A stretch of DNA of 64,000 nucleotides. It comes from Escherichia phage JLBYU50. The position numbers and the translations under genes are program-made. Positions 1 to 64,000 of the stretch are shown in pieces. Positions within the stretch are counted from its first letter, which is position 1. Every line of letters starts with the position of its first letter. The notes beneath the pieces were generated by a model. The model did not search any database. It had not been told where the DNA came from and saw nothing but the letters and a program-made list of their open reading frames with translations. The stretch is taken from the sequence record OK272470.1; one strand, given 5' to 3'.

Positions 1-1
1 T

Positions 2-505
2 GTTAAAGACTTAGTTAAAGATTTAGGTACTACAGAAGGTAATATTCACGTAGACACAGAGAAAACTTTATCATCTGCAACAGCTATGTGTGGTAACACA
101 TCACATTACTTAGAAAGTATCTGTAAAGGTATTGATCATAATGTGTCAATACAAGATGGATCTGTTTACGTAACACCAAGATCACAAATGTCTAGTGCAA
201 GATGCGCATATATTAGTGCAGAAACAGGTTTAATTGGTAGTCCAGAACCTTTCCACAACGATATTAAACCGACACAAAAAGTAACTAAATCTTCCAAGAA
301 AGCTAAAAAGCCTACAGATGGTGTTAAGTTCAGATGTGAAATGAACGGTGCTATCTTACCAGAAAAAACTGTTTGGCTCAAGAGTCATAACTATGATGGT
401 GGTTTTAAGGTGGTGTCTGTTGTTCATACAGGAGATAGGGAAGGTAAAGACTGGACAACTGAAGTAGAGTCTGTATCTGTATCTGCAATTATTAAGAAGG
501 GATAG
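2..505 (+). CDS. 5'-truncated virion/baseplate-associated protein (ORF open to window start)
   Basis: Reading frame of ORF 86..505 has no stop back to position 2; first gene of co-oriented structural module. Confidence 0.45.
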   Translation, partial: VKDLVKDLGTTEGNIHVDTEKTLSSATAMCGNTSHYLESICKGIDHNVSIQDGSVYVTPRSQMSSARCAYISAETGLIGSPEPFHNDIKPTQKVTKSSKKAKKPTDGVKFRCEMNGAILPEKTVWLKSHNYDGGFKVVSVVHTGDREGKDWTTEVESVSVSAIIKKG

Positions 506-507
506 AA

Positions 508-1245
508 ATGGATGCTTTAAATTTTGTAACAGCAATCCGTGGATTAATCAACGAGCAAGTTGCGGAAGTACATACATCTTTACCTGTAAGGGTAATTGGT
601 GTAGATTATGGATCTAAGACAGTAACTTTAGAATCTATCGTAAAAAATACCAGATCTACTGAAGATGAAATAGATTACCCAACATTCCACGATGTTCCTT
701 TTATGGTAAATGGTGGTGGTACAGGTAGAATTTCATTTCCAATTAAAGCAGGAGATATTGGTGTTGTTGTCTTTTCAGAAAGAGATCCGTCGAATGCTTT
801 CCAGACAGATGGAGATACAGCCAGCAGCGGAACATTAATTCAACCTTGCGGTTTGTATCCAGCCTGTTTTATTCCTAAGATAGCAACAGCTACAGATTCT
901 TCAGAAGAAGTAGATTCTGAAAAAGTTGTTATCTCAAATAATAAGCAAACTTACGCTTCGTTTGATCCTAACGGTAATATATCTGTGTACAACACACAAG
1001 GTATGAAAATAGATATGACACCAAACAGTATCGTTCTTACTGATGCAGGAGGAGGAAAACTTACACTGCAAGGCGGGACTATGACATATAAAGGTGGCAC
1101 TGTAAATTTAAACGGTTTAACAATCACACCTGACGGTCGTATGAAAGATAGTGGTGGCATTGGTTTACACACACATACACACCCTGTACGCGGTGTTGAA
1201 ACTGGTGGTAGCACTGTTACTTCCGACAAACCAAATGGAGGTTAA
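508..1245 (+). CDS. baseplate central spike / puncturing-device candidate
   Basis: Gly-rich beta-rich C-terminal half ending in HTHTHP His cluster, as in iron-loaded spike tips; RBS aaggga upstream; structural neighbourhood. Confidence 0.5.
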   Translation: MDALNFVTAIRGLINEQVAEVHTSLPVRVIGVDYGSKTVTLESIVKNTRSTEDEIDYPTFHDVPFMVNGGGTGRISFPIKAGDIGVVVFSERDPSNAFQTDGDTASSGTLIQPCGLYPACFIPKIATATDSSEEVDSEKVVISNNKQTYASFDPNGNISVYNTQGMKIDMTPNSIVLTDAGGGKLTLQGGTMTYKGGTVNLNGLTITPDGRMKDSGGIGLHTHTHPVRGVETGGSTVTSDKPNGG

Positions 1246-1248
1246 CAG

Positions 1249-1884
1249 ATGGGAATACCATTTGATTTAAAACTTGATGGTTCTAACGATTTAGTAATGG
1301 TAGATGGTGATTTAACACTAACCACAACTAAAAGTGAAATTGCAGCACAGACGCTTGGAATAACACTTAGAACTTTCCGTGGAGAATGGTTCCTCAATTC
1401 TAATTTTGGGGTTCCATATCTGCAAGAGATTATTGGTGTTGCCAAGAAGAAAGAGATTGTTGATCGCATTTTCTTATCAACTATCGCAAGTAATGTTTAT
1501 ATAGATAATATTAATTCCTACACATCCTCTTATGATAGAGATGATAGGTATTACTCAATGAACGTTACTGTTACAGTTGGTGAACAAGTTGTTAGTGCTC
1601 TATTCAGTACACAGCCGTCTGAAGAATATATCTATCCAGAAGCTGGTGACGATAATGCAGCAATCACTTGTGAAGCATTTGAAATTGTTGAATCTGCAAA
1701 TAGACTCTATCGCTTTATTAACATTGTTGGTCTTCCTAAAGATACTTATTCTACTTGGTGGAATGAGTGGTCTAACGAGGCATTGCTTGAAAAATACCTT
1801 GTTAACGAAGCCAATAAAGGTCTTGCAACCAATTACAACTATGCTATAACAGCAACAATGGGAGCTACAAATAATAATGGCTGA
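1249..1884 (+). CDS. baseplate protein (gp25/W-like family candidate)
   Basis: N-terminal pattern DLKLDGSNDLVMVDGDLTL...RGEWFLNSNFGVPY typical of small baseplate wedge proteins; start abuts previous stop. Confidence 0.45.
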   Translation: MGIPFDLKLDGSNDLVMVDGDLTLTTTKSEIAAQTLGITLRTFRGEWFLNSNFGVPYLQEIIGVAKKKEIVDRIFLSTIASNVYIDNINSYTSSYDRDDRYYSMNVTVTVGEQVVSALFSTQPSEEYIYPEAGDDNAAITCEAFEIVESANRLYRFINIVGLPKDTYSTWWNEWSNEALLEKYLVNEANKGLATNYNYAITATMGATNNNG

Positions 1885-2350
1885 TTTAACTACAATCAAG
1901 GTGTCTGATCTACCTGTAACAACATCTGTTTCAGACACAGATTATTTTGTAACAGATCAATCAGGCATCACTAAGAAAACATCATTACGTGTTCTTCTTG
2001 CGGGTGCTGGTGTTACACGAAATCGTCTTTCTGCAAGGGGTACTGTTACAAATACCCTAGCTTTAGATATTAGCACGGCAGAGTATTTCTCTGCCACTTT
2101 ATCTAGTCCAACTTGCAGTATTTCATTTAGTAATGTTCCAGTTACAACTAACATTGTTCAAAACTTTACACTATCCCTACGTCAAGGCAGTGGAGCAAAT
2201 AAAGTAACGTGGCCTCAATCTGTTAAATGGAGTTTTGGTCGCGCTCCTGTTTTGAGTTATAAACAGGGAGCTACAGATATTTTTGAATTTGTTAGTTATG
2301 ATAATGGAGCTACCTGGATAGGTAGTTTAGTGATGGCAGGAGTGATTTAA
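1877..2350 (+). CDS. structural protein, unknown
   Basis: ATGA-type overlap with flanking genes, co-oriented in structural module. Confidence 0.5.
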   Translation: MADLTTIKVSDLPVTTSVSDTDYFVTDQSGITKKTSLRVLLAGAGVTRNRLSARGTVTNTLALDISTAEYFSATLSSPTCSISFSNVPVTTNIVQNFTLSLRQGSGANKVTWPQSVKWSFGRAPVLSYKQGATDIFEFVSYDNGATWIGSLVMAGVI

Positions 2351-5226
2351 TGTCAAGAATTAAGCACAGAATTGACAATGTTTTTCAACTGATCGATGGA
2401 CATATTCAGTTCTTAGATCGTAATACAGGTTTAACTGTAGATCCTACAGTGCAACACTATGTATTAAACCCACAAAACGTTCTAGCTAATAACAGACACT
2501 TTATAAACTGGACTGCTCAAGAAGGGCAACCAAACGGGGATGCTACAACAGAAGGTCAATCCGTGCTTATTCTTGGTTGCGCTTATGCATACCTGGCTTC
2601 CGGCGATACAAAGTATTTAGACTCTGCTAAAAAATATTGGCAAGCCTATATAGATTACTTCTTTGGTGGTCAACCTATCCCAGATCCGCCAGCAAAGTAT
2701 CGCCCTAACTGGATTATTAACGGTAAAGAACCACGTCTTGCACATTATCCTCTTACAGATGATGGCTACCCTACACACGGAGGTTTTAAGGGTAGCTTAA
2801 TGACGTGGACTAACGGTAGAACAGTTATTCCTCATGGTGCTCCACATTGGGGAGAATACCTTGACAAAGCATGGTTTGCTTTTAATGGTAATCTAGGATG
2901 GAACTCTGTAAACGCTACAGTATATGCTGTTAATGCAGATGGTACAACAGATTGGTCTAAGAAGGGAGATCAATGGGATGTTGATTGGATCATTGATCGT
3001 CTAGGACGTAAAGTTGATTGGGATGGAAATATCTTAGAAGAAGGTTTTCCAACATCTCAATACGGAACAGTTCAACTAAAAAATACTTCTGTAAATGGTA
3101 CATATAAATTTAACTACGCGACTTGTAACCCTGTTGAACACGGTGGTTATTTAATGGAGCGTAACACTATGTGGCATAACAGACCAGTTAACGTTCCGGT
3201 AGAAATGGGCTTTCAGGATAATGCGTCAGATGCCGAAACTTGGTGGTGTGATGCTAATTACCTGATGTACCAAATTACAGGGGAAAGAAAATATTGGCTA
3301 TGCTGGCAGTCTTCACTGTTAGTGTGTCAAGATTATTCAAACATTGATATGTTTGATAAATTCTTCCGTAAGTCTACATATGCAACTATTCCGTTTACAG
3401 ATGGCATCTCTTACGATTATTCGTATCCATCTACAGCAATACCTAAATATTCAAGAGATACTTTAGGTTATATTGTTATTAGACAAGATGTTGCTGCTCA
3501 AACAACATTAGAACAGCAAGCCATTTGGTTTAAAGTTGATCAGAACTCTAAGTTACGAGTCCAGTTTCAAGGTGTAGATGACGCAGGACAGGGTATTCTT
3601 TTCCGTCCAGAGTTGGAATTAAGTAAGACCAAAGATGAAAATAACACAGTAACTTACCGCTGTGGCTTACCACTAGGTACAGCTAATATGACAAGCATGG
3701 ATATTCCACTATCCAGCTTTATGAGAAGTACCCCTCCTAGTGGTGGAACATATATTATCGCAGATCCGCGAATTATTGTTGACTGGGGTGACAATACTGT
3801 GGTACAATATAAGTATGTAACAGGTATTGCTGGAACTAATAATGACCAGATTGTTACTGCATCAATGGATACGGATGGTGGTATCACTGTTGGTTTTTGG
3901 TTAACTCCTACATCAAAAGCTAATGTTAAGTCTATTACATATAGAACATATGAAGATGACTTTAACATGACTATCACGGATGCTCAAGGTTGGAGATGGT
4001 GGGTTATGCTTCCTAAAACACAAGGAGCATGGAGTACGAAGACTTTATCAGCTTCTGATTTTAAGTTAAGTGCTTACCAGCCTAATCATCCAGATACAGA
4101 TCCTAAACCTTCAGCAATAAATCTTACTGCGGTAGATCAGGTAAATTTAGTTCTTGATACGGCTCCTGTAAATGGTTTAACAGGAACAATAGATTTCTAT
4201 TGTATTAACGATGTACCTGAAAGATATTCGTCATCTTCTGGTGATGATTATACCATGTACTTCCGTATTACTGTACAGGCTTCAAGTCCTCATACTGCTA
4301 AATTAGGTGATTGTACTATTATTGACTATAAATTAAATAGTCTTAATTACACACCAGGAATAATTCCATTCTCTAATATCAGTGACCCAAACACTGCATT
4401 ATACGATGGATGGCGTGGTATTCCATACCCAGGATACCAGTATCCTTCCTTATACTGTTTCGCAGGTAGGGATATTGATTGGACACGTTTAAACAACAGT
4501 ATTGATTTCTTGTATGATGCTCAAATGTGGTTTTATAACACGTTTGATCCTGTGATGCCTGGGCCTATGGCACAAGCATATGTGTGGGATCGTTGGGATG
4601 CAAGAAAATACGGTGAACCTAATACGTTTACAATGAAACACTGGAATGAAAAAGCGTGGGATGGTTATGAAGCTCGTGCATTCTACTGTGCTTGTCATGC
4701 TGTATACGAACTTGTACAAAGAGGAGAAACACCTCCTGAAAAACTAGTAACTGTTTGTAAAAATTGGATCAACTACCTTAAATGGTTCCAAGACAATAAT
4801 GATGGAAGAACACCAACTATCTTTAACCCAGATGGTACAGTTCTTGCTCCTATAGATGACTTTACTAGTCATATGTCTGCACTGTTTATGGCGGGTTGTT
4901 CAATCATGGGCTTGGCAGGTTATGATTCACAAATTCCAAACATTGGTATTGTAGCAGACAGATGTTTTGATCTGATTCAGCAAAACTATATTGTGCTTTC
5001 CCCTAACCATCCGATGAATGGTTCCTGGAGTGTTGCACCACGCCCAGATTCAGATAACGGAATGTTCTTTGGTTTCCATGCTGGAGAACTATTACGTGGT
5101 TTTGGTTTATATGCCTTGTATCGTAAACTAAACCCTCAAAACGCTTTACCAATTTTGGATAATAGTAACATACCAACACTAACTGTTCTAACTATGAATG
5201 ATATTAGTGTTGATGTAACCAAATAA
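2350..5226 (+). CDS. large virion protein, putative tail fibre/baseplate-associated carbohydrate-active protein
   Basis: 958-aa ORF, Trp/Tyr/Asp-rich, translationally coupled to neighbours. Confidence 0.55.
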   Translation: MSRIKHRIDNVFQLIDGHIQFLDRNTGLTVDPTVQHYVLNPQNVLANNRHFINWTAQEGQPNGDATTEGQSVLILGCAYAYLASGDTKYLDSAKKYWQAYIDYFFGGQPIPDPPAKYRPNWIINGKEPRLAHYPLTDDGYPTHGGFKGSLMTWTNGRTVIPHGAPHWGEYLDKAWFAFNGNLGWNSVNATVYAVNADGTTDWSKKGDQWDVDWIIDRLGRKVDWDGNILEEGFPTSQYGTVQLKNTSVNGTYKFNYATCNPVEHGGYLMERNTMWHNRPVNVPVEMGFQDNASDAETWWCDANYLMYQITGERKYWLCWQSSLLVCQDYSNIDMFDKFFRKSTYATIPFTDGISYDYSYPSTAIPKYSRDTLGYIVIRQDVAAQTTLEQQAIWFKVDQNSKLRVQFQGVDDAGQGILFRPELELSKTKDENNTVTYRCGLPLGTANMTSMDIPLSSFMRSTPPSGGTYIIADPRIIVDWGDNTVVQYKYVTGIAGTNNDQIVTASMDTDGGITVGFWLTPTSKANVKSITYRTYEDDFNMTITDAQGWRWWVMLPKTQGAWSTKTLSASDFKLSAYQPNHPDTDPKPSAINLTAVDQVNLVLDTAPVNGLTGTIDFYCINDVPERYSSSSGDDYTMYFRITVQASSPHTAKLGDCTIIDYKLNSLNYTPGIIPFSNISDPNTALYDGWRGIPYPGYQYPSLYCFAGRDIDWTRLNNSIDFLYDAQMWFYNTFDPVMPGPMAQAYVWDRWDARKYGEPNTFTMKHWNEKAWDGYEARAFYCACHAVYELVQRGETPPEKLVTVCKNWINYLKWFQDNNDGRTPTIFNPDGTVLAPIDDFTSHMSALFMAGCSIMGLAGYDSQIPNIGIVADRCFDLIQQNYIVLSPNHPMNGSWSVAPRPDSDNGMFFGFHAGELLRGFGLYALYRKLNPQNALPILDNSNIPTLTVLTMNDISVDVTK

Positions 5227-5234
5227 GGAAAATA

Positions 5235-7394
5235 ATGAAACAGGCTATTTTTACTGTAACTCGAAATACGAGAGTAAATGCCAGTTCATTCAGCTATAAG
5301 ACCGTCGATGGAACGGCGGTCGCTGGTAGAGATTATGTAGCTAAACAGGGAACAGTAACGTTCCCTTCTGATGCAGATTCTGCTACTGTAGTGGTTGATG
5401 TATATGAACGTCCGGCAAACTCTTTAGATCTTTATTTTACTCTTGAGATTACTAGCATAAGTCAAAATAACATGATGATCAACGAAGAAATTCGTTGTGT
5501 TATTACGACTGATCAATCGAATACAACCCCACTAACTTGGCCTGTTGTGAAGTCTAGAATGTTTGATCCTAAGTTTTGGACAATAGATTCTCAAGCAACA
5601 GAGAGCTGTTCTATTATCTCTAATGGTGATTCTTTCACAGCAAGAATGGTTAATAGGACAGTGGCTGGTCTTGCTGGGATTATTTGGTCAACTTACGATA
5701 AATATGATCACAAAGGATTAGGCTACCAAGAACATTCTGACTTAAGTAAAGAGAAACTTTGGTTTAAAATGGAACTTAGTCAAGGTGTTCCTGGATTAAA
5801 AGAAGAAAAATTATTGCCATCCTTAACAGTGACACTGAAGGATGAAACAGTTCATTATGTATCTCTAAACTTTTATGCAGAAGAAGTTTCAGAGGACGGT
5901 AAAACAGCAACAATAAAATTAGATTTCTCAAATTTAAAATCTGGGCCAGAAAATGATATTGTTGTTGACACTACACAGATAGATAATATGTTCTTCTCCT
6001 TGATCTCCACAAGGTATCAAGAAATTGAAGATGTTATACCTGTAGACAATATGGATCTTTCCTTTAAGTTTACCATACTAGAGCCTGATACTGGTTACAG
6101 TATGATGAATATGGGTAATTTAAATGTTCCGGCGCACACCATAAGAATGTGTACATCTTATGATGATATGTATAACCTAACCCCAGAGCGAGTTATTTCT
6201 AACACCTATAGATTAGGTTATAGAGATATGATTAACCATTATAATGGTATGTCACACTATTATCAATTTAGTTGGGATGCTGGATCTAATAAATGGGCTT
6301 TGAACAGAACAGAATATTTAAACCCAGCAACAGAAGCCTGGTTTGACAATTTCCACGCTAATGCAAAAGCTATGGGCTACACAGTAATGAACTCCTTAAG
6401 TTTTGAACTTATGAGTACAGTGTGTCCTGTAGAATGGGTACAACATGCTTGGAATGATGATCTTGCTGCTACAGGTTATGAGCCACCAAGTTATGTTTTA
6501 TCTCCTTCAATTGATGAAGGGATGAATTATTTACAAGGTGTAATAAATAAGATAGCTTCTATATCCGCTGCCAATGATCTTCCTGTTATTATTCAGGTTG
6601 GTGAACCGTGGTGGTGGTATAACACAGCTACCAATCTACCGTGTATTTATGATTATACAACCAAAGTTGCATTTAATAATGAAACTGGATTATATGCACA
6701 AGATGTTGGTACAGTTAAGAATTATAAAACTGGTACACCATATGATGAATATTATGCATTCCTATCTAAAACATTAGGACTACGTGTTGCTAAGTTTGCA
6801 ACGGATACTAGATTAGCATATCCTGGAGCGAAAGTTACATTGTTACCATTTGTGCCATCCATTTTGGGTAATGGTATGATGGAGTTTGTTAACTTCCCTA
6901 AAGATTATTATATCCCAGAAAACTTTGACTTTTATTGTTCAGAATGTTATGACTGGTTGTTGGAAGGCAAGATGGAAAGATCTTTCGACGCTATCACAAT
7001 ACCTAATGAGCAACTAGGTTTTAGTTACGATAAGATACATTATCTTGCAGGGTTTGTTCCAGATGCAACTCTAGCACCATTATATGGCTTTGATCCTGAA
7101 TCAAACTATAGAACATATTTGTGGAAAATGATTATAGGCAATATTGTATTGAATGACCAGAAGTTTGTTGGTTTATATCAATACATATGGGCTTACCCAC
7201 AAATAATGCATGATTCAATAACTGTTCTTAATTCAAAATCCCAAGTGTTTTATATGGGTAATGTGCCTTTGAATTGCTACTTGCAAGATATCACTCTTAA
7301 ACAGGTAAATGTTGAGATTGCCACTATAAGTGGAATTACATTAGCCACTAAATCTGGAGAAGATTTAGTAACAACACAAAAATTTTATATATAG
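5235..7394 (+). CDS. virion protein with N-terminal Calx-beta-like domain
   Basis: Motif TVDGTAVAGRDYVAKQGTVTFPSDADSATV resembles Calx-beta; 719 aa. Confidence 0.5.
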   Translation: MKQAIFTVTRNTRVNASSFSYKTVDGTAVAGRDYVAKQGTVTFPSDADSATVVVDVYERPANSLDLYFTLEITSISQNNMMINEEIRCVITTDQSNTTPLTWPVVKSRMFDPKFWTIDSQATESCSIISNGDSFTARMVNRTVAGLAGIIWSTYDKYDHKGLGYQEHSDLSKEKLWFKMELSQGVPGLKEEKLLPSLTVTLKDETVHYVSLNFYAEEVSEDGKTATIKLDFSNLKSGPENDIVVDTTQIDNMFFSLISTRYQEIEDVIPVDNMDLSFKFTILEPDTGYSMMNMGNLNVPAHTIRMCTSYDDMYNLTPERVISNTYRLGYRDMINHYNGMSHYYQFSWDAGSNKWALNRTEYLNPATEAWFDNFHANAKAMGYTVMNSLSFELMSTVCPVEWVQHAWNDDLAATGYEPPSYVLSPSIDEGMNYLQGVINKIASISAANDLPVIIQVGEPWWWYNTATNLPCIYDYTTKVAFNNETGLYAQDVGTVKNYKTGTPYDEYYAFLSKTLGLRVAKFATDTRLAYPGAKVTLLPFVPSILGNGMMEFVNFPKDYYIPENFDFYCSECYDWLLEGKMERSFDAITIPNEQLGFSYDKIHYLAGFVPDATLAPLYGFDPESNYRTYLWKMIIGNIVLNDQKFVGLYQYIWAYPQIMHDSITVLNSKSQVFYMGNVPLNCYLQDITLKQVNVEIATISGITLATKSGEDLVTTQKFYI

Positions 7395-7402
7395 GAGTAA
7401 AA

Positions 7403-9976
7403 ATGTCAACTACAATTACTAATTTACCCGAAACATCAAAAGTTAATGGTTCTGATTACCTGGTTTTAGACCAACCTGATAAGACTGTTAAAAGCACAGT
7501 TTCCAACTTTCTTGCTGACACTGGGGTGGTTTTAGCCACCCAGTTGAAAGATACAGATGGAGCAGATTTAATACAATCCTCAAATGGTAATACTGTTCAG
7601 GAAGAGTTGAATAACAATCTTCTTAATGATCGTGAACAGTGGCATCGTAGTCTTGCTGAGGCAGGGTTAACCCTTGTCAACGGTAGCTTTGAAGAAGGGG
7701 CTACAGTAAACAATAAGACGGATGCTGTTTGGCATATTGCTGGTGGGCAGTGCTATACGTGGGGTGGTGAATTTCCTAAAACAGTAGCTGCTGGTTCAAC
7801 TCCAGAAACATCTGGTGGCATTGGTCTTGGTGCATGGGTTAGTGTTGTGGATATGTCATTAAGGGATAATCTTTCAAACTCCAGTAATGATAATTACGGT
7901 GATGCGCTGGTAGCAGTTAAGCAGCCGTATACTACCGCAATAAGTAGAACGCAGCATGATAAAAATGCTGATGTACTTGATATTTCGGATTTTGGTGTAG
8001 ACATAACTGGTGCTTCTGATGAGGGTAGTAAGTTACAACAGATATTTAATGAGTTGGCCGCAGCAGGCAAGACTATTCGTATGCGCGGTTCTGTAAAGAC
8101 TACTATTAACCTAGATATAAGGTGTAACGTGCTGTTTGAGCAGGGTTTCAAACTAACTGGCGTGAAACTAGAAACTGGACCTCAGACTTACATTAATATT
8201 TTTAATCGTAATGTAGATGTAAGCCATATTATCCTAGATGGTATTGTTATGTGTTTCTACCCCGTAAGTTCCACTACTACTGTTAGAAACAAAAGATGTA
8301 TTACGTTTACATCCAACACGTTAGAAGATTCATGTGTTCAGGTGGGCGGTAATAACCTATCTGTACGTAACGTGTTAATTTCTAACAATACTTTTAAGAA
8401 CTCTGGGTCACGTATTCCAACAGCAATTCGCCTAACTAATGTCTCAAATATTGAGGTGAGTTTTAACCTTATCCATGAGTATGGTAGACCTATTTACCAA
8501 ACAGCAACCCGCTCTTTCTCCAACTACAATGTCAATATACACCACAATAATATGGTTTGTGAGTATGGTATAACTCTTGCGGGTACTACTGCTTTTAGGG
8601 TTAGTAAGTTCACAATTGCTGACAATGACATTGTTTGCGAGGTAAGAAATACAGCAACAGGTGGTCGGGATGGTATTGATGTAGTTTATGGTACTAGTGG
8701 TTTGATTACTAACAATAACATAAGGACAAACGGAAGAAGCCTTAGACTGTCTAATACTAAGGTAGATGTACTGTTTAACGATATGATATCCAGCGCAACC
8801 AGTGCATTCTCAGTATTAATGGCGAGTTGTTATGAGTCATCATTTGTTGGTAACACTGTTTTCAATAACTCAACTGCTGAAATTATTGTTGTACATGTGC
8901 AGGATGAAGCTGGTGGGCTTTACCGGAGTAATAACATTCGTGTGGAATCTAATACAATCAAGGGATTTGGTAGGCTGATTCGGGTATTAGATACAAAGGA
9001 TTATGTTGTCATCAATAACAGATTAATCAGAACATCAAACAATGGTAATGCAGTTATTATTGCGGATGGGACTAGTGACAGAGGCCAGGTGCATAGCAAT
9101 GTGGTAGTTGGTCCTGCTGGAGTGGTAGTATCTGATATAGGCGGAACCAACAATGCAACAACCCCTGCTGATACACTGCTGAGTGTTGCAGCTAACAGCA
9201 AGACCATAACAGCCGTGGCGAATGGATTAGTTGATCCAGACTTGAATAATTCGAAGGCATTCATCTTCAATGTTCAGGTGTCTGATGTTCAACTATTACG
9301 TGCGGTATCTTCTACAGGCTCAGGAAATGCTAAAACCGTATCTCAGTTCATGTCGGGTATAACTGGGGCAACTCTGGCATGGAATGGTACTGCCTTCCTA
9401 TCAGAGATGTCTGGACCACCAGATATATTTGTGAATGGTGTACTTCAAGATTCCTATGGTGCAGAAGACTATGTGTTCTACAGATCAGGGATGCTTATTG
9501 ATTCCCAGAATAAACTCAGTGTTAGAGACTTCCAGTGTATTGGGGATGGGGATACCATAAACGATGGGACTGGTAATATGACCCTTCGTAATATGGCAGC
9601 AGCACAATCGGCTGAGGGCGCTATTCACAGTGCTTTCTTCCGTGCTCCTCTTGTTATGAATGGCTCAGTGTATGACCCTACAGTAACAGGTATTGCATCT
9701 TCAGATTTGTTTAGCACAGCTCTAGATCCAAGAATGGCTATAGGACAAAAAGCTGATGGAACCTACGTTATTATTTGTGTTAATGGCAGAAACGCAGATG
9801 GGGTAAGTCCAGGCTGCACTATGCAGCAGCTAGCTTCTAAGTTTGTAGCCCTTGGTTGTATCAACGCAATGAATTTGGATGGCGGCGGTTCAGCTACTCT
9901 TTGGTATAACGGTGCTATCATTAATGACCCGGCGGATGGAAGTGAACGCCCTGTTTACCATTGTATGTATGTGTAA
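7403..9976 (+). CDS. tailspike: N-terminal anchor, right-handed beta-helix, C-terminal phosphodiester glycosidase (NAGPA)-like domain
   Basis: N-terminus MSTTITNLPETSKVNGSDYLVLDQ typical of tail fibre anchors; Asn/Gly/Thr-rich beta-helix repeats; C-terminal NAMNLDGGGSATLWYNG motif. Confidence 0.6.
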   Translation: MSTTITNLPETSKVNGSDYLVLDQPDKTVKSTVSNFLADTGVVLATQLKDTDGADLIQSSNGNTVQEELNNNLLNDREQWHRSLAEAGLTLVNGSFEEGATVNNKTDAVWHIAGGQCYTWGGEFPKTVAAGSTPETSGGIGLGAWVSVVDMSLRDNLSNSSNDNYGDALVAVKQPYTTAISRTQHDKNADVLDISDFGVDITGASDEGSKLQQIFNELAAAGKTIRMRGSVKTTINLDIRCNVLFEQGFKLTGVKLETGPQTYINIFNRNVDVSHIILDGIVMCFYPVSSTTTVRNKRCITFTSNTLEDSCVQVGGNNLSVRNVLISNNTFKNSGSRIPTAIRLTNVSNIEVSFNLIHEYGRPIYQTATRSFSNYNVNIHHNNMVCEYGITLAGTTAFRVSKFTIADNDIVCEVRNTATGGRDGIDVVYGTSGLITNNNIRTNGRSLRLSNTKVDVLFNDMISSATSAFSVLMASCYESSFVGNTVFNNSTAEIIVVHVQDEAGGLYRSNNIRVESNTIKGFGRLIRVLDTKDYVVINNRLIRTSNNGNAVIIADGTSDRGQVHSNVVVGPAGVVVSDIGGTNNATTPADTLLSVAANSKTITAVANGLVDPDLNNSKAFIFNVQVSDVQLLRAVSSTGSGNAKTVSQFMSGITGATLAWNGTAFLSEMSGPPDIFVNGVLQDSYGAEDYVFYRSGMLIDSQNKLSVRDFQCIGDGDTINDGTGNMTLRNMAAAQSAEGAIHSAFFRAPLVMNGSVYDPTVTGIASSDLFSTALDPRMAIGQKADGTYVIICVNGRNADGVSPGCTMQQLASKFVALGCINAMNLDGGGSATLWYNGAIINDPADGSERPVYHCMYV

Positions 9977-10016
9977 TTATCTGGTGGGACTATGCTAATG
10001 GCGTAGATTTCATAGC

Positions 10017-10048
10017 AAAAAAAAACCCCGCTTCGGCGGGGTAATCAT
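10017..10048. terminator. stem-loop ccccgc-ttcg-gcgggg flanked by A9 run
   Basis: Perfect GC hairpin after tailspike gene; T-tract would be on the opposite strand, so orientation is ambiguous. Confidence 0.45.
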
Positions 10049-10166
10049 TGAGAATAACAATAGGAGTACATATGGAATCTCAACTCAGTCAACCTAAGCA
10101 GGTTATCAACGTCAAAGTGAACAAGCAGAGTATCGCTCATGATTTAAAAAGTAATGAGAACGCACT

Positions 10167-10412
10167 ATGAGAAAATTTTTAATAGGTATGTTCTGTACAT
10201 ATCCTGATAATAAAGTCAGTTCTACTAAAGTTTGGAATGCTATTGGTATGATTGTTATGTCCAGTATGTTTATTTATTTGGGAATTGATAAAGAAATTCC
10301 TGAATGGATGGGCTGGGCTTTTGTTTTTATGATCACACCATCCAGACTAATGAAGAATTTAATAGATTTACGTTGGGGCAGATCACCTGCTCCTGATAAG
10401 GAGGATAACTAA
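10167..10412 (+). CDS. small membrane protein
   Basis: 81 aa with hydrophobic segments; stop overlaps start of baseplate J-like gene. Confidence 0.45.
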   Translation: MRKFLIGMFCTYPDNKVSSTKVWNAIGMIVMSSMFIYLGIDKEIPEWMGWAFVFMITPSRLMKNLIDLRWGRSPAPDKEDN

Positions 10413-11899
10413 TGGCAGATTATGGTTTAACAGATGCTGGTTTTGTAATTCCAACGTTTGATGATATTTTAAATAATTATATGACAGCATTGAAAAACAC
10501 TTTCGGTGCAGATACAGCTACATCTGAAGATACTGTCTTTGGTCAACTGTTTCGTATTATTGCATATACAGATTACACCCTTTGGGAAGGTATGCAAGGT
10601 GTTTACAATACCCAAACCTTAGATGGTGCAGAAGGTATTTACCTTGATGAAATCTTCTCTAAAAGAGGTTTTTATCGTAAAGCTGCTTCTGCTGGTAGTG
10701 GTTATGCTTATGTTAAATCTAACAATAAGGCAGCTTGGACTTATGAACTAAGCACAGATGTTTATTTTAATGCTGATAACGATTTAACATATTATGTCAG
10801 TGCACCGACAATGTTGAATGCTAAGATTGGAGCATATACCATTTCTAAAGCAAACGCAACAGCTTCTGGTGAAACTTCCATTACTTTCTACATTCAAAGT
10901 GCCATTGATGGTGGGCTTAACAGTAAAACACTAAGTCCTAGCAATACAAACTTTATTGTAGACCTCACGAATTTCATTAAAGCTAACGTATCAACAACAG
11001 ATCGTGCTTTAGTATGGAATGATGCTAGTAATGTTTACATGGGTTATAATCCAGAAGATAATGTTAACCCAGTAGGTCTAGTAACACCAGTGAAATTTTA
11101 CGCATCTATTGCAATAGGTACAAAATGGAGTGAAATTCCAGTTACGTGTTCAGACGTTGGTTATAATCCAGTAGGTACAGAAAGTATTACAGGTATTTCT
11201 TCAACGTTTACAGGCTTTTTAGATACAGGTAACTTCTATCCGTTCTCTCCAGGTACAGATGTTGAAACAGATGCAGAATTCCGTTCTCGTTTCAATGATA
11301 ATATGGATGAAGCTAATGCTGCTACTCGTGCTGCTATTGTTAAAGCTCTATTACTGACAGATGGTGTGACAAAGGTTAAGATTTATGATAACCCTACACT
11401 ACACGATCAGGAACATGCTCCAGCTATGACATTCCAGACTATTGTGTATGGTGGTACAGCAGAAGAAGTTGCACAGGTTATTTATAATACTAAGCCTATT
11501 AACACCTTAACTTATGGTACGACAGCAATTACTATCATAACAGAAGATGGTGGTCAAGAAGTAATTCGTTTTTCTCCTGGGGATAATGCGGAATACTCGC
11601 TTAAACTGGTGTATCAAACTGGCAATGGTAGTGTGTTAAGTACAACAGAAAGGGAAAATATTGTTTCTGCTCTTGCAAACTTACAGGCTTATTTTGAATT
11701 AGGGTCAACAGTAACTAACGACCAGATAAAAGGTGTAATTTATTCTGCACTTGCGTTCGGACGCTTGACTTCTCTCCGTGTTTATGTTAAACTTAATACT
11801 GAGGATGACAGTAAATATAATGAGGGAGATATCACTCCAGCGTACAATGTTGTACCATCCTTTGACCTTGATAATATTTCCTACGAGTACGGAGTCTAA
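10412..11899 (+). CDS. baseplate J-like protein
   Basis: 495 aa; N-terminal MADYGLTDAGFVIPTFDDIL pattern characteristic of baseplate J family. Confidence 0.6.
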   Translation: MADYGLTDAGFVIPTFDDILNNYMTALKNTFGADTATSEDTVFGQLFRIIAYTDYTLWEGMQGVYNTQTLDGAEGIYLDEIFSKRGFYRKAASAGSGYAYVKSNNKAAWTYELSTDVYFNADNDLTYYVSAPTMLNAKIGAYTISKANATASGETSITFYIQSAIDGGLNSKTLSPSNTNFIVDLTNFIKANVSTTDRALVWNDASNVYMGYNPEDNVNPVGLVTPVKFYASIAIGTKWSEIPVTCSDVGYNPVGTESITGISSTFTGFLDTGNFYPFSPGTDVETDAEFRSRFNDNMDEANAATRAAIVKALLLTDGVTKVKIYDNPTLHDQEHAPAMTFQTIVYGGTAEEVAQVIYNTKPINTLTYGTTAITIITEDGGQEVIRFSPGDNAEYSLKLVYQTGNGSVLSTTERENIVSALANLQAYFELGSTVTNDQIKGVIYSALAFGRLTSLRVYVKLNTEDDSKYNEGDITPAYNVVPSFDLDNISYEYGV

Positions 11900-11901
11900 A
11901 A

Positions 11902-12531
11902 ATGGCAGTGAGTGTTGACCATGTGACAACGTGGGATAGTATCAATGAAGATGTTAAAGACCTACTGATTGAAGATTTTAAATCTTCTCCGAACATTGTC
12001 AAACTACTCTATATCATTTCTAGCGAAAAACAAAAGATAGATCAGGCAATGATCTATCTTGCCAAACACCGCTTAATCTCTACTGCAACTGGTAAGTATT
12101 TAGATCTTATTGGTGAAGAAATGGGGATGGAAAGAAATGGTGCTACAGATGAAGAGTATCGTACAATATTAAAAATCAGGGCTTATCGTGTTGCGTCTTC
12201 TGGTACGCGAGATGATATCATTGATATGTTCGCTCGTTTTACAGGAACAGAAAAAGAAACGATTAATACATACGTTGGATTAAATAAAACATTCGACGTA
12301 TTCTTTTATAATTTGTGTCTACAATCCGATCAGGCAGTAGCACAGTTACTTAACGTTTTCCCGATCCTAAGTAGTTATCGCTTAGGTGCGAAAGCGGGTT
12401 CAGCCTTTGGTTTCACTTCCTATTATGCCACAAAGCCACCTCATGGTATAGGTGGTTTAGGTTCTCTTTACACAGAGGCTGAAGGAGATGATACAGGGCG
12501 AATGACTATGCTGATAGCTCAAATAGAATAA
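11902..12531 (+). CDS. baseplate/tail protein (gpI-like position)
   Basis: Follows baseplate J gene with 2-nt gap; 209 aa. Confidence 0.45.
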   Translation: MAVSVDHVTTWDSINEDVKDLLIEDFKSSPNIVKLLYIISSEKQKIDQAMIYLAKHRLISTATGKYLDLIGEEMGMERNGATDEEYRTILKIRAYRVASSGTRDDIIDMFARFTGTEKETINTYVGLNKTFDVFFYNLCLQSDQAVAQLLNVFPILSSYRLGAKAGSAFGFTSYYATKPPHGIGGLGSLYTEAEGDDTGRMTMLIAQIE

Positions 12532-12544
12532 GGAGTTACCCTTA

Positions 12545-13528
12545 ATGGCAAAGCCACAATACTACCCTGACTGGGCGACACAAACAGTAACCCTCCCAGG
12601 AACGGGAAACACAAACAAGATTAGACCAAAAGAAACCATCCGTAATGTTGGTATGGACTTTGGTCAGATTATGACTTGTGAAGAAATGAACTGGATCTTA
12701 AACAATATTGGGTCTTGGATTCGCTATATGCAAGATGAATTCTTCCCAACATTGCCTACGACATATCTTCCTATAGTCGGTACTAAAATTACAATGGCAG
12801 GTGATGCTACAGGTGAAGTTACATGGAATGGTAATGCTGCTGTAACATTGTCTATTCAAGTAGTAGATAACAGCCATAATCACTTATCAGCTAACATTAC
12901 AGACGCAACATCAAACCAAGTTGTAGGGAATGTCCTTGTTAAGCGTGATAATGGTGGTGCTATCTATGCAGGTGATATTTACACTTGTGGTACAGGTGCT
13001 ACAGATCCTGCAACATTATTTTTTAGAAACTACAACGGACAAACAGTAGGTAATATGTCCTCTGAACCAGGTGCAGGTGGTCAACTCTATATTTATAGAA
13101 TAAATCCATCTACTGGAGGAACATCTTGTGGAGTCCGTTTGTATGATGCAGGTTATGTTTTAATAGACAATCCTCGTTCTAATTCTGGTCAAGATACTGG
13201 TAATGGTAATGCTCTTGTAAGATTAGATTATCTTAACTCAAGACTAAACTCATTGCAAAGCACACTGCAAAATAATATTAACAACGTTAATAGCAACTTG
13301 CAAGGCCAAATTAATAACATTAACAATAGAGTTTCTTCTGTTGTGTCTGGTATTCGTCTAGGAGCACGTATCCAAGCTGGTGTGTCTGAGTCTCGTTTCT
13401 ATGCTGGTCACGTGATCACAGGTTGGGGCTTTGGTGATAAGAAAGAACTTCGTGGTGCTTGGTATTGGTCAGCCCCGCTACAATATTATATTAATGGTAG
13501 CTGGATAACAGTAACCAACGTTTCATAA
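12545..13528 (+). CDS. tail fibre protein (short)
   Basis: Asn/Gln-rich heptad region NNINNVNSNLQGQINNINNR; RBS aaggag. Confidence 0.5.
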   Translation: MAKPQYYPDWATQTVTLPGTGNTNKIRPKETIRNVGMDFGQIMTCEEMNWILNNIGSWIRYMQDEFFPTLPTTYLPIVGTKITMAGDATGEVTWNGNAAVTLSIQVVDNSHNHLSANITDATSNQVVGNVLVKRDNGGAIYAGDIYTCGTGATDPATLFFRNYNGQTVGNMSSEPGAGGQLYIYRINPSTGGTSCGVRLYDAGYVLIDNPRSNSGQDTGNGNALVRLDYLNSRLNSLQSTLQNNINNVNSNLQGQINNINNRVSSVVSGIRLGARIQAGVSESRFYAGHVITGWGFGDKKELRGAWYWSAPLQYYINGSWITVTNVS

Positions 13529-13537
13529 GGAGAGTCT

Positions 13538-14089
13538 ATGAAAAAAGATGTTATTTTTACAGGTTTTGAATTGTACGAACCGGAATTAACAGAGGAAAAC
13601 ATTCTTTATCTTTCTGTTGGCGGTGGTTTTTTGCAAGACAAGGATGGTAATGATTGGTATCAACTTCAAAAAACCTTGATGGCTGAATATCCCGACGCTT
13701 ATTTTATTACCTTAGATGATAATAATATTGTACGTGGTGCTACTAAAGATGTTACTACCTATTTCCCTGCCGGACAATCTATTTTAGTTACATATAATGC
13801 ACCAGATAAAATAGAAGATGAAAGTAATATTGGCTCTTGGCAATATGTTAAAGGTAAATTTGTTCCTCACAATAGTCTTGCTATTGAAGATGCTACTCTT
13901 AAGTTAGAAAAGGAGTTAACTTGGGCTACGAATCAAGTGTCTGCGATTCAAGATTTAGAGGAATTACAAGGTTTATCTGAAGAACAAAAAGATTGGTTAG
14001 GAAAAGTTAAACTCTATCGTGCAACATTAATTCAAATTAACGTTGAAGATGCACCTAATATAACTTGGCCTACAAGACCTAAGAAATAG
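13538..14089 (+). CDS. hypothetical protein (possible tail fibre assembly factor)
   Basis: RBS aaggagag; position downstream of fibre gene. Confidence 0.4.
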   Translation: MKKDVIFTGFELYEPELTEENILYLSVGGGFLQDKDGNDWYQLQKTLMAEYPDAYFITLDDNNIVRGATKDVTTYFPAGQSILVTYNAPDKIEDESNIGSWQYVKGKFVPHNSLAIEDATLKLEKELTWATNQVSAIQDLEELQGLSEEQKDWLGKVKLYRATLIQINVEDAPNITWPTRPKK

Positions 14090-14098
14090 GGGCAATGT

Positions 14099-14440
14099 AT
14101 GGAGCTAACAGAAGTATGGGATATCGCTAAAGAGGCGATTATCCCTCTTATTGGCGTAATCTGGGTGGTCTTCAAACAGAAGATAGATGATATGGCAAGT
14201 GATTTGGATAAAATGGAAGACAAATACCGCGAACTAGAAAAGAAGTTGGTGTTTGTTGAATCCACTTATGCTACCAAAGCGGAACTTGCTCAAATGCTTA
14301 ACCAGATCAACTCTACATTAATGGCAAATAACACTGCCTTAGAACAGAAGATTGAAAAAATAATGGATTTAAAAAATGCTCCTGTTCAATTAATGTTAGA
14401 GGAGATTACGAAGCGCACACAAAGTAAGGACAAAAATTAA
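14099..14440 (+). CDS. membrane-anchored coiled-coil protein
   Basis: N-terminal hydrophobic helix IIPLIGVIWVVF followed by charged coiled-coil. Confidence 0.45.
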   Translation: MELTEVWDIAKEAIIPLIGVIWVVFKQKIDDMASDLDKMEDKYRELEKKLVFVESTYATKAELAQMLNQINSTLMANNTALEQKIEKIMDLKNAPVQLMLEEITKRTQSKDKN

Positions 14441-16854
14441 TGGCGAATTTTCCAACATATCCTGCTACGACACTAGAACAAGGTGTTGATCTGGTTATAT
14501 TCTCGTCTAACCAGATGCATGATGTTATTAATGGGGATGCTACAGCAACTGTAGAAACCGAAACAGGTTTAATACCTACACTGCGTAAAGCACTTGTTGA
14601 TAACTTCTTCTTTAAGAGTCCTGTTGCTTGGTCAGCAGGATCAACTGAAACTGTATTTAACCAGTTACGTTATTTTGAAAACGGTATCTTGAGTGGGTAC
14701 TATTATGCCCCATCTGCCACTACTGCGAACCCTGTACCTATGCAGGGAACACCTGTAGGAGACAGTAACTGGACTCTGTACGCTCTTAAAACTGAACAGT
14801 TAGCTTCAGATGTGTATCCTTGGTATTTTAAAGGTGCTACAGGATATGAAACAGAAATCAGTCCTCCTTATATCTTTGATAATGCTATTGTCACCATTAA
14901 CGGTGTAATTCAGATTCAAGGTGAAGCATTTACTATCAAAGATAGTAAAATTATTCTGGCAGAACCATTAGGTTTAGATCCGTCTACTGGTCTACCTAAC
15001 AAATTGTTTGCTTTTATTGGTAAAACAACAGCCTCTACTTCTTACGTAGAGAAAAACCTTTTGTCATCCACCACTGGTGCAGCAATGGTTGGTCTTCCAT
15101 CTGGAGGCAACCTGTTACAAGCTCAATACTTTGTAACGCCTGAGCAGTTTGGTGCAATTGGTGATGGAGTTACCGATGATACTCAAGCAATTTTAAAAAC
15201 CATTACTTTCGCTAACACGAATAACATTCAAGTACGTGCAGATAAGAATTATAGATTCACAAGCTCAATTGCTATGTCTGGTATTCGTTGGTATGGTGGT
15301 ACATTCACTGGTAACGGTGGAACAATGATTTCTACTGTGTCCTGTTGGATGGAAAACGTTCGCTTTGAAAAATGTTATGTTAAGATGTTAGGTGGTGATT
15401 GCCGATTCTATCGTAATATCTTCTCCAATGCAACATCTACAGCAGCATTCTTAATGCAAGCAATGACAAGTGAAGGTACGTTGGACTTCAGTTACAACGA
15501 AATGTATGGTTGTAAATATGCGATCCTGCAACAAGGTACTGGAGAAGTAATGACCTACGGGCGTTACTCTAACAACTATATTCACGATATTAAAGGTGAT
15601 GCTATTGAACTTAACGTAGTTCAAAAACACTACACTGAAGGTTTGATTATCGAGAATAACCACATTGCTAACGTAGATGCTTCTGGACAAGGGGCAAACT
15701 GGGGTATTGGTATTGGTGTAGCAGGTAGTGGCCCATATGGTGTTGATGTTCCTGATTCACAATATGTACGTAATTTCAGTATCGTTGGGAATAGGGTTTA
15801 CAATTGCCGTCAATGTTTACACGTTGAAATGGGTAAAAACTTCACAATACGTGATAATGAAGTTTATCCTAACACAGCAGTTTCAACAGGTACAGGTTTA
15901 ACTACTTGTGGTGTTGCATTATACGGATGCCAAGATTTTGAAGTTGATGGTTTAACTGGTTATCTGCTTAATGATCCATCTGTTTCAACACGCATGGTCT
16001 TTATTGACTGGGGTGTTAACAGTGGAAGATATGCGGGGCCACCAATTAACTTTACAATTAAGAATTTGGATATTCCAGAATCTTCAATTGAGATTGCAAC
16101 ATCTGGATCAGATGACTGGGAAAACTCTACAATTGTTAGTAATATCAATTGTAATGTTTTTAAATGGCGTGGGCTACCATCTAGCTCTACCTTTAATAAT
16201 ATTCGTTGCCGTAGTATTGACTTTATTGGTCAACACGGAAGCGGAGAAGGAAGTGGTGGCGGTTTCTATACTCGCAGCCAATTCACGTATATGAAGTGGG
16301 TAGGATGTACAGCACTTAGCGGAGATGAAACAACAGTTTCTTTTGCTAAAATCTACACTGATCGTTGCGATCAGGTTGGAAATAACTTTGGTGTTCCAAC
16401 TGCTGTTGATGGTACAGGTCATCGTGGGCCAGTTTTAACTACTATTTCTGAACAATATTTTACAGCTTATGATGAATTCCCAGGTGGGCGTGAATTCCCT
16501 ACTGGAACAGTTATTCATTGTGCAAGCGGTAAAAAACATGTTGTTACAGTAGGTGGTGCTTTCTTTAGTGCCAACGAGAAAATAAAAGCAACTGTTACAG
16601 GTCAAACCTATCTACAGTCTAATGCTTTAAACTGGGCTAGTAATGGCTACGCTAAAGCAGCAGGTACTAAGATTGTTATTCCAGGTGCAGGTGCAAATGG
16701 CGGCGATCTTGTGACAACTATAGCACGTGCTACATATGTGACAAATAGTTTGTACACAATAGATATTGCAGATCCAATTGTAACACCTACAGCAGAGAAT
16801 ACACAAATTAAAGCTCTGAACCCTGTTACTTTTGTTACTGTCAATAATGCTTAA
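14440..16854 (+). CDS. tailspike with pectate-lyase-like right-handed beta-helix
   Basis: 804 aa; repeated N/G/T-rich beta-helix rungs; terminator downstream. Confidence 0.6.
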   Translation: MANFPTYPATTLEQGVDLVIFSSNQMHDVINGDATATVETETGLIPTLRKALVDNFFFKSPVAWSAGSTETVFNQLRYFENGILSGYYYAPSATTANPVPMQGTPVGDSNWTLYALKTEQLASDVYPWYFKGATGYETEISPPYIFDNAIVTINGVIQIQGEAFTIKDSKIILAEPLGLDPSTGLPNKLFAFIGKTTASTSYVEKNLLSSTTGAAMVGLPSGGNLLQAQYFVTPEQFGAIGDGVTDDTQAILKTITFANTNNIQVRADKNYRFTSSIAMSGIRWYGGTFTGNGGTMISTVSCWMENVRFEKCYVKMLGGDCRFYRNIFSNATSTAAFLMQAMTSEGTLDFSYNEMYGCKYAILQQGTGEVMTYGRYSNNYIHDIKGDAIELNVVQKHYTEGLIIENNHIANVDASGQGANWGIGIGVAGSGPYGVDVPDSQYVRNFSIVGNRVYNCRQCLHVEMGKNFTIRDNEVYPNTAVSTGTGLTTCGVALYGCQDFEVDGLTGYLLNDPSVSTRMVFIDWGVNSGRYAGPPINFTIKNLDIPESSIEIATSGSDDWENSTIVSNINCNVFKWRGLPSSSTFNNIRCRSIDFIGQHGSGEGSGGGFYTRSQFTYMKWVGCTALSGDETTVSFAKIYTDRCDQVGNNFGVPTAVDGTGHRGPVLTTISEQYFTAYDEFPGGREFPTGTVIHCASGKKHVVTVGGAFFSANEKIKATVTGQTYLQSNALNWASNGYAKAAGTKIVIPGAGANGGDLVTTIARATYVTNSLYTIDIADPIVTPTAENTQIKALNPVTFVTVNNA

Positions 16855-16856
16855 TT

Positions 16857-16880
16857 AAAAAGGGGCGAAAGCCCCTTTAT
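16857..16880 (+). terminator. rho-independent terminator
   Basis: aggggc-gaaa-gcccct hairpin followed by TTTAT. Confidence 0.65.
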
Positions 16881-16895
16881 AAAAGGAGTAGTAAA

Positions 16896-18857
16896 GTGAT
16901 TTTAACACGTCCAAATAGTGCCATTGCAGACATGGTAGAGTCTCGCTATAGAAAGCGTAGAAGTTTTGCAAGTGGTTTTACCTTAAGAGATGCTCGTGAA
17001 GCATTGCTCTTTGAAGCTGACGGTAACTACTATCAGTGGAAAGGTTCTCTACCTAAAGTTGTACCTGCTAACTCTACTCCTACATCTACTGGAGGGATTT
17101 CAGATACAGCTTGGAAAAATGTGGGTAATGCAGATGACATTGCTCAAATAGAATCAGAATTAGATGCTATTGAAGCTGAAATTGAAGATCTTAGAGAATC
17201 CATTCCAGAAGCTGGTAAATCAGCTTACCAGATTGCCGTAGACAATGGTTTCCAAGGTACTGAGACAGACTGGTTGGCTTCTTTAAAAGGTGATCCAGGT
17301 GCTCCATTAAAGCTGCTAGGGACGCTATCTAATACCAACCAATTACCTACAACTGGAAACAATGCAGGAGATGCATGGATTGTAGGCGAGAATATGTATG
17401 CTTGGGATGGTACTGCTTGGAGAAAAGTAAACTCACAGGGGCCAGAAGGTAAATCAGCTTATCAAGTTTGGCTTGCAGCAGGAAACCAAGGTACAGAACT
17501 AGATTATCTTGCTTCAATTAAAGGTGATAAAGGGGAACCTGGCCCAGAGGGGCCACAAGGTGTGCCAGGTAACAATGCTAATGGTTTTGATTACCAAGGT
17601 GCAGCTAATTCCGTTTCAGATCTTCCTTCTGCATCTCCTGGAAACACATCTCAAGCATGGAGTATTGGTACATATCTATACGTGTCAAACGGTGTAGAAT
17701 GGATCAATATGGGCGCTATAGTGGGGCCAAAAGGAGATAAAGGCGACAAAGGAGATAAGGGTAACACTGGTGATTCTGCTTATCAAGTCTGGTTAAATGC
17801 TGGTAACGTTGGTACTATTGACGAATATATTGCCTCTCTGAAAGGAGAAAAAGGTGATAAGGGAGACAAGGGTGATCAAGGTGAGCAGGGTATACAAGGC
17901 TTGACGGGGCCAACTGGTGCAGGGTTGACAATTATTGATATTCTGACTGACACTTCTGAACTACCACAAACTGGAGAAGATGGTGATGGTTATCTGATCA
18001 ATAATGAACTTTGGGTTTGGTTGCAAGGAGCCACACAGTGGACAAATGTTGGTCGTTTAGCTGGTACTCCAATCACTGCAAAAGGACACGTTGCGTCTGC
18101 AAGTGCACTTCCTCCTACAGCCAATTACGGTGATGCTTATCTGACGGAAGATACAGGTCATCTTTACATTTACACCTATGATGAACAAACTCAAACTGCT
18201 GAATATGTAGATATGGGTAGTTTGAAAGGTGATAAGGGTGAAAAAGGTGACGCTGGTACTAACGGTACAGACGGTGCAACTTGGATTGTTAAAACAACAG
18301 ATCCAATCTCTAGTGATGGTAAACAAGGTGATTATGCCTTTAATATCTCCACTGGCGAGGTGTTCTTAAAAACATCTGCAACTGCCTGGACTTCTCAAGG
18401 TACACTGCCTAGCATCACAGATGCACCTAGTGACGGTAAAATTTATGCTCGTAAAGATGGAGCATGGGAAGAACTCACTAGTTCTGTAGATGGTCAAGAT
18501 ATAGTTCCAACAAAAGTAACAGCTAATTTTATAGAGGTTACAGCATACACCAACAACTCTGTTACAGGTGACTGGACACCTCCAGGAACACATAACATGA
18601 ATGTGTTGAATCTTACTGGTAACGCTACTATAAAAGCATGGCCTGGTGTCGAAGATAGCACAAAACCTAAACCATTCTCTGCAATAGTTTATCTTATCCA
18701 AGATGCCACTGGGGGTCATACTGTTACTTTAGATCCATCTTACAAAGTAATTGGTTCTAGTGATATTAATACAGATCCTAACGGAGTAACAATACTACAA
18801 CTAACATATTGTGGTATTGGCGATTACGTGGATGCTATTGTTGCTAAACGCACATAA
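16896..18857 (+). CDS. collagen-like repeat tail fibre (GTG start)
   Basis: Gly-X-Y tracts GDKGEPGPEGPQGVPG and GPKGDKGDKGDKGNTG; RBS aaggag 7 nt before GTG. Confidence 0.65.
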   Translation: MILTRPNSAIADMVESRYRKRRSFASGFTLRDAREALLFEADGNYYQWKGSLPKVVPANSTPTSTGGISDTAWKNVGNADDIAQIESELDAIEAEIEDLRESIPEAGKSAYQIAVDNGFQGTETDWLASLKGDPGAPLKLLGTLSNTNQLPTTGNNAGDAWIVGENMYAWDGTAWRKVNSQGPEGKSAYQVWLAAGNQGTELDYLASIKGDKGEPGPEGPQGVPGNNANGFDYQGAANSVSDLPSASPGNTSQAWSIGTYLYVSNGVEWINMGAIVGPKGDKGDKGDKGNTGDSAYQVWLNAGNVGTIDEYIASLKGEKGDKGDKGDQGEQGIQGLTGPTGAGLTIIDILTDTSELPQTGEDGDGYLINNELWVWLQGATQWTNVGRLAGTPITAKGHVASASALPPTANYGDAYLTEDTGHLYIYTYDEQTQTAEYVDMGSLKGDKGEKGDAGTNGTDGATWIVKTTDPISSDGKQGDYAFNISTGEVFLKTSATAWTSQGTLPSITDAPSDGKIYARKDGAWEELTSSVDGQDIVPTKVTANFIEVTAYTNNSVTGDWTPPGTHNMNVLNLTGNATIKAWPGVEDSTKPKPFSAIVYLIQDATGGHTVTLDPSYKVIGSSDINTDPNGVTILQLTYCGIGDYVDAIVAKRT

Positions 18858-18858
18858 T

Positions 18859-18885
18859 CAAAGCCCCTTCGGGGGCTTATTGTTT
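18859..18885 (+). terminator. rho-independent terminator
   Basis: aagcccc-ttcg-ggggctt hairpin then ATTGTTT. Confidence 0.65.
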
Positions 18886-18896
18886 AAGGAGATTAA

Positions 18897-21716
18897 ATGT
18901 ATCCTATTCCTTTATTTATGTCAACAACATCAGCTTCAGTAGTAACAGCTACATCTATAACCACTTCCTCTATTGGTATTGCAATAGTTGGTAGTAAAAA
19001 GCAACTGACATACACAGTTTCACCGGAAGATGGTGCGTTATTTGATATAGCTTTTTCATCTTCAGATAATACCAAAATGGTTATAGATAATAGTGGTATG
19101 ATGGAGTTTGTTGCCGAAGGTGGTTTTGATGCAATAATGACAGCTAAAAATAATTTAGGTGCTGTCTTAACTGATCAATCTGGTGGTTATGCTTCAGAAT
19201 TAAGCGTGTACACTGAAAGTCTATCAGCTATGGATGTAGGCACTACTCAACAGTTGGTTGCTACAATCAGTCCAGAAGGTGCTAAAGATCTTCCAGACAT
19301 GGTAATTACGTACACCACAACAGATCCAGAAGTAGCTACTGTAAGCCCTACAGGATTAATAACTGCTCTTAAAGATGGTAATTGCCGTATAGGTTGTACT
19401 GCAACTTATCAAGGAACAGTGGTGGCCTCTGATAGTTCTTATTTAGGTGTTAATGCTATTCCTGTTATTTCTAATGTAACAGCCGTGGCAAACAGCTATG
19501 GAGACGTTCGTGTTGCTTGGGATGTAGCTGATCCGCTAGATGGTGATACTTATACTGTAGAAGTATTAGATTTAAGTAATAATAGTGTTCAGTGGACTAC
19601 AACAACCACGAATACTTACGCTTACTTTGATATCTCTGACTCTATTCCTCTTTATGGGTTTGCTCCAACATACCTTAAAATTAGCGTTAAGAGCACCAAA
19701 GCAGCAGCCGTTATCTTTAATAACTCAATAGCTACAGATGATTCGTTCATTAAAGAAGTTATTGTTTTTGCTGGACAAGATAACGTAAATGCACACTTTA
19801 CAGAACTATCTGGTGCAAATAAAGCAGCAATGAGTAGCACAACAGCCCGTAATGCATATGCTACGCAACGTGGTTTAGCAAATGCTGAAGTTCTTCCGTT
19901 AAATACAGCTTCTGGATCATCAGCAGCAGATAAATATGCTGACGATAAAGCTGGAACAGGTACACCAGACAACTACTGGTATGATCTGGATAACACAGCA
20001 GATGGGCCATGCTTAACTAACTTTATCACTAAAGTCACACCTTATGCAAGTAAGGTTAAAGCCATTATTTGGGGACAAGGTGAAAATGATGCTGTATCAT
20101 CATCTTCAACTGTTGCAGGTAGATACAGTAACACTACACGTTACCATGATGCTACGATAGCTATCTTTGATAAGATGCGTACAATAGTTCCTGCTTCTCA
20201 AGCAAAAATTGTTTGGCAGATCCTGGGACGTTCTTATTTATATGGTGTAGAAGTTAATGGTGTGGATTGGCAGAAGTACAGAAATGTACAAAGAACCATC
20301 TCTACAGCACGTGATGATGTTATCATTGGTTCTTGGGTAGATGGTGCTGAACGTTACAGTGGTTATGTTTATGAAGAAGGTATTGATGGTCGTATCCATT
20401 ATATTTCTTCTGTATACCAAACAGCAGCTACAAAACTTGCTAAATCAGCAGCAGACGGTACAGACCTAACATCAACGTCACCTGTTTGGGTTGATATGGC
20501 TGTTCCAACTGGAGCAACAGCTACTTCCCAATCTAATCAAGATACAATTTTAGTATGGGATGCTCAAGGCTATAGTAAACACTACTTCCGTAATATTAAC
20601 GTCTTAACAGCATCTGTATTAACTGAACAAACGCTTAATACGAACAGCTATACGTTTACCTATGCAGATCAAGTAGAACAATATGGTTTTGCAGCAGGAA
20701 CTACTATATTTGATGTTGCATATTATGATGAAGCAAATGATGTGTTATCTCCTTTAGTACGTTTTAATGTTAACGTTACAGCAGGAACCGTAGAAGATAA
20801 ACCTGTAGTGATGGATTATGATTTAACACAAGAAACTCTTCCATCAGATGTTAAGGTTAATGGTGGGAACTCTTTTGCTCGTGCTTCTGGAGATACACTT
20901 GTAGCCACTAACACCTTGGTTGCTCCGTTGGAGTATGTTGGCACTACCCCTGTAGGTAGACGTGTAACAGCTAACACAGCTACACAAATTTTTGTCAACA
21001 ACGCCTTAACAAGCGCAAGCCCGTGGGTAAAGACCAACTTAACTGTTTCAACTTCATCTGATAAATCTCCGGCTGGAACTACTGCCAATGTATTCAAATT
21101 AACTCCGACTACAACATCTGGTAGTCATATCTTAACTGCAACATATACTAACGCGTACAACATATATGCCGGACGTAACTGGTCTGCCTCTGTTTTCTTG
21201 AAAGCGAACGGGATTACTAAGGCCAAACTAAGATTAAAAGCAGGAACTGAAGTTAATGAGGGTACTTTTGATTTAGCAGCAGGTACATTTACAGGAAGTG
21301 AAGCTAATATTATATCTATGGGTAACGGTTGGTATCGTGCTATTCTGCATAAAACAGGGATAGCCAAACAGTCCTCCATAAGTTTTGAAATAATTGCCTT
21401 GGATGCAACTGGTGCGGAGATTTTCGCTGGGGATGGTACTAGTAACCTTGCAGTTTGGTTGCCACAGCTTGAAGGTGCTCCTACAGGAGAAACATCAAAA
21501 GCTGGAGCGCCTTATGTCTGCACATATCCTGGAAGTTTAGGAGGAGTATCCTTCACTATACCAAGGAACGGACATACTGGTGTGGATGTTTACTATTCCA
21601 ACGGGGACGTTGTTCGTGACGTATTCTCTGGTACGGCATCTACTTGGACAATAAACTACTCCAGCTTGTACGATTGGGGATCAGTCTTTATTACAGGTTT
21701 GAAATATTACGACTAA
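18897..21716 (+). CDS. tailspike with Ig-like domain and SGNH/SASA-type carbohydrate esterase-like domain
   Basis: Ig-like segment (ATVSPTGLITALKDGNCRIGCTATYQG); FAGQDN and WGQGEND motifs resembling sialate-O-acetylesterase GQSN / WxQGESD. Confidence 0.55.
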   Translation: MYPIPLFMSTTSASVVTATSITTSSIGIAIVGSKKQLTYTVSPEDGALFDIAFSSSDNTKMVIDNSGMMEFVAEGGFDAIMTAKNNLGAVLTDQSGGYASELSVYTESLSAMDVGTTQQLVATISPEGAKDLPDMVITYTTTDPEVATVSPTGLITALKDGNCRIGCTATYQGTVVASDSSYLGVNAIPVISNVTAVANSYGDVRVAWDVADPLDGDTYTVEVLDLSNNSVQWTTTTTNTYAYFDISDSIPLYGFAPTYLKISVKSTKAAAVIFNNSIATDDSFIKEVIVFAGQDNVNAHFTELSGANKAAMSSTTARNAYATQRGLANAEVLPLNTASGSSAADKYADDKAGTGTPDNYWYDLDNTADGPCLTNFITKVTPYASKVKAIIWGQGENDAVSSSSTVAGRYSNTTRYHDATIAIFDKMRTIVPASQAKIVWQILGRSYLYGVEVNGVDWQKYRNVQRTISTARDDVIIGSWVDGAERYSGYVYEEGIDGRIHYISSVYQTAATKLAKSAADGTDLTSTSPVWVDMAVPTGATATSQSNQDTILVWDAQGYSKHYFRNINVLTASVLTEQTLNTNSYTFTYADQVEQYGFAAGTTIFDVAYYDEANDVLSPLVRFNVNVTAGTVEDKPVVMDYDLTQETLPSDVKVNGGNSFARASGDTLVATNTLVAPLEYVGTTPVGRRVTANTATQIFVNNALTSASPWVKTNLTVSTSSDKSPAGTTANVFKLTPTTTSGSHILTATYTNAYNIYAGRNWSASVFLKANGITKAKLRLKAGTEVNEGTFDLAAGTFTGSEANIISMGNGWYRAILHKTGIAKQSSISFEIIALDATGAEIFAGDGTSNLAVWLPQLEGAPTGETSKAGAPYVCTYPGSLGGVSFTIPRNGHTGVDVYYSNGDVVRDVFSGTASTWTINYSSLYDWGSVFITGLKYYD

Positions 21717-21748
21717 TAAAAAAGGAGCCTAATGGCTCCTTTTCTTTT
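21715..21748. terminator. bidirectional terminator between convergent structural (+) and replication (-) blocks
   Basis: ggagcc-taat-ggctcc hairpin flanked by A6 upstream and TTTTCTTTT downstream. Confidence 0.7.
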
Positions 21749-21751
21749 ATC

Positions 21752-22183
21752 TTAATCAGTGAAAATTACGCTTACATCTTCTTTAGAAAAGAGTTTATGA
21801 TCTTCACCTTTTGTCTCAAGAGTTTCATACAGGTTAAGAAGTTCTGAAACATCTTTCTCTACCAGTTTCTTCAATGTTGCAATTTTCTGTTTGCGATTCT
21901 TAATACGTTCAGCTACAACCTTACGTTGGTATCCAGCAGTACGATAACCTGAGAAAGTTACACCAGTGAGACTTGCAGTTACAGGATCGTAATGACGTTC
22001 AATCTGAAATTTATTAAAAGGTACAGCGTCATCACGAATAATCTTCCCGCCATTACTTACTTGACGAAGACCAGTAACTTGTTCTAGTCGTGCCATAGAA
22101 ATCTTTGGAGACAGACCAGAGTCTAGGTTCATACCATTGTTAATCAGTGCTTTCAGGGTGATTTTGCTGTTCAGTGTACTCAT
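21752..22183 (-). CDS. hypothetical protein
   Basis: RBS ggagga before ATG at 22183; 5' end overlaps 3' end of methyltransferase gene by 44 nt. Confidence 0.5.
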   Translation of the reverse strand: MSTLNSKITLKALINNGMNLDSGLSPKISMARLEQVTGLRQVSNGGKIIRDDAVPFNKFQIERHYDPVTASLTGVTFSGYRTAGYQRKVVAERIKNRKQKIATLKKLVEKDVSELLNLYETLETKGEDHKLFSKEDVSVIFTD

Positions 22184-22871
22184 TTAGTCGTTCCTCCGCT
22201 TGCTTAAAAATATTTACATCGGCTTCACAGCCTAAGTATTCTCTACCTGTTAAAAGTGCCGCAACTTGTGTTGTTGCACTTCCAGAGAAGAAGTCTAAGA
22301 CTACATCTCCTTCGTTGGTGTGTATATTAATAAGGTCACAAAACAAAGTCAAGTGTTTTTGTGTTGGATGAAAACGATCTGCTCCTTGATAGATAGGATA
22401 CTCAAACACACCCTTATGGTAGGAAGCATTGAAGGTTGGCTTAGAACCTTTAACACAAACAATAGCCATTTCTTTAGCGTTACTAAGGTAGTTAACACCA
22501 CTGTTGATGGGTACAGGGTTTGTTTTAATCCATTCAATAGTACGGAACATACGAAAACCAAGCGGTTCAAGGATTTCACGTAGCTCCTGGATCTTCCAGA
22601 TATCATACCAAACTATGCAAGTACCACCTTTTCTAAGCACCCTGTAGGCTTCTTTGAATACTTCTTTAAAGTAAGGAATATCTACAACATCCCAATCACC
22701 AAAGTTGTAAGATACACGGAATCTATCCGTATCTTTTCCAGTAGGCTCTCCAGATTGAAAATTTGTGTCACGAGAAATAGCATATGGTGGGTCAGTAAGA
22801 ATCAAATCTACACTATTGCTTTCGAGGGTTTGCAGGTAGTTTAATGCGGTGTTGTTTACAAATTCGCTCAT
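22140..22871 (-). CDS. DNA N6-adenine methyltransferase (beta-class, orphan)
   Basis: N-terminal DPPY catalytic motif and later VLDFFSGSATT SAM-binding motif; no adjacent restriction endonuclease. Confidence 0.75.
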   Translation of the reverse strand: MSEFVNNTALNYLQTLESNSVDLILTDPPYAISRDTNFQSGEPTGKDTDRFRVSYNFGDWDVVDIPYFKEVFKEAYRVLRKGGTCIVWYDIWKIQELREILEPLGFRMFRTIEWIKTNPVPINSGVNYLSNAKEMAIVCVKGSKPTFNASYHKGVFEYPIYQGADRFHPTQKHLTLFCDLINIHTNEGDVVLDFFSGSATTQVAALLTGREYLGCEADVNIFKQAEERLNEYTEQQNHPESTD

Positions 22872-22884
22872 TATATCTCCTTCA

Positions 22885-22910
22885 AAGAAAAGGAGCCGTT
22901 AGGCTCCTTA
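22885..22910 (-). terminator. rho-independent terminator downstream of SSB-like gene
   Basis: ggagcc-taac-ggctcc hairpin followed on - strand by TTTTCTTTG. Confidence 0.6.
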
Positions 22911-22931
22911 TATTCACACAATATTTAACTA

Positions 22932-23879
22932 TTAGAAACAGTGCAGGAAGTTTCGACCATACTGCAAACCAATAGGAGCAAATGGGATATCATCATCGAA
23001 ATCTTGAACAACAGGTTCTGGTTCTTTCGGTGCTGGCTCTTTCTTCTCTACTTTTTTAGTTTCTTTCTTAACTTCTTGTACTGGGGTAGACATTCCACGG
23101 ATAGCAGCAGCTACTTTATCAGACAAAGCAAGAACTTCACGAGCAGCTTCAATAATCTCTTCTGCCGTTACAGTTTTACCTGTATGATCACGACAAGCGT
23201 TAAGAATTGCGTGTCCAACTGAAGCACCAAGATCATAATCAGTCACATCAACGCCACGATCTTTAGCAATTTCTGCTTTCAGAGTAACAGTTGCAGATTG
23301 TACCACACCAGCCAAGTCGAAAGCATCACCTTTCACACCAGCACGTAGAAGCTCCAGAGCGCCGTTTACAGCGTGTCCTGTTTCAATCCCTACGGTATCA
23401 CGTTTTTTGTAGTTAGGCTTGCTACCTTCGTTATTAGATGGCTTATTTCCACCTTTTGAAGAAGATTGTGCTTGCTGAACACCTTCTGTTGAAAGAATAG
23501 TGATTTTACCTTTAGAGGAATTGTAGTATGTTTTGCCATTCCATTCAGAAGGTTTAACATCCATAGTTAGTTCTACACCTTTTTCGATAGTAACCCACTT
23601 GTCACCATCTTTAACTTGCAGGTTTTCATGTTCTGGATGCAGTTTAACTTCACCTAGGCTAACCCAAACACCTTTATCATCAGCACTAGCACCTTTCTCT
23701 TTAATAAGCAGAGATGCTTTGTGAGTTGATTCAATTTTCTTATCTGGCTGACCTGCAACCTTAATATAAGAGACTTTCATTTCATCAAACTTATCCAGTT
23801 TGACATATTCAACGATACCTTCAGCCCAGAATGCTTCTTTTTTAGTACGACGGTCGATTTCAGAATTAATTACTGGCAT
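22932..23879 (-). CDS. ssb: single-stranded DNA-binding protein-like
   Basis: Gly/Ser/Asn-rich linker then acidic DFDDDIPF motif (bacterial SSB C-terminal tip), here followed by 15 more residues. Confidence 0.6.
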   Translation of the reverse strand: MPVINSEIDRRTKKEAFWAEGIVEYVKLDKFDEMKVSYIKVAGQPDKKIESTHKASLLIKEKGASADDKGVWVSLGEVKLHPEHENLQVKDGDKWVTIEKGVELTMDVKPSEWNGKTYYNSSKGKITILSTEGVQQAQSSSKGGNKPSNNEGSKPNYKKRDTVGIETGHAVNGALELLRAGVKGDAFDLAGVVQSATVTLKAEIAKDRGVDVTDYDLGASVGHAILNACRDHTGKTVTAEEIIEAAREVLALSDKVAAAIRGMSTPVQEVKKETKKVEKKEPAPKEPEPVVQDFDDDIPFAPIGLQYGRNFLHCF

Positions 23880-23895
23880 AAATTCTCCTCTATAA

Positions 23896-24294
23896 TTACA
23901 TTACTTTAACACAAAACTCTCGTAAAAGAGTAGCGTCAGTTTCTTCCAACAGGTATTTACCAAGACCAATACCAAATCCTATTTCACCACTTTCAAAATG
24001 GAGGATTTGTATCTTTTCTCCACCAAGATTAATTACTTTTGCTTTTCCAGGATTATCCAAAACATCTCGTATTGTATCCTGTAGTAGCATAAGCTCACGT
24101 TTTGTGATAGTGGTTTCAGATATCTCTTTGTTTTCTACTCTCACTGTTAAACGATTGTATCCACCAAAGAGACATAGTATTTGAATAAAAAAGGTATTAT
24201 CTTGAGGTTCAACATCTTTTTTGGTTAGCTCAAGACGATTAGTTTCTCTACTGTAGAACGTCTCGACTAAGATTTTAGAACGATTATCTGTCAT
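23896..24294 (-). CDS. hypothetical protein
   Basis: 132-aa ORF, co-oriented, tightly packed. Confidence 0.45.
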   Translation of the reverse strand: MTDNRSKILVETFYSRETNRLELTKKDVEPQDNTFFIQILCLFGGYNRLTVRVENKEISETTITKRELMLLQDTIRDVLDNPGKAKVINLGGEKIQILHFESGEIGFGIGLGKYLLEETDATLLREFCVKVM

Positions 24295-24337
24295 TCAAGT
24301 CCTCATAATAACACATAATTATAATGTTTGTCAACAC

Positions 24338-24931
24338 TTAAATCTTAAATTCTTCGTTGTTAAATGAATCTAGTGTACGTACTTCTGGCTCTTTGGGAAT
24401 GAAAACGTCTTTTACAAAGCGGAACATAGGGAAACGTTCTGCCATTTTACGGACGTGTGCTTCTTTACCTGTGTATCGGTGATTAATAGTACAAATATTA
24501 GTTTTCAGTGCAAATTCAAAATCTGGATGATATACATAATTTTGACCATCCCAGTAACACAAGCAAATAGCTACATCAAAGTTCCATACGATTTCACTGC
24601 GTACACCTTCTTCCATGATCATAAAGTTAAACTTAAGATCTTTATAGTATGCTTCAAATACCCATTTCAAATGTGGTAGTTCGGCATAAGTGTGTTCTGT
24701 TTGCTTAGTAAGTTGTTTAACATTACGTGCACCAACACCCAACATCAAAAATTTCTCTACTAGTACGATTGTATTGTGGTTAGGCATACGCAAGTAAATA
24801 TCAATATCTTGCGCAGGTTTCTCTAATCGCCAATCACGTACAGCGCCGCCAGCTACAATTGCAAACGGATCTACCAGTTGGCACATACGTAACACTTCTA
24901 AAGCTCGTACTTTTTGATCTTCAATATTCAT
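24338..24931 (-). CDS. minimal nucleotidyltransferase (CCA-adding/poly(A) polymerase head-domain-like)
   Basis: AGGAVRD ... DIDIY motifs matching the GGxVRD / DxD catalytic core of class II tRNA nucleotidyltransferases; only 197 aa. Confidence 0.55.
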   Translation of the reverse strand: MNIEDQKVRALEVLRMCQLVDPFAIVAGGAVRDWRLEKPAQDIDIYLRMPNHNTIVLVEKFLMLGVGARNVKQLTKQTEHTYAELPHLKWVFEAYYKDLKFNFMIMEEGVRSEIVWNFDVAICLCYWDGQNYVYHPDFEFALKTNICTINHRYTGKEAHVRKMAERFPMFRFVKDVFIPKEPEVRTLDSFNNEEFKI

Positions 24932-24965
24932 ATTTTCTCCTATCTCTTATGGTCTTTGCGTTATT

Positions 24966-24985
24966 CTAGATGTTCAAACATCTAA
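24966..24985. promoter_or_regulatory. perfect palindrome tagatgtt-caa-aacatcta upstream of nucleotidyltransferase gene
   Basis: 8-bp inverted repeat with 3-nt spacer in the 5' region of the gene starting at 24931. Confidence 0.3.
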
Positions 24986-25003
24986 TTATGAAATGGTTTA
25001 AAA

Positions 25004-25048
25004 GTGTGGAACAACCTTGGCAATAATAGGTTGTCCCACATAAAAACT
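25004..25048 (-). terminator. rho-independent terminator downstream of DNA polymerase gene
   Basis: 11-bp stem (one mismatch) gtggaacaacc/ggttgtcccac followed on - strand by TTTTAAA. Confidence 0.55.
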
Positions 25049-25068
25049 CCTTTAAAATCAAAGAGATG

Positions 25069-27648
25069 TCAGTGACAACTAGCCCATGAGTTACCAACAT
25101 CGTAACCAGCAGTGAGAGGTACATTAAGATTGTAATACTCACCAGCTTTATTAACAGCAATAGATGCTAATTCTCCAGCACGACTGTAGGCTGTAAACCA
25201 ACCACCTTTCGGAGATTCATGTACGTTAGCCCAAATCTTGCCAGTACGTTTCTCTTCCTCTTCTTTCCAGGTATTAACTTTATCCAAACATTCTTTATCA
25301 ATTTTCTTTTGTTCTTCTGGATCATCAACTTGAGTCCAACCTAAAGATTCTTTAGAGAACCATTTAAAATGCACCAGATCACGAGTTACTTCAAGCTGTG
25401 CTTCATCGTGGTATGCAATCATTTGTTGAACGAATGACTTATTTTTCCAGTCATCAACAAAAAAGTCAACAGCTAATCCTTCTTCTTCGATAAGATCATC
25501 GTAGATAACCATTGCTCTTTTTGCACAAATAACACCACCACTCTGGAACAGAGAGTTAAGTATTGCGTGTGCAGATCGTGTAGGTACTTTCCTTCCATCA
25601 ATACCAAGAATGTATTTCTTACCTGTTTTAACCCAAAAATCATGCAGACGTTCTTTAAGAAGAGCAAGAGGTTTTGCAGCTTCCCAGAAAGCATCGTATA
25701 CAAGCTGTCCTGTATACATATCACTACCAATGGTTTTTGCTACTTTTGCAGCTTGAGCACCATAAGTAATACCATACTTAACAGATTTAGCAGGGCTTCG
25801 TTCAAACTTACGACCAATAGTATCAGAAATACGTCGAGCCATCATTGTATGAACATCATTAGGTTTTTCCAACAATAGAGCATTACAATATTCGTGTGGT
25901 TCCTGCTCGTACCGCCAACAGTAGTGTGATTCTATTTTTGCCTCAAGAGAATCAAAGTCATAACCAATTTGGAAGTATTTTGGAACTTCTACACCAAATA
26001 AGTTACGCATTTCATATCCGTACAGAGATGTTACACGTGGGATATTTGCTACTAACCTATGTTTCATACGAGATGTAGCTGCATCACACGTTGCAGCAGG
26101 AGTTGGTATACGACCATCAGCCCTTACTGCTGCCAGATAACCTTTATCGTAATCCTCTTCATCTTCTTCCCAATCAGCACCACCCCCTAAAATAGAGTTC
26201 CTACGGTGTTTATACGTAAGATACTGCACAATCTGCGTAGCATAAGGAAACTTTTCACCTAGTGCTTCCAAGTTAGGACAAATATCTTTCTCTTGCCCTT
26301 TTGTAAAGGAAGGGTTAGTAAGCACTTTAACACCACGACCTTTAGCTTTAGCAATACGATCTCTTAGTTTCCATTCCAAAGTTTCTGGTGTGCACTCCAG
26401 ATGATCACATCTGTCCTGGCAGAAGTTAGATGCTAATGTTTGATCAACGTAGTCACGAATAGCTTTCTCCATTTGTGCTTCATCTTTCTTAATCTTAGTG
26501 CCAGATTTAAGAGTGATATCTTTATCTTTATATTCAGATGGACTCCAACCTAAACCAACTAACCAGTTTTTAATATGTGTAGTGTCATCTAAAGTAGCAG
26601 GTACTGTAGGATCACAAATAGGTTCTTCTGCTGGAATAGGGAGTTTAAACTCTTTACCTAATGCAAATAACCACCAACCATCTTCTTTTTGTACAAGTTC
26701 ACCAGAATGTTTCTCTGCAAACTTTATCATGTTACTTGAAGGTTCACCATTCTTTTTAAACTGTAGTTTAGGTGGAATGAATGATTTCAAATAACCTTTA
26801 GTAGCAGGTTTGGGAGGTAGTACAGGTTCTGCCTCTAAACGACATGCTTCCATTCGAGCATCCAGATCACGAATATTATCTTCTGCTTGTTTCATATTGA
26901 AAGCAAAGCCACGGTGCTCTTGACGTGTAATAATATCAGCTACACGTTGTTCTAAGTTAAATGGTTCAGACCACTTATTATAATCACCCCACTCTTCCAT
27001 CAAATAACGGAACACTGCGGTGTTAGCTTTGTTATCGTAAATACAGTAATACAGCATATCTGCTGCAAATGTTTTAAATCTTTCAGTTTCAGGAATGTTT
27101 TTTCTAAAATCAATTTTAACATCCCCTCCAGCTTTCTTAGATAACTCTGCCAGACTATGACCACCGAAGCGATCAGGGTTTAGTGTCTTACTTAAGATCA
27201 TAGTATCACAAATTTCAATGTTACTATTACCCCAAGTATTGTACTTAATACTATAGTTGAGTTTAAAAAATAATTTAATTGCCAGTAAGTCGAAGTTAAT
27301 GATGTTGTGTCCAACTACTTTGGTAATTTTATAGTTTGAATTACCTTTAAATTTACCTGTTCCATTTACAAAATCAGGAAAATCTTTAAGAGGGAAATGG
27401 GTATATTCTAAATGCTCATATTCCTCCAGTCGGTATTCATACTTTCCGTCAGTCTCAATATACGGACGACCATCGAAAAGATATTTATCACCATCATGGA
27501 AAGCAATAATCTCTCCAGTATCATGACTTTCGCACACAATACAGTGCATTGCAAAACTATCTTTTAAACGATATGGACTTGCCAAGTAATCTACACTTTC
27601 GTCATTAAGCAAGTTGTTACTTTCAATGTCGAAAGTAAAAGCTCCCAT
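25069..27648 (-). CDS. DNA polymerase, family A, with 3'-5' exonuclease domain
   Basis: Exo I FDIESNN; motif A-like GYDFDSLEAKIE; motif B-like KSVKYGITYGAQ; motif C MIAYHDEAQLEV. Confidence 0.8.
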   Translation of the reverse strand: MGAFTFDIESNNLLNDESVDYLASPYRLKDSFAMHCIVCESHDTGEIIAFHDGDKYLFDGRPYIETDGKYEYRLEEYEHLEYTHFPLKDFPDFVNGTGKFKGNSNYKITKVVGHNIINFDLLAIKLFFKLNYSIKYNTWGNSNIEICDTMILSKTLNPDRFGGHSLAELSKKAGGDVKIDFRKNIPETERFKTFAADMLYYCIYDNKANTAVFRYLMEEWGDYNKWSEPFNLEQRVADIITRQEHRGFAFNMKQAEDNIRDLDARMEACRLEAEPVLPPKPATKGYLKSFIPPKLQFKKNGEPSSNMIKFAEKHSGELVQKEDGWWLFALGKEFKLPIPAEEPICDPTVPATLDDTTHIKNWLVGLGWSPSEYKDKDITLKSGTKIKKDEAQMEKAIRDYVDQTLASNFCQDRCDHLECTPETLEWKLRDRIAKAKGRGVKVLTNPSFTKGQEKDICPNLEALGEKFPYATQIVQYLTYKHRRNSILGGGADWEEDEEDYDKGYLAAVRADGRIPTPAATCDAATSRMKHRLVANIPRVTSLYGYEMRNLFGVEVPKYFQIGYDFDSLEAKIESHYCWRYEQEPHEYCNALLLEKPNDVHTMMARRISDTIGRKFERSPAKSVKYGITYGAQAAKVAKTIGSDMYTGQLVYDAFWEAAKPLALLKERLHDFWVKTGKKYILGIDGRKVPTRSAHAILNSLFQSGGVICAKRAMVIYDDLIEEEGLAVDFFVDDWKNKSFVQQMIAYHDEAQLEVTRDLVHFKWFSKESLGWTQVDDPEEQKKIDKECLDKVNTWKEEEEKRTGKIWANVHESPKGGWFTAYSRAGELASIAVNKAGEYYNLNVPLTAGYDVGNSWASCH

Positions 27649-27713
27649 TCTCCCTCCTTAAAATATTTCTAAAGTCTTAATTTGTTAATACTGTACCATA
27701 AATTAATTGTTTT

Positions 27714-27736
27714 GTAAAGGGGCTTTCGCCCCTTCT
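27714..27736 (-). terminator. stem-loop downstream of ORF 27739..28134
   Basis: aagggg-ctttc-gcccctt hairpin; weak U-tract. Confidence 0.45.
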
Positions 27737-27738
27737 TG

Positions 27739-28134
27739 TTATTTATTGTCAGCACTTAATTGTACTTTAATAAGGCAATTAGGGACACCATTGGTATTTC
27801 TCAAGCCTACACGTTCAATTTTAACTGTCCCTGTTAAGCCACTAAAAGTGGAAACAATGTTATTAATGTTTTCATCCTTACTAGCGATATCAAGAACAAC
27901 TTTATCACTAACATTTTTCAACATACGATCTACAAGCTCTCCCACAAAACCACTGGTAGTTTGAATGAGAAGGTATAGACAACCATCCTCAAACCACAAA
28001 TGTTCACCATAAGCATAACCGTATGGTTCTAACTCCGATCCATCTTGAAATTTAAACTTAGCAATAGTTTTCGTATAATCATACCCTAACGCAGAAGGGG
28101 ATACCCCATAGAGGATATTTTCGTTGTCTTTCAT
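27739..28134 (-). CDS. hypothetical protein between polymerase and primase-helicase
   Basis: Start reassigned to ATG at 28134 (RBS aaggagag); longer track ORF would overlap helicase gene. Confidence 0.5.
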   Translation of the reverse strand: MKDNENILYGVSPSALGYDYTKTIAKFKFQDGSELEPYGYAYGEHLWFEDGCLYLLIQTTSGFVGELVDRMLKNVSDKVVLDIASKDENINNIVSTFSGLTGTVKIERVGLRNTNGVPNCLIKVQLSADNK

Positions 28135-28144
28135 ATTTCTCTCC

Positions 28145-29917
28145 TTAATAAGAACCATCAGGAATATTCTCTGGGTTACTTGTGTATTGATCGTAATCGT
28201 GAAGTGTAGCTGTTTTAATCTCATAGAAGAAACTACCTGCTGCACCAGTCTCTGAGAACTCACGGTTCTTTAGAATGTAGCAATATGTGCGGTTACGTTC
28301 CATAGGATCTTCAGCTTGTTTATCACGCTCCAGCGCAATTGTGATACCAGCACCTTTAGCAAGGAAGCTACTACCCATTGCATCATCTTCTACAATATGT
28401 TCATTACTATTGTTAGAAGACTTTTTAACGTGTGAAATTACAACAATGGTAATTGCGTACTCTTTCATAATGCGTTTGAGCCACGTCGCAAGTTCCTCTT
28501 GTTGTGACACGTCCATACCAGAAAGCAAGTCAGAATAAGGGTCGATAACAAGAATGGTTACTCCGAAATAAATAATCATTTCCAGAACCTTCTCTTTAAT
28601 CACATCTACGTTAGCTCCACGATCATCACAAACATAGAAACGTGGTGTTCCATCTTCTCGTTCGTAAAAATCACGAATCTTTTCTTCATTATCTTTTAAA
28701 ATCTTTTCCTTCTCTTCTTTCGTTTTACGGTGAAGAGGGATATGCAAGAATGAAGACAGTAAGTTACGAGAATACTTCTTATACGTTGCCTCCAAAGATA
28801 AAATACCAAGAGTATGTTCTGGGTGTGCAAGAATAATGTGCTTCGTAATCTCGTTAACCAACAGTGTTTTACCGATACTTGTTTTTGCAAGTATAACAGT
28901 AATTTCTTCTTCTACCAAGCCTCCACCTAACATATTAGAAGCAACACGCATGAATGGAGGAAGGGTGATCATTTTAGCTTCCAGGCATTCCAAGGCTGCT
29001 TCATACAGTACGTTAGAAGCGTAAACACCAGCAGGTGTGTACAGTTTAGCTTTGAAAAAGCGATCAATAAAATGATCAATTTTTCCTTCTACTAGTGCCT
29101 GGTTAGGATCTTTAACATCAGTTAGTTCCATCACGTAAACTTTATTACGTGGTAAGATTTTAACACATTTCTCAACTGCTGCACGTCCAGCGTCATCATT
29201 GTCCATACATAGAACAATCTTTTTAAATTGGTCTAAGAATTTATAACGATGTTGAAGCTGCTTATGCAGAGATGTTTCGCCACAAGTACCAGATACTACA
29301 GCAGGAACAGGATATTTACCACCCTTGTTATAATCTTTTAGCATCTGTGTTGCAGCCAGCATATCGTGTTCACCACCAACGATTAGAATAGTACCGCTGT
29401 GGTTACGATATTTAAACTCCCCAAAAAGATCACAATCCTTTCCTGTTTCACCGATAGGATGTGAGAAATCTTTTGGATCGATACGTTGTTTATACCCCGC
29501 AATATTGTAATCTTTAGTTGTAGGGTATAGTGTTGAAATTACTTCGCCAGTAGCTTCATCGTACATATAACGTACACCGAAAGGCTTAGAGATATCTTCA
29601 CGAATACCGCGATAACCTTTTGGATTAGTTCCAGTGCTGGCTTTTAGTTTATCATGTACTTCTGGATTAAACTCACTACCCAAGATATCCTCCTCTTCAA
29701 TTTCTTCGCCGTGTGCATTTAACCATTTTTGATCAGGGATAGTAAAGCCACAAGAAAAACAATGTGCGCCTCGATGGTCTTCATCGGCATCTAAGCCATA
29801 TACCATCAAATTGTTTTGTGATCGATCACGCCCTCCTTTCATACAACGAGGACACCCAGTATGTCCTTCTTGACTTAGATCAATGTTATACCCATATTTA
29901 TTTACAACATAAGACAC
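28145..29917 (-). CDS. bifunctional DNA primase-helicase (T7 gp4-like)
   Basis: N-terminal zinc ribbon CPRCx17CFSCG; TOPRIM-like IVGGEHDML and LCMDNDDAG; P-loop ILAKTSIGKT in C-terminal helicase half. Confidence 0.8.
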   Translation of the reverse strand: MSYVVNKYGYNIDLSQEGHTGCPRCMKGGRDRSQNNLMVYGLDADEDHRGAHCFSCGFTIPDQKWLNAHGEEIEEEDILGSEFNPEVHDKLKASTGTNPKGYRGIREDISKPFGVRYMYDEATGEVISTLYPTTKDYNIAGYKQRIDPKDFSHPIGETGKDCDLFGEFKYRNHSGTILIVGGEHDMLAATQMLKDYNKGGKYPVPAVVSGTCGETSLHKQLQHRYKFLDQFKKIVLCMDNDDAGRAAVEKCVKILPRNKVYVMELTDVKDPNQALVEGKIDHFIDRFFKAKLYTPAGVYASNVLYEAALECLEAKMITLPPFMRVASNMLGGGLVEEEITVILAKTSIGKTLLVNEITKHIILAHPEHTLGILSLEATYKKYSRNLLSSFLHIPLHRKTKEEKEKILKDNEEKIRDFYEREDGTPRFYVCDDRGANVDVIKEKVLEMIIYFGVTILVIDPYSDLLSGMDVSQQEELATWLKRIMKEYAITIVVISHVKKSSNNSNEHIVEDDAMGSSFLAKGAGITIALERDKQAEDPMERNRTYCYILKNREFSETGAAGSFFYEIKTATLHDYDQYTSNPENIPDGSY

Positions 29918-29929
29918 ATGATTCTCCTA

Positions 29930-30199
29930 CTAAAATGATTCGTTTGTCTCCATAATATATTGCATTTCCAAATCTTCCATATGTTTCTTAAATTGGTAAA
30001 CAATTTCCGATGGGGAAATATCTATATCAAAAAGTTCTTTTGTACCAGAATAAAATCTAATACCATCAACAATAAGACCACCATAATAATCCCAATCACT
30101 TTCTCGTGAGAAAGGGTTAGGTTCTTCATAATAGTAATCTACTTCAACAATAATAGGTTCTTTATTATCTTGTTTATACTCAAAATCAAAAGTGTTCAT
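29930..30199 (-). CDS. hypothetical protein
   Basis: 89-aa ORF; start overlaps stop of upstream gene. Confidence 0.45.
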   Translation of the reverse strand: MNTFDFEYKQDNKEPIIVEVDYYYEEPNPFSRESDWDYYGGLIVDGIRFYSGTKELFDIDISPSEIVYQFKKHMEDLEMQYIMETNESF

Positions 30200-31143
30200 T
30201 ATAAATCCTCGATAAGCAGTCTGCGGGTTTCATTTAAATCATCAATATTGTAGTTATCTCTTACATACTTAGCAAGAGCCAATCCTTTCTCAATACAAAC
30301 ATCAGGGGATTCGATTAAGTATTCTACAATATCTTTCCACTCTTTAACTGAATCAGCAAAGAAGATTAGATCTTTAAATTCTTCAGTATAGTAGTTCTCT
30401 CGTGGTGAACAAACGAGTGGCAAACCTTTAGCACCAGCTTCAAGAATTTTTAAATTACTTTTGGCATTATTAAAATGATTATTTACTAACGGAGCTATGG
30501 AGATTTGATGACCATCGTATGCTTCCATATAGCACTCATAAGGACGAATACCTTCATAAACACAATTTGGTTGAATATCTTCTTTAATTTGCAACCATTG
30601 AGCACTACTTAACTCTTCGTGATCTCTACGAAATCCACATAAAGTTAAATCTTTACCAAAACTAGGAAGAATAGCTAAATCATGTTTATGTGTTTCACTT
30701 CCCGCCCAAACCAGTGGACTTTTAGAATAACGATCTTTAGTAAGAACAAACTGTCCTTCATCAAAAGGTAGTCCGTTAGGCACAATATGTACATTATCAT
30801 TGTATTGGCTTAATTCAACCTTTAATGCTGGAGTTGTTGTAGTTACAAGATCGCTTCTTTCAAGGAACCATTTTAGGTCATCTCGGATTTGATTTTCAAA
30901 TAATCCTTCCAGCATATGCCCTTCAGGAATAATTAAAGAATCATCCAGATCCATTACCAATTTAAACCCAAGTTGTTTAAGAGCCAGGAAACCTGGCTTT
31001 CCACGGGTTGGTACTCCATTGAACACAAAAATATTATGCTTAGGATTAATGGTCAGTTTGCGTTTATATGGCAAAATGATTCTGTGAAAATCACATACAC
31101 TATACTTTTCATTTCCGCGTGTGTCAAGAATAATATTAGGCAT
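30199..31143 (-). CDS. glycosyltransferase (GT-B fold candidate), paralog 1
   Basis: C-terminal SNLKILEAGAKGLPLV (GT-B type EAxAxGxP motif); paralogous to next gene (VWAGSETHKHDL vs VWAGGASHEPDL). Confidence 0.55.
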   Translation of the reverse strand: MPNIILDTRGNEKYSVCDFHRIILPYKRKLTINPKHNIFVFNGVPTRGKPGFLALKQLGFKLVMDLDDSLIIPEGHMLEGLFENQIRDDLKWFLERSDLVTTTTPALKVELSQYNDNVHIVPNGLPFDEGQFVLTKDRYSKSPLVWAGSETHKHDLAILPSFGKDLTLCGFRRDHEELSSAQWLQIKEDIQPNCVYEGIRPYECYMEAYDGHQISIAPLVNNHFNNAKSNLKILEAGAKGLPLVCSPRENYYTEEFKDLIFFADSVKEWKDIVEYLIESPDVCIEKGLALAKYVRDNYNIDDLNETRRLLIEDL

Positions 31144-31154
31144 ATCGCTCCTTA

Positions 31155-32168
31155 TTAAAGACTTTCAATAACTTGACGACGCAGTTCATTGGCATCTGCA
31201 AGATTATAATTAAGACGAACGTGTTCTGCAAGCATCATACCACGATCTTCTGTGTATCTAGGGTTCCTCATTAGCTTGACAACTTCATAATGCCAAGATG
31301 CTTTAGAGTCTGCATAGATAACAGCCTTTGCATCTACCGGATTGAAGTACGGCAGCACAGGAGAACAGATAATAGGAAGACCCTTTGCACCTGCTTCCAA
31401 AATCTTCAAATTGCTTTTACAGTTGTTGAAGTCATTATCTACCAGAGGAGCAATTGCAATACTGTGACCGTCATACACAGACATATACTCACCTAAATTT
31501 TTAATAGCTGGTTTATACTGTGCATTTGGAATTTTACGTTTTACTTTAACCCACTCCGCAGTAGTTAGATACTGACTATTATTTCCAACAGGTGCAGAAG
31601 GATACACTTCATACCCTGCAATTGTCAATAGTGTATCATCAAATGTATTAGCTACAAGAGATAAATCAGGCTCATGGCTTGCTCCTCCAGCCCAAACAAT
31701 AGGCGTGTCAGAATAACGGTCTTTTGTTAAAGTAAATTGACCTTCGTCGTAAGGCAGTGCGTTTCTAATAACGACAACATTACGATTTAAATGACGAATT
31801 TTGTAAGCTAGGTATTCTGTTGTTACTGTAACAACATCTGCTAACTTAACCATCTCTACAATAGTCTTTGAGTGATTAGTAAATACGCCAGCCATATAAT
31901 GTTCAGGATTAAGCGAATAAAAATCATCTAAATCAACAATAATCTTAACACCTTGTGCCTTCAGGCGTTTAACTTCGTCTGATCCACGAGAATACACTCT
32001 ATTAAAAACTAAAACGTCTTTCTTAGGCTTAAACGTATTTCCCGCAAATGGCATTACAATACGATGGTAATCACAACCACTGCCTAACTTATTATCACAC
32101 TTAAGTACAGGAGTATTAGGATTTACCATATTTTTGAGCCTCCTCATAAGAGATAAAAGTTTTACCAT
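31155..32168 (-). CDS. glycosyltransferase (GT-B fold candidate), paralog 2
   Basis: SNLKILEAGAKGLPIICSP; alternative start ATG at 32129 with RBS gaggagg would reduce overlap with upstream gene. Confidence 0.55.
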   Translation of the reverse strand: MVKLLSLMRRLKNMVNPNTPVLKCDNKLGSGCDYHRIVMPFAGNTFKPKKDVLVFNRVYSRGSDEVKRLKAQGVKIIVDLDDFYSLNPEHYMAGVFTNHSKTIVEMVKLADVVTVTTEYLAYKIRHLNRNVVVIRNALPYDEGQFTLTKDRYSDTPIVWAGGASHEPDLSLVANTFDDTLLTIAGYEVYPSAPVGNNSQYLTTAEWVKVKRKIPNAQYKPAIKNLGEYMSVYDGHSIAIAPLVDNDFNNCKSNLKILEAGAKGLPIICSPVLPYFNPVDAKAVIYADSKASWHYEVVKLMRNPRYTEDRGMMLAEHVRLNYNLADANELRRQVIESL

Positions 32169-32802
32169 TGCGAAGATCCTCCAGTGATTGTTTATATTGT
32201 TCCCAGTTTACACCAATCCCCTGTTCTTTCTCTTCTTTTGACAGATTCGCAAAAGGTAAAGGATTATCTCCAAACACATCGTCAGGATGGATAAACGCCA
32301 TAATTCGAATAGGACATGGTACGCCGTGAATACCTCGATTCAAACCTGCCAGTGGAACACGCTGAATCCACTCTGCATCCTCATATCCATAACCGTGAGT
32401 GTATGAGCGGAAATAGCCAGCTTTCTCAATAACTGCACGGGAATACATACCAAACTGGCACATGCCTAGCTCCCAAATAACCACTTCTCCTTCAATACCT
32501 TTTACTTTATCTTTAAAATATTCAGGCATACCAAAGAAATCCCAACCGTTTTCCTTCGCCTGTTTTACAAAGTATGTTTCCCAACCTGGTACAACCGGAT
32601 AGCAATCATCATCAAAAATAAACCAGTAGTCATACCCTTCATCATAAAACTTTTTCATCAGTTCATTACGGGCATATGCAACACCTTTTCGTTCACGATC
32701 ATACTGTACAACAAAAGTAGCATTAGGATCAGTTACAAGATAATCTTTAAGAGGACGCTTACCTACAGTAATAACACCAACACCAATTTTTGTATTTTCC
32801 AA
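32116..32802 (-). CDS. glycosyltransferase (GT-A fold candidate)
   Basis: DxD-like FIFDDDCYP and GYGYEDAEW motifs. Confidence 0.45.
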   Translation of the reverse strand: MENTKIGVGVITVGKRPLKDYLVTDPNATFVVQYDRERKGVAYARNELMKKFYDEGYDYWFIFDDDCYPVVPGWETYFVKQAKENGWDFFGMPEYFKDKVKGIEGEVVIWELGMCQFGMYSRAVIEKAGYFRSYTHGYGYEDAEWIQRVPLAGLNRGIHGVPCPIRIMAFIHPDDVFGDNPLPFANLSKEEKEQGIGVNWEQYKQSLEDLRNGKTFISYEEAQKYGKS

Positions 32803-32811
32803 AATAACTCC

Positions 32812-33375
32812 TTAAATAATTTTATTCATGTCTTGACAATGTAAAAGGTGTGAAACAGCTTTTCTAGGATCATCATTACCTAAACGGTATGTGTGAAATA
32901 AATATAACCCACGTAGTAAACCTAGCCTTTTATTGTTAGCGTGCAATGCTTTAGAGAAAATTATATCAAACTGTATTGATCTTTCCTCAAAAGGAATTTC
33001 ATTCCACAGACTCTTACGAAAGAGAAGAAAGAATCCTGCTAAGATAGCATCTGTAGGTACTTCCTCTATTGAGTTTCCCCATTCTAGATGTGCTCTTTTT
33101 GCAATCTCAATGTGGTGTAATATATTCGGATCTTCACTTCTTTCATTATTAAATAATTGATATGTTGATCCCAATCTGTTACAAGATGCACCAAGAACAT
33201 CAAAATCAGGATTTGAACGGACTATTGATTCCAGCCAAGCAGGTTGTTCTGGAAGAAGAAACATTGTATCAATGTCTCTTAGGCAAATCCAACTATCTTC
33301 TGGTAAGACACTTATTGTGTCATTGATACCTTTTCCAATATCTCCAGAAAGATAGGGAGTTATGTGAAATATCAT
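32812..33375 (-). CDS. hypothetical protein (possible glycosyltransferase-like)
   Basis: 187 aa, co-transcribed with the three glycosyltransferase candidates; DID acidic motif. Confidence 0.4.
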   Translation of the reverse strand: MIFHITPYLSGDIGKGINDTISVLPEDSWICLRDIDTMFLLPEQPAWLESIVRSNPDFDVLGASCNRLGSTYQLFNNERSEDPNILHHIEIAKRAHLEWGNSIEEVPTDAILAGFFLLFRKSLWNEIPFEERSIQFDIIFSKALHANNKRLGLLRGLYLFHTYRLGNDDPRKAVSHLLHCQDMNKII

Positions 33376-33432
33376 ACTCCCTCCGTATTATTACTTTAGC
33401 ATTTTTAGACTAAAAAGTCCAAATGGTTTTAC

Positions 33433-33627
33433 CTATTGATTACGTTTTGCGAGTTCCATTTGGATAGCTAAACTGTGATCTCGTGCTTCCATATACTCTT
33501 TATATGTTTCATTAAGATGATCACGACAAACATCACGCAGTTTAATCAGTTTATCTGTAGGGATACCACTAAGATCATCCCAAGATTTTACAACTTCACC
33601 AGTATCATTGATCCCAATGGTTTTCAT
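33433..33627 (-). CDS. hypothetical small protein
   Basis: 64-aa ORF. Confidence 0.4.
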   Translation of the reverse strand: MKTIGINDTGEVVKSWDDLSGIPTDKLIKLRDVCRDHLNETYKEYMEARDHSLAIQMELAKRNQ

Positions 33628-33883
33628 CTACAACCTCCTTAATTGCTACAGCACAGTTTTTGCAGATACACTGCCCTTTACCTTTAGAAATCTGGATGTA
33701 AGGTTCATTTTCATTTTCGCCCTTACGTGAGTCATATATTACAGAATTGAAGCACACAACGCAAATATTTTTTAATATTGTATACTTATCAACTTTCTTT
33801 TTTGTTTTAAAGTTAACTTCAATAACATCAGCCATCAGTGTAACACTCCCAGTATGTTGCTTTGTGACATAACCATAGAACAT
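33605..33883 (-). CDS. hypothetical Cys-rich small protein
   Basis: CVVCFN ... CICKNC pairs suggest a zinc ribbon. Confidence 0.4.
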   Translation of the reverse strand: MFYGYVTKQHTGSVTLMADVIEVNFKTKKKVDKYTILKNICVVCFNSVIYDSRKGENENEPYIQISKGKGQCICKNCAVAIKEVVDENHWDQ

Positions 33884-34113
33884 TCAACATTATCGTGACT
33901 ACGTGAAAAACGTTCCCAAACATCTTCATCGACTCGTAAAGCTATACAAGGATAGACGTTATCATTGATCATTTCAATTGAATAAACATCTACATTGTCT
34001 TCGTCTTCGATGAACATCATTGCAAACTGTTCTAAATGTTTCCTAATGTAATGTACATCCTCTTCTGTAAGACCAATAACAAGATAACTTGCAACGATAA
34101 CGCCCTCTTTCAT
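33835..34113 (-). CDS. hypothetical protein
   Basis: 92-aa ORF. Confidence 0.4.
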   Translation of the reverse strand: MKEGVIVASYLVIGLTEEDVHYIRKHLEQFAMMFIEDEDNVDVYSIEMINDNVYPCIALRVDEDVWERFSRSHDNVECSMVMSQSNILGVLH

Positions 34114-34123
34114 CTATATCTCC

Positions 34124-34633
34124 TTAGCGATAGAATTGATGTTCTTTGTAGCGGTACACTAGAACCATATCTTTTTCCCAGTGTGCTCTTATTGTAGATT
34201 TTTTAAAGTATAATGCTCCTTTTGTAATATCTAATGCAATTCGTAATTCTGGAAAATGCGTATCGAGATAAAGTAGACGTTCTGCTATAGCCTTAGCTTC
34301 CTTCCACTTATCACGTTCCATAACGTTGAATGTCTTTGTGTAAGAGAATTGTCCTTTTTGAAACAAAACTTCTTTTATAGTATCAGGGAAATATGAATCT
34401 CTAGCCCTATTCAATACTACATTACCAACAGCAGACATACCGCGCTTTCCTTGATTACGACTTTCTGCATAGATTGCACAAGCTAATAGATTTTCTTTAC
34501 TATCACGCTTTGTACACTTGTGAACTACTTTAGCAGTTTTTACGTTTGCAGCTTCGGCTTGCGCCACAACAGGTGTAAATGTAAAAGCAGTTAAGGATAG
34601 TAACGCAATTGCGACAAAGGTTTTTATTGACAA
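34124..34633 (-). CDS. secreted SleB-like cell wall hydrolase (candidate endolysin)
   Basis: Signal peptide MSIKTFVAIALLSLTAFTFTPVVAQA; core AIYAESRNQGKRGMSAVGNVVLNRARDSYFPDTIKEVLFQKGQFSY matches SleB-type hydrolase signature. Confidence 0.7.
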   Translation of the reverse strand: MSIKTFVAIALLSLTAFTFTPVVAQAEAANVKTAKVVHKCTKRDSKENLLACAIYAESRNQGKRGMSAVGNVVLNRARDSYFPDTIKEVLFQKGQFSYTKTFNVMERDKWKEAKAIAERLLYLDTHFPELRIALDITKGALYFKKSTIRAHWEKDMVLVYRYKEHQFYR

Positions 34634-34695
34634 ACTTGCCTCCTATTTTGTTAAACGAACTTTTATTGTAACACAGAAGAGGCTGTTTTGCAAGT

Positions 34696-34718
34696 GGAGG
34701 GGGATTATCCCCCTCTTA
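34696..34718 (-). terminator. stem-loop (gaggggga-tta-tccccctc) downstream of ORF 34726..35328
   Basis: 8-bp GC-rich perfect stem; U-tract weak. Confidence 0.4.
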
Positions 34719-34725
34719 GACTCTG

Positions 34726-35328
34726 TTAGATATTGTAAACCTTTGTATGAGTTACTACACCATCTTCTACAAAATCAACACGTTCTTGATCCGTAACTAG
34801 TGCAGACAATACTTTAAATTTAATTTTTACACGTTCAAAAGCTGGTTGACCATCTTTAAGATAATTATGTTCAGTTGTCACTGTCTTGTTTACAAAATCA
34901 ACTTTTGCTTTACCGTTTTCGCGTAAATGGAATGTTTTTCCTGCTTTATACACAATTTCAACATTGCCTTCGAGAGTAATTCCTTCAAAAAGTTCACCCT
35001 CTTCTTCATTTTCTTCACTTTTGAACAGACGACGAAACTCTTCCATATCAAGATAAACAACATCTTCAGAATAACTATCAGTAAGGTATGTCTTACCATC
35101 CATTAACCCGAAATATTGCCAGATCGCAGAATAAACATCACTGGTTGATCCAAGGGTTTCTCTGAGTTTAGTTCCACGGATTACTTCATAAACTTCAAAA
35201 TTGAAACCAGACTGCAAAGCATTAAACAGTACATCACTAACTTCTAAAGCATAATCTTCATTGTTGTCAATATCCACAAGAAAATTACCGCTACGAATAA
35301 GTTTTTGACCTTCTAAAGTAATACCCAT
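34726..35328 (-). CDS. hypothetical protein
   Basis: 200-aa ORF between TerD-like gene and lysin. Confidence 0.5.
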   Translation of the reverse strand: MGITLEGQKLIRSGNFLVDIDNNEDYALEVSDVLFNALQSGFNFEVYEVIRGTKLRETLGSTSDVYSAIWQYFGLMDGKTYLTDSYSEDVVYLDMEEFRRLFKSEENEEEGELFEGITLEGNVEIVYKAGKTFHLRENGKAKVDFVNKTVTTEHNYLKDGQPAFERVKIKFKVLSALVTDQERVDFVEDGVVTHTKVYNI

Positions 35329-35349
35329 TGTTTTCTCCTCTTTTATTTA

Positions 35350-35375
35350 AAATATGCGCCCCGAAGGGCGCTATG
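35350..35375 (-). terminator. rho-independent terminator downstream of TerD-like gene
   Basis: gcgccc-cgaa-gggcgc hairpin followed on - strand by ATATTTTAAAT. Confidence 0.6.
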
Positions 35376-35380
35376 ATTTA

Positions 35381-35977
35381 TTACTCGAACCAATCGTCGC
35401 CAGCGCCAAACGCTTTAACTACATCGTAAATGTCAAGCCCAGCTTTACCTACACCATATGCTTTCAGTTTCCATTCGTTATCTTCTCGCACCAGGGAGGC
35501 AACGTGGCAAATGGTATTACCTGCAAGTTCTGGAGCCAAGAAGTCAAAATCCAGCAGTTCAACGTTACGTTCATCATCGAAGATTTTAAGGAAACCTTCG
35601 GTAGCGTGACCAAGGCGTTTCTTACCCGTTTCGTCATCAATAGTAATTACGAATGCAATTTCCTGTGCTTCAGCAGAGATATTATCCAGTGTAACATCAA
35701 TCTGCTCCATTTGTCCTACACCATCACGAACATCTTCACCTGCAAAAGTAGAACGTTCAGGATCAAATTTCTGCGCGTAGCACACCAGGTGACGAGGAGA
35801 CAACAGTTCCGGCAGACCAGATGCATTGTGTCGGCAAATCAGAGCACTAACATCCAGATCCAGTTTTTCGTTAGATTTCCAAGAGAATTCCAGACGAATG
35901 CGTTTCAGTGCTGGTGCAATCTTTTTCAGAGAAACTTTTTCGCTAGAACCTTTTTTCAGGGAAATTTTCTGAGTCAT
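35381..35977 (-). CDS. TerD-domain stress protein
   Basis: N-terminal repeated ISLKK...VSLKK; central FAGEDVRDGVGQMEQIDVTL resembling TerD Ca-binding GDN..G.GDDE..I motif. Confidence 0.65.
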   Translation of the reverse strand: MTQKISLKKGSSEKVSLKKIAPALKRIRLEFSWKSNEKLDLDVSALICRHNASGLPELLSPRHLVCYAQKFDPERSTFAGEDVRDGVGQMEQIDVTLDNISAEAQEIAFVITIDDETGKKRLGHATEGFLKIFDDERNVELLDFDFLAPELAGNTICHVASLVREDNEWKLKAYGVGKAGLDIYDVVKAFGAGDDWFE

Positions 35978-36049
35978 AATTTATTATCTCCTTTGTTGTT
36001 AATTTACGTTGTCTATTTTACTAATCTTTTCTACAAAGTCAAGCGTTTT

Positions 36050-36844
36050 TTACGCTTTTGCTCCAAATTTTTTAACCCACTCACCAAACTCTTCGGATAA
36101 CAGTTTATCGTAAAGTTCTTCATCAGACAAGGACAAATCTGCAATACCGATAAAATCAACATTATCGTATTCTTTTGCCAAGTCTTTCAGGAATTTAAAG
36201 TTTGCATTACCTACACCAACCATAAACCAGTAAACAGGTGTATTGCGGTGTTTGTTCAGTAAGCTACGTACTGCTGAAGTATCCATGTTCTCCCCGTCAG
36301 TTTGGAAGAAAATCATTGCAGGAGTACGATCAACTTGTGCATCAGTATCTACAACCTGTTCTACAACAGTACGTGTTACTTCTACAAGTTCTTTTTTACC
36401 AGTTAGTTTAGCAAGGAAACCTTTAGCTGGAACTTCTTCATACTCAACGACTTCGCGTGTAATATTTTTCATAGGTACACTACCGAAGTATGTATCATAA
36501 ATGTCTTGCATTACTGGAGCATAAGCTGTACCACCATTGATGCAAACATTAGACATACAAGAGCCGACATAATCATCATATACATCAGCCGTTGCAGGAG
36601 GCAGTTCAAAAGAAGAACTATTGAAAGCCCACATGTCAATCTGCGCATTATCATCAAACTTCATACCAAACGGCAGCAGCTTACCTACAAAATCACTAAC
36701 AGTGCCATCACGATATAGCTCACACATACTACCCGAAATATCTAAGGCGCTACCGACACGAAGAACAACATCGTTAATCTTTTTCTTACGCAGAGATACA
36801 GTAAGAGTTTCTTGACGTTTTTTAAGACTGATTTTATTGGACAT
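36050..36844 (-). CDS. von Willebrand factor A domain protein (TerY-like)
   Basis: MIDAS motif DISGSM near N-terminus; N-terminal ISLKK...SLRKKK resembling TerD leader. Confidence 0.6.
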   Translation of the reverse strand: MSNKISLKKRQETLTVSLRKKKINDVVLRVGSALDISGSMCELYRDGTVSDFVGKLLPFGMKFDDNAQIDMWAFNSSSFELPPATADVYDDYVGSCMSNVCINGGTAYAPVMQDIYDTYFGSVPMKNITREVVEYEEVPAKGFLAKLTGKKELVEVTRTVVEQVVDTDAQVDRTPAMIFFQTDGENMDTSAVRSLLNKHRNTPVYWFMVGVGNANFKFLKDLAKEYDNVDFIGIADLSLSDEELYDKLLSEEFGEWVKKFGAKA

Positions 36845-36845
36845 A

Positions 36846-37115
36846 TTATTTCTCCTTTCTGACTGTAATGTTAGTAACTTCTAAATCCACTTCTACCACT
36901 TCTGTATCATATAAAATACAGTTAAGTTGACCTCTTTGTGAACCGTTCAGACACATTGCTTGGTTTGTATTAACCTTAATAAACACTAAGTTTATGAACG
37001 TATCTAAACCAGAATCTTGATAGGCAACATAATATACAAATGTATCACCTGTGTCAAGTTCTCCAAAACATTTAGGTTCATCTGATTTGTCGTCTTTGAT
37101 ATTAAATTTAAGCAC
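36846..37115 (-). CDS. hypothetical protein
   Basis: 89-aa ORF, overlapping stop/start with neighbours. Confidence 0.4.
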   Translation of the reverse strand: MLKFNIKDDKSDEPKCFGELDTGDTFVYYVAYQDSGLDTFINLVFIKVNTNQAMCLNGSQRGQLNCILYDTEVVEVDLEVTNITVRKEK

Positions 37116-37671
37116 TGTCTTCTCCTTTACCTGCTCTCAAGCCTAAATAGAAAGCCTCTCTGGTGATTTTTTGCAACTCGTTTAAAGAGATAGTTACAAC
37201 TAAATCATCTTCAATTTCTAGCTTTGAGTCTTCTTCTGTCTCAATGCAAGTATTATGCACTTTGTGGTAAGGATTGTCAACACGTTTAAATTTATTATTT
37301 TCAGTGCTGAAGAAGCAATCTGGATCTTCTTCTCCATCACCCCAACCCTGGTTAGGGTCTTCTTCAGATCTTTCTGTTGGGATCTCACCTGTAAAGTGCT
37401 CTTCTAATACCAGAGCAATCCCATCTCCAAGATCGGAAGAGAACATCAAATTACAAACTTCTTCCCAAGGCATAGACCACTTAAATCTTTTACGATTGCC
37501 ATGTTTATCTTCTTCGTTAGAGAAAACACTACCATAGCTATCATAATTGCCATACATCTCTTCAACAACTTTACCACCTTTCAAAAGAAATAGGTAGCAA
37601 GGAGAGCCATCGAAAGAGGTAGAAAGAGCAGCATTACCAGACTCTTTGCACAAGAAACTAAAACACCCCAT
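37108..37671 (-). CDS. hypothetical acidic protein
   Basis: 187-aa ORF. Confidence 0.45.
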   Translation of the reverse strand: MGCFSFLCKESGNAALSTSFDGSPCYLFLLKGGKVVEEMYGNYDSYGSVFSNEEDKHGNRKRFKWSMPWEEVCNLMFSSDLGDGIALVLEEHFTGEIPTERSEEDPNQGWGDGEEDPDCFFSTENNKFKRVDNPYHKVHNTCIETEEDSKLEIEDDLVVTISLNELQKITREAFYLGLRAGKGEDSA

Positions 37672-37871
37672 TATACACCAACCTTAAGATCAATTATAGC
37701 CAAAGTGGTTTCAGAGTGTGTTTGCTCGTCTACAGGTGCAGTCATGTGATAATACAAAAAATCTTCGGCATCATACCAATCTGACTCTTGACCTTGTTTC
37801 CAACCATCAATGAAAGCATCTTCCATAATTGTTTGTAACTCTTCACGAGTTAAGTGAATATCTTTACTCAT
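37671..37871 (-). CDS. hypothetical small protein
   Basis: 66 aa, start/stop overlaps. Confidence 0.4.
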   Translation of the reverse strand: MSKDIHLTREELQTIMEDAFIDGWKQGQESDWYDAEDFLYYHMTAPVDEQTHSETTLAIIDLKVGV

Positions 37872-38104
37872 TACACATTCTCCTCTTTTACCAATTCCAT
37901 CGTTGAACTATCAAAACCATCTTTAGAAGAATAGGTATAGACAGAACGTAGTTCTCGCAGGACAGTGAATACATTGGGATCATCTAACCAAGCATCCTGG
38001 AGGAGAACATAACGATCTTCATTGTCGTACTGGACAGCAATCATAGAACCAGACAGTTTGTAAATTTTAATATTCATAATATATTTCTCCTTAAAGTAGA
38101 CCAC
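37871..38104 (-). CDS. hypothetical small protein
   Basis: 77 aa. Confidence 0.4.
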   Translation of the reverse strand: MVYFKEKYIMNIKIYKLSGSMIAVQYDNEDRYVLLQDAWLDDPNVFTVLRELRSVYTYSSKDGFDSSTMELVKEENV

Positions 38105-39194
38105 GTTTAACAGTTTGAATCATACCATCTTCAAGAGATTGCACTTCTTGAATGTAATCAATACGCGCAGCACGGGCTTCAGTGTTGATTCGGTTAGTTT
38201 CTTCCAACATTTTAACTAAGTTTTCTTGATCGCGACGTAATGTCTCAATATCCAATACTTGACGATTAGCAAGTTGTGTAGCTTCAATTTGGTTTTGTGC
38301 CGCCAGATCACTACCCATTGCAATAGCAGCATTAAATTCATTCAGCACATTGTTCTGTGTATCGGCTGCTTTCTTCTGGCGTAGACTTTCAATATACATA
38401 GAAAAGTTTGCAGAGTAAGCAGGGATAACATTATTCACAATATTACGGGCTGATCGCATCAAACTTGCAGATACTTTCTGCATACTTTGTACACGTGGCC
38501 CCATCTGAACACACAGTAAGCGTAGGGCTTTCAGGTCTGCAATACGAATTTCAAGCAGATCCATAGTATCACGAGTACGTTGACGCTCTTCTACCTCATT
38601 TTCAGGCAGTGTATTAAGGCGAACTTCTTCTTTTTCATACGTAGCTGTTAGAAGCTCTATATCTCTGTTTAAGCTAAGAGCATATTTGGCAATAGCCTCT
38701 TCTAAACGTTGCAGATATCGTAAAGAATCTTCTTCTTTTTTCAAGTCTGTTTGGAGTGTCTTTACCAAACCTTCAATACGATTATTGATGGTGTCAAATT
38801 CTCCAAACAAATCTTCTTTCATACCTAATACTTTCTTAACTAGTTTACCTAAGCCTTTAGATTGCTTAATAGAGTTAGGATCAAGTTGCTTTGCTTGCTT
38901 AATAAGTGCAGTTAAACGTTCACTCATTTCATCCCCCTGAGATGAACGCTGGTGTTTAAGCACTTCAGCATTAAGGTTACGAAGAGTAAGTCCTGCATCA
39001 GCACCAACTTGTTCAATCTCTTCACGAGACATTGGAGGCAGCATTTGTACAGGTCGTGCAACAGCAGGGGCATATACAGGGCTTGCATCCATAGCACTTG
39101 GAGCAAATAAAGACTTACTTTTTTCTGTTGTTGCCGTGAATACACTCATTTCAGACGGTTTGCTTTTTACGGCACTGATAAAAGGACTGGACAT
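38091..39194 (-). CDS. TelA-like (toxic anion resistance family) coiled-coil protein
   Basis: 367-aa all-helical protein; assignment rests on overall pattern and genomic linkage with TerD/TerC/vWA genes. Confidence 0.45.
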   Translation of the reverse strand: MSSPFISAVKSKPSEMSVFTATTEKSKSLFAPSAMDASPVYAPAVARPVQMLPPMSREEIEQVGADAGLTLRNLNAEVLKHQRSSQGDEMSERLTALIKQAKQLDPNSIKQSKGLGKLVKKVLGMKEDLFGEFDTINNRIEGLVKTLQTDLKKEEDSLRYLQRLEEAIAKYALSLNRDIELLTATYEKEEVRLNTLPENEVEERQRTRDTMDLLEIRIADLKALRLLCVQMGPRVQSMQKVSASLMRSARNIVNNVIPAYSANFSMYIESLRQKKAADTQNNVLNEFNAAIAMGSDLAAQNQIEATQLANRQVLDIETLRRDQENLVKMLEETNRINTEARAARIDYIQEVQSLEDGMIQTVKRGLL

Positions 39195-39262
39195 TCAATT
39201 TCCTCCATATTCTTTAGTAGATGGTGATACCTCTGTACCACCATCATAACACAAATTAAGTA

Positions 39263-40114
39263 TTAAACAAACATATCTAAATAATTTGTAGTAATAAACG
39301 CCCCATCTGCTTCCAGATTAACATAACCAGTAGCATTAGTGGTTAAGAAATCCAGATCGAAGGACTCTTTAACACCCCGTACCTCAACACGAGAGATATC
39401 GAATACAGGTAGTGTAACAGCCTCTTCGTGCAATACCGTACCTTTGTAGGTTGCCTTAATGATAAACTTGATATTACCCGTTCCAGCATCATACAAAACA
39501 CTTTCAAACCCTTTGAGAGTATATTTATCACCAGAAGTGAAGTGCAAAGTTGCTTTGTTTACAGTACGTTTTTTACGAGGAGTTCCTTTCACACGTTTAT
39601 GATCACTACGTTTTTTGTACTTAGGAATGAATACAAACGATACATTCTGAAGAAAGGTATCAACATCAAGGATTTTAATATCCTCTGTTGCAGCAAATTT
39701 TGAAGTCGTTGCATCAAAATGCTTTTCCCTGCGATCATACATAAAGATATCAAACCGATCTTCTAAATCAAACAAATTATGTATTTTAATTTCAGAATGC
39801 TTGCGCATTGCAGCAACCTTGAACTCTTCAAAACGTGGGTGTTCTACAAGTTCTTCAAGTTTTACACCAAAGACAGTATATTGCTTCGGAGTTTTTTCTG
39901 GTGTTGGCATTACAGAAGCATAATCCCCGATTGCGCTCTTAAAGCAAAATTGTTCTTGACCTGTATTTTTACCAACGAATTTACAGTATTCATCATTGTG
40001 CATACTTTCCTTAGTAGTACCAACAAACTCAAAACCATCTTTATTCTTCTCAAGAATTTCTTGATTAAAGATCCAACCTTCCAGGCGATACACTTTACCA
40101 ACTTCTAGTTTCAT
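39263..40114 (-). CDS. hypothetical protein
   Basis: 283-aa ORF. Confidence 0.5.
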   Translation of the reverse strand: MKLEVGKVYRLEGWIFNQEILEKNKDGFEFVGTTKESMHNDEYCKFVGKNTGQEQFCFKSAIGDYASVMPTPEKTPKQYTVFGVKLEELVEHPRFEEFKVAAMRKHSEIKIHNLFDLEDRFDIFMYDRREKHFDATTSKFAATEDIKILDVDTFLQNVSFVFIPKYKKRSDHKRVKGTPRKKRTVNKATLHFTSGDKYTLKGFESVLYDAGTGNIKFIIKATYKGTVLHEEAVTLPVFDISRVEVRGVKESFDLDFLTTNATGYVNLEADGAFITTNYLDMFV

Positions 40115-40149
40115 CTGTTTCTCCTTCTTATTTAATCTGTATTAAATTA

Positions 40150-40740
40150 TTAACGACGACGTGAGCTACTAAAACTACGTTTCGACGAAGAATAACTTTT
40201 CGAAGACTTACTATAAGAGCTAATAGGACTTGAGTAAGACTTACGAGCAGAGTAATCACTATTCACTTTTGTTGTTGATGGGCGTGAATACGTTTGTACA
40301 CTTTGCTGCTTAATTGTGTTTTGTTTAGTGGTTGTATATGTATTTCCTTGTTTATCATAAAAACTATGCTTTTGTGTTGTATATGCTTTGCTATTAGTTG
40401 TAGGAGCAGCGTTGTTATTGATAATTGTTGTATTGCTACCGCCATCTCTATAACCACCACCGCCACTATTACCACTCAACATATGACCAAGAAGCATACC
40501 TGTAGCAAACTCACCTACACCAGAAGAACCACTGCCGCCTCCTTGCACAACAACTGTTGAAGGTTGTGCAGGTGCTGCTTGAACAACTTGAGGTGCAGGT
40601 TGATTTACATATTGTTCATCTACCATCTGATTTGGTGTTTGTTGGTAACGTTGATTTTGTACATTTTCAGAATCATCACAACCTACCAGCAATACACTAC
40701 CTAAAACAACTGCAACAATAAAAGATTTAATGTTTTTCAT
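40150..40740 (-). CDS. outer-membrane lipoprotein with Gly-zipper-like and Ser/Tyr-rich regions
   Basis: Start reassigned to ATG at 40740; signal peptide with lipobox LLVGC; GGGSGSSGVGEFATGMLLGHMLSGNSGGGG. Confidence 0.5.
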   Translation of the reverse strand: MKNIKSFIVAVVLGSVLLVGCDDSENVQNQRYQQTPNQMVDEQYVNQPAPQVVQAAPAQPSTVVVQGGGSGSSGVGEFATGMLLGHMLSGNSGGGGYRDGGSNTTIINNNAAPTTNSKAYTTQKHSFYDKQGNTYTTTKQNTIKQQSVQTYSRPSTTKVNSDYSARKSYSSPISSYSKSSKSYSSSKRSFSSSRRR

Positions 40741-40933
40741 TTGTAACCCTCTCATTTAAAGTCTCAACACAATTTTTAAAATCCCTAGAGAAACAATACA
40801 TCTGTTCTCCGTTCCTGTTGATAGTAATTGTATGGTTATCAATATATGTTGTCAAGATAAAAATCAAACAAAACAACCCTAGAGCAAAACAAATATTTTC
40901 AAACAGAATCCAAAGAACACGTAAAACCACCAT
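40727..40933 (-). CDS. small membrane protein
   Basis: 68 aa with hydrophobic LGLFCLIFILTTYI segment. Confidence 0.35.
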   Translation of the reverse strand: MVVLRVLWILFENICFALGLFCLIFILTTYIDNHTITINRNGEQMYCFSRDFKNCVETLNERVTNEKH

Positions 40934-40946
40934 CAGATCACCTCAA

Positions 40947-40968
40947 TAAAGCCCCCGAAGGGGCTTAA
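40947..40968 (-). terminator. stem-loop downstream of TerC-family gene
   Basis: aagcccc-cgaa-ggggctt hairpin. Confidence 0.55.
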
Positions 40969-40972
40969 TGAA

Positions 40973-41950
40973 TTAAGCAACAGCCTGGTCTTCTTTTTCA
41001 GGGAAGATTAAACTTGCAATAACACCCAACCCAAGAGTACCTAACACAATATACATACTGATCGTCGGATCAATGTGTGCTGGTAGGAAACTCACTTTTG
41101 CGTGCAGAGTTTCTGCAAACGGGTGATACATCAGTTTTACACCCACAAATACCAGGACTACGATAACTGCTTTCTCCAGATGAACCAAATACTTCAGTGC
41201 AACACTAAGAACAAAGAACAGAGCGCGTAAACCTAAGATTGCACAGAGCATCGAAGAGAACACCAGCAGAGGTTCTTGTGTCACTGCAATTACTGCTGGA
41301 ACAGAGTCTACTGCAAAGATTACGTCAACCATTTCCATTACAAACACACAAACCAGAGCCGGAGTTGCTACACGAACACCATTTTTGATTGTGAAGAACT
41401 TCTCACCATCCATCTGATCAGATACAGGGAACAGCTTACGAACAATGCGAGTAGCCCAGTGTTTAGAGTAATCAACTTCTGCATCATTATCTCCAGCGAA
41501 TACCATTTTAGCCGCACAGAAAAGGATGACAGCACCGAAGAAGATATTAACATACCAGCCCAAACTCAACAAGTAAGTACCTACTGCTACAAACACACCT
41601 CGGAAGACAATCGCACCTGCAATACCCCAAAGTAGAATCTTGTGTTGCAAGTGTGTGCTTTTAATACCAAAACTTGCGAATACTGCCACAAATACTACTA
41701 AGTTATCTACAGAAAGAGATTTCTCCAACACATACCCACTCAAGAACAAACTCGCAAAATCAGCACCGTGTTGGAAGTATACAAAACCATAGTAGGCTAA
41801 TGATACCCCAATCCAGAAAATTGACCAACCAACTGCCGATTTAAATGAAATCTCTTTGTTTTCTCTGTGTCCAAAGAAATCAATACAAATCGACAACACT
41901 AAAATACCCACTAAAACAACCACATCAATAATTGGGAAACCCAGTTGCAT
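40973..41950 (-). CDS. TerC-family integral membrane protein
   Basis: Multi-TM 325-aa protein with duplicated signature LEKSLSVDNLVVFVAVF and FAVDSVPAVIAVT. Confidence 0.75.
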   Translation of the reverse strand: MQLGFPIIDVVVLVGILVLSICIDFFGHRENKEISFKSAVGWSIFWIGVSLAYYGFVYFQHGADFASLFLSGYVLEKSLSVDNLVVFVAVFASFGIKSTHLQHKILLWGIAGAIVFRGVFVAVGTYLLSLGWYVNIFFGAVILFCAAKMVFAGDNDAEVDYSKHWATRIVRKLFPVSDQMDGEKFFTIKNGVRVATPALVCVFVMEMVDVIFAVDSVPAVIAVTQEPLLVFSSMLCAILGLRALFFVLSVALKYLVHLEKAVIVVLVFVGVKLMYHPFAETLHAKVSFLPAHIDPTISMYIVLGTLGLGVIASLIFPEKEDQAVA

Positions 41951-41968
41951 TCTTTTCTCCTCTTTAAT

Positions 41969-41987
41969 GCGGAGGACAATCCTCCGC
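41969..41987 (-). promoter_or_regulatory. hairpin in 5' leader of TerC-family gene
   Basis: gcggagg-acaat-cctccgc stem-loop immediately upstream of the RBS gaggag. Confidence 0.35.
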
Positions 41988-42027
41988 TCTATGTCTTATA
42001 CTATAAACTGTTTTTAAAGAAAGTCAA

Positions 42028-42327
42028 CTAGTTCAGTTCTGTAATTTTAAGTTTATCTTCTTTGTTAATGATAGGGAAAGCTACAGCATCACCTACGTCA
42101 TCAATAAAGCAAATAGCAAGGCCACCTTCCACTTTGCTAATCTGACCATTAAAGGCGTGATACGGGGCAGGAACTTGATCTCCATCTTCAAGGAGAATAG
42201 CCTCGTAAACCTTGCCGATAGTACAATCACGAGTGTTTCTAAATTTTTCAAGCACTTCAACATTTACTTTACGCATATAAAATCCTCTCTTATTTGTTAG
42301 ATTGAAAGATACCACGGAGTACCGCAA
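42028..42327 (-). CDS. hypothetical protein
   Basis: 99-aa ORF. Confidence 0.45.
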   Translation of the reverse strand: MRYSVVSFNLTNKRGFYMRKVNVEVLEKFRNTRDCTIGKVYEAILLEDGDQVPAPYHAFNGQISKVEGGLAICFIDDVGDAVAFPIINKEDKLKITELN

Positions 42328-42496
42328 GAATGAACGTCACACAGACTACACTCCAAAACGTTACAGGAACATGATGCCAGTCTAAGCCGATAATGTCAAT
42401 CATATAATTGTATGCTAAAAGCAGTAGCCAACTAGGGATTAACACAATCAAGAACACAACAATAAAACAACCTAATACTGCTAAAACACCTGCCAT
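42290..42496 (-). CDS. small two-helix membrane protein
   Basis: 68 aa, two hydrophobic helices. Confidence 0.4.
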   Translation of the reverse strand: MAGVLAVLGCFIVVFLIVLIPSWLLLLAYNYMIDIIGLDWHHVPVTFWSVVCVTFILAVLRGIFQSNK

Positions 42497-42505
42497 ACTT
42501 TCTCC

Positions 42506-42883
42506 TTATTTCAGTTTGTAAACAATTACATTTAAACCTTTGTTTACTAGAGTTTCTTCGATCATAAGTTTTACAATATTCCAAGAACCTCCAGCCAAAC
42601 CACAACCAAGCATTGGTAAACCTACAATTTTACCGCCTGAAGATACAACATCGTCTCCCATACTATCTAGCGCATTGTAGATAGCTTCATAATTCAGGTC
42701 ACGCTTACCTTCCTCACGACGACTATAACCATATTGTCCATATAAATTATAAATTGTCAAATTGTTTTCTGTATATTTGGTAAACGTACCTAATTTTTTA
42801 TAATCACCACGTTTAGTGGCACAATCTGCTTTAAACGCACCAGGCCACTTGCTTTTAATTTTTGGTGCAATACCACTACCCAT
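42506..42883 (-). CDS. macro-domain-like protein (N-terminally truncated relative to canonical macro)
   Basis: MGSGIAPKIKSKWPG resembles macro Gly-rich phosphate loop; C-terminal KIVGLPMLGCGLAGGSWNIV resembles second macro signature; start overlaps stop of AAA+ gene. Confidence 0.4.
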   Translation of the reverse strand: MGSGIAPKIKSKWPGAFKADCATKRGDYKKLGTFTKYTENNLTIYNLYGQYGYSRREEGKRDLNYEAIYNALDSMGDDVVSSGGKIVGLPMLGCGLAGGSWNIVKLMIEETLVNKGLNVIVYKLK

Positions 42884-43829
42884 AGTGCAAAAACAGTTGA
42901 AGATGCTCTTCTCCTGACTTATGGTCTACAGCTACAACATAACGATTACCGCTAAACAAACCTTGTGCTGTCATACCGTCAATATCGGTATCTGCCGAAA
43001 CATCTCCTGTACGATCTACACCGTTAACTTTCAGGAGTTTAACTTCTTTTGCAGCATAGCGGTGTTCAGTAATACTGATACCCATTAATGCAAGTGCATC
43101 AGAGAATTTGTCATTAGGGTAACGGTTAAGTTCTTCTACTAGTGACTGAACAATATCAAAGTTCAAGTCCACGGAAAGATTATAAAGCGTTTCAAAATCT
43201 GGTAAAAAGGCTTTGTTCTCCAGATTTTTAGCCAGATAGTCATCCATAGTAGCTTTAGGTAGTTTCTTATAGCTAAAGCTGTAGAAAATACGGCTAGGAC
43301 GATTACGCAAAAATTCTGATACATAACCATCATTTTTAGTCAATACAAACAGCTTGTCATAGCCACCAACACCATCCAGCAGGGTAAGCAAACCATCCTG
43401 TGCATCTTTTTCAGCATACAGTTTATCAAATTCATCGATCATAATCATCACAGGTTGTGTGATTTTAGACATAAAATTGATAAAGCCTTCACCATTAAAA
43501 GCACTACCGATAGAAATAGTAGGAATACCCATTTCACGAAGAGCAGAAGATAGCATTTTAGCTTGCAAAGTTTTACCGCTACCCTTCGTACCCTCAAGGA
43601 GAACACCTGTGTTTTTACCTTTGCGGCTAAGGAACGTCTTGATAATACGTTCTGATTTATCATCAGTATCACCGTATGTTACTGAAGGGACTTCCATATC
43701 GTTTTTAGGATACAGGAAGAACTCACCACTTTGAGTAACACCTACACCAAAAGTTCCTGCTGGAATTTCTTCAATATCTGTACCAGACTTCTGACGCAGG
43801 AAGATTTGATTGCCGAATACTGTAAACAT
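42876..43829 (-). CDS. AAA+ ATPase (paralog A)
   Basis: Walker A GTKGSGKT; Walker B IMIDEFDK; sensor-1 FVLTKN; Arg-finger NRPSRIFY. Confidence 0.65.
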   Translation of the reverse strand: MFTVFGNQIFLRQKSGTDIEEIPAGTFGVGVTQSGEFFLYPKNDMEVPSVTYGDTDDKSERIIKTFLSRKGKNTGVLLEGTKGSGKTLQAKMLSSALREMGIPTISIGSAFNGEGFINFMSKITQPVMIMIDEFDKLYAEKDAQDGLLTLLDGVGGYDKLFVLTKNDGYVSEFLRNRPSRIFYSFSYKKLPKATMDDYLAKNLENKAFLPDFETLYNLSVDLNFDIVQSLVEELNRYPNDKFSDALALMGISITEHRYAAKEVKLLKVNGVDRTGDVSADTDIDGMTAQGLFSGNRYVVAVDHKSGEEHLQLFLHYG

Positions 43830-43849
43830 AGTTTTCTCCTCTATTTAAT

Positions 43850-44320
43850 TTAGTCAGATTCCCAAATGTTGTCTTTCTTAACCCACATTCGTTGATTATC
43901 TGAACCTCTATAACGTTTCGTTGTTGGTTGATTCATATCATACTTACCATCTATCACTATGTCAACCAGTTTTTTAATTTTTTCTGGAATTTCTTCAAAA
44001 AGATATCCTGTATATAAGACAATATCTTTTTTGTTTCCAAAACAATCTCTTACCTTTTCAAGAACATACTCTACAGTATCAATGTTCTCTTTGTCAAGAG
44101 GTTCACCACCTAAAACTGTTAATCCTTTAATGAAAGGTCGAGATAAATCTTTCAAGATAAGATCTAATGTTTCAGTAGTGAACTCTTGTCCGTAGTTATA
44201 CGACCAGGCTTTCTGGTTAAAGCAGCCACGGCAACCGTGGCTACAACCGCTCACCCACAAAGAGCATCTTACACCGTCACCGTTGAGCATGTCAACAGGT
44301 TCATATCCGGCGTAATTCAA
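43850..44320 (-). CDS. nrdG: anaerobic ribonucleotide reductase activating protein (radical SAM)
   Basis: CSHGCRGCFN radical-SAM cysteine cluster; 156 aa; start overlaps nrdD stop. Confidence 0.8.
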   Translation of the reverse strand: MNYAGYEPVDMLNGDGVRCSLWVSGCSHGCRGCFNQKAWSYNYGQEFTTETLDLILKDLSRPFIKGLTVLGGEPLDKENIDTVEYVLEKVRDCFGNKKDIVLYTGYLFEEIPEKIKKLVDIVIDGKYDMNQPTTKRYRGSDNQRMWVKKDNIWESD

Positions 44321-46116
44321 AAATGTTTCTCCCTTTCTAATACTTCTTGCATTTTACCTTTATTATAAGGGCGAGAGTTAGGGGCAGAAAGGTATCCTGA
44401 CACTCTTCTGATCACAGATATGGATTCTTCTTCATGATTACCGCAACTTGGACACTCGAAGCCTTTAGCCGTTGCTTTAAATTCACCATGAAAACCACAT
44501 TTGAAACACTGATCTACAGGTTGGTTCACGCCAAAATAAGGAATTTTATTGTAGGCATAATCTACAAGAGTTTCCAGTGCTTGCAAGTTATTTTTAAGGT
44601 TTGGTGTTTCTACATAACCTATGTTCCCACCATTACTAATTTGTGCAAAACCTTCCTCATAATCCCACTTTTGGAACGGGGTAGTGTGCATCCACACAGG
44701 TTGATGGAAAGAGTTTGTCAAGTAGTCACGATCAATAGAACCAGGATAGCGATCATTTAATGCTTTGGCAAATTTATAGCACAAGGATTCTGCTGGTGTT
44801 CCATACAAACTAAAAGCTAAACCAGAACGTTCTTTAAATGTGCCACAGATATCCTTCATATATTGAAGGATGTTTTTACCCATTGCTTTTGGATTGGTGT
44901 TACCTGGGTATAAAATCTCCATAGCTTCTGCTAAACCTACGTAACCGATACTAATAGAGGCATAACCACCTTCGAATAGTTTACCAATCTCTTCATTAGC
45001 TTCTAGTCGAGCTAAAGCCCCTTCCATAAACAATGTAGGGTTTTGAGATGCTTTGGTATGTCTAATACGGTTAACACGTAGCATATGTGCCTTATACGCC
45101 ATCTCCATATGTTGTTCCAACAGTTCAGTAAATAAGATGCCCTTTTCACGGGACTCTGCTGCAATGATAGGTAAGTTTAAAGAAACTACGCCTAAGTTGA
45201 AACGACCATCATATTTTTCACCTTGCTCTGTTGCATAGTATGACAAGAAGCTACGGCAACCCATGCTTGTGACGCGACCATCTGAAGATCCTGTAACCTC
45301 TTTGTTTAAAGGTACAGAGATAAAATCAGGATAAATGCGTTCAGCACAACACTCCATTGCCAGTTGCTTCAAATCATAGTTTGGATCGCCAGCTTTCATG
45401 TTAACACCATCTTCCAAGAAGAAGATAACTTTAGGAAACACAGGAGTTACTCTATCTTTTCCCAACCCTTGTTTGTGCACCATTAGGTAGTTTTTAGTGA
45501 TCATTCTACCAAAAGCAGAGGTATCCAAGCCTAAACTAATTGTTATAAAAGGTGACTGACCATTTACACTCATTAGAGTGTTCACCTGGTAGATTAAAGT
45601 TTGCATTGCATCATAGACCTGTTTATCTACCATACGCATAGCAATATCATAATCACCAACATCAGCATATATTTTATTAAAACTTGCTTTAACGTATTGA
45701 CTAAGCCCAGTATCAACATGTGCACAAGTTTGTCCACCATATTGGCTAGAAGCTACTGCTTGAATAATTTGAGTTAGGACAGTAGTCGCTACACCGATAG
45801 ATTTTGGTTTTTCAATATGTGCATTACCAATACGGAAACCGTTCTCAAGCATATCTTGGTAATTTACCAGGCAACAATTAGTTAAAGGTGAGAGTAAATA
45901 ATCTAAATCGTGGATGTGACCATACCCACTTTTATGCCATTCTGCTAAATCTTCAGGTAAAATATGGGTCATTGCCATGTGCTTGCTTAGGATACCTGCT
46001 AGTAAATCTCGGTGAGTATTAACAATCATTGCAGGTTTGTTTGCATTTTCACGAGTAAATTCTTCGGATGTTTGTTCGAGGAATCCGATTACATCCTCAT
46101 ATAGTTTTTGGGTCAT
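44317..46116 (-). CDS. nrdD: anaerobic ribonucleoside-triphosphate reductase
   Basis: 599 aa; C-terminal Zn ribbon CFKCG...CPSCGNHEE and glycyl-radical motif RRVSGYL. Confidence 0.85.
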   Translation of the reverse strand: MTQKLYEDVIGFLEQTSEEFTRENANKPAMIVNTHRDLLAGILSKHMAMTHILPEDLAEWHKSGYGHIHDLDYLLSPLTNCCLVNYQDMLENGFRIGNAHIEKPKSIGVATTVLTQIIQAVASSQYGGQTCAHVDTGLSQYVKASFNKIYADVGDYDIAMRMVDKQVYDAMQTLIYQVNTLMSVNGQSPFITISLGLDTSAFGRMITKNYLMVHKQGLGKDRVTPVFPKVIFFLEDGVNMKAGDPNYDLKQLAMECCAERIYPDFISVPLNKEVTGSSDGRVTSMGCRSFLSYYATEQGEKYDGRFNLGVVSLNLPIIAAESREKGILFTELLEQHMEMAYKAHMLRVNRIRHTKASQNPTLFMEGALARLEANEEIGKLFEGGYASISIGYVGLAEAMEILYPGNTNPKAMGKNILQYMKDICGTFKERSGLAFSLYGTPAESLCYKFAKALNDRYPGSIDRDYLTNSFHQPVWMHTTPFQKWDYEEGFAQISNGGNIGYVETPNLKNNLQALETLVDYAYNKIPYFGVNQPVDQCFKCGFHGEFKATAKGFECPSCGNHEEESISVIRRVSGYLSAPNSRPYNKGKMQEVLEREKHF

Positions 46117-46135
46117 TAATCCTCCGTGGAAAATA

Positions 46136-46160
46136 AAAGCCAGCTTAATGCTGGCTTTAG
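46136..46160 (-). terminator. rho-independent terminator
   Basis: aagccagc-ttaat-gctggctt hairpin followed on - strand by TTATTTTCC. Confidence 0.65.
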
Positions 46161-46205
46161 GGTGGATCTTTATTTTAAATCTTTTTCGTAAGATTGTCCT
46201 TGATC

Positions 46206-47156
46206 TTAGTCAAGGTTTTTGGTAATACGTGTACAACCGTCAGAAGTCAAACCGTCAACTTGAGTTTCCCAAGTACCATGAATATTTCGGAACAATGTTG
46301 TTACACCTTTTGGTTCATTAATAATGATTGCCATAACAAGTTTAGGATCGATAACAGACATAATCTTTTCCTCAATACCCTCTGTAATAACATTATTGCG
46401 CACAATATTAATTGCATCTTCTTGTACAGTAAGAGCACTTACGTTCTTAAGAGTATATACCTGCTGCGTAGTGTAAATGATACGAACATAGCTTACAGAA
46501 CGAGTAGGCACAGGTTTACGCGGTCGGCGAAAACGTGGTTTTGGTGAAGATTCAGTCTTACTTTCATTTTTTGAATAATACTCCTCAAACAGTTTAGTAA
46601 ATGTTTTTACATCAACTACAAATCGATCTTTCCTATATGGAGAATTCTTATGTGCACCATTAATACCACTGTTTTCATCGAAGAAAGTAATGTTTTCTTC
46701 AGTTGAATACATTAGATAATGATCTGCATTTTTCCAATGTGGTTGTGGACAATGAGGATTACAAACGGAAAGCAAGTAATTAATATTTTCTTCCGTGGCC
46801 TCAGTATCCAGGAAACACGTATTATGCACAGTCAGTTGTACTTTTTCAGCCATATCTTTTTCTTTATCCTCTTTAGCAAGATATTCAGTACGAATAATCT
46901 CCAGAAAACCTTCAGGTGTTACTTCCATAAATTTATATTCAGGATGAAGCTCCATATATTCAAATCCACAACCATCTAATTGCTGTAGAAAGTTAGGGTA
47001 GAAGAACAAGTCATTAACACTATGAATCAGATCATTGATTTCTGCTTCAGATGTGTAACCAAAACTTTTGTGAATTGCTTCGTTAAGAATATGCAGGATA
47101 CCCATCTCTTCTGCTGCTTTTTTAACTTCCAGTTTATTAGCGTAAAATGCAATCAT
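46206..47156 (-). CDS. hypothetical protein
   Basis: 316-aa ORF. Confidence 0.5.
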   Translation of the reverse strand: MIAFYANKLEVKKAAEEMGILHILNEAIHKSFGYTSEAEINDLIHSVNDLFFYPNFLQQLDGCGFEYMELHPEYKFMEVTPEGFLEIIRTEYLAKEDKEKDMAEKVQLTVHNTCFLDTEATEENINYLLSVCNPHCPQPHWKNADHYLMYSTEENITFFDENSGINGAHKNSPYRKDRFVVDVKTFTKLFEEYYSKNESKTESSPKPRFRRPRKPVPTRSVSYVRIIYTTQQVYTLKNVSALTVQEDAINIVRNNVITEGIEEKIMSVIDPKLVMAIIINEPKGVTTLFRNIHGTWETQVDGLTSDGCTRITKNLD

Positions 47157-47173
47157 TATGTTCTCCTTCTAAA

Positions 47174-47608
47174 TTAGTTTAAAATTTCTTTTGCAATGGT
47201 AGAAGCAAGTTTTCCATCATATTGATTCGGATACTCTGCTTTAAGGTGTTTCATCATATCTGGCATTTTCTTGCCTGTCAAGGCAAATTCTTCAGCAATA
47301 GCTCGAAGATCATCTTCAGATAGCATTTCTGGCAAATATTTTTCCAGAGTGGTGATATCACGCATAGCTCGCTCACATTTGCTAATGGAGGCATTAACTT
47401 TCTTAAGCGAGTCTAGTTCCTCTTTAGCGTGTGCAATACCAATCTTAACAATGTTAATCATAATATCGTCTTCTGATTTATTCAGATTTACCTTTTGAGT
47501 ACGAGCAAGGTCAAACTCACCAATAATATTAGTTAACAAAGCAAAAGCACCCTTATCGGTTGTACGTGCTAAGATACGATCTGCTTTCATTTGTGTCACA
47601 ATAGACAT
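47174..47608 (-). CDS. YqeY/GatB C-terminal-like domain protein
   Basis: KYLPEMLSEDDLRAIAEEFALTGKKMPDMMKHLKAEYPNQYDGKLASTIAKEIL matches YqeY signature (YLPxQLSEEE..., GRADGKLVS). Confidence 0.6.
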   Translation of the reverse strand: MSIVTQMKADRILARTTDKGAFALLTNIIGEFDLARTQKVNLNKSEDDIMINIVKIGIAHAKEELDSLKKVNASISKCERAMRDITTLEKYLPEMLSEDDLRAIAEEFALTGKKMPDMMKHLKAEYPNQYDGKLASTIAKEILN

Positions 47609-47620
47609 TCTATTCTCCTC

Positions 47621-48193
47621 TTATTCGCTAATGCTTTGAATCTTATTTACAACACGGTTTATTGCCAGTGAAGCCCTAGGCTCCGCAATACCTGTTGCAT
47701 AGATATAAGGATGACCTTTTGGAGACTCCCTCATACCGAATGAACCTAATTCTAAACCATATTCATCCTCTACGTCAACCCCCATATTAGTGGGTACTAA
47801 ATATGTTTTAACTCCATAATAAGTAGAGAAGAAACAGCGCATAGCGTTAGCATACTCTTCAATTGTAGCATCAGGGTAGAACTCAATCAACTCCAATTTC
47901 AAGAAAATATTAAAATGAGTATCATCTAAATTTTCTTCTGTGCGGTAACATGGTGTTAGTGCCATATACGGATTACCTACTGCAAATTCAAAACCATCCT
48001 TCTCCATTTGCAGGAAAGATTGTTCTGCACTAGCTACATAGTATTTACCGTTAGGATGCCCTAATGGGCGATCCTCTTTATTTTCTGGTAGTGTATACGC
48101 CAGTATATCAGCATCCACGAGATATGGAACTTCTAACATTTGTGCAAATCGACCATAGTAATCAATAGCTTGAGCTATTACTGCAACATTCAT
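47621..48193 (-). CDS. hypothetical protein (possible class II aminoacyl-tRNA synthetase-like core)
   Basis: CYRTEENLDDTHFNIFLKLELIEF resembles class II motif 2 (fRxE...H..EF..E); weak motif-3-like GIAEPRASLAI. Confidence 0.3.
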   Translation of the reverse strand: MNVAVIAQAIDYYGRFAQMLEVPYLVDADILAYTLPENKEDRPLGHPNGKYYVASAEQSFLQMEKDGFEFAVGNPYMALTPCYRTEENLDDTHFNIFLKLELIEFYPDATIEEYANAMRCFFSTYYGVKTYLVPTNMGVDVEDEYGLELGSFGMRESPKGHPYIYATGIAEPRASLAINRVVNKIQSISE

Positions 48194-48441
48194 GATCGAC
48201 CTCCATTGCGGAATGCACGTTTAGTAATGTTTGACATAGTGATCAAATCTTGAAGCGTCATACCAGGAAAATGCTGTTCAAGAACACCTTCAACAGCGCC
48301 TACAATATCTGACAACTCAATAAGTTGCATCAGCTTGCAATCTTGATCAATAGCATCTTGAAGTTCATAAAGCTCTTCTTGAATCTTAGCAACAGAACCA
48401 TACTCCTCTTTGCTAATCTCCTTCAAATGATACCCTGCCAC
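48190..48441 (-). CDS. hypothetical protein (possible MazG-like all-alpha NTP pyrophosphatase)
   Basis: EELYELQDAI ... ELSDIVGAVEGVLEQ acidic helix pattern; weak. Confidence 0.3.
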   Translation of the reverse strand: MAGYHLKEISKEEYGSVAKIQEELYELQDAIDQDCKLMQLIELSDIVGAVEGVLEQHFPGMTLQDLITMSNITKRAFRNGGRS

Positions 48442-48451
48442 TTTAACCCCC

Positions 48452-50188
48452 TTAGTTTACCAGTTTATTTATGTCTGGTAAAAGATTTATTTCACCTAAG
48501 AAATCACCTTCACCTTCCTCTAGCCAACTCTCATATGCTTGTGCATGATTATAGTTACCATCAAAAGAATCTGCAACAAATTTTTCTACAGTTTTTCGAG
48601 ATGTGCCAGCGCCAAATACACCAAGTTTAATACCATTGATCGGTAAAGTGGTGCTTGTTGGTACTTTCTCTGTTGCAACACGGTTGATATCTATAATCTC
48701 CTGTACGGTTGTGTTCCATTGTAAGCATTTAACACAACGGGTATGCGCTACATACAGTAGGTTTCGCTCTGCCTCTTCCAGTCCTACCCATTCACCAGTC
48801 TTTTTATCATAGTTGGAAGGAAAATCATTAGCAACAATAACCTGATCCCACTCCAAACCTTTAGACTTGTGTGCTGTAGTCAGTGTGACTTTTGCTGTAG
48901 GAGAATTTCTATGCGTTCTAAGTGTATGTGCTATGGTGTTCGCCTTACCAGAAACTACGATGTTTAACAAGCGTTTAGCATCTGGATCAGCCTCTGCACA
49001 CTCAACAAATTCATCCCAGTCTGCGTAAGGTAATACAGTTTCATGTTTTACTTTCTCAATATCTCCTCTACGAAGAGCATTAACACTATCTACCATAGAG
49101 ATAAAATCCCTGGTATCTACGTTAATAATAATTTCTTCCCCATCTGCAATACGATCCATTGCCTCCATAAGCAAGGTTAAATTCTTGCGAAAGATGATAG
49201 TGTAAGGTTTTGTATAGTCTACAACATCTGATTTGTAGCTACCTACTACAGTATCAAAGCCTTTACCAACCAAAGGATGACGCAAAGGTTCTTTATCGCT
49301 TAAAATCATATTGGCAATGTTTGCCACTTTGGGGCCAAAACGGAAGCAAGCAGTTAATGGAAGCTCTGCCCCATATGTAGATGTTTCCTTCATCATATTT
49401 TGGCTTCCACGGAACTGGTAGATGCTCTGATATTCGTCACCCACCACTACTACTTGTTTTGCAGATTTAGCATTTCGCAGAATAGACAAGAATGCAGGGT
49501 TAACATCCTGGAATTCATCACCAAAAATAATATCATAACCAAGATCAGCACCAGACAATTCAAACAATTTTACATAGGTGTCATGCGTCATCAAAGTATC
49601 TGTGTTAGGATCGATGCGCTCTCGCCACAATTGTTTTGCATACTTAACTACTTCTGTAATTAGTTTGTGTTCGTTAATACCTTTTCTTTTAATATCTGCA
49701 AGATGTACACCAGGAAAATGTTTACGGCTAATAAAAGGATCATCCGAAAATTCAAACTTACCTACGGTTTGCTTGATCATTAAACCAATCATAGCACGAG
49801 TTAAAAGTGTTTTCCCTCGTTTATCAATAAGATTATTAATCTTAAATTTCTTTGCTATCTCGCTACCTGTACCTGCAACGTTAACATACTGTCCTTCTGG
49901 TCGTGACAGTTTTGCACGTAAACGATGATCCAGGAATTGATAGCAAATAGAATGCAATGTACGGCATTCTACATTTAGTGGCATCTTACGTCGTGCTTCT
50001 TCTGCCATGCTTTTATTGAAAGCTAAGTAAAGAATGCGATCTTCTGTACTGTTAGCCAGCAAATAAAGTGTTGACGTTTTGCCTGATCCAGATTTAGCTT
50101 GGATAGTTAAAAAACGATGGTCTGGAAAAGCCTCCTTAATAGCTGTTTGCTCTTCTGTTGGAGTAAAACTCAACTCTTTCTTAGCCAT
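48452..50188 (-). CDS. superfamily 1 DNA helicase (UvrD/Dda-like)
   Basis: Walker A AKSGSGKTST; motif II FGDEFQD; start reassigned to ATG at 50188 (RBS agagagg). Confidence 0.7.
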   Translation of the reverse strand: MAKKELSFTPTEEQTAIKEAFPDHRFLTIQAKSGSGKTSTLYLLANSTEDRILYLAFNKSMAEEARRKMPLNVECRTLHSICYQFLDHRLRAKLSRPEGQYVNVAGTGSEIAKKFKINNLIDKRGKTLLTRAMIGLMIKQTVGKFEFSDDPFISRKHFPGVHLADIKRKGINEHKLITEVVKYAKQLWRERIDPNTDTLMTHDTYVKLFELSGADLGYDIIFGDEFQDVNPAFLSILRNAKSAKQVVVVGDEYQSIYQFRGSQNMMKETSTYGAELPLTACFRFGPKVANIANMILSDKEPLRHPLVGKGFDTVVGSYKSDVVDYTKPYTIIFRKNLTLLMEAMDRIADGEEIIINVDTRDFISMVDSVNALRRGDIEKVKHETVLPYADWDEFVECAEADPDAKRLLNIVVSGKANTIAHTLRTHRNSPTAKVTLTTAHKSKGLEWDQVIVANDFPSNYDKKTGEWVGLEEAERNLLYVAHTRCVKCLQWNTTVQEIIDINRVATEKVPTSTTLPINGIKLGVFGAGTSRKTVEKFVADSFDGNYNHAQAYESWLEEGEGDFLGEINLLPDINKLVN

Positions 50189-50189
50189 T

Positions 50190-50666
50190 TCAACCTCTCT
50201 TAATTTGTTTAACAAGCATAGGAACAAAATCTCGTTTTAAAATTTGTTCAATAATATGATCAGGTAGCTGTTGGAAATTATAATTAAAAGCTACTGTCTC
50301 ACCTTTAGGTGTTTCTACCCGCACATATAACATGTTACGAAGTTTATCCACTTGTGCTGTGTATTCTAAACCATGTAATTGATGTAATGCAAACATCAAA
50401 TCATCAGTTTCAGTTTGGAATCTATCCCTTCCCTGCATCAAGGACAAGGAAAAAGGTAGATTTTCCCTAAGAGCCACCTTCTTAGGCACTAGTGAAGGGA
50501 AATACTCCCCAATAACTTCCTGTGTAAGCTGAATACACTCTTTTTCAAGCTGGTTTTGTTCCTTGAGTTCACAAACACTCTTTTGTAAAGTATTAACCTC
50601 TTTTTGCAAAGCTGCTAGTTGAGCACTTAACTTTCTTTTTTGATTACGACCAAAACGTTTAGACAT
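50190..50666 (-). CDS. hypothetical coiled-coil protein
   Basis: 158 aa, N-terminal heptad region. Confidence 0.45.
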   Translation of the reverse strand: MSKRFGRNQKRKLSAQLAALQKEVNTLQKSVCELKEQNQLEKECIQLTQEVIGEYFPSLVPKKVALRENLPFSLSLMQGRDRFQTETDDLMFALHQLHGLEYTAQVDKLRNMLYVRVETPKGETVAFNYNFQQLPDHIIEQILKRDFVPMLVKQIKRG

Positions 50667-50780
50667 ATTTCCCCCTAGTAAAACCCCTTAACAATTTGTA
50701 TTAACTCGGCACAACGGTTGACCAACTTTTCCTCACACAGTACACGTTGTGGCATATGTTGTATAATATACTCCATTTGC

Positions 50781-51191
50781 TCATGCCATGTCCACTTTTC
50801 TTTTTTTGTCCGGGATAACATCACTAGCACGAGAATTATCTTTTAATGTTTGTATAATCCAATTGCTTGGAAAGTGCTCTCCACCTTTCTTAAATGGTTT
50901 ATAGTGGCCTAGAGTGAATTGAGAATCCCCTGTTAGAGCACCCAATTTATTTAGATGGATAATCAAACTACGAAACACATAGTATTCATAGATGTTATCC
51001 ACCGTATAGCAAGCATAATATTTCAAGATGCCCTTATCTCGCGGATACTTACCAACATCCAGATTGCACCAGTTGACATTTTCTGGATCATAGTGGTGTT
51101 CCTTAAGCCATATTTCTCTTTCATCAAAGTCTGGATATATTACCGCTCTGCTTACAGAGTCAACAAGTGGAGATTGAGCATCAAAAAACAT
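50781..51191 (-). CDS. hypothetical protein
   Basis: 136-aa ORF. Confidence 0.45.
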   Translation of the reverse strand: MFFDAQSPLVDSVSRAVIYPDFDEREIWLKEHHYDPENVNWCNLDVGKYPRDKGILKYYACYTVDNIYEYYVFRSLIIHLNKLGALTGDSQFTLGHYKPFKKGGEHFPSNWIIQTLKDNSRASDVIPDKKRKVDMA

Positions 51192-51212
51192 TATATTTTC
51201 CTTATTGGTTTG

Positions 51213-51578
51213 TTAAACGTTTTCTAAATCTTTTAAGGCATTACCCAACGTTAGAACAATAACATCGTTTGCTGCCTCTTCCCCATTGATATTGGTGAAA
51301 TTTGGTGTTACAAAAGTAACCATATAAAACTCGTCCACCTGGAAGATAGCAATAACACCATCCATCTTAACATCTTGACGAAAGGAAAAACCAATCATCT
51401 TCTCTTGCAAAGGCATATCCCCTTCCTTCATTACCGCTAGGGAGTTTTCAGGAATGTTATATTTATCTGCTCCAATGTAGATGTACGTAATGTTATCTTT
51501 ATCGTGATGATACAGGGTTGCTTTTTCCATATCTAAACCTGACAGATCAAATACGTTAATTTCTTGTGTAGTCTTCAT
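51213..51578 (-). CDS. hypothetical protein
   Basis: Start reassigned to ATG at 51578 with RBS gggagga. Confidence 0.45.
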   Translation of the reverse strand: MKTTQEINVFDLSGLDMEKATLYHHDKDNITYIYIGADKYNIPENSLAVMKEGDMPLQEKMIGFSFRQDVKMDGVIAIFQVDEFYMVTFVTPNFTNINGEEAANDVIVLTLGNALKDLENV

Positions 51579-51966
51579 AAATATCCTCCCAAATCCAATA
51601 ATCATCTGTGTAAGTAGGATGCCTTTTATCCCACTCTGTTCTAGCCCAAGCAACCGCTGCTACCAACACATCACCATGACAAGGTTGAGGTGAGCAGAAG
51701 CAAACTAAGTCTTTCCCTTCTAATTCTAACAAATCCTCAAGAGTGATTTTACCACAACGAATTTGTTCCCACAACCACTCTTTATATCTTTGTATAGTTG
51801 ACCCTCGTGGTTCATCATCCTTTAACTTAAAAGGATTTGCAAACTTTGAGGCTTTTAACCCCATATGAGGCATAGCTCTGCCAATGTAAACTGCACCTTC
51901 AGGTATTACTTTACCTAAGTGGTAGAAATTCAATACTCTCATATTAACCCAAACACATTTGTGCAA
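51556..51966 (-). CDS. DUF4326-like protein
   Basis: VYIGRAMPHMGLKASKFANPF ... YKEWLWEQI ... GKDLVCFCSPQPCHGDVL matches DUF4326 pattern. Confidence 0.55.
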   Translation of the reverse strand: MHKCVWVNMRVLNFYHLGKVIPEGAVYIGRAMPHMGLKASKFANPFKLKDDEPRGSTIQRYKEWLWEQIRCGKITLEDLLELEGKDLVCFCSPQPCHGDVLVAAVAWARTEWDKRHPTYTDDYWIWEDIYEDYTRN

Positions 51967-52294
51967 TCAAGCCCTGTATAAATTTATTAGCTTCTTTACT
52001 GTCGTAGTCAGTTTCTTCTGGATATCCATCTTCATCGTACACAACTGTACCTTCAATATACCCTGCCTCAATTAAGGCGCGGATCATATCAAATTGCCAG
52101 CATGAGTTACCAAATGGACGTTTACCATTAAAACACTCTTCTTCTTTCCATAACGTAGAGAGTAGTTGTCGGAAATATTCCCGTACAGTGACAGTACCAA
52201 GATCTGAATCCTCAAACATAACATCCAGGGCATCAGGATTGCTTTTCTCTACATAAGGGATATATTTAACACCATTAATAGTTACATCAAGCAC
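51944..52294 (-). CDS. hypothetical protein
   Basis: 116-aa ORF. Confidence 0.45.
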   Translation of the reverse strand: MLDVTINGVKYIPYVEKSNPDALDVMFEDSDLGTVTVREYFRQLLSTLWKEEECFNGKRPFGNSCWQFDMIRALIEAGYIEGTVVYDEDGYPEETDYDSKEANKFIQGLIAQMCLG

Positions 52295-52657
52295 TTATTT
52301 CTCCTTATCATCATATTCTAGGAACATATCTGCACGATATGCTTTACGCTCTTCAAACTTAGCAGGATCTACAACAATAAGCAATACAAGGTTAACATCT
52401 AAATACTTCTTAACAAATAGAAATAAATCTTTTCCACAGTTAAAACCTATACCAGTATAGGCATCCCCATATTGATCTACTGATTTGATCTTCTTACTAA
52501 CCGTACACTCTATGCTATTCTTTTCTTCTTGGTATAAGGCTTTCCCACCCCAATATGTAAAGAATTTAGTACCGTCAGCACCAAGTTTAAAACCCTCTGT
52601 TGCATGTCCCGCAAATGAAAGTAAGCATAACCAAGTGATCATCAGGTACTTTAGCAT
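52295..52657 (-). CDS. secreted periplasmic protein
   Basis: Start reassigned to ATG at 52657; signal peptide MLKYLMITWLCLLSFAGHA. Confidence 0.45.
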   Translation of the reverse strand: MLKYLMITWLCLLSFAGHATEGFKLGADGTKFFTYWGGKALYQEEKNSIECTVSKKIKSVDQYGDAYTGIGFNCGKDLFLFVKKYLDVNLVLLIVVDPAKFEERKAYRADMFLEYDDKEK

Positions 52658-52658
52658 T

Positions 52659-53141
52659 TTAACCACCCAATTGCAAATGTTTAGAAAGAACAATATCCCA
52701 CTGATCACCACAACCGTTATCTATGCGGAACATAATGTACGTATCATCTTCTTCTACGACATATAATACTTCATAGGAATTACAACAGCCTTCCCAATTT
52801 TTAACAGCCTCTGGTGTATCATGTGTAAAAATTTCATTACCATCATATGACCAAAACAAAGGGGTAAGGTTTTCGAAGGTCAGTGAAGTAGGGTTTACTT
52901 CATCTTTAACTGCTTCCTCATATTCTTTATGCGTTTGTACTGCTTTAGTTAGTGTACTCATGTCTATCTCCTTTTCTCCTTCTTGACTATGGAGGATAGC
53001 AAACTCTCTAAACTCCACTTCACGCCACGTTTTTAGGTAGTGCTTTATAATTTTATCAACATCTGCCTGTTCAACATTACTTTTCAAGCAATAGTAATCA
53101 TGGTCTTCGCCCATTCTACCCCATATGCTATACATTGTCAT
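52659..53141 (-). CDS. hypothetical protein
   Basis: 160-aa ORF. Confidence 0.45.
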   Translation of the reverse strand: MTMYSIWGRMGEDHDYYCLKSNVEQADVDKIIKHYLKTWREVEFREFAILHSQEGEKEIDMSTLTKAVQTHKEYEEAVKDEVNPTSLTFENLTPLFWSYDGNEIFTHDTPEAVKNWEGCCNSYEVLYVVEEDDTYIMFRIDNGCGDQWDIVLSKHLQLGG

Positions 53142-53409
53142 CTGATTGATCCTTTACATTGTTCTTGGCATACACAGGAATAACATCATTATGATCTTTA
53201 TTACTTTCATCTGTTAAAGCCCAAAACAACTTACCTGCTGGATGTTTAAAGATGTAAGCAATAGGTTCCTCTTCCTGGGCTTCTTTGCTACGGATACCAT
53301 CCCGCCAGGCAAGCCAAGTGTAGATCATCACTTCTTGACGTTCTTCTTCGTTAGGCCACATATGTGATGGAAAGTTTTTATCAAACCATTGCTTAAATTC
53401 TTCAGTCAT
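53128..53409 (-). CDS. hypothetical protein
   Basis: RBS aaggag 6 nt before ATG at 53409. Confidence 0.5.
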   Translation of the reverse strand: MTEEFKQWFDKNFPSHMWPNEEERQEVMIYTWLAWRDGIRSKEAQEEEPIAYIFKHPAGKLFWALTDESNKDHNDVIPVYAKNNVKDQSDDNV

Positions 53410-53419
53410 AGTCTACTCC

Positions 53420-53584
53420 TTAGCGTACAAAGTTAACTTCTGCTTCTTTCAGCTTTGACACTTCTACATAACCACCATGATCATCTTTAATCCATTCTTT
53501 TCCTTTACGGATGATAACAGGATATGTAGAGTGAGTAAGTTTAGGTACAGATCTTTTTGTTTTAGTGATAGAAATGTTTTGCAT
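53420..53584 (-). CDS. hypothetical small protein (54 aa, not in ORF track)
   Basis: ATG at 53584 preceded by RBS aaggag; stop TAA directly precedes RBS of next gene. Confidence 0.4.
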   Translation of the reverse strand: MQNISITKTKRSVPKLTHSTYPVIIRKGKEWIKDDHGGYVEVSKLKEAEVNFVR

Positions 53585-53644
53585 AGTAGTCTCCTTAGTA
53601 AATTTTACATAGAGTCTAGATTATTTAGTAGATAGAGTCAATAA

Positions 53645-53911
53645 CTAATTACTGTTAGATCTGTATTCTGTCTTCCATTCACAATGGTAAACTTCAACAG
53701 GTTCTAACTTCCAATGTTCAGGAACTAATTCAGGGCAATATCTACAAAAGAGAAATAGATAGATAACTAAGACAGGTATTAAATAGTAAAATGGTATACG
53801 ATCATAACCATACTTACGAGATAACATGTAGACATATAGATAGGGTATAACAATTAATCCTATAACTATAAGTAAGAAGAGAAGTATAAACCTTAGTGTA
53901 GTAACATCCAT
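53645..53911 (-). CDS. small membrane protein
   Basis: Two hydrophobic helices (LRFILLFLLIVIGLIVIPYLYV; LIPVLVIYLFLF). Confidence 0.45.
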   Translation of the reverse strand: MDVTTLRFILLFLLIVIGLIVIPYLYVYMLSRKYGYDRIPFYYLIPVLVIYLFLFCRYCPELVPEHWKLEPVEVYHCEWKTEYRSNSN

Positions 53912-54074
53912 AGTATTCTCCTATACAGTAATATACTCTGTTCCTGCCCCTCCATGAGTGACAGGAACAATATCTATAGAGAATACTAACTCGCTTCGCT
54001 CGTCACCTTTCAGGTTTAGGGTAGCATGTTTTTCTGAAAAAGTCAATACTCTCCACAAAACTTTACAAAATACT

Positions 54075-54347
54075 TTACATAGGTACAACAGAGTCTGTTT
54101 TGAAGTCGTACATATGATTTACACCTGTGATTTTTGACATAGAGATTGCACGTTTAGCACCTGCAATTACCTGGTCTGTCTTCTTAATCTCTTCACGGAA
54201 CTTACGTACAGTTAAAGAGAAGAAACGATGATCCATCCATTGACGATTCACACGATCACGCTTGAAGTGACGGAAATCTTCAATCTGTTTATTGCGCAAT
54301 CGGCGCAGTACATGCAATAGTTGATAGTAAGGGTGTTTATTTTTCAT
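54075..54347 (-). CDS. hypothetical basic protein
   Basis: 90-aa Arg/Lys-rich ORF. Confidence 0.45.
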   Translation of the reverse strand: MKNKHPYYQLLHVLRRLRNKQIEDFRHFKRDRVNRQWMDHRFFSLTVRKFREEIKKTDQVIAGAKRAISMSKITGVNHMYDFKTDSVVPM

Positions 54348-54350
54348 AAA

Positions 54351-54779
54351 TTATTCTCCAAATCGAAAATCGTCAATATCATCAAACCATACACAATGGC
54401 GAGTCCTTTCTTTTTCTGTTGCAGACATTGTTTCAACAGCTTTAGGACTAAGCACAACAGGAATGTAACGAACAGGTCGTTCATAATAGTAGCCATACTT
54501 TTCTGTATTAGCTGCCTCAAAGACTTTACGGCGTTCTTCAAGATCTTCTATGGTGAATCCTACCATATAACCATCATGTTTGCTACCCCATCCTTCCTCA
54601 CTTTCAACAATCGGGATATAAAAGCCGTTACGCGTCCCTGACACTGGTTTTTCTTGAGCCTGAAGGCAAGCCTCCCATCCTGCTTTAAAGACGTTATAGA
54701 GCGATTTACGCACGTTATGAGTGCCGCTTTCGCTTGCTGGATAGAGTTCATTAAATTTGTCTTGAATTTGTTGTGTCAT
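54351..54779 (-). CDS. hypothetical protein
   Basis: 142-aa ORF. Confidence 0.45.
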   Translation of the reverse strand: MTQQIQDKFNELYPASESGTHNVRKSLYNVFKAGWEACLQAQEKPVSGTRNGFYIPIVESEEGWGSKHDGYMVGFTIEDLEERRKVFEAANTEKYGYYYERPVRYIPVVLSPKAVETMSATEKERTRHCVWFDDIDDFRFGE

Positions 54780-54993
54780 ACTCGCCCCTTAGTGATTATT
54801 TGACCAGCTAAACAAATAGCTTGTAGTACAATAAAGAAGTAGCCTAATTTTACACTACCCGATACCCAGAATGCAATGTTTGCAAACAAACAAAAAGCAA
54901 TATTAAGTCTAAAGAATAACATTTAATCCCCTTCATATTTAGGTAAAGGCATATATGCCACAATAGGAGGGTAATCAAAGTGAAAATGATGGT

Positions 54994-55122
54994 TCACCAC
55001 GATAATCTTACCCGACATACTTTTATGCACTTCACAATACCCTTTTCACCATCTTCCATTACCACCACATACTCACCTAGTGGAATATCGTATGGATCTT
55101 CTACTTTTACCCATTCTGTCAT
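54994..55122 (-). CDS. hypothetical small protein (42 aa), possibly 5' part of a frameshifted gene
   Basis: ATGA overlap with upstream small ORF; a second frame continues for 31 more codons from 55018 to 54923. Confidence 0.3.
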   Translation of the reverse strand: MTEWVKVEDPYDIPLGEYVVVMEDGEKGIVKCIKVCRVRLSW

Positions 55123-55274
55123 TTTGTAAACTCCTCATAGTAAGGTAAAGCCTTGATCAGTTGTTCTGAAGTGCCATTTTGTACCCACGTAACACCATTG
55201 TCAACAGAAACATACCCTTTTTTGTCAATAAATTTACGCAGACAGCCCGTGAACTTATTTTTGTAGATAACCAT
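55119..55274 (-). CDS. hypothetical small protein (51 aa, not in ORF track)
   Basis: RBS aaggag 5 nt before ATG at 55274; stop overlaps next start. Confidence 0.4.
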   Translation of the reverse strand: MVIYKNKFTGCLRKFIDKKGYVSVDNGVTWVQNGTSEQLIKALPYYEEFTK

Positions 55275-55286
55275 GTTTACTCCTTG

Positions 55287-55643
55287 TTACATCCACAGGT
55301 TATGAAAATACTTAGCAAACAAAATGCGACCTTCTAAACGATCTTGCCGCTGTTTTTCATTAACTTCTTCTGGTGGAGTTGAGTCCTTAAAAGAAGACTC
55401 CATTTTTTCAAGAATTTCTAACCAGTGTTCTGCTGCTCGTTCTTCCATATAAGGTAGATAGTCACCTTTAGCGTGTGGGTACATCCGACGAAGTAACCCG
55501 CTAGGAATTTTAACATTGTTTGTGGCTATCACTTTTGCACGATATGCAGAAAGTGCATTGTAGATCAGTTTACTTAGTGTCACATCTAGATCAAGAAGAT
55601 CACTCTCTTCAAATTGAATTTCATCGTGTACAATTTTCATCAT
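55287..55643 (-). CDS. hypothetical protein
   Basis: 118-aa ORF. Confidence 0.45.
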   Translation of the reverse strand: MMKIVHDEIQFEESDLLDLDVTLSKLIYNALSAYRAKVIATNNVKIPSGLLRRMYPHAKGDYLPYMEERAAEHWLEILEKMESSFKDSTPPEEVNEKQRQDRLEGRILFAKYFHNLWM

Positions 55644-55924
55644 GCTTTCTCCCGATCTGCCTCTAATTTCAATAAGAAAGCTGTATACTCTTCCGAGCCT
55701 TGGTGTAAAAACATGCGATAAGAGCTTACTAGTTTCTTCGTTGTCGTATAACGTTCCATTTCCCCAACAACACCTCCACCCAAGGTGTAGAGCACAACAC
55801 CCTCAAACCCAACATGAGTTACTACTTCAATCAAATCTGTGTTATCCCAATGGTAGTTAGGTGACACAATAAGATCGCCAACTGCCAATTTAATGTTTGC
55901 TGCTTCGTTTTGTGAATAATACAT
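55640..55924 (-). CDS. hypothetical protein
   Basis: 94-aa ORF, ATGA overlap. Confidence 0.45.
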   Translation of the reverse strand: MYYSQNEAANIKLAVGDLIVSPNYHWDNTDLIEVVTHVGFEGVVLYTLGGGVVGEMERYTTTKKLVSSYRMFLHQGSEEYTAFLLKLEADREKA

Positions 55925-55936
55925 TTGGTTCTCCTC

Positions 55937-56227
55937 TCACATTAAAACACGTTTTGCATTGCTTGGTGCATTGTCGAACATGTTTATCACTTTGTCAAGT
56001 TTGTGTATTAACTCGTTCGTAATGTTCCACTCTTTGTATGATCTCCATTGTTTCTTATTCTCACCTACCTGGTGTAAAACTTTGATGGGTGCATTCAAAC
56101 GTACATTGCGTTCTTTGTCCTCTTCAAAAGAGGCTAACCATTTTTCGTTATGTCCATGAACAGCAATAATAATGCCAAAACCATCAAAAGTTTCTGTAAT
56201 ATTCTTAGTTGCTAGTGTGATGTTCAT
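55937..56227 (-). CDS. hypothetical protein (first gene of - strand block)
   Basis: 96-aa ORF adjacent to divergent promoter region. Confidence 0.45.
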   Translation of the reverse strand: MNITLATKNITETFDGFGIIIAVHGHNEKWLASFEEDKERNVRLNAPIKVLHQVGENKKQWRSYKEWNITNELIHKLDKVINMFDNAPSNAKRVLM

Positions 56228-56286
56228 ATCTAACCTCTTTTGTTACGATACACACAGAGTACCAGAAATTAATTTCAGATCAAGTA

Positions 56287-56315
56287 TTGACATACTGTTT
56301 TATTGTGCTAATCTT
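56287..56315 (+). promoter_or_regulatory. sigma70-like promoter in divergent intergenic region
   Basis: TTGACA at 56287-56292, about 16-17 nt spacer, TAATCT -10-like element. Confidence 0.45.
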
Positions 56316-56346
56316 AATGCATACACAAATGAGAGGAGATAAACGA

Positions 56347-56898
56347 ATGCAAAACATCGATCTTACTTGGATAGAAGCCAAAGAAGCAATGTTAAAAGGC
56401 AAACGCGTTAAACATAAATACTTTTGCGAAGGAGAATGGTTTGAAATGCGTAACCGATCCATTGTAGATGAAAAAGGGAATGACATGCAACAATGGTTCA
56501 AAAATGAAATTTGGCAGGGAACAGGTTGGTCTGTAGTTGAAGAGCAGCCTAGCTCAATCGCACTGTTTAGCCCTATTATGTATCGCGTTATCGGTGCTTT
56601 AGTTGTTGATCACGGGATTGCAGTGGAAAAAGAATACTGGGAAGAGGTATCTTTTTTCAACCTGGCTTCTTATGCAAAAAGCCATATGCACTTGTTTGAA
56701 GAAGGGGATGAATTTGTTCTTCGTATGCGATATGGCAAAGAATTCAGATTACCACTTGATAACGATGTAGACACTGTTGTAAAATGGTTAGCAGAGCATT
56801 ATGCTTACGATGCAATTTGTGGTCGCAGCTTCGGCAACGAACGCTGGGACATGATTTGTGAAAAATATGATTTTGAGCCGGAATACGGAGTTTTATAA
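56347..56898 (+). CDS. protein with DUF2829-like N-terminal domain (Tad2-like candidate)
   Basis: Start reassigned to ATG at 56347 (RBS gagaggag); N-terminus LTWIEAKEAMLKGKRVKHKYF resembles DUF2829 opening FGEALEALKxGKKVxRxGW. Confidence 0.4.
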   Translation: MQNIDLTWIEAKEAMLKGKRVKHKYFCEGEWFEMRNRSIVDEKGNDMQQWFKNEIWQGTGWSVVEEQPSSIALFSPIMYRVIGALVVDHGIAVEKEYWEEVSFFNLASYAKSHMHLFEEGDEFVLRMRYGKEFRLPLDNDVDTVVKWLAEHYAYDAICGRSFGNERWDMICEKYDFEPEYGVL

Positions 56899-57149
56899 TG
56901 TTAAGTATCAAACCTAAAATGATAACAGCAGATGAAGCAGACTTTATTTTCAAATGTGGACATGTATGGAGAGAATTCACAAAAGGGAATGAAGTGGTGG
57001 TTGTTGTCGAACACAAGATATCTATCCAGGATCTGTTTGGACAATATGTTGATGTTATTAAATTAGGTATTGACAAGGGTTTAGTTGAGGTGTTAACATT
57101 AGATCAAGTTGAAGCAGAGCACCTCGATAAAGTAGTGGTTGAATTTTAA
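56898..57149 (+). CDS. hypothetical protein
   Basis: 83-aa ORF, TAATG overlap with upstream gene. Confidence 0.45.
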   Translation: MLSIKPKMITADEADFIFKCGHVWREFTKGNEVVVVVEHKISIQDLFGQYVDVIKLGIDKGLVEVLTLDQVEAEHLDKVVVEF

Positions 57150-57169
57150 AATACAGACGGGAGAAAGGT

Positions 57170-57343
57170 ATGAGTTTCTTTGTTACAGTATTTATGGCTA
57201 TCTGGATTGTAGTCTCACTCGTTCTTTTCCTGGTGGGTTGTCTGGAAGAGATTAAGAAAGCGGTTATTTGCGGTTTCTTTGGCTTTATTATCTCTCCTGC
57301 CTGGATGTGGTTCTTCATTATGATTGGTTTCCTTAAAAGGTAA
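57170..57343 (+). CDS. small hydrophobic membrane protein (57 aa, not in ORF track)
   Basis: RBS gggagaaagg before ATG at 57170; two predicted TM helices. Confidence 0.4.
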   Translation: MSFFVTVFMAIWIVVSLVLFLVGCLEEIKKAVICGFFGFIISPAWMWFFIMIGFLKR

Positions 57344-57357
57344 GTGAGGAATAAAGA

Positions 57358-57795
57358 ATGAGTAAAACAAACGCAATCGCAGATAAAGCAACTGATGTAC
57401 TTCTGAACATGGTTAACGTCACTATTCAAACAATGAGTGATGTTGTGGAGTTTGGAAAACAACAAATTCCAGAAGTAATCCATCAATTATTAGTGTGGAA
57501 AGCAGTATCCGCAGGTTTATGGCAACTTTTTGGTATTTGCTTTATGTTTATTACTTTTATTGCTGTGCGGAACCTCGTAAAAGCAATTAAAGATAAAGAA
57601 TGCCTGTGGTCACGAGATCGCTATGGTGAAGTATCTGCTTTACCTATTGTTGGTCTTGTTGTCTGTGCTTTCTTTTTCTTTTTAGGATTTGTTATTTTCT
57701 TTTCGAATTTTGATTGGCTAAAAATCATTATTGCACCAAAAGTGTATCTGATTGAATTTGCTGCTGATTTAATTCGTTCATCTCAACAAAAATAA
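57358..57795 (+). CDS. membrane protein
   Basis: 145 aa with two long hydrophobic helices. Confidence 0.5.
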   Translation: MSKTNAIADKATDVLLNMVNVTIQTMSDVVEFGKQQIPEVIHQLLVWKAVSAGLWQLFGICFMFITFIAVRNLVKAIKDKECLWSRDRYGEVSALPIVGLVVCAFFFFLGFVIFFSNFDWLKIIIAPKVYLIEFAADLIRSSQQK

Positions 57796-57806
57796 AAGGG
57801 GTTAAA

Positions 57807-58934
57807 ATGAAATACACGATTTATGGTGATATTGTAAGTGTAAATAAAGATATGGGCGTGGAATCTAACTATCTTCCACCTGGATTCTATACTGTTAGTC
57901 GTGATCCCCTTGGCAATTATTTTTTAAGCCGTGGTAATCTGACAGGTGTACCGGATGTTTTGTATGGTGAAACAGAAAAACGAGCAAATCACGTTATCCG
58001 TACATTCCATCGCCGGAGTGCACAAGGTAAAAACACAGGCTTGCTTCTGACAGGAACTAAGGGCAGTGGTAAAACTATGTTAGCCAAACTCATTAGTCGT
58101 GACCTTGTAGAAGAAGGTATTCCAACTATTATGGTTACTCAAGCCTACAGTGATGCTAATTTCATTGAACTTATTAGCAAGATCACCGACAAAGCAGTGA
58201 TTATTTTTGACGAGTTTGATAAAGTGTATGAGAAGAAACAAGATCAAGAAGCACTTCTCACTTTGTTAGATGGTACTGGCAGTGGTAATAAACTGTTTAT
58301 TCTGACTAAAAACAGTGGTTTTATTTCTGAATTCTTTTTAAATCGTCCTAGTCGTGTGTTTTATAATTTTAATTATGATAAAATCTCACTAGAAACTATG
58401 ATTGACTATTTAGATAAAAACCTAGATAACAAAGCACACTTTGATAATTTCCAAAGACTTTGGGATGTAAGTTTAGAGTTGTCCTTTGATGTGATCCAAG
58501 GTATAGTAGAAGAACTTAATTTCTACCCTGATTTATCCTTTAAAGAATGCATCTCTATGATGGGCGTTTCTTTAGGTGGTGGTAATAAATGGGATATCAG
58601 CAGTGTTGTTATTAATGGGAAACTTCAGAAAGTTAGCTGGGTATCTAGTTGGCATAACTTTACACCTGCAATCTTTTTAGGTGGCTCGTGCACACTAGAC
58701 GTGTACTTGTCATCTCCAAGTGATGCAGACTCTAAAGAAGCCCTTGCTAATAGCTCTTACGTGGTTTTTGATGATGAAGGAGATGCTCGAATTCCATTGA
58801 ATGCGACAAAAATGAAAGCAGATCTTATTACAGGCGGTAAAATCGTTGTGTTTAGTGATGATCCAGAAGATTCTTTCCGTATTGTTCTGGAGCCAACTAT
58901 CACCAATGGTGCAACTTTGGCAAGTGTGTTTTAA
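57807..58934 (+). CDS. AAA+ ATPase (paralog B)
   Basis: Walker A GTKGSGKT; Walker B IIFDEFDK; sensor-1 FILTKN; Arg-finger NRPSRVFY; collinear with paralog A across about 300 aa. Confidence 0.65.
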   Translation: MKYTIYGDIVSVNKDMGVESNYLPPGFYTVSRDPLGNYFLSRGNLTGVPDVLYGETEKRANHVIRTFHRRSAQGKNTGLLLTGTKGSGKTMLAKLISRDLVEEGIPTIMVTQAYSDANFIELISKITDKAVIIFDEFDKVYEKKQDQEALLTLLDGTGSGNKLFILTKNSGFISEFFLNRPSRVFYNFNYDKISLETMIDYLDKNLDNKAHFDNFQRLWDVSLELSFDVIQGIVEELNFYPDLSFKECISMMGVSLGGGNKWDISSVVINGKLQKVSWVSSWHNFTPAIFLGGSCTLDVYLSSPSDADSKEALANSSYVVFDDEGDARIPLNATKMKADLITGGKIVVFSDDPEDSFRIVLEPTITNGATLASVF

Positions 58935-58949
58935 GTAAGCCAGCAAATA

Positions 58950-58975
58950 AAAACCCGCTTCGGCGGGTTTTCTTG
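58950..58975 (+). terminator. rho-independent terminator
   Basis: acccgc-ttcg-gcgggt hairpin followed by TTTTCTTG. Confidence 0.75.
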
Positions 58976-59008
58976 TATTAATACCAGATTTAATAAAAGG
59001 AGTAGTAG

Positions 59009-60001
59009 ATGGGAACACCAAAATCATGGGAACAATATAAAGAAGAATTAACACCTCTTGCTAAAAATCGCAATATTCAAATCCTGGGTTATGTTGGTGA
59101 ATGGAAAGGGAATAAAACAAAACTTGATTTGTTGTGTCATTGTGGGTATAGATGGCAAAGTACAGCTATTACGGACTTTAAACGTGGTGGTGGTTGCCCC
59201 AGTTGTAATTTAGATAGCTTACGCAAACGTATAATCATCCCTGACGATCAACACATACAAGATTTCATGAATACTGGCGCTTTCCAACCAGGAACCATCT
59301 TCATCAATACAGGGGAACGTACTGGAAATAGTGACAGTATTTGGTGTATAAAATGTCCTATTTGCTCATACGACGAATATGTACAAGCTGGAGTATGTGA
59401 TGGTAAGTTTTATTCTACAAAGAGTAGTCTTAAAAACGGGAGTCTCGCTTGTCGTTGTTCTACACGTTATGTGTTTAGCGATCAGCAGTTAACATACCGC
59501 ATGAGAAAGGAGTTGCAGAAAAAAGATTTGATTTTTATTGAATGGGTAGGCAAACCTTCTGTAAGATTAGGTAAGTTTAAATATCTTTGTCTTGTACATG
59601 GGGAGCAGATAGGGAGTGCTAGTAACTTATTAAGCCACGGTCGAGGTTGTCCTATGTGTGCTGGTCATAGTCAGCAGCAGTTATATATTAATATTGTTAA
59701 GGATGATAATATTATAGTTGCTCTTAAGTTTGGTATAGCTAAAGATAGTGATAGGCGATTAAACATTCAAAATAGCCGTAATCTGTTTTTTATGGAACGT
59801 ATTTGTTTATATGATTTTAGCACAGTGAAACAGTGTAAGGCTGCTGAAAGAGCTATAAAGAAAAAATTAAAAACTGGTATTTTAACAGCAAGAGAGTTGA
59901 AAGACGGTCATACAGAAACAGTAAGTGTTTCTGATTTGGAAAATCTTCAAAAAATTATTACACAATATGGTGGCAAATTAGTATATAGTAAGGAGGTGTA
60001 A
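59009..60001 (+). CDS. zinc-ribbon repeat protein with C-terminal T5orf172 (GIY-YIG-like) domain
   Basis: Three Cys modules (CHCGYRWQ...GCPSCN; CPICSYDEY...CRCSTRY; CLVHGEQ...GCPMCAG); C-terminal VALKFGIAKDSDRRLNIQNSRNLFF resembles T5orf172. Confidence 0.5.
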   Translation: MGTPKSWEQYKEELTPLAKNRNIQILGYVGEWKGNKTKLDLLCHCGYRWQSTAITDFKRGGGCPSCNLDSLRKRIIIPDDQHIQDFMNTGAFQPGTIFINTGERTGNSDSIWCIKCPICSYDEYVQAGVCDGKFYSTKSSLKNGSLACRCSTRYVFSDQQLTYRMRKELQKKDLIFIEWVGKPSVRLGKFKYLCLVHGEQIGSASNLLSHGRGCPMCAGHSQQQLYINIVKDDNIIVALKFGIAKDSDRRLNIQNSRNLFFMERICLYDFSTVKQCKAAERAIKKKLKTGILTARELKDGHTETVSVSDLENLQKIITQYGGKLVYSKEV

Positions 60002-60553
60002 ATGCGGATTACTGATAAGTATGTGTTCTTCTTTTCAGCAAAAGATGAATTTAGCAACTGGTATCTATCATCTTTTATTGAACCTTTAGCTCCCAAGTAT
60101 AATAATTCTATTACAAGTTCTGTTGAATTTACTTGTGTGGAACAATATATGATGTGGAGAAAAGCATGTTTATTTTATGATTACAACATTGCATCTTCTA
60201 TTTTAACCGGAGATCTAAGATATACAGGAGAAAAAGAACAAGCATATTATAAGCGACTAGGCAGATTAGTTAAAGATTATGATGAAGATACCTGGACTTC
60301 TTTACGGGAGAAGATTGTCAAACGTGGTTTGTATCTTAAATACACACAAAATGAAGATCTCAAAAATAAACTTATAGCCTACGCAGATAAGGAGTTCGTA
60401 GAGGCAAGCCCTTATGATTCTATTTATGGTATCAAAATGGGGATGTGGGATCGGGACGTGGAAAATAAGGATTGTTGGAAAGGACAAAATCTTTTAGGAA
60501 AATGGCATACAGACCTTGCTGTTTATCTAAAAGCACAATCTGATATTTCCTGA
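60002..60553 (+). CDS. NADAR (YbiA-like) domain protein
   Basis: Collinear with E. coli YbiA: FSNWY, VEQYMMWRKA, RGLYLKYTQNEDLKNKLIAY, FVEASPYDSIYG, GQNLLGKWH; ATG overlaps upstream stop. Confidence 0.75.
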   Translation: MRITDKYVFFFSAKDEFSNWYLSSFIEPLAPKYNNSITSSVEFTCVEQYMMWRKACLFYDYNIASSILTGDLRYTGEKEQAYYKRLGRLVKDYDEDTWTSLREKIVKRGLYLKYTQNEDLKNKLIAYADKEFVEASPYDSIYGIKMGMWDRDVENKDCWKGQNLLGKWHTDLAVYLKAQSDIS

Positions 60554-60772
60554 TATTTTGAAAATTTTTATTTTTATAAAAAGGGGTGTGGGTTTCATGT
60601 ACGGAAATTCACCCTCTGCACAGTATATCCAGAGTAAGTAGTATTCTATACCCTGTTAATAAAGTATTTAATTTGTTTGTTGGACTATGGTATCTGATCT
60701 TTAAAAGGCATACTATCTCTTAACTACTACTTATAACAGAACAGTAAAATCATTTTTATAAAAAGTACAAAA

Positions 60773-60969
60773 TTATTTAAAGTTTTTACAGATTTTTGGG
60801 TACAAATTTTGAAAATGAAAAGTTCAAGTTTGGTCAAAATTATTTAAAGTTTTTGTACGTATTTCTATTCAGATTTTGAAAATGAAAACTTCAATTTTTT
60901 AAAAATTCCCCAGTTTATTTAAAGTTTTTTTGCCTTTTTCCGTAGAAAAATCAAAAATGAAAAGTTCAA
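60773..60969. repeat. three tandem copies of a composite element (ttatttaaagttttt - 21 nt - TTGAAaatgaaaagTTCAA)
   Basis: Unit A at 60773, 60840, 60915; palindromic unit B at 60809, 60876, 60951; A-to-B spacing 36 nt in each copy. Confidence 0.7.
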
Positions 60970-60992
60970 TTTCGTGTTTTTATAGGTGTGTT

Positions 60993-61050
60993 AATGAGAA
61001 TCATTTTCGTTTGTAAATGAGAATCATTAGCAAATGAGAATTTTCTCATT
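60993..61050. repeat. three copies of palindromic site AATGA-gaa-TCATT
   Basis: aatgagaatcatt at 60993-61005 and 61016-61028; extended palindrome aatgagaattttctcatt at 61033-61050. Confidence 0.65.
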
Positions 61051-61286
61051 TAGAGAATAACGCGCAGGGGTGGTGTTTGTCTCGCGCTCCCGTGTCCCCT
61101 CGCCATACAATAAGAATAGCATAACCAACAACAAAAGCAAGCGATTATTTTTATCTTTACATTTCTTTACAAATTTATTTTGGACGAGCTACCGGCGATC
61201 AACCTTCCAACCAGTGCCCCCTGGTATGTTAGCCCCGCCTTTACGCCGTGGGGGTGGCGTTTCCTCTTCTGTATGTAAAACAGTAT

Positions 61287-61320
61287 AAGCCCGATCCCTG
61301 GGCTTGTCAATATTATTTTT
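61287..61320. terminator. stem-loop aagccc-gatccct-gggctt with T-run on + strand
   Basis: Hairpin followed by gtcaatattattttttgtttt on + strand; overlaps 3' end of - strand ORF 61313..61579. Confidence 0.35.
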
Positions 61321-61579
61321 TGTTTTCTTGCCAGGATAGGACACCTAACCAAAAATACATGTCGCCCCGCGCCCCTGGCGGGATCTTGCTTTCCCCGCCG
61401 CCACTGCAAGCCCATAGATAACCATTTACGAACGTATCAAAGTGATCTATCTCTTCCACCTTATGATCGCCCAGGTTGAGAACGGTTTCAACCTTTAAGC
61501 CCGTTGCGCTTGCTACCTGGTGCACCGTGCCGCCTTGCCAGCCCAATGAGTGCATGAGATGTAAAGGAGTATTTGTCAT
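61313..61579 (-). CDS. hypothetical protein encoded in GC-rich islet
   Basis: 88-aa ORF, RBS aaaggg; own sigma70-like promoter; GC content visibly higher than phage average. Confidence 0.45.
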   Translation of the reverse strand: MTNTPLHLMHSLGWQGGTVHQVASATGLKVETVLNLGDHKVEEIDHFDTFVNGYLWACSGGGESKIPPGARGDMYFWLGVLSWQENKK

Positions 61580-61626
61580 GGTATCGCCCTTTCTTTGATG
61601 TGCGCCCTGGTTGGCGCGGTAGAAAG

Positions 61627-61655
61627 ATAATAGCCGTTTCCTTTATAGATAGCAA
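61627..61655 (-). promoter_or_regulatory. sigma70-like promoter for ORF 61313..61579
   Basis: On - strand TTGCTA, 17-nt spacer, TATTAT. Confidence 0.45.
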
Positions 61656-61691
61656 GCAAAAAAGAAATGAAAAAAAGATTAAAAAAAATGG

Positions 61692-61720
61692 TTGACGTTC
61701 CTCACCTGGTAGCGTAGTAT
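61692..61720 (+). promoter_or_regulatory. sigma70-like early promoter
   Basis: TTGACG, 17-nt spacer, TAGTAT, upstream A-tract. Confidence 0.55.
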
Positions 61721-61773
61721 TCATCTTGTCGAGGGGGCAATAGTGCCGCTCATAACAGAAGAGAGAAATAATC

Positions 61774-62046
61774 ATGGCATCATATAGCGCATCAATGATC
61801 GTAACGGGTATCACTGGTAAACCTATGCGCGGTGGCGGATCTTTCGCTAACATCAACATTGACGGGCGTTTATCCCTGGACGCAGCGATCACAGTGGCAC
61901 GGGAAACATTTAAAAAAGAATGTAATTTCAATAAACAAGATTATCTCGGTTTCGCTATTGAAAAAACCGCGCGCTTTGTGGATTATAAAAGCCCGAAAAT
62001 GATCGACACTACACTAAAAGCGCAAGATGTAGCGTTTTTGCTTTAA
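61774..62046 (+). CDS. early protein, unknown
   Basis: 90-aa ORF with RBS gagaga; downstream of promoter. Confidence 0.45.
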   Translation: MASYSASMIVTGITGKPMRGGGSFANINIDGRLSLDAAITVARETFKKECNFNKQDYLGFAIEKTARFVDYKSPKMIDTTLKAQDVAFLL

Positions 62047-62049
62047 GGT

Positions 62050-62077
62050 TTGACACTGAAAAATAATTGGGTAATAT
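62050..62077 (+). promoter_or_regulatory. sigma70-like early promoter
   Basis: TTGACA, 16-nt spacer, TAATAT. Confidence 0.55.
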
Positions 62078-62132
62078 ATACGACATAAGGCGGGGAAATG
62101 GTTTCCCGCCAAATCAAAGAAAGGGTAATGCA

Positions 62133-62495
62133 ATGAGCAAGCAAATCAATACTATCATGTTTAATCTGGTATCTTTCCGCGATGACGTGAAAAACCTTTC
62201 GCGTGATGCAGTGGATGCACGGATCGAAAGCTATCGCACACAGATCGCAACGTTACCGCTGAAACGTGATCAACATGCCGCTAATATGATGCTGGATGCT
62301 ATGATTAAAAAGATGATTCAGTGTGATATTACCCTGGCTTATGAATATGCTGGCGATCTCTTTGTAACATATAGCAAGCCCGTTCCAGGTATGAGCACCA
62401 CGGAAGAATTGCATGCCTTAAATCTGCGACAAGATGCATGGGATAACATGCGCCGTGTTATGGTATGGGTAGAAAGCGGTAAAATTTACGAATAA
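62133..62495 (+). CDS. early protein, unknown
   Basis: Start reassigned to ATG at 62133 (RBS aaaggg); upstream track extension lies inside promoter. Confidence 0.45.
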   Translation: MSKQINTIMFNLVSFRDDVKNLSRDAVDARIESYRTQIATLPLKRDQHAANMMLDAMIKKMIQCDITLAYEYAGDLFVTYSKPVPGMSTTEELHALNLRQDAWDNMRRVMVWVESGKIYE

Positions 62496-62501
62496 AAACG
62501 G

Positions 62502-62530
62502 TTGACATTGCACTAAAACCTGATAAGCTA
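62502..62530 (+). promoter_or_regulatory. sigma70-like early promoter
   Basis: TTGACA at 62502-62507, TGaTAAGCT extended -10-like element. Confidence 0.5.
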
Positions 62531-62573
62531 TCTTAAAGCGGGAACTATTCCCGCTTACATAGGATAAAACTTT

Positions 62574-62720
62574 ATGAAACAATATGTAATGAGTATTCAT
62601 ACCAAAAACGGCGCTACTGTTACGACTCCGGCACGGTTTGCACTTGTAAACCGTTGCAAGAGACTAAAACGAGAGCTAAAAAATAACCGTGCAACGGGCT
62701 TTAAACGCTGGGGAGGATAA
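62574..62720 (+). CDS. small basic protein (48 aa, not in ORF track)
   Basis: ATG at 62574 after aggat RBS; Arg/Lys-rich. Confidence 0.35.
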   Translation: MKQYVMSIHTKNGATVTTPARFALVNRCKRLKRELKNNRATGFKRWGG

Positions 62721-62722
62721 TC

Positions 62723-62983
62723 TTGTTTTTTCTAAAAGTTTTTGATAATGTGATCGCTTTTGAACATGCTACAACGTTCGACCTGGCGAGATACGCTATC
62801 AGGTTTAAAGATAATGTTTATCCCCGTGCTGGCGGCGGTTACACTATTTTTAATCATCGCAACGCGCAACTGACTGATGTAACTAATCCAGATCCTGGAG
62901 TGTATCGCATAGGCTGGCTACCGTCAAAAGACGCTGCAAGCATGTTTAAGGTGTGTAAACTACTAACAGAAGAGGCGAACTAG
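62723..62983 (+). CDS. early protein, unknown (TTG start)
   Basis: RBS ggagga before TTG at 62723. Confidence 0.4.
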   Translation: MFFLKVFDNVIAFEHATTFDLARYAIRFKDNVYPRAGGGYTIFNHRNAQLTDVTNPDPGVYRIGWLPSKDAASMFKVCKLLTEEAN

Positions 62984-62984
62984 C

Positions 62985-63539
62985 ATGGGGCGTGAATATG
63001 TGATCCAGTCCTGGGTAAAGCATGATGCTAATGATCCGCGCATAATACCAGATGACATGATCGATCACATGGTAGGGTATAGCGGGGAGCAGATAGGAAA
63101 TCGAGCGGCAAAGAGCAACGGCAACACCAGGACGCGATCCGTTCGTCCTGGATGGCTGGCGAATGGTAACGCTGACATTGCAAGCGCCGCAGATCCAAGC
63201 GATGACGCTAAAAATAATCCCTTGTACAGCATTGATCCGGCTTTTAAGGTGTTGGAAGAGTATCCCGCTAAATTAGCCGCACTAGATAAGGCATACGAAG
63301 AAAAGCGCATGGCCTGGACTGTATACAACACCGCTAAAATGGTGCTAGATGCAAAACTAATTAAAGCCCAGGAGAAGATCAATAAACTTGTTACCATAGC
63401 GCAAGAGGAAGACCAGGGCGACCAGGAGGAAGAGGAAGAAATCATGCCTACCCTGGAAGAGGAAGAGATCCAGCCATACATGCCGACGGAAGAGGAAAAA
63501 AGACAAGCCTTAAAAAATTATGAAAATTGCATTGTGTAA
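62985..63539 (+). CDS. early protein with acidic C-terminal tail
   Basis: 184 aa; C-terminus QEEDQGDQEEEEEIMPTLEEEEIQ. Confidence 0.5.
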   Translation: MGREYVIQSWVKHDANDPRIIPDDMIDHMVGYSGEQIGNRAAKSNGNTRTRSVRPGWLANGNADIASAADPSDDAKNNPLYSIDPAFKVLEEYPAKLAALDKAYEEKRMAWTVYNTAKMVLDAKLIKAQEKINKLVTIAQEEDQGDQEEEEEIMPTLEEEEIQPYMPTEEEKRQALKNYENCIV

Positions 63540-63542
63540 GGG

Positions 63543-63571
63543 TTGACATATGCAAACAAGCCCCGTAATAT
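63543..63571 (+). promoter_or_regulatory. sigma70-like early promoter
   Basis: TTGACA, 17-nt spacer, TAATAT. Confidence 0.55.
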
Positions 63572-63619
63572 GTACCACATAGAGCGGGGCAACTTCTCAA
63601 AGGTGAAATAAAAAATCAG

Positions 63620-63647
63620 TTGACACCTGAAATCAGTAAGCTATAAT
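63620..63647 (+). promoter_or_regulatory. sigma70 consensus-like early promoter
   Basis: TTGACA, 16-nt spacer, TATAAT. Confidence 0.6.
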
Positions 63648-63684
63648 GCTTATATAGATTGAAACATTACTAAGGAATAAAAGC

Positions 63685-63864
63685 ATGGCTATTATTGCGA
63701 AGACTGAGATCGTAGGTTTAAATTCTATCCTCCTGGCATATGAGGAAGCTATAGAAATGTATGTGGTTTCCTATGGTGATTATATCCGTGAATATAATTC
63801 TATTGATCTAGCTTTTGAATGCTATATTCGCCAGGTAAATAAAGCATACGATGATTATCGTTAA
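63685..63864 (+). CDS. small early protein (59 aa, not in ORF track)
   Basis: RBS aaggaa before ATG at 63685; downstream of tandem promoters. Confidence 0.4.
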   Translation: MAIIAKTEIVGLNSILLAYEEAIEMYVVSYGDYIREYNSIDLAFECYIRQVNKAYDDYR

Positions 63865-63884
63865 AAGTTTTAGTCTTGTGCTAT

Positions 63885-63912
63885 TGACAACGAACGATAG
63901 TACAAGCATAAT
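63885..63912 (+). promoter_or_regulatory. sigma70-like early promoter
   Basis: TTGACA, 16-nt spacer, CATAAT. Confidence 0.5.
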
Positions 63913-63959
63913 AACTTTTATCGGGAACACTCCTAACTAATCAAAAGAGATTAAAGATT

Positions 63960-64000
63960 ATGGCTAAAAATATTAATGTTTCTGCTTATGCTACCCTGGC
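63960..64000 (+). CDS. 3'-truncated early ORF (runs off window)
   Basis: ATG at 63960 downstream of promoter. Confidence 0.3.
   Translation, partial: MAKNINVSAYATL

Follow-up and report, generated by a model that had tools for sequence, protein, structure and literature searches.

A four-gene glycosyltransferase cluster in the phi92-like coliphage JLBYU50, probably not DNA-modifying and tentatively assigned to a protein glycan

Among the closest described counterparts of the locus analyzed here is one from mycobacteriophages. Virions of the cluster F mycobacteriophage Che8 are reported to be glycosylated, and gp108–110 are reportedly the enzymes responsible (Freeman 2023). The DNA glycosyltransferases of T-even phages resemble the present cluster in being phage-encoded, in drawing on nucleotide-sugar donors and in their proximity to DNA metabolism genes. 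Adhesin O-glycosyltransferases of the TibC/Aah type are soluble and decorate a protein surface, and glycosylation of the Bacillus spore surface involves SpsA, CgeB and SpsI-L. The capsid-glycan glycosyltransferases of chloroviruses and giant viruses (PBCV-1 A064R; Mimivirus R655/R699) have eukaryotic hosts and show a fold-level likeness only, with 7–14% identity.

The stretch of DNA analyzed here, hereafter the window, comprises 64,000 nucleotides of Escherichia phage JLBYU50 (OK272470.1), and corresponds to a phi92-like Justusliebigvirus, with ∼55 GenBank phages 98–99% identical to it. Positions 30199–33375 hold four minus-strand ORFs, whose ends exactly match the interval given in a preliminary description of this DNA. 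The first in transcription order is GT4 (32812–33375, 187 amino acids), a compact GT-A glycosyltransferase for which there is no Pfam model, followed by GT3 (32116–32802, 228 amino acids, TTG start), a GT-A glycosyltransferase with DDD and YGYED motifs, by GT2 (31155–32168, 337 amino acids), a GT-B (GT4-like) glycosyltransferase gene that shares its first 53 nt with the end of GT3, and by GT1 (30199–31143, 314 amino acids), a GT-B paralogue of GT2. The cluster is already known, as four glycosyltransferases are annotated in RefSeq/GenBank relatives (phi92 gp163–166). All four proteins match PHROG glycosyltransferase families (E 1e-79 to 1e-149), which bears out the preliminary count, and GT4, listed there as a fourth possible transferase, is a GT-A enzyme with an invariant DxD.

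An acidic 89-amino acid ORF (29930–30199, minus strand; pI 4.1; phrog_4240, E 8e-35) separates GT1 from the primase-helicase (28145–29917, minus strand; Pfam Toprim_2 and DnaB_C), the next gene downstream in transcription. With these genes on the minus strand, transcription reaches the transferases first and the primase-helicase later, so that the transferases lie upstream rather than downstream as previously described. Gaps within the unit are 9–12 nt, and the genes otherwise overlap. Three further elements are consensus matches only: a GC-rich hairpin at 35356–35371 (six of six pairs G–C, terminator-like on both strands), a promoter-like site on the minus strand at 34693–34665, and a hairpin at 27717–27734, in the interval between primase-helicase and DNA polymerase, just 3′ of the small ORF that follows the primase-helicase. 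No terminator-like hairpin was found between 35356 and 27734. The first hairpin is probably the upstream boundary of a unit encompassing a hydrolase, small ORFs, the four transferases and the primase-helicase, and the second is a possible downstream boundary. Given the short gaps, the overlaps and the lack of an intervening terminator-like hairpin, the proposed co-transcription with replisome genes is plausible. The 89-amino acid ORF is syntenic with the cluster and kept at the equivalent position in L010, L012 and L018, and is absent from the Pseudomonas prophage loci described below; it appears to be a conserved neighbour, whose synteny does not imply membership of a glycosylation module.

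GT1 and GT2 are 41% identical (E 1e-83) and both contain the KILEAGAKGLP motif, in agreement with their earlier description as paralogous GT-B proteins. GT1 matches PF13524 (Glyco_trans_1_2), the CgeB-type family, with 28.4 bits for a gathering cutoff of 25. GT2 alone is below the Pfam clan cutoffs (17.9 and 14.7 bits), matches phrog_7162 with an E of 3.9e-149, and has a Pseudomonas orthologue that passes both PF13692 (28.9 vs 27) and PF13524 (27.6 vs 25). Both proteins are predicted to adopt a GT-B fold of the GT4-like “Glycos_transf_1” superfamily. Within the nucleotide-sugar-binding segment (LEAxAxGxP), K228, S229, K232 and E235 are invariant in an alignment of 33 GT-B sequences, in which L234, A236, G237, A238 and K239 are ≥90% conserved; for GT2, a family profile also gives weak matches to TreT and MshA. 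Justusliebigvirus, Phapecoctavirus and the contigs L010 and L018 have two GT-B copies, and single-copy loci are found elsewhere. The single copies are all nearer GT2 than GT1 (66% vs 39% in the Klebsiella phage, 42% vs 37% in Pseudomonas prophages, 43% vs 35% in Burkholderia), suggesting that GT2 is the ancestral “core” copy and that GT1 arose by lineage-specific duplication.

For GT3 and GT4, the predicted three-dimensional models possess a Rossmann-like GT-A fold, and the previous GT-A assignment of GT3 is upheld by this and by its invariant DxD motif. D64, D65 and D66 are invariant in GT3, as is Y138-G139-x-E141-D142, and in GT4 the same is true of D34, D36, H161 and H176. The nearest structures of the transferases include TarP, TarS, RmlT, K4CP, GlfT2 and SpsA, that is polysaccharide- and protein-glycosylating enzymes; SpsA has been solved with dTDP, and the Bacillus parallel is one of analogy. 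Elsewhere the GT4 domain occurs in fusions with other transferase domains and with methyltransferase domains of the sugar type, as would be expected for the stepwise building of an oligosaccharide. The maximum 19-residue Kyte–Doolittle hydropathy is 0.8–1.2 in the four proteins, and therefore no transmembrane segment is predicted in any of them. Three of the four are acidic (pI 5.2–5.6), and all four are likely soluble. I also considered a Gtr-type, membrane-bound O-antigen modification system, and rejected it: its integral-membrane components are lacking at these hydropathy values, and no GtrA, GtrB or GtrC-type genes are annotated in the 150-kb genome of the relative PaulScherrer, which shows 98.6% identity over the 3.8 kb of the cluster region that were queried.

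PaulScherrer encodes a complete dTDP-L-rhamnose pathway, with scores above the NCBIfam equivalog cutoffs for RmlA (473.7, cutoff 360.7), RmlB (443.3, cutoff 365.1), RmlC (259.8, cutoff 155.8) and RmlD (253.8, cutoff 224.1). From its 98–99% identical relatives, the JLBYU50 genome is expected to carry RmlABCD as well, outside the window. RmlC and GT4 have equal match counts in the phage database (54 at ∼99% or above, 77 at 60–80%), and these matching distributions are consistent with co-occurrence of RmlC and the transferases. Because the rml genes are ∼70 kb from the cluster, the link to this donor sugar is by matching distributions alone. In phi1_175008, a reduced relative from Klebsiella, RmlC and RmlD persist alongside GT4, GT2 and a relocated GT3; RmlA and RmlB were found neither at that locus nor in the first 50 kb of the genome, the part that was covered.

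Orthologous modules recur in other genomic contexts. In four Pseudomonas prophages, overlapping GT3 and GT2 orthologues are preceded by a Big_2-domain protein and lie directly upstream of metallopeptidase, TerS, TerL, portal and Mu-F genes. Similarly, a GT3-like/GT2-like pair opens the TerS-TerL-portal-protease-capsid operon of a 36-kb siphophage contig (L015). A GT4 homologue, gp39 of Cellulophaga phage phi18:2, is found between portal/Mu-F and protease/capsid and adjoins a Methyltransf_24 gene, and another (L011) falls between the terminase and portal genes, where a pair of Methyltransf_24 genes, a deacetylase, a GT2 gene and a UDP-galactopyranose mutase also occur. In two Burkholderiaceae, Burkholderia dolosa and Trinickia, a GT2 orthologue (43% identical to GT2, and 63% between the two bacteria) is syntenic with an invasin/intimin-type inverse autotransporter, which would fit a protein as acceptor. 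A TibC-like gene is also present on one phage-like contig with GT2.

Based on these observations, I propose tentatively that the four enzymes build a glycan with rhamnose on a protein acceptor, for which a virion protein is the likeliest candidate. The two GT-A enzymes (GT4, GT3) and the two GT-B enzymes (GT2, GT1), soluble and cytoplasmic, would act in sequence and assemble a short oligosaccharide on a non-DNA acceptor, with at least one step using dTDP-L-rhamnose from the phage's own RmlABCD. The acceptor would be a protein, most probably one of the structural components of the particle (capsid, decoration, sheath or Ig-domain fibre), and the outcome a glycan coat on the virion. Here I infer which sugar is donated, in what order the enzymes act and what they modify; the enzyme identity, fold, catalytic motifs, solubility, matching distributions, and recurrence in head/packaging operons and beside an adhesin are observations. 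The preliminary description had named virion proteins and host glycans as fallback targets, and this is where the evidence now points. No report of glycosylated virion proteins in phi92-like phages was found in the literature.

Like the Che8 cassette, this cluster comprises several soluble phage glycosyltransferases outside the structural module, whose relatives often have sugar-type Methyltransf_24 partners, and by analogy its product would be an oligosaccharide rather than a single sugar. GT3 shares homology with the transferase domain of gp98 from mycobacteriophage Pacc40 (99.2% probability), which occupies the position where its cluster-mate Che8 has the three-glycosyltransferase cassette gp108–110; comparison of GT3 and GT4 to Che8 gp108, gp109 and gp110 with BLASTP and hhalign gave nothing significant. 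Unlike Che8, the host is Gram-negative, the genome includes a dTDP-rhamnose pathway, there is no methyltransferase in the cluster, and the phi92-like system is known here from genes alone. The parallel with TibC/Aah lies in soluble enzymes and the invasin-type autotransporter beside GT2 orthologues; unlike TibC and Aah, to neither of which they are homologous, the transferases are linked to an adhesin by neighbourhood only.

Some observations run against a virion acceptor. The cluster is located in the replication module and not in the structural module. The neighbourhoods amount to guilt by association, and the prophage transferases may be lysogenic-conversion genes. The Ser/Thr/Asn-rich C-terminal tail of the sheath, a candidate acceptor feature, is missing in phAPEC8, where all four genes are present; this feature does not track the transferases.

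In the preliminary description, the favored role was hypermodification of phage DNA against restriction or CRISPR, an idea also put forward by Olsen 2020, and previously both raised and doubted in print. The enzymes would then put rhamnose or other sugars on hydroxymethylated or otherwise activated bases, shielding phage DNA from nucleases. The cluster does adjoin the primase-helicase and PolA, in a synteny kept in divergent relatives, the rml genes of the relative's genome have RNR, thymidylate synthase and thymidine kinase genes around them, and GT3 has weak partial matches to TAGT (23.3 bits) and to the PHROG beta-glucosyl-HMC-alpha-glucosyltransferase. However, GT3 was rejected as a TAGT (PF20691), since this match is below the gathering threshold of 27.5 and covers only profile positions 37–96 of 205, in the nucleotide-binding region; its phrog_842 match is confined to residues 28–68. 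None of the four proteins matches the AGT/BGT families in a Pfam scan at E up to 1, and tblastn with GT3 found no T-even phages. Two checks suggested earlier, a hydroxymethylase search and a family assignment by HMM, also go against DNA: the annotation of the 150-kb PaulScherrer genome includes no hydroxymethylase of the ThyA family, TET/JBP enzyme or DNA-base kinase, and the “thymidylate synthase” of that genome is only weakly ThyX-like (35.5 bits, cutoff 87.9), and the assignment returned PHROG glycosyltransferase families and no DNA glycosyltransferase family. The idea was to be abandoned if the transferases classified with polysaccharide/LPS families and virion DNA held only canonical nucleosides. 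HMM matches and structural neighbours place them outside the DNA glycosyltransferase families and nearest to polysaccharide- and protein-glycosylating enzymes, in line with the first of these conditions, and on DNA composition the information is indirect, from restriction phenotypes, in which the DNA of near-identical phages behaves as unmodified, unlike that of T-even phages (PMC8594841; PMC8565348; PMC13390438). Towards RM systems of types I, II and III, Bas60-62 are “exceptionally susceptible”, and phi92-like phages are RM-susceptible despite a “putative dTDP glycosylation machinery” (Maffei 2021; PMC8594841). BREX, which acts on unmodified DNA (PMC8565348; PMC13390438), restricts the phages Pau and PATM 10^7-fold in plating efficiency, and neither figures among the BrxU-sensitive phages (PMC8565348), BrxU being an enzyme that recognises modified cytosine. 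Pau, equated by name with GenBank Escherichia phage Paula, has 98.9% nucleotide identity here, and PATM 98.4%; both presumably belong to the first-batch Durham phages, which are counted as non-modified genomes (PMC13390438). Dam-like, Dcm-like and other DNA methyltransferases in the genome need ordinary bases, and one such base-modifying enzyme, an N6/N4 methyltransferase at 22140–22871 (PF01555, 107 bits), is in the window, where none had been seen previously. The orthologous module also occurs in a 38-kb phage without an annotated nucleotide-metabolism gene or DNA polymerase, neither of which was seen in the inspected flanks of the prophage and small-phage loci, and the domain fusions indicate oligosaccharide building. 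The transferases are therefore probably not DNA-modifying, and I regard this role as very improbable.

The main rival to a protein glycan, which I consider unlikely, is that during infection rhamnose or other sugars are added to a host glycolipid or polysaccharide intermediate (LPS core, O-unit, ECA or the NGR receptor glycan) still carried on undecaprenyl phosphate at the inner membrane face, a remodelling that would block superinfection or keep progeny off debris. Rhamnose is common in enterobacterial O-antigens, GT-B/GT4-like and GT2-like GT-A enzymes are the standard machinery for LPS, teichoic acid and exopolysaccharide, and the structural neighbours listed above fit this role. Locus content varies by host genus, with four genes in E. 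coli phages vs two at this position in the Klebsiella phage, and NGR and LPS core glucose serve these phages as receptors (PMC8594841). However, no transmembrane or obvious membrane-anchoring segment is seen in the four proteins, the annotation of the PaulScherrer genome shows no flippase, polymerase, ligase or GtrA/B/C-type partner, and the phages are strictly lytic and complete their infection cycles quickly. Orthologues within late packaging/head operons would be odd for conversion genes, and those of bacteria accompany an adhesin and not a polysaccharide locus. More doubtful still is a host protein (for takeover or counter-defence) or a small molecule as target, for instance the nucleoside-like product that the neighbouring Ter-type cluster (TerD, vWA, TelA), together with phosphoribosyltransferase and HAD genes, is predicted to make. 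The order TerC/Band_7/TelA/vWA-TerF/TerD/Hydrolase_2/transferases/primase is kept in L010 (52–63% identical) and in the Klebsiella relative, counter-defence-like genes are abundant (macrodomain, Sir2, NAMPT, PRPP synthetase), and the bacterial GT2 family accompanies a non-phage protein substrate. Nevertheless, transferase modules are kept in the Pseudomonas prophages, L015 and L011, whose examined flanks are devoid of Ter genes, and in phi18:2, with none annotated in its whole genome; no specific candidate or prediction emerged for such a target.

Returning to the protein glycan, it is conceivable, albeit doubtful as a joint claim, that the GT3-GT2 pair, GT4 and phage dTDP-rhamnose form a widespread, unrecognised module for virion-protein glycosylation in phages of Gram-negative hosts, giving a rhamnose-containing particle coat to Stephanstirmvirinae coliphages, Klebsiella phages, Pseudomonas prophages and marine siphophages. 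Overall this is an ordinary kind of system, and the practical value is limited, since the genes are already annotated, the DNA idea had been raised and doubted in print, and the acceptor is only predicted. Whether the role is a virion coat or host-surface remodelling, equating transferases in a replication module with DNA glycosylation is an unsafe assumption here. If host-surface remodelling were the true role, a strictly lytic phage would have a new mechanism of superinfection exclusion or receptor masking. If instead the virion carries a glycan coat, it would be the first of its kind among phages of Gram-negative hosts, extending virion glycosylation beyond actinophages, and would be relevant to antibody recognition, clearance and stability. 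The phi92-like and phAPEC8-like phages are among the coliphages of broadest host range and are being gathered for therapy, where a widespread module could bear on broad host range, stability and immune recognition.

The glycosyltransferase cluster delimited at 30199–33375 coincides exactly with four open reading frames on the minus strand. In order of transcription these are GT4 (32812–33375, 187 aa), GT3 (32116–32802, 228 aa, with a TTG start preceded by an AAGGAG ribosome-binding site), GT2 (31155–32168, 337 aa) and GT1 (30199–31143, 314 aa), the numbering running in the reverse order. Each protein shows a full-length match to a PHROG glycosyltransferase family (E values of 1e-79 to 1e-149), and no NCBIfam model was found for any of them. 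GT1 and GT2 are 41% identical (E = 1e-83) and share the KILEAGAKGLP segment, as expected of the GT-B paralogs proposed in the preliminary description. GT1 scores above the threshold of Pfam Glyco_trans_1_2; residues K228, S229, K232 and E235 are invariant in an alignment of 33 family members, whose profile weakly matches retaining GT4-family enzymes such as TreT and MshA. GT3, described as a GT-A protein with DDD and GYGYED motifs, has invariant DDD and YGxED motifs, and its predicted structure is a confident GT-A fold (pLDDT 89). The structures closest to this model are GlfT2, ppGalNAc-T1, the chondroitin polymerase K4CP, beta4GalT7, TarP and the Listeria rhamnosyltransferase RmlT. Among viral structures, Foldseek matched GT3 solely to transferases with no name or a generic one; no DNA glycosyltransferase appeared. 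The possible fourth transferase is real: GT4 has no Pfam model, but is predicted as a compact GT-A domain (pLDDT 95) with an invariant D34-x-D36 motif and two further invariant histidines. Family matches, invariant motifs and predicted folds therefore bear out the motifs and folds first assigned. No transmembrane segment is predicted in any of the four, three of which are acidic. As annotated, GT2 begins 53 nt before GT3 ends, and since a Klebsiella ortholog lacks the first ∼20 residues of GT2, the true start may be an internal methionine (M8 or M14).

The 3.8 kb around the cluster share 98.2–99.3% nucleotide identity with ∼55 sequenced phages of Justusliebigvirus (a genus of the subfamily Stephanstirmvirinae), including phi92, the BASEL phages Bas60–62 (PaulScherrer and others), muut, and the Durham phages Paula and PATM. 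RefSeq and several GenBank records already annotate the four genes as glycosyltransferases (x4), corresponding to gp163–166 in phi92, while the BASEL records list two putative disaccharide synthases and two putative glycosyltransferases; I took the disaccharide synthase label as no more than a hint of a GT-B fold. The genes, their annotation and the hypothesis of DNA glycosylation are thus already public. Several GenBank "Campylobacter phage" records (MG065639, MG065689, MG065656 and others), with C. jejuni as host, are ∼98% identical across the region; this host is probably wrong, or contaminating coliphages were recorded.

The transferases had been placed downstream of the primase-helicase, but these are minus-strand genes that lie upstream of it, and the transcription order is GT4, GT3, GT2, GT1, an 89-aa ORF, the primase-helicase (28145–29917, minus strand, Toprim_2 and DnaB_C domains) and PolA (25069–27648, minus strand, 859 aa). 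Co-transcription with the replisome genes, also proposed, is plausible, as neighbouring genes overlap or are 9–12 nt apart. Strong hairpins around the cluster occur only at 35356–35371 and 27717–27734. A promoter scan showed no enrichment over shuffled sequence (59 sites versus 52.6 ± 8.8), so the operon boundaries rest on gene spacing and these two hairpins. PolA is without intein here, whereas that of PaulScherrer (L001 3435–6749) is intein-interrupted; intein presence therefore varies within the genus.

Just upstream of the transferases is a Ter-type stress-response cluster (35381–39194), with minus-strand genes for TerD (35381–35977, 98.6 bits), a vWA-TerF-like protein (36050–36844, 133.9 bits) and TelA (38091–39194, 118 bits). 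Between these and the transferases sits a minus-strand gene for a SleB-type cell-wall hydrolase (34124–34633, PF07486, 72 bits) whose N-terminus resembles a signal peptide; it occupies the same position in a divergent metagenomic phage and in a Klebsiella relative, and is distinct from the annotated endolysin, located elsewhere in the genome. The order TelA/vWA/TerD, Hydrolase_2, transferases, 89-aa ORF, primase-helicase, PolA is kept in Stephanstirmvirinae and divergent relatives, and the same metagenomic phage keeps TerC/Band_7/TelA/vWA/TerD/hydrolase/transferases/primase.

Glycosylation of phage DNA by these transferases, an idea already published (Olsen et al.) and raised again in the preliminary description as protection against restriction or CRISPR, is contradicted by restriction phenotypes, gene content and family matches, and I consider it very improbable. 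These phages were found to be "exceptionally susceptible" to RM systems "despite a putative dTDP glycosylation machinery" (Maffei et al., 2021; PMC8594841). BREX, which targets unmodified DNA, restricts Pau (matched by name to Paula) and PATM by seven orders of magnitude, and neither is among the phages sensitive to BrxU (Picton et al., 2021; PMC8565348), an enzyme that cuts a broad range of C5-modified cytosines (PMC13390438). The first Durham batch, to which both phages presumably belong, was counted as "non-modified genomes" (PMC13390438). As for a source of activated bases, the annotated 150-kb genome of PaulScherrer contains no hydroxymethylase, TET/JBP enzyme or base kinase, and it encodes Dam-like, Dcm-like and further DNA methyltransferases, the adenine type included. 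Its "thymidylate synthase" (bas60_0224, L004 19625–20596, 323 aa) matches only ThyX, at 35.5 bits against a cutoff of 87.9; it is predicted to be a divergent flavin-type enzyme, and so not a ThyA-family hydroxymethylase. The window had been said to hold no base-modifying enzyme, but a DNA N6/N4 methyltransferase is present (22140–22871, minus strand, PF01555, 107 bits). The T4 alpha- and beta-glucosyltransferase families gave no match to any of the four proteins, and a tblastn search with GT3 found no T-even phage. GT3 was also considered as a TAGT and rejected, the score being below threshold and the match confined to the nucleotide-binding region.

Close relatives encode a pathway to a candidate donor sugar. 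In PaulScherrer, RmlA, RmlB, RmlC and RmlD all score above NCBIfam equivalog cutoffs, and their genes lie among ribonucleotide reductase and thymidylate genes ∼70 kb from the transferases, outside the window. RmlC and GT4 have identical match profiles in the phage database, each with 54 records at ∼99% identity or above (Justusliebigvirus) and 77 further records at 60–80% identity (Phapecoctavirus and allies). In the reduced Klebsiella relative phi1_175008, GT4 and GT2 occupy the conserved locus and GT3 is relocated. The two steps specific to rhamnose, RmlC and RmlD, are retained; RmlA and RmlB were found neither at that locus nor in the first 50 kb of the genome. These matching distributions, which are not a per-genome table, and the retention in phi1_175008 make dTDP-L-rhamnose a likely donor for at least one of the enzymes.

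Relatives of the transferases are found well outside this genus. Loci with a single GT-B gene always encode a protein nearer to GT2 than to GT1, which makes GT2 the core enzyme and GT1 a duplicate specific to its lineage. GT4 belongs to a discrete family of about 1,200 clusters at 50% identity, whose members are either stand-alone proteins of ∼180 aa or C-terminal domains fused to TOD1_MUCI70 or Glycos_transf_2; one fusion additionally contains a Methyltransf_24 domain. Domain combinations of this kind are typical where oligosaccharides are built step by step and their sugars methylated. In prophages on four Pseudomonas chromosomes, the genes for a GT3 ortholog (hhalign E = 6e-62) and a GT2 ortholog overlap, and metallopeptidase, TerS-like, TerL, portal and Mu-F genes follow directly downstream. 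A 36-kb siphophage contig (L015) has a GT3-like/GT2-like pair as the first genes of its TerS-TerL-portal-protease-capsid operon. Cellulophaga phage phi18:2 carries a GT4 homolog inside its head module, and has no nucleotide-metabolism gene or DNA polymerase annotated in its 38 kb. In a further contig (L011) the GT4 homolog lies between terminase and portal, with two Methyltransf_24 genes, a deacetylase, a GT2 gene and a UDP-galactopyranose mutase. Burkholderia dolosa and Trinickia each have a GT2 ortholog (43% identity to GT2) in conserved synteny with an invasin/intimin-type inverse autotransporter; the phage encodes no homologs of the proteins that adjoin the Burkholderia one. A MAG contig labelled Acetivibrio (L024, 7974–11646), phage-like in its RNR, RecA and GroES genes, carries a GT2-like gene, a Glycos_transf_1 gene and one resembling the autotransporter heptosyltransferase TibC, company that is another link of the GT2 family to protein glycosylation.

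The recurring placement of relatives in late packaging and head operons, in phages not plausibly making modified bases, argues for a protein acceptor, as does the adhesin next to the bacterial orthologs; in phages this acceptor would most likely be a virion protein. The mechanism that I favour is one in which the soluble transferases act in sequence in the cytoplasm, building a short rhamnose-containing glycan on a structural protein, before or during particle assembly; I regard this as quite possible, short of probable. The main rival is that the enzymes remodel a lipid-carried glycan of the host envelope: it would fit their structural neighbours and the dependence of these phages on surface glycans, but membrane components are absent and relatives sit in late operons, and I consider it rather unlikely. 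Other targets, either host proteins or the product of the adjacent Ter-type cluster, are unlikely. Ter-transferase synteny is conserved, but the Pseudomonas prophages and both contigs with head or packaging contexts (L015 and L011) keep transferases with no Ter genes in the examined flanks, and phi18:2 keeps its GT4 homolog with no Ter genes annotated in the whole genome.

Returning to a virion protein as acceptor, I scanned structural proteins for Ser/Thr-rich acceptor tails, comparing the sheaths of L002, L026, L027 and L028. The Justusliebigvirus tail sheath (L002 10170–11576) has a Ser/Thr/Asn-rich C-terminal tail ending in NSQNSNSSTVSS, and that of Klebsiella phage 05F01 ends in TTTSTNSNTTTVSA. 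However, phAPEC8 has all four transferases, yet a sheath without such a tail, and this candidate was rejected for want of correlation. The lateral tail fibre (18897–21716, plus strand, 939 aa) has a Big_2 Ig-like domain (51 bits), and could represent a class of acceptor; it is a lead only, taken from the Big_2-domain protein that adjoins the GT3-GT2 pair in Pseudomonas prophages. This small protein is directly upstream of the pair in three of the four prophages (L019–L021, ∼6625–7266), with no match in L023.

Mycobacteriophage Pacc40 gp98 has a transferase domain homologous to GT3, and is encoded at the same genome end where the phage's cluster-mate Che8 has three glycosyltransferase genes, gp108–110, to which GT3 and GT4 show no detectable homology. 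Che8 virions are reported to be glycosylated, and Freeman is said to have attributed this, in 2023, to gp108–110. A published study stained ten phages for glycoproteins, coliphage JEP7 among them, with negative results; JEP7 is not established as phi92-like, and so was not counted. No published functional test of the present genes was found in the literature. A viral transferase cassette with a nucleotide-sugar pathway is a known kind of system; more tentatively, the genes described here may represent a virion-glycosylation module that is widespread among phages with Gram-negative hosts.

Follow-up and report, generated by a model that had tools for sequence, protein, structure and literature searches.

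An abbreviated four-gene Ter core of the phi92 type beside a 2,460-bp deletion in Escherichia phage JLBYU50

Analysis of a 64,000-nucleotide stretch of the Escherichia phage JLBYU50 genome (OK272470.1; the whole stretch is here called the window) identified, with near certainty, the conserved four-gene abbreviated Ter core of the Stephanstirmvirinae, with counterparts in phi92 gp172, gp173, gp178 and gp182. The source phage is a Justusliebigvirus, i.e., a phi92-like E. coli phage. The region corresponds gene by gene to phi92 gp170 to gp182, is 98.7% identical to the phi92 group across its entire length, and is matched by 54 phage records, near-full-length relatives, at 95 to 99% identity over at least 80% of the region length. 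As the best overall explanation, to which we assign a probability of about 0.6, this phi92-type core would act as an early membrane and cation module protecting the infected cell. The new detail compared with known relatives is a 2,460-bp deletion just upstream; the Ter module itself was already known. The observation in an earlier note on this DNA is real and already known, and its interpretation is partly right.

All elements of the region lie on the minus strand (Table 1), and the Ter genes span 6.6 kb from the TerC start to the TerD stop, in agreement with the single-strand cluster of less than 7 kb noted before. Profile searches confirmed the families proposed from the letters, namely, TerC with SLSVDN and AVDSVPA signatures, TelA, a vWA protein with DISGSM, TerD and a SleB-type hydrolase; to judge from their scores, these curated-family matches are strong and not chance. 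The description as a "complete Ter-like set" does not hold: the 64-kb window contains one TerC and one TerD-domain gene, whereas TerB, paralogues of the TerA/TerZ/TerE type, and genes for ATP-grasp, PRTase and HpcH are all absent from it. The set is also not unusual on a virulent phage, with 54 near-identical records, TelA homologues in 244 phage records from many genera, and phage Ter sets described and discussed in print (PMC7824862, PMC9796965, PMC8386662). Dozens of genomes already have annotations for the set, including the close relatives, in which it is common and annotated rather than experimentally characterized.

Table 1. Features of the Ter region and its upstream flank (window positions)
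Feature	Position	Strand	Basis
SleB-type (Hydrolase_2) cell-wall hydrolase, phi92 gp170 orthologue	34124..34633	-	Pfam Hydrolase_2, E 6.5e-20
Predicted sigma-70-like promoter, extended -10 (TTGCAA-17-TACAAT, TG), upstream of SleB-type gene	34665..34693	-	promoter scan
gp171 orthologue, 200 aa, between TerD and SleB	34726..35328	-	Pfam search: no match
Terminator hairpin GCGCCCuucgGGGCGC, directly 3' of TerD	35356..35371	-	terminator scan; -13.6 kcal/mol, z -3.4
TerD-domain protein, phi92 gp172 orthologue, 198 aa	35381..35977	-	Pfam TerD PF02342, E 4e-28
Predicted sigma-70-like promoter TTGACT-16-TAAAAT, upstream of TerD	36015..36042	-	promoter scan
TerF-type vWA protein, phi92 gp173 orthologue, 264 aa	36050..36844	-	Pfam vWA-TerF-like PF10138, E 1.1e-38
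gp174 orthologue, 89 aa	36846..37115	-	two paralogues in ESCO5
gp175 orthologue, 187 aa, large uncharacterized phage family	37108..37671	-	MGCFSFxC N-terminus
gp176 orthologue, 66 aa	37671..37871	-	ESCO5 orthologue 48% identical; Pfam search: no match
gp177 orthologue, small ORF	37871..38077	-	annotated in phage Paula; Pfam search: no match
TelA-family protein, phi92 gp178 orthologue, 367 aa	38091..39194	-	Pfam TelA PF05816, E 5e-34; phrog_5890
gp179 orthologue, 283 aa, lineage-restricted ORF	39263..40114	-	Pfam search: no domain match
gp180 orthologue, S/Q/T-rich lipoprotein, lipobox LLVGC, Asp at +2	40150..40740	-	sequence; phrog_21570
gp181 orthologue (68 aa) with a single N-terminal TM segment	40727..40933	-	phrog_17591; hydropathy scan
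Intrinsic-terminator-like hairpin plus UUUAUU, directly 3' of TerC stop codon	40943..40966	-	-14.4 kcal/mol, z -2.6
TerC/Alx-family integral membrane protein, phi92 gp182 orthologue, 325 aa	40973..41950	-	Pfam TerC PF03741, E 1.2e-38
Stable hairpin GCGGAGGA-uug-UCCUCCGC, predicted TerC 5' leader	41969..41987	-	fold energy
Predicted sigma-70-like promoter TTGACT-16-TATAGT, upstream of TerC	42000..42027	-	promoter scan, 10/12 matches; consensus match only
Macro-domain gene remnant, C-terminal 125/238 aa, internal Met start	42506..42883	-	Pfam Macro 2.8e-5
AAA ATPase shortened by deletion, 317 aa vs 386 aa	42876..43829	-	new C-terminal tail LFLHYG
Junction of 2,460-bp deletion vs all deposited relatives	42898..42899		blastn against phage Paula

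TerC is polytopic, with multiple hydrophobic segments in a hydropathy scan, and carries its SLSVDN and AVDSVPA motifs at aa 78-83 and 213-219. Its score of 323 bits against NCBIfam TIGR03718 (cut-off, 246 bits) places it, by sequence, in the TerC/Alx metal-homeostasis subfamily, and it is 47 to 50% identical to TerC of plasmid ter operons. The same scan found no hydrophobic or TM segments in TelA, the vWA protein or TerD. An AF2 model of TelA is all-helical (helices 125-195 and 201-309) at a low confidence (pLDDT 59), so that a sub-membrane scaffold role is without structural support. The vWA protein possesses a complete MIDAS motif (D35-x-S-x-S39 inside DISGSM, plus T106 and D183) and shares 29% identity (E 2e-33) with the vWA protein of the CcrSC Ter operon; the PADLOC TerY-P model did not match it, and a PADLOC scan of the ten largest cluster proteins matched no defence model. 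TerD matches the solved Klebsiella TerD structure 2KXT (E 8e-15) as well as PDB 3IBZ and is 31% identical to plasmid TerE. Since its calcium-site motif, GDNxTGEGDGDDE, is degenerate (GEDVRDGVGQME, aa 80-91), metal sensing by TerD may differ in the phage. The dN/dS ratios of 0.08 to 0.18 across the four Ter genes versus Phapecoctavirus orthologues (TelA, 0.08) indicate that they are kept up by selection.

The region is located in the genome arm for replication and nucleotide metabolism, an early-arm context in which the same strand encodes a primase-helicase, a family A DNA polymerase, NrdD/NrdG and a UvrD-type helicase. Read from the sequence, the Ter genes do not form one operon and fall into several short units with predicted host sigma-70-type promoters, which are consensus matches only (46 found versus 35 ± 7 expected in shuffles). 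Both TerC and TerD possess a predicted promoter and terminator of their own and are separated by lineage-specific ORFs that have no relation to Ter. The hairpin in the predicted TerC leader is stable (-15.0 kcal/mol, z -4.6) and was equalled by none of 200 shuffles.

For the mechanism behind the protective module we offer a tentative proposal, at somewhat less than even odds. Host RNA polymerase would make the four Ter proteins early, namely, a cation transporter of the TerC/Alx type in the inner membrane, two cytoplasmic proteins (an all-helical TelA and a TerF-type vWA protein whose MIDAS metal site is intact) and a single TerD beta-sandwich. These four may come together at the inner membrane in a metal-dependent complex, although co-regulation and complex formation are assumed here, since the components lie in separate transcription units mixed with unrelated ORFs. 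The complex would shift divalent-cation handling and the membrane state, bring about the same inhibition of phages and resistance to colicins as ter loci do in bacteria, and, up to lysis, shield the infected cell from superinfecting phages and from agents that damage membranes. Phage inhibition and colicin resistance are lost on insertion into terC, terD or terZ, and deletion of terC reduces resistance to phage, Zn and Mn (PMC12054061). Superinfection exclusion has been proposed for phage Ter sets, with component roles (PMC7824862), and the corresponding guess in the earlier note matches this published hypothesis. The literature searched yielded no experiments on any phage Ter gene.

The zinc and manganese resistance provided by Klebsiella TerC (PMC12054061) would also fit an auxiliary set for metal homeostasis without phage exclusion, in which TerC exports Mn, Zn or Ca, TerD, vWA and TelA are regulators, and cytoplasmic or periplasmic metal levels are tuned for phage enzymes or Sec-exported phage proteins are metalated. 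TerC proteins export Mn, serve the metalation of secreted enzymes and act with the Sec pathway (PMC10550928); the subfamily score of the phage TerC, the intact MIDAS site, and the Sec-type signal-bearing hydrolase and lipoprotein encoded nearby point in the same direction. We nevertheless regard this reading as unlikely: it leaves the co-travel of TelA, vWA and TerD with TerC in unrelated phages unexplained, and an Rfam search of the TerC leader matched no family and no riboswitch, including the Mn riboswitch. Furthermore, the host already carries Alx-type TerC paralogues, and SleB-family lytic transglycosylases use a catalytic Glu and are not known to be metalloenzymes.

At its N-terminus, the SleB-type hydrolase has a hydrophobic signal-like segment bearing the cleavage motif AQA↓EA. 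Alignment to PDB 4F55 equates the catalytic Glu of SleB (YGESR) with that of YAESR in the phage protein. In both genera of the Stephanstirmvirinae, the Ter and SleB genes have remained neighbours, with TerD directly abutting SleB in ESCO5. Together with this N-terminus, lipoprotein gp180 and the small membrane proteins gp181 and gp184, such adjacency might suggest a lysis or envelope-remodelling cassette, in which all these products and the Ter proteins jointly time or execute lysis; envelope remodelling and lysis timing were among the roles considered in the earlier note. Such a cassette is quite improbable, given that 1147 phage records, many of them with no Ter genes, contain a SleB-type gene, versus 244 for TelA, and that the carriers of SleB-type genes include T5-like and rV5-like phages, unseen among the TelA matches. 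No SleB homologue was found near the Ter genes of CcrSC and phiPsa374, the SleB-type gene and TerD have their own predicted promoter and terminator, respectively, and the region lies within the replication arm rather than in a late lysis cassette. In Justusliebigvirus BME3, the SleB-type hydrolase was described as a second "endolysin", and candidates for holin and spanin as well as a second lysozyme were reported elsewhere in the genome (PMC12210895). Because of its own predicted promoter and the 1147 versus 244 records, we consider the SleB-type gene to be widespread among phages and independent of the Ter set, which it adjoins without being a component.

The lipoprotein and the small membrane proteins gp181 and gp184 (the latter with two TM segments in the hydropathy scan) are real, as noted before. 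The gp180 lipobox ends at Cys26 of a 201-aa ORF (196 aa from the annotated start, Met6), and by the +2 Asp rule the protein is presumably retained in the inner membrane. Orthologues of gp180 and gp171 were not detected in Phapecoctavirus ESCO5, which further argues against a joint lysis cassette; gp171 is an insertion found in Justusliebigvirus only and belongs to a small family of 12 representatives. An orthologue of gp181 with 49% identity is present in ESCO5. Similarity of gp179 to ESCO5 is confined to an 83-aa stretch, and gp179 has only 2 clusters among 5.8 billion proteins. The gp175 family has an invariant MGCFSFxC N-terminus, includes homologues in other phages without Ter genes and is not specific to Ter clusters. 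Apart from gp175, with its homologues in phages without Ter genes, the interleaved ORFs are lineage-specific. A separate predicted promoter, patchy occurrence and homologues without Ter genes leave the earlier grouping of hydrolase, lipoprotein and other ORFs into one Ter system unsupported.

Upstream of TerC, blastn mapped window position 42898 to Paula 14777 and 42899 to Paula 17238. No microhomology was found at this junction, and its two sides are not contiguous in any of 58 related records; all 54 close relatives retain PRTase, HAD and Macro genes adjoining TerC. The junction is shared by the Logan assembly SRR25464451 (100% identity over 5,184 bp), the single short-read assembly from which this variant is otherwise known. 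The stretch lost comprised HAD, PRTase_3, the N-terminal half of the Macro gene, gp188, gp189 and the C-terminus of the AAA ATPase; the HAD-PRTase-Macro cassette is lost, and the Ter core is intact. Full-length Paula gp185 shows a Macro match (2e-7) plus a weak DarG-like match. The cassette of the relatives seems to resemble the biosynthetic arm that ter loci have in bacteria. A HAD-PRTase pair is also present, unaccompanied by Ter genes, in phages of Rhizobium and Xanthomonas.

In bacteria, ter loci inhibit phages (PMC12054061), and plasmids of enterobacteria often carry them (a TerD homologue is present in 2,374 plasmid records). In combination with the TerC identity of 47 to 50%, this could mean that phage TerC and TerD homologues serve as decoys or poison subunits against plasmid- or island-borne TerZABCDEF of the host, a very improbable reading. 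The module is retained in phages isolated on E. coli K-12 hosts, which to our knowledge have no ter operon, and the minimal terBCDE determinant excludes TelA and vWA (PMC8123226). Labels reading "tellurite resistance" in GenBank (where genes of the relatives are also named TerC, vWA, putative stress protein or cell-wall hydrolase) and in PHROG would make the set a tellurite-resistance determinant carried for the benefit of the host. We find this hardly credible, as terB and terE, named essential along with terC and terD (PMC8123226), are absent, the phage is virulent, with no temperate behaviour reported in the literature on the genus, and the authors of the phiPsa374 study rejected the same reading for their own phage's set.

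Among known systems, enterobacterial terZABCDEF with its divergent arm (ATP-grasp, PRTase, StiP and HpcH) shares TerC and, through TerE, the TerD domain with the phage at the identities given above, and PRTase and HAD adjoin the Ter genes in the relatives of the window phage as in bacterial ter loci. In contrast, the window has no TerB, TerA, TerZ, second TerD/TerE, ATP-grasp or HpcH, whereas TelA and a stand-alone TerF-type vWA protein are present in the phage and not in the enterobacterial operon. The kilA/telA determinant of RK2, klaA-telA-telB, likewise encodes a TelA-family protein, but the Pfam-scanned neighbours of phage TelA include no KlaA or TelB partner. The Bacillus subtilis yceCDEFGH operon comprises three TerD paralogues, TerC/MeeF, YceG and the TelA-like YceH. 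Here, too, TerD, TerC (MeeF, or YceF, is a TerC protein; PMC10550928) and TelA share one neighbourhood, but the phage has a single TerD and an extra vWA protein, and the Pfam search gave no YceG-type match. Compared with bacterial terZABCDE, the phage set is incomplete; it is an abbreviated core common to other phages, of the kind that Iyer, Anantharaman, Krishnan, Burroughs and Aravind reported in 2021 (TerD, TerC, TerF-vWA and TelA; PMC7824862). The four genes recur in Phapecoctavirus (ESCO5), Caulobacter (CcrSC) and Pseudomonas (phiPsa374) phages, and the abbreviated operons of CcrSC, phiPsa374 and Klebsiella phiKp34 have the same four components, with the TelA-to-vWA order in common and only 22 to 29% sequence identity to the window phage. 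While CcrSC has a compact, contiguous TelA-vWA-TerC-TerD row and phiPsa374 the order TelA-gp14-vWA-TerD-TerC, the genes of the window phage extend over 6.6 kb in separate promoter-terminator units with nine other ORFs interleaved. The closest counterparts, phi92 gp170 to gp182 and the orthologues of every deposited Justusliebigvirus genome (e.g., Paula, muut, VivaForever and BME3), have the same genes in the same order at 98 to 99% nucleotide identity and differ in keeping the 2,460 bp upstream of TerC.

In nucleotide comparisons, the region 34124-41950 was 98.7% identical along its whole extent to Escherichia phages such as VivaForever, Eryne, and muut, and 54 deposited phage genomes match at least 80% of it at 95 to 99% identity. 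These relatives belong to Justusliebigvirus (subfamily Stephanstirmvirinae), the phi92 group, and via the annotated record of phage Paula the ORFs of the region correspond one-to-one with phi92 gp170 to gp182, whose numbers are used here. The Ter genes lie on the minus strand within the replication and nucleotide-metabolism arm, which also encodes a T7-like primase-helicase, a family A DNA polymerase, NrdD/NrdG, and a UvrD-type helicase. Identity to this E. coli Justusliebigvirus region is also about 98% in four records labeled "Campylobacter phage" (MG065639, MG065645, MG065656, and MG065689; phages A150, A145, C3, and A110a), whose host labels may be wrong. Furthermore, a run of four ORFs on the downstream side of the cluster resembles a set of glycosyltransferase genes, with a Glyco_trans_1_2 match (1.8e-6) in one ORF and, in another, a weak match to a TET-associated glycosyltransferase family (6.8e-5, below the cut-off); the set could be related to DNA or surface sugar modification.

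The protein families recognized in the earlier note were all recovered in profile searches. TerC, TelA, a TerF-type vWA protein, and TerD score well above the Pfam gathering thresholds and are encoded within 6.6 kb on the minus strand. TerC also passes the NCBIfam TerC/Alx model TIGR03718 (323 bits versus a cut-off of 246), shares 47 to 50% identity with TerC of plasmid ter operons, and bears both expected signatures, SLSVDN at residues 78 to 83 and AVDSVPA at residues 213 to 219. The MIDAS of the vWA protein was likewise confirmed, as DISGSM carries D35-x-S-x-S39, with T106 and D183 further on. TerD aligns with solved TerD structures of Klebsiella and Streptomyces and retains the LDLD motif, but its calcium-site motif at residues 80 to 91 is degenerate (GEDVRDGVGQME versus the classical GDNxTGEGDGDDE), and metal binding of the phage protein may thus differ from that of classical TerD. 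No hydrophobic segments were found in TelA, the vWA protein, or TerD, and sequence searches yielded no PDB relative of TelA or of the vWA protein. Since the AF2 model of TelA reached a pLDDT of only 59, we make no claim of a scaffold function.

Features of the Ter region and its surroundings in the JLBYU50 window
Feature	Coordinates	Strand	Remark
TerC unit promoter (predicted)	42027-42000	-	TTGACT-16-TATAGT, consensus match
TerC gene (gp182)	40973-41950	-	Pfam TerC, 1.2e-38
Lipoprotein gene (gp180)	40150-40740	-	Lipobox LLVGC
TelA gene (gp178)	38091-39194	-	Pfam TelA, 5e-34
vWA gene (gp173)	36050-36844	-	Pfam vWA-TerF-like, 1.1e-38
TerD unit promoter (predicted)	36042-36015	-	TTGACT-16-TAAAAT, consensus match
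TerD gene (gp172)	35381-35977	-	Pfam TerD, 4e-28
TerD terminator (predicted)	35371-35356	-	GC hairpin directly after TerD
SleB-type hydrolase gene (gp170)	34124-34633	-	Hydrolase_2/SleB-type, 6.5e-20
Glycosyltransferase-like ORFs	30199-33375	-	Four consecutive ORFs
Deletion relative to Paula	42898/42899		2,460 bp; affects 42506-43829

Comparison of the gene order with that of other phages showed that the cluster is common in close relatives and recurs beyond them. Homologues of TelA occur in 244 phage records, including all 54 Justusliebigvirus genomes (at least 99% identity) and 77 Phapecoctavirus-type genomes (60 to 80%), and further carriers are Pseudomonas, Caulobacter, Brevundimonas, Erwinia, and jumbo phages. 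The layout in Phapecoctavirus ESCO5 matches that of the window, whereas the four genes are contiguous in Caulobacter phage CcrSC, in the row TelA-vWA-TerC-TerD, and phiPsa374 has the order TelA-gp14-vWA-TerD-TerC. This evidence indicates that only TerC, TerD, the TerF-type vWA protein, and TelA make up the recurrent unit. GenBank records of the relatives name these genes tellurite resistance, TerC, vWA domain, and stress protein, and Iyer et al. assigned component roles to phage Ter sets and proposed competition with superinfecting phages (PMC7824862); that an abbreviated phage Ter core acts in superinfection exclusion or stress protection is thus a published hypothesis, with similar comments in the phiPsa374 and phiKp34 papers (PMC9796965, PMC8386662). 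With so many near-identical relatives and prior annotation and discussion in print, the set can no longer be called unusual on a virulent phage, as the earlier note had it.

A signal-bearing SleB-type hydrolase, a lipoprotein, and small membrane proteins do exist at the locus, but their proposed membership in a joint system with the Ter genes did not withstand comparison, and we regard the hydrolase and the interleaved ORFs as bystanders. The hydrolase has a hydrophobic N-terminal segment ending in AQA|EA and a conserved catalytic Glu, its YAESR aligning with YGESR of PDB 4F55. A true spore cortex-lytic SleB was rejected (TIGR02869, 51.9 bits versus a cut-off of 236.5); the protein shares the fold family of SleB without being the spore enzyme. 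Such hydrolases were found in 1147 phage records, among them those of T5-like, rV5-like, and Pseudomonas phages outside the TelA matches, and no SleB homologue was found beside the Ter genes of CcrSC or phiPsa374. The hydrolase gene is preceded by its own predicted extended -10 promoter at 34693, and a hairpin lies 3' of gp171. The gene is annotated as an endolysin; in Justusliebigvirus BME3 the enzyme is called a second "endolysin," with a lysozyme encoded in the structural module and candidates for holin and spanin at other sites (PMC12210895). A role of the cluster in the timing of lysis appears improbable to us.

The lipoprotein gp180 is restricted to Justusliebigvirus. Its lipobox Cys is followed by Asp at position +2 (LLVGC-DD), a classical inner-membrane retention signal of lipoproteins, and the mature part is of low complexity and rich in S, Q, T, and G. 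One hydrophobic segment is present in gp181 and two in gp184. Neither gp180 nor gp171 has a detectable orthologue in ESCO5, where TerD adjoins SleB. Also genus-restricted is gp179, with only two clusters among 5.8 billion proteins, while gp171 belongs to a tiny family of 12 representatives; the two show no similarity to each other. The family of gp175 is larger (294 homologues, with the invariant N terminus MGCFSFxC), and its model is confident (pLDDT 85), with no fold match in PDB or BFVD. Distant gp175 homologues lie in early regions of other phages devoid of any Ter gene, and gp175 was therefore rejected as a Ter component. One gp175 homologue has been deposited under E. coli, encoded on a contig of 151 kb.

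Intergenic sequences read on the coding strand point to several predicted transcription units in the Ter region rather than a single operon. Promoters were assigned as consensus matches and are predictions only; besides those listed in the table, TelA may be preceded by an extended -10 promoter, and a tightly packed run of genes extends from TelA to the vWA gene. The leader of TerC forms a stable hairpin (-15 kcal/mol, z -4.6), and a GC hairpin followed by UUUAUU lies on the 3' side of the gene. Control of TerC by a yybP-ykoY (Mn) riboswitch was rejected, as the leader of about 45 nt contains a simple hairpin only, and no riboswitch or other structured RNA matched Rfam at E ≤ 1 in 33000-45000. 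If the predicted promoters are real, they would imply early expression by the host RNA polymerase. Literature searches yielded no transcript timing or experiments on Stephanstirmvirinae ter genes.

All four Ter genes are kept in every close relative. Between the window and ESCO5, dN/dS amounts to 0.13 for TerC, 0.08 for TelA, 0.18 for vWA, and 0.15 for TerD, with synonymous sites close to saturation in this comparison. The genes are thus under purifying selection and selectively maintained. They are also not recent imports from enterobacterial ter operons: TerD shares at most about 31% identity with any plasmid TerD-family protein, and TelA and vWA share 22 to 29% with their counterparts in other phage groups.

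The window is collinear with phage Paula except for a clean deletion upstream of TerC, at whose junction microhomology was not found. In relatives, the interval encodes the C terminus of an AAA ATPase (gp190), two small ORFs (gp188 and gp189), a HAD hydrolase (gp187), a ComF-like PRTase (PRTase_3, PF15610, 1e-41; gp186), and the N-terminal half of a weakly DarG-like Macro-domain protein (gp185). The ATPase loses about 70 C-terminal amino acids, and the PRTase is retained throughout the 54 close relatives and also in the Phapecoctavirus group. None of 58 related phage records is contiguous across the junction, and no exact match was found in IMG/VR. The deletion is nevertheless real, since a contig of the Logan assembly SRR25464451 that matches the window at 100% identity encodes the fusion ATPase as well; an accession search found no literature on this run. 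As PRTase and HAD enzymes have been proposed to form a "signal biosynthesis" arm in Ter systems (PMC7824862), JLBYU50 is a natural variant in which the Ter core is kept and this arm is gone.

The tie of the HAD and PRTase genes to Ter is not obligatory, as the pair, a conserved cassette of two genes, also occurs without adjacent Ter genes in unrelated phages of Rhizobium, Xanthomonas, Caulobacter, and Brevundimonas. The two genes overlap in Paula (L001 15094-16600) and in two other phage loci (L009 4093-5608; L010 6333-7816). In the Rhizobium phage they adjoin an NMN adenylyltransferase/Nudix gene, a neighbor that may point to a pathway involving nucleotides or NAD. Separately, gp024 of phiPsa374 (L003 3861-4319) is homologous to the Macro protein of the phi92 group (35% identity, E 8e-23). 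About 2.7 kb separate it from TelA, and its neighbors are nicotinamide PRTase and PRPP-synthetase-like genes; Macro genes are thus found close to Ter genes in two phage groups that are unrelated to each other.

For the function of the core, we favor, with a probability of roughly 35 to 40%, an early membrane and cation module that would protect the infected cell from secondary phages and membrane-active toxins. The four Ter proteins would be produced early, and TerC, together with metal-binding TerD and vWA and a helical TelA at the membrane, would alter cation handling and the state of the membrane such that the cell resists these attacks. The computed basis of this model consists of family identities, conservation, purifying selection, predicted localization, and genomic position. 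Phage inhibition and colicin resistance require terC, terD, and terZ, and in Klebsiella, resistance to Zn, Mn, and phages depends in part on terC (PMC12054061). TerC proteins move Mn and work with the Sec pathway (PMC10550928), and a purely metal-homeostatic role, the next reading in our ranking, is conceivable though rather unlikely. We consider a decoy function quite improbable. Justusliebigvirus and Phapecoctavirus genomes inside E. coli isolate assemblies have been described as "persistent virulent phages" (bioRxiv 10.1101/2024.12.31.630880), a lifestyle that could give a stress-protection module a role.

It is a tentative and rather doubtful proposition that the four genes of phi92-like virulent phages form a self-sufficient, early-expressed inner-membrane device that either blocks secondary phages and colicins or resets the divalent-cation state, and that this device works without the putative HAD-PRTase-Macro "signal" genes, as the natural deletion variant would suggest. 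If true, no simpler system would be at hand for working out Ter protein function, as E. coli K-12 is a host of several relatives. Phage-inhibition and colicin-resistance phenotypes were first described in the 1990s, and how Ter proteins act biochemically has been unclear ever since. With only four genes, strong conservation, and a cassette-less variant, the version on lytic phages growing on E. coli K-12 offers a compact genetic system to discriminate cation transport, membrane scaffolding, and exclusion. Genes, annotation, and leading hypothesis are already in databases and literature; new are only the deletion variant and the bystander status of the interleaved ORFs and the hydrolase, and as a genome-scan finding the cluster adds little.

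The cluster is thus confirmed and is widespread both within and outside its lineage, but it does not amount to a complete ter system. The TerY-P defense triad (TerY vWA, PP2C phosphatase, and Ser/Thr kinase) was rejected, as the vWA protein belongs to the TerF-type Pfam family and has no PADLOC match; no PADLOC defense model, including TerY-type vWA, matched any of the ten largest cluster proteins, where the sole signal was weak Cas12g noise on gp179 (E about 2e-3), and no kinase or phosphatase Pfam match was found among the cluster proteins. In the canonical plasmid ter locus, genes for HpcH, StiP, PRTase, and ATP-grasp proteins are divergent from TerZ-A-B-C-D-E. When its proteins were searched against the whole 64-kb window, TerC matched its counterpart (50% identity) and TerZ and TerE both matched the TerD gene only, while TerA, ATP-grasp, PRTase, StiP, and HpcH gave zero matches. 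TerB had no tblastn match at E ≤ 1 in the window and no Pfam match among the cluster proteins. Since terB and terE are reported to be essential for tellurite resistance (PMC8123226), such resistance is unlikely to be conferred by the phage set, and we give this reading very little weight. The completeness claimed for the set thus fails on TerB, TerA, further TerD paralogues, and the biosynthetic arm. What it shares with the bacterial terZABCDEF operon is the TerC membrane protein; the operon encodes several TerD-domain paralogues (TerZ, TerA, TerD, TerE, and TerF), whereas the window has one, and of the bacterial biosynthetic arm (ATP-grasp, PRTase, HAD, and HpcH) the phage relatives carry PRTase_3 and HAD only.

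Follow-up and report, generated by a model that had tools for sequence, protein, structure and literature searches.

Several phage envelope lipoproteins are known, among them Llp, Cor, and the spanins, and several of these control the entry of other phages into infected cells, which bears on phage cocktails and on phage ecology. Llp and Cor act as receptor maskers: both are outer-membrane lipoproteins, small and folded, and block FhuA. Early expression of the host type together with an envelope location is typical of exclusion proteins such as T5 Llp and T4 Imm and Sp. T5 Llp has a compact fold and is an early-expressed envelope exclusion protein (PMC9586334). Here, we describe homologues of Phi92_gp180 and Phi92_gp181 (gp180 and gp181 below) in the window, which denotes the whole 64,000-nucleotide stretch of Escherichia phage JLBYU50 that was analyzed. 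Like T5 Llp and the Cor proteins of phi80 and N15, gp180 is phage-encoded and carries a lipobox, and it is predicted to be expressed early and to function in the infected cell's envelope. In contrast to Llp and Cor, which bind a specific receptor, gp180 is a predicted inner-membrane, disordered protein of 175 residues in its mature form and has no sequence or PHROG relationship to them.

A post-adsorption mode of action, proposed here for gp180, is known from Ltp of Streptococcus phage TP-J34 and T4 Imm/Sp, which are located on the outer side of the cytoplasmic membrane or in the periplasm. However, gp180 has no homology to Ltp, with its folded helix-turn-helix-like repeats, or to Imm, a polytopic membrane protein, and the exclusion function that is proven for Ltp and Imm/Sp is only proposed for gp180. 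The bacterial glycine-zipper lipoproteins SlyB/Pcp, OsmB, and YfgH combine a lipid anchor with a small-residue GxxxG helix, as gp180 does; they are located in the outer membrane and contain at least two zipper helices, whereas gp180 has a single helix with long disordered acidic and basic arms. These bacterial lipoproteins have roles in envelope stress, as described for YfgH (bioRxiv 10.64898/2025.12.22.696046). The two-component spanins Rz/Rz1 resemble gp181/gp180 in that a small inner-membrane protein gene overlaps a lipoprotein gene, but gp180 has the wrong sorting signal and no periplasmic cysteine, and the pair has no coiled coil.

The gp181-gp180 locus and its transcription signals

The window belongs to a phi92-like virulent myovirus of the genus Justusliebigvirus and shares 99% DNA identity with Justusliebigvirus genomes. 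Both gp180 and gp181 were already annotated as genes in phi92, Paula, and BME3. They overlap by 14 nt and lie on the minus strand together with TerC, which is directly upstream of gp181 (Table 1). The surroundings consist of early or metabolic genes, and TelA, TerD, and a vWA-TerF-like gene are further stress-type genes in the neighborhood. The longest gp180 reading frame spans 40150-40755 (201 aa); the most likely start, however, is the ATG at 40740, giving MKNIKS..., because a GAGAGGG ribosome-binding site lies 6 nt upstream and the same start is used in phi92, Paula, and BME3. The resulting protein is identical to one deposited as hypothetical for Escherichia phage JLBYU50. Compared with divergent homologues, pN was far below pS in both genes, with synonymous sites saturated, and purifying selection, as judged from these comparisons, acts on both. 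Because of this, of the recurring architecture, and of the lack of any tandem repeat or composition anomaly in the DNA beneath the low-complexity tail of gp180, we conclude that gp180 and gp181 are real genes and not chance reading frames.

Table 1. Features of the gp180 locus (positions in the window)
Feature	Position	Strand	Evidence
TerC-family membrane protein; context gene, outside the gp180 family signature	40973..41950	-	Pfam TerC, E 1.2e-38
GC-rich UUCG hairpin with a T-rich run after it, in the gap separating the stop of TerC (40973) from the start of gp181 (40933)	40945..40966	-	sequence
Phi92_gp181 homologue, 68-aa single-pass membrane protein	40727..40933	-	ORF, GAGGTG ribosome-binding site, pN<<pS
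Predicted sigma-70-like promoter inside the gp181 ORF, TTGACA-17-TACAAT, 11/12	40827..40855	-	consensus match
Phi92_gp180 homologue, 196-aa lipoprotein precursor	40150..40740	-	ribosome-binding site, start in relatives, pN<<pS
gp180 signal peptide (residues 1-20) and predicted lipid-modified Cys21	40678..40740	-	sequence; SignalP feature in phi92 record
gp180 acidic Gln/Pro-rich linker, residues 22-64, net charge -4, VVVQ at end	40549..40677	-	sequence, relatives
gp180 conserved core, residues 65-110: Gly run, GxxxG Met/His helix, Gly run, TTIINNN	40411..40548	-	conservation, AlphaFold
gp180 polybasic Ser/Thr/Tyr/Lys low-complexity tail, residues 111-196, SSSRRR end	40153..40410	-	sequence composition

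The preliminary description had noted a hydrophobic 68-aa reading frame next to the lipoprotein gene, and gp181 does have a strongly hydrophobic N-terminal segment: its transmembrane helix covers about residues 5-29 (40847-40921), with a Kyte-Doolittle 17-residue mean of 2.4. Glu12, Cys15, and Gly19 are invariant. The short C-terminal part, which carries a GEQ motif and two conserved cysteines, probably faces the periplasm, and no coiled coil was found in its approximately 35 residues. An N-terminal transmembrane helix, a short periplasmic part with cysteine, and an R-D/N-G turn also characterize the Hok/Gef toxins; the resemblance is one of layout only, with no profile similarity. The hhalign probability was 0.3% (an indicative value, the Hok queries being approximate), and Pfam Hok_Gef was unmatched. 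DUF6693 was likewise rejected (21.5 bits against a Pfam gathering cutoff of 31). The gp181 family is narrow. It was seen only where TerC lies directly upstream, co-occurring with it in 4/4 lineages examined, and was absent from contexts lacking TerC.

The promoter-like site within gp181 precedes the start of gp180 by about 85 nt and may drive gp180. Similar sites in Citrobacter phage Tr1 (9/12) and phAPEC8 (10/12) occupy the homologous position, so that a promoter-like site is present within gp181 in 3/4 lineages; a further relative (L007) has only the -35 element there. Codon-level conservation of this site is only suggestive. As for the hairpin between TerC and gp181, a leaky terminator or a 3' stabilizer of the TerC transcript is the probable function. 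Tr1, two metagenomic relatives, and phAPEC8 likewise carry hairpins in this position, with different stems; a terminator scan called the hairpin a terminator in L009 and L007 and not in the window. TerC has its own promoter-like site at 42000-42027, and no Rfam element, including riboswitches, was found around it.

The position of the lipoprotein gene and its small neighbor beside TerC, pointed out in the preliminary description, is confirmed here, and the order TerC-gp181-gp180-gp179 is kept across four lineages of Stephanstirmvirinae whose identity falls as low as about 40%. This order raises an unlikely alternative, namely that gp181, and perhaps gp180, are accessory subunits of a Ter module that act with TerC in membrane metal or ion handling, the gp180 helix binding metal through its Met/His face. 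It would agree with the restriction of gp181 to sites directly downstream of TerC, where transcription is possible only by TerC read-through, with the retention of M82, H86, and M87 within the close gp180 family, and with the presence of TelA, TerD, and the vWA-TerF-like gene nearby. In contrast, TerC was found near a gp180 family member in 0/7 contexts outside the TerC-linked Stephanstirmvirinae lineages, the helix histidine is kept in only 53/123 family members scored and substituted in over half, and the hairpin separates TerC from gp181. Although TerC, TelA, TerD, and vWA-TerF-like neighbors are present here, neither gp180 nor gp181 matches any Ter family in Pfam, and gp180 relatives occur without Ter genes nearby. 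A genome scan returned only a phage contig and no bacterial ter operon homologue. In a paper that mentions both phi92 and TerC, phi92 appears in the reference list only. Because of the seven contexts without TerC, the hairpin, and the promoter-like site inside gp181, we regard the adjacency as lineage-specific and probably not functionally coupled to gp180.

Layout of gp180 and its family

The lipobox proposed in the preliminary description is present: on the minus strand, MKNIKSFIVAVVLGSVLLVG is followed by Cys21, giving L-V-G-C and matching the pattern [LVI][ASTVI][GAS]C. In the phi92 record, gp180 is annotated with a SignalP signal peptide exactly 20 residues long. Among 20 relatives, Cys21 is invariant and D22/D23 nearly so. 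These features predict that gp180 is a bacterial-type lipoprotein and a substrate of Lgt and LspA. In E. coli, an Asp-Asp pair after the lipidated cysteine acts as the signal for Lol avoidance and thereby for inner-membrane retention, as it does in AcrA. Asp22-Asp23 directly follows Cys21 in gp180 and agrees with this signal (Asp at +2, reinforced by Asp, Glu, Gln, or Asn at +3), and gp180 is therefore predicted to be retained in the inner membrane of an E. coli host. The phAPEC8 homologue has Cys-Glu-Asp instead. Across the family, position +2 is taken by D in 42 members, by G in 36, and by S in 27, so the membrane location may not be uniform.

This predicted sorting bears on two alternatives. 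The preliminary description had suggested receptor masking. Masking at the outer membrane by a protein of the T5 Llp or phi80 Cor type would fit a phage lipoprotein with early-type expression signals; nevertheless, since Cys-Asp-Asp predicts inner-membrane retention, such masking is disfavored. Moreover, gp180 is predicted to be disordered where Llp is compact, mature gp180 contains no cysteine apart from the lipid-modified Cys21, and its PHROG matches are to families of unknown function only. With neither outer-membrane sorting nor a compact fold predicted, and no sequence relationship to Llp or Cor, we consider this reading very improbable. Even less probable is a role of gp180 and gp181 in lysis, as an i-spanin/o-spanin-like pair or as holin and antiholin. 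The overlap of a small transmembrane protein gene with a lipoprotein gene recalls spanins, and weak matches to Rz-like PHROGs were each given by one other family member; weak single-member matches to DNA methyltransferase PHROGs also occurred. However, Asp at +2 is incompatible with an outer-membrane o-spanin, gp181 lacks a periplasmic coiled coil, and the surrounding genes are early or metabolic. The 98% relative BME3 contains a separate, overlapped i-/o-spanin pair next to the terminase (PMC12210895), and gp180 and gp181 are hypothetical proteins there. The spanin pair was rejected on the sorting signal together with the spanins annotated elsewhere.

The glycine-rich stretches and the Ser/Tyr/Lys-rich tail reported in the preliminary description are likewise found in the mature protein. 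The acidic linker has a charge of zero or below in 121/123 family members and is closed by VVVQ, a conserved strand-like motif. In the core, GVGEFATGMLLGHMLS is flanked by GGGSGSSG and GNSGGGG. The GxxxG Met/His helix covers residues 74-89 (40474-40521); G81 is invariant and G85 nearly invariant in relatives. AlphaFold models gave pLDDT values of 46 and 55, the only predicted order being this helix (pLDDT 64-73), so that gp180 is predicted to be intrinsically disordered except for these 16 residues. The tail contains 23 Ser, 12 Thr, 10 Lys, 8 Tyr, and 6 Arg, with a net charge of +14, and is positively charged in 122/123 members. At least two Lys or Arg residues are present among the last four in 137/150 representatives; 78 end in RR and 23 in RK.

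The glycine zipper postulated in the preliminary description holds as far as a GxxxG helix is present. It is a single helix and too polar for a transmembrane segment: the core hydropathy (Kyte-Doolittle 0.5-0.6) is below the transmembrane range, it exceeds 1.6 in only 1/123 members, and the hydrophobic part spans no more than about 11 residues, Asp/Glu and His among them. Gly-zipper_Omp, Gly-zipper_YMGG, and Rick_17kDa_Anti gave no match at E<=0.1 with the whole protein or at E<=10 with the core; DUF2076 reached 16.6 bits against a Pfam gathering cutoff of 38, and YjbE was sub-threshold or absent. In a profile search of solved structures (PDB), gp180 matched signal peptides only, apart from a non-significant match to the glycine-zipper region of the prion protein (E 0.8). 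Membrane insertion as a helix bundle has been proposed for the glycine zippers of the prion protein and amyloid-beta. A corresponding membrane-active oligomer of gp180, forming a leak or pore that tunes the membrane potential, with the basic tail in the cytoplasm, would find support in that weak match, in the invariant G81 and nearly invariant G85, and in a family-wide charge split that agrees with the positive-inside rule. Against this, the short, charged hydrophobic stretch is far from the transmembrane range, the match is not significant, and a pore formed early would damage the host during infection, making this reading improbable. The split between acidic N-terminal and basic C-terminal parts across the helix also fits an N-out/C-in membrane protein.

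The gp180 family is newly delineated here, and no Pfam model describes it. It comprises at least 255 clusters or representatives at E<1e-3 with a common layout, which was checked in 150 aligned representatives (some features were counted over 123 members). The layout consists of a lipobox cysteine, an acidic Q/P-rich linker, a GxxxG Met/His helix between glycine runs, a TTVVN strand motif, and a polybasic Ser/Tyr tail with RR at its end; the lipobox is strict in 129/150 representatives. gp180 matched phrog_21570 with E 4e-123, as did 41/45 diverse family members at their own scores, and it shows every layout feature of PHROG 21570/32479, including TT(V/I)(V/I)N and the dibasic C-terminus; the function of these PHROGs is unknown. 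A strict DNA pattern scan for the family yielded only 2 genome and 3 viral matches, and tblastn of two distant members against cultured phages gave no match. All of the longer genomic contexts examined (9/9) were phage. No recurrent neighbor gene was found across the family contexts. Small transmembrane protein genes often adjoin family members and are mutually non-homologous.

The dibasic end also bears on whether gp180 is an envelope stabilizer or tether, whose basic tail would bind peptidoglycan or the outer membrane and keep the envelope intact in the infected cell, guarding it from premature lysis, lysis from without, or vesiculation and leaving the entry of other phages unaffected. A lipid anchor, a long disordered spacer, and a conserved dibasic C-terminus would suit such a tether. 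Braun's lipoprotein ends in Tyr-Arg-Lys, and gp180 bears a superficial likeness to it. The stress-type neighbors TelA, TerD, and vWA-TerF-like here, and Band_7 in two other loci (L003 and L022), point in the same direction. However, most family members end in Arg rather than Lys, so covalent linkage of the Lpp type is unlikely, and no peptidoglycan-binding domain was detected. We regard this role as rather unlikely overall.

A proposed role at genome entry

We are highly confident that the locus comprises two real genes encoding a periplasmic disordered lipoprotein, gp180, and a single-pass inner-membrane protein, gp181. The assignment to phage-encoded envelope proteins in the preliminary description accords with the lipoprotein signal of gp180, the membrane protein gp181, and the phage-only contexts of the gp180 family. 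The complete proposal, in which gp180 is an early periplasmic envelope modifier that excludes superinfecting phages at genome entry, is tentative, and we give it a probability of roughly 30%. Host RNA polymerase would transcribe gp180 early from the promoter-like site embedded in gp181. The product would be exported as a lipoprotein precursor, lipid-modified on Cys21, and cleaved, and the mature protein would be anchored in the outer leaflet of the inner membrane with its 175-residue chain in the periplasm. One may conjecture that gp180 self-associates at the membrane surface through the GxxxG helix, and, equally conjecturally, that its polycationic tail binds anionic envelope material, either phospholipid head groups or peptidoglycan. 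The resulting coat on the periplasmic face of the envelope would block the genome entry of later phages, an exclusion at the injection step. TerC would be an incidental, lineage-specific neighbor for gp180; gp181 may instead work with TerC.

Exclusion at the entry step is compatible with the predicted location of gp180, the early-type promoter-like site, and the phage-only distribution. No homology links the gp180 family to exclusion in PHROG, Pfam, NCBIfam, PADLOC, or solved structures; neither gp180 nor gp181 matched a protein of known function in the first four of these, and the PADLOC defense models matched none of gp180, gp181, TerC, and TelA. To our knowledge, a disordered coat is not among the described exclusion mechanisms. 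A bolder and doubtful version holds that the family consists of prion-like, Gln/Asn/Ser/Tyr/Gly-rich lipoproteins that form a polymeric or gel-like periplasmic layer on the membrane surface. Such a layer would be nucleated by a glycine-zipper helix like those of PrP and amyloid-beta and anchored by the polycationic tail, with no single receptor bound.

At present, gp180 is deposited as a "hypothetical protein" in more than 50 genomes. Its placement in a phage-only family of at least 255 clusters with a fixed, unusual layout makes it a defined target, and a function assigned to it would annotate hundreds of phage genes. If its expression were without effect, gp180 would be merely another accessory gene. 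If, on the other hand, its function rests on disorder and self-association and not on a folded site, it would represent a new mechanism class, and a gel-like layer, if real, would mean that viruses can seal or remodel the bacterial envelope by a new physical route.

The gp180 and gp181 genes and their neighbourhood

On first look, gp180 and gp181 were an ordinary hypothetical phage membrane-gene pair. The region 39200-42400, in which every gene lies on the minus strand, was 97.7-99.1% identical to 30 listed Escherichia phage genomes (Justusliebigvirus, Stephanstirmvirinae, phi92 type). The counterparts of the two ORFs in phages Paula and phi92 are Phi92_gp180 and Phi92_gp181, where gp182 (TerC) precedes the pair and gp179 and gp178 (TelA) follow it.

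Features of the region and of related loci
Feature	Positions	Strand	Basis or remark
SleB-type hydrolase	34124-34633		Pfam
TerD	35381-35977		Pfam
vWA-TerF-like	36050-36844		Pfam
TelA	38091-39194		Pfam
gp180	40150-40740	minus	long ORF 40150-40755
gp181	40727-40933	minus	68 aa
TerC	40973-41950	minus	Pfam
TerC promoter-like site and leader hairpin	41969-42027	minus	TTGACT-16-TATAGT
gp184	42290-42496	minus	68 aa
Truncated Macro ORF	42506-42883	minus	deletion leftover
Truncated AAA ORF	42876-43829	minus	deletion leftover
Deletion junction	42898/42899		2460 bp of Paula (L001 9701-12160)
phAPEC8 gp181 homologue and lipoprotein gene	L009 4365-4610 and 4477-4989		JX561091.1
Lipobox protein upstream of a gp180-family member	L015 5757-5987		76 aa
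Amidoligase cluster with family member	L013 7076-11074		also on contig P0183
Second BME3 lipoprotein	L024 11011-11352		113 aa

The gp180 gene was read from the ATG at 40740, because a Shine-Dalgarno sequence (GAGAGGG) lies 6 nt upstream and this start was chosen in three curated records. The 196-aa product begins with MKNIKSFIVAVVLGSVLLVG followed by CDD, a lipobox, and SignalP cleavage was placed after residue 20 in the phi92 record. A Gln/Pro-rich linker (residues 22-64, net charge -4) leads to a core (residues 65-110) in which 15 Gly surround GVGEFATGMLLGHMLS. The tail (residues 111-196) has a net charge of +14, counts 23 Ser, 12 Thr, 10 Lys, 8 Tyr, and 6 Arg among its residues, and ends in SSSRRR. 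Neither a DNA tandem repeat nor a composition anomaly was found for this low-complexity tail, and the window contained no second gp180 copy or other lipobox ORF. The stop of gp181 overlaps the start of gp180 by 14 nt. Preceded by the ribosome-binding site GAGGTG, gp181 encodes a single strongly hydrophobic N-terminal segment; Glu12, Cys15, and Gly19 of this helix are invariant, and it is followed by a GEQ motif and two Cys that may form a disulfide in the periplasm. The preliminary description had named the lipobox, the Gly stretch, the Ser/Tyr/Lys-rich tail, the hydrophobic 68-aa ORF, and the adjacent TerC, and it was correct in each item. The gp181 family is very narrow. Hok/Gef (hhalign probability 0.3%) and DUF6693 (sub-threshold) were rejected as identities for gp181. 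In phAPEC8, the gp181 homologue is unannotated, and its start overlaps the gene before it in an ATGA. The lipoprotein gene there is annotated from a start 25 codons too early; translation probably begins with MKKLALILIGCIFLTAC at 4552.

As a check that the two genes are real, each was compared with its homologues in Citrobacter phage Tr1, in phAPEC8, and in metagenomic relatives. Both differed at 0.27-0.54 non-synonymous versus approximately 0.5-0.8 (saturated) synonymous changes per site, except that gp180 of one nearly identical pair (L005/L010) gave a dN/dS of 0.10.

Several further observations were made in the neighbourhood. Together with gp181, TerC, and gp180, gp184 forms a membrane-protein cluster; it seems by eye to have two hydrophobic segments and is annotated as a holin in phage BME3, yet its sole PHROG match is of unknown function. 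Records of "Campylobacter phage" A150, A145, C3, and A110a (host Campylobacter jejuni) and of one Serratia phage were at least 98% identical to these E. coli phages, which points to hosts assigned wrongly or to contaminant phages among the deposits. The deletion relative to Paula truncates two genes, gp185 (macrodomain) in its N-terminal part and gp190 (AAA ATPase) at its C-terminal end, and removes gp186 (phosphoribosyltransferase), gp187 (HAD hydrolase), gp188, and gp189 completely; its two sides were joined in none of 54 deposited relatives.

The gp180 family and its predicted architecture

The first homologue search returned only 29 clusters on contigs of 1-154 kb, the longest being about 140-155 kb. 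In an alignment of 20 of these clusters Cys21 was invariant, and Asp22, Asp23, a VVVQ motif, SGVGDFATGMILGHMMSG, TTIINNN, and the terminal SSSRRR were nearly so. A profile of this alignment matched 255 proteins (E<1e-3) among 1.84 billion representative proteins. The sequences retrieved are 110-220 aa long and share one layout: a signal peptide with Cys, a Q/P-rich linker, a PV(I/V)VQ strand motif, xSGxGDxxTGMxLGHMMSGG, TTVVNKTVVNKT, and a Ser/Arg/Lys/Tyr tail ending in RR, RK, or KR. A strict lipobox was present in 129 of 150 members, with a near-lipobox Cys in most others, and 137 of the 150 carry at least two K/R among the last four residues. No Pfam family covers these proteins, and the PHROGs to which they belong, 21570 and 32479, are of unknown function. 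A profile search of the PDB gave signal-peptide matches only, plus one non-significant match to the glycine-zipper region of a prion protein; glycine-zipper Pfam families and DUF2076 were absent or sub-threshold and were rejected. Database entries read "hypothetical protein" throughout, apart from an automatic "Lipoprotein" label on two Phapecoctavirus entries.

AlphaFold gave no fold for gp180 with the 20-sequence alignment (pLDDT 46). With 45 diverse sequences (pLDDT 55), one helix appeared at residues 74-89 (pLDDT 64-73) and the remainder was not ordered. G81 and G85 lie on one face of this helix as a GxxxG motif, beside Met82, His86, and Met87, so that a membrane-active glycine-zipper oligomer might be envisaged. 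The helix has a Kyte-Doolittle value of about 0.5-0.6, far below that of a Sec-integrated transmembrane segment, and the core exceeded the transmembrane threshold in only 1 of 123 members; we consider such an oligomer quite unlikely. At such low hydropathy, the entire mature chain would be expected to be periplasmic. However, linker net charge was zero or negative in 121 of 123 members and tail net charge was positive in 122 (mean +10.5), and this family-wide split would also be expected of a membrane-spanning N-out/C-in protein. An envelope tether or stabiliser is an unlikely reading, though the most probable of the rivals to the one preferred below.

Genomic contexts and transcription signals

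Nine longer contexts of the family were read, and all nine were phage. They comprised a distant phi92-like contig of 153 kb; contigs of 47-129 kb with DNA polymerase A, ribonucleotide reductase, Thy1, DnaB-primase, portal, Acb2/Tad1-like, or amidoligase genes; and an 18.6-kb phAPEC8-like phage contig binned into a MAG. The last was the longer, and the only readable one, of the only two matches obtained when 185,579 bacterial and archaeal genomes were scanned with a pattern. On L015, a 76-aa protein directly upstream of the family member is laid out like a unimolecular spanin, with a lipobox (LVSGC) at the N terminus and a hydrophobic segment at the C terminus. On two unrelated-looking contigs the member lies just upstream of a COOH-NH2 ligase/Amidoligase_2/GATase/ATP-grasp gene cluster, which might stem from common phage ancestry and not from any link in function.

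The order TerC-gp181-gp180-gp179 was kept in Tr1, in two metagenomic lineages and, with one gene inserted, in phAPEC8. In the seven contexts outside these TerC-linked Stephanstirmvirinae lineages, neither TerC nor a gp181 homologue adjoined the lipoprotein gene and no neighbour recurred. Directly 3' of TerC, a GC-rich hairpin followed by a T-rich run was found in every lineage, with differing stem sequences, and was scored as a terminator in two. The best sigma-70 match of the scanned 5.5-kb region (TTGACA-17-TACAAT, 11/12) lies inside gp181, approximately 85 nt before gp180; the homologous position is promoter-like in Tr1 and phAPEC8 and incomplete in L007, another relative. The -35 TTG Leu codon was identical in all four lineages, which is only suggestive support for this promoter because 5 of 17 invariant-residue codons were identical anyway. 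These signals, with the promoter-like site of TerC, weaken the link between gp180 and TerC. We read TerC as a largely separate transcription unit, gp181 as probably dependent on read-through, and gp180 and the following genes as separately transcribable by host polymerase. An accessory role in the Ter module is unlikely; gp181 is the better candidate of the two, because it was found only directly downstream of TerC. After its promoter-like site, the TerC leader carries an 8-bp GC-rich hairpin, GCGGAGGA-TTG-TCCTCCGC, just before the GAGGAG ribosome-binding site, with which its CCUCC arm could alternatively pair; no Rfam element, riboswitch included, matched around TerC.

Membrane sorting and candidate function

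Lol avoidance in E. coli is signalled most strongly by an Asp at +2 that is followed by another at +3, as in AcrA. Because gp180 has Asp at both positions, it should be retained in the inner membrane. Two caveats limit this prediction: the phAPEC8 homologue has Cys-Glu-Asp instead of Cys-Asp-Asp, and the +2 residue varies over the family (D in 42 members, G in 36, S in 27), so that sorting may differ between members. Receptor masking, one of the two functions first proposed, is disfavoured and very unlikely, chiefly because the outer membrane is where Llp and Cor act (PMC9586334), whereas gp180 is predicted to stay in the inner one. A lysis function is the least probable reading: Asp at +2 and the lack of periplasmic Cys and a coiled coil argue against a spanin, and the spanin pair was rejected, as BME3, a 98% relative, has an annotated overlapped i-/o-spanin pair beside the terminase (PMC12210895) and lists gp180 and gp181 as hypothetical. 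BME3 also has a second annotated lipoprotein, unrelated to gp180, among its tail-fibre/tailspike genes.

The reading we prefer, tentatively and with a probability of roughly 0.3 for the whole chain, is that gp180 would be expressed early, self-associate through its GxxxG helix, and bind anionic envelope material by its polybasic tail, so that genome entry of later phages would be blocked. It builds on the lipoprotein signal, the disorder with one GxxxG helix, the polybasic tail, the phage-only contexts, the promoter- and terminator-like signals, and a putative inner-membrane sorting signal conserved in gp180 of the E. coli phages. Defence-system models gave no match. The probability left after this reading and its rivals falls to some other function. 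With its relatives, gp180 makes up a sizeable and hitherto undescribed family of lipoproteins that was seen in phages alone and has an unusual disordered architecture.
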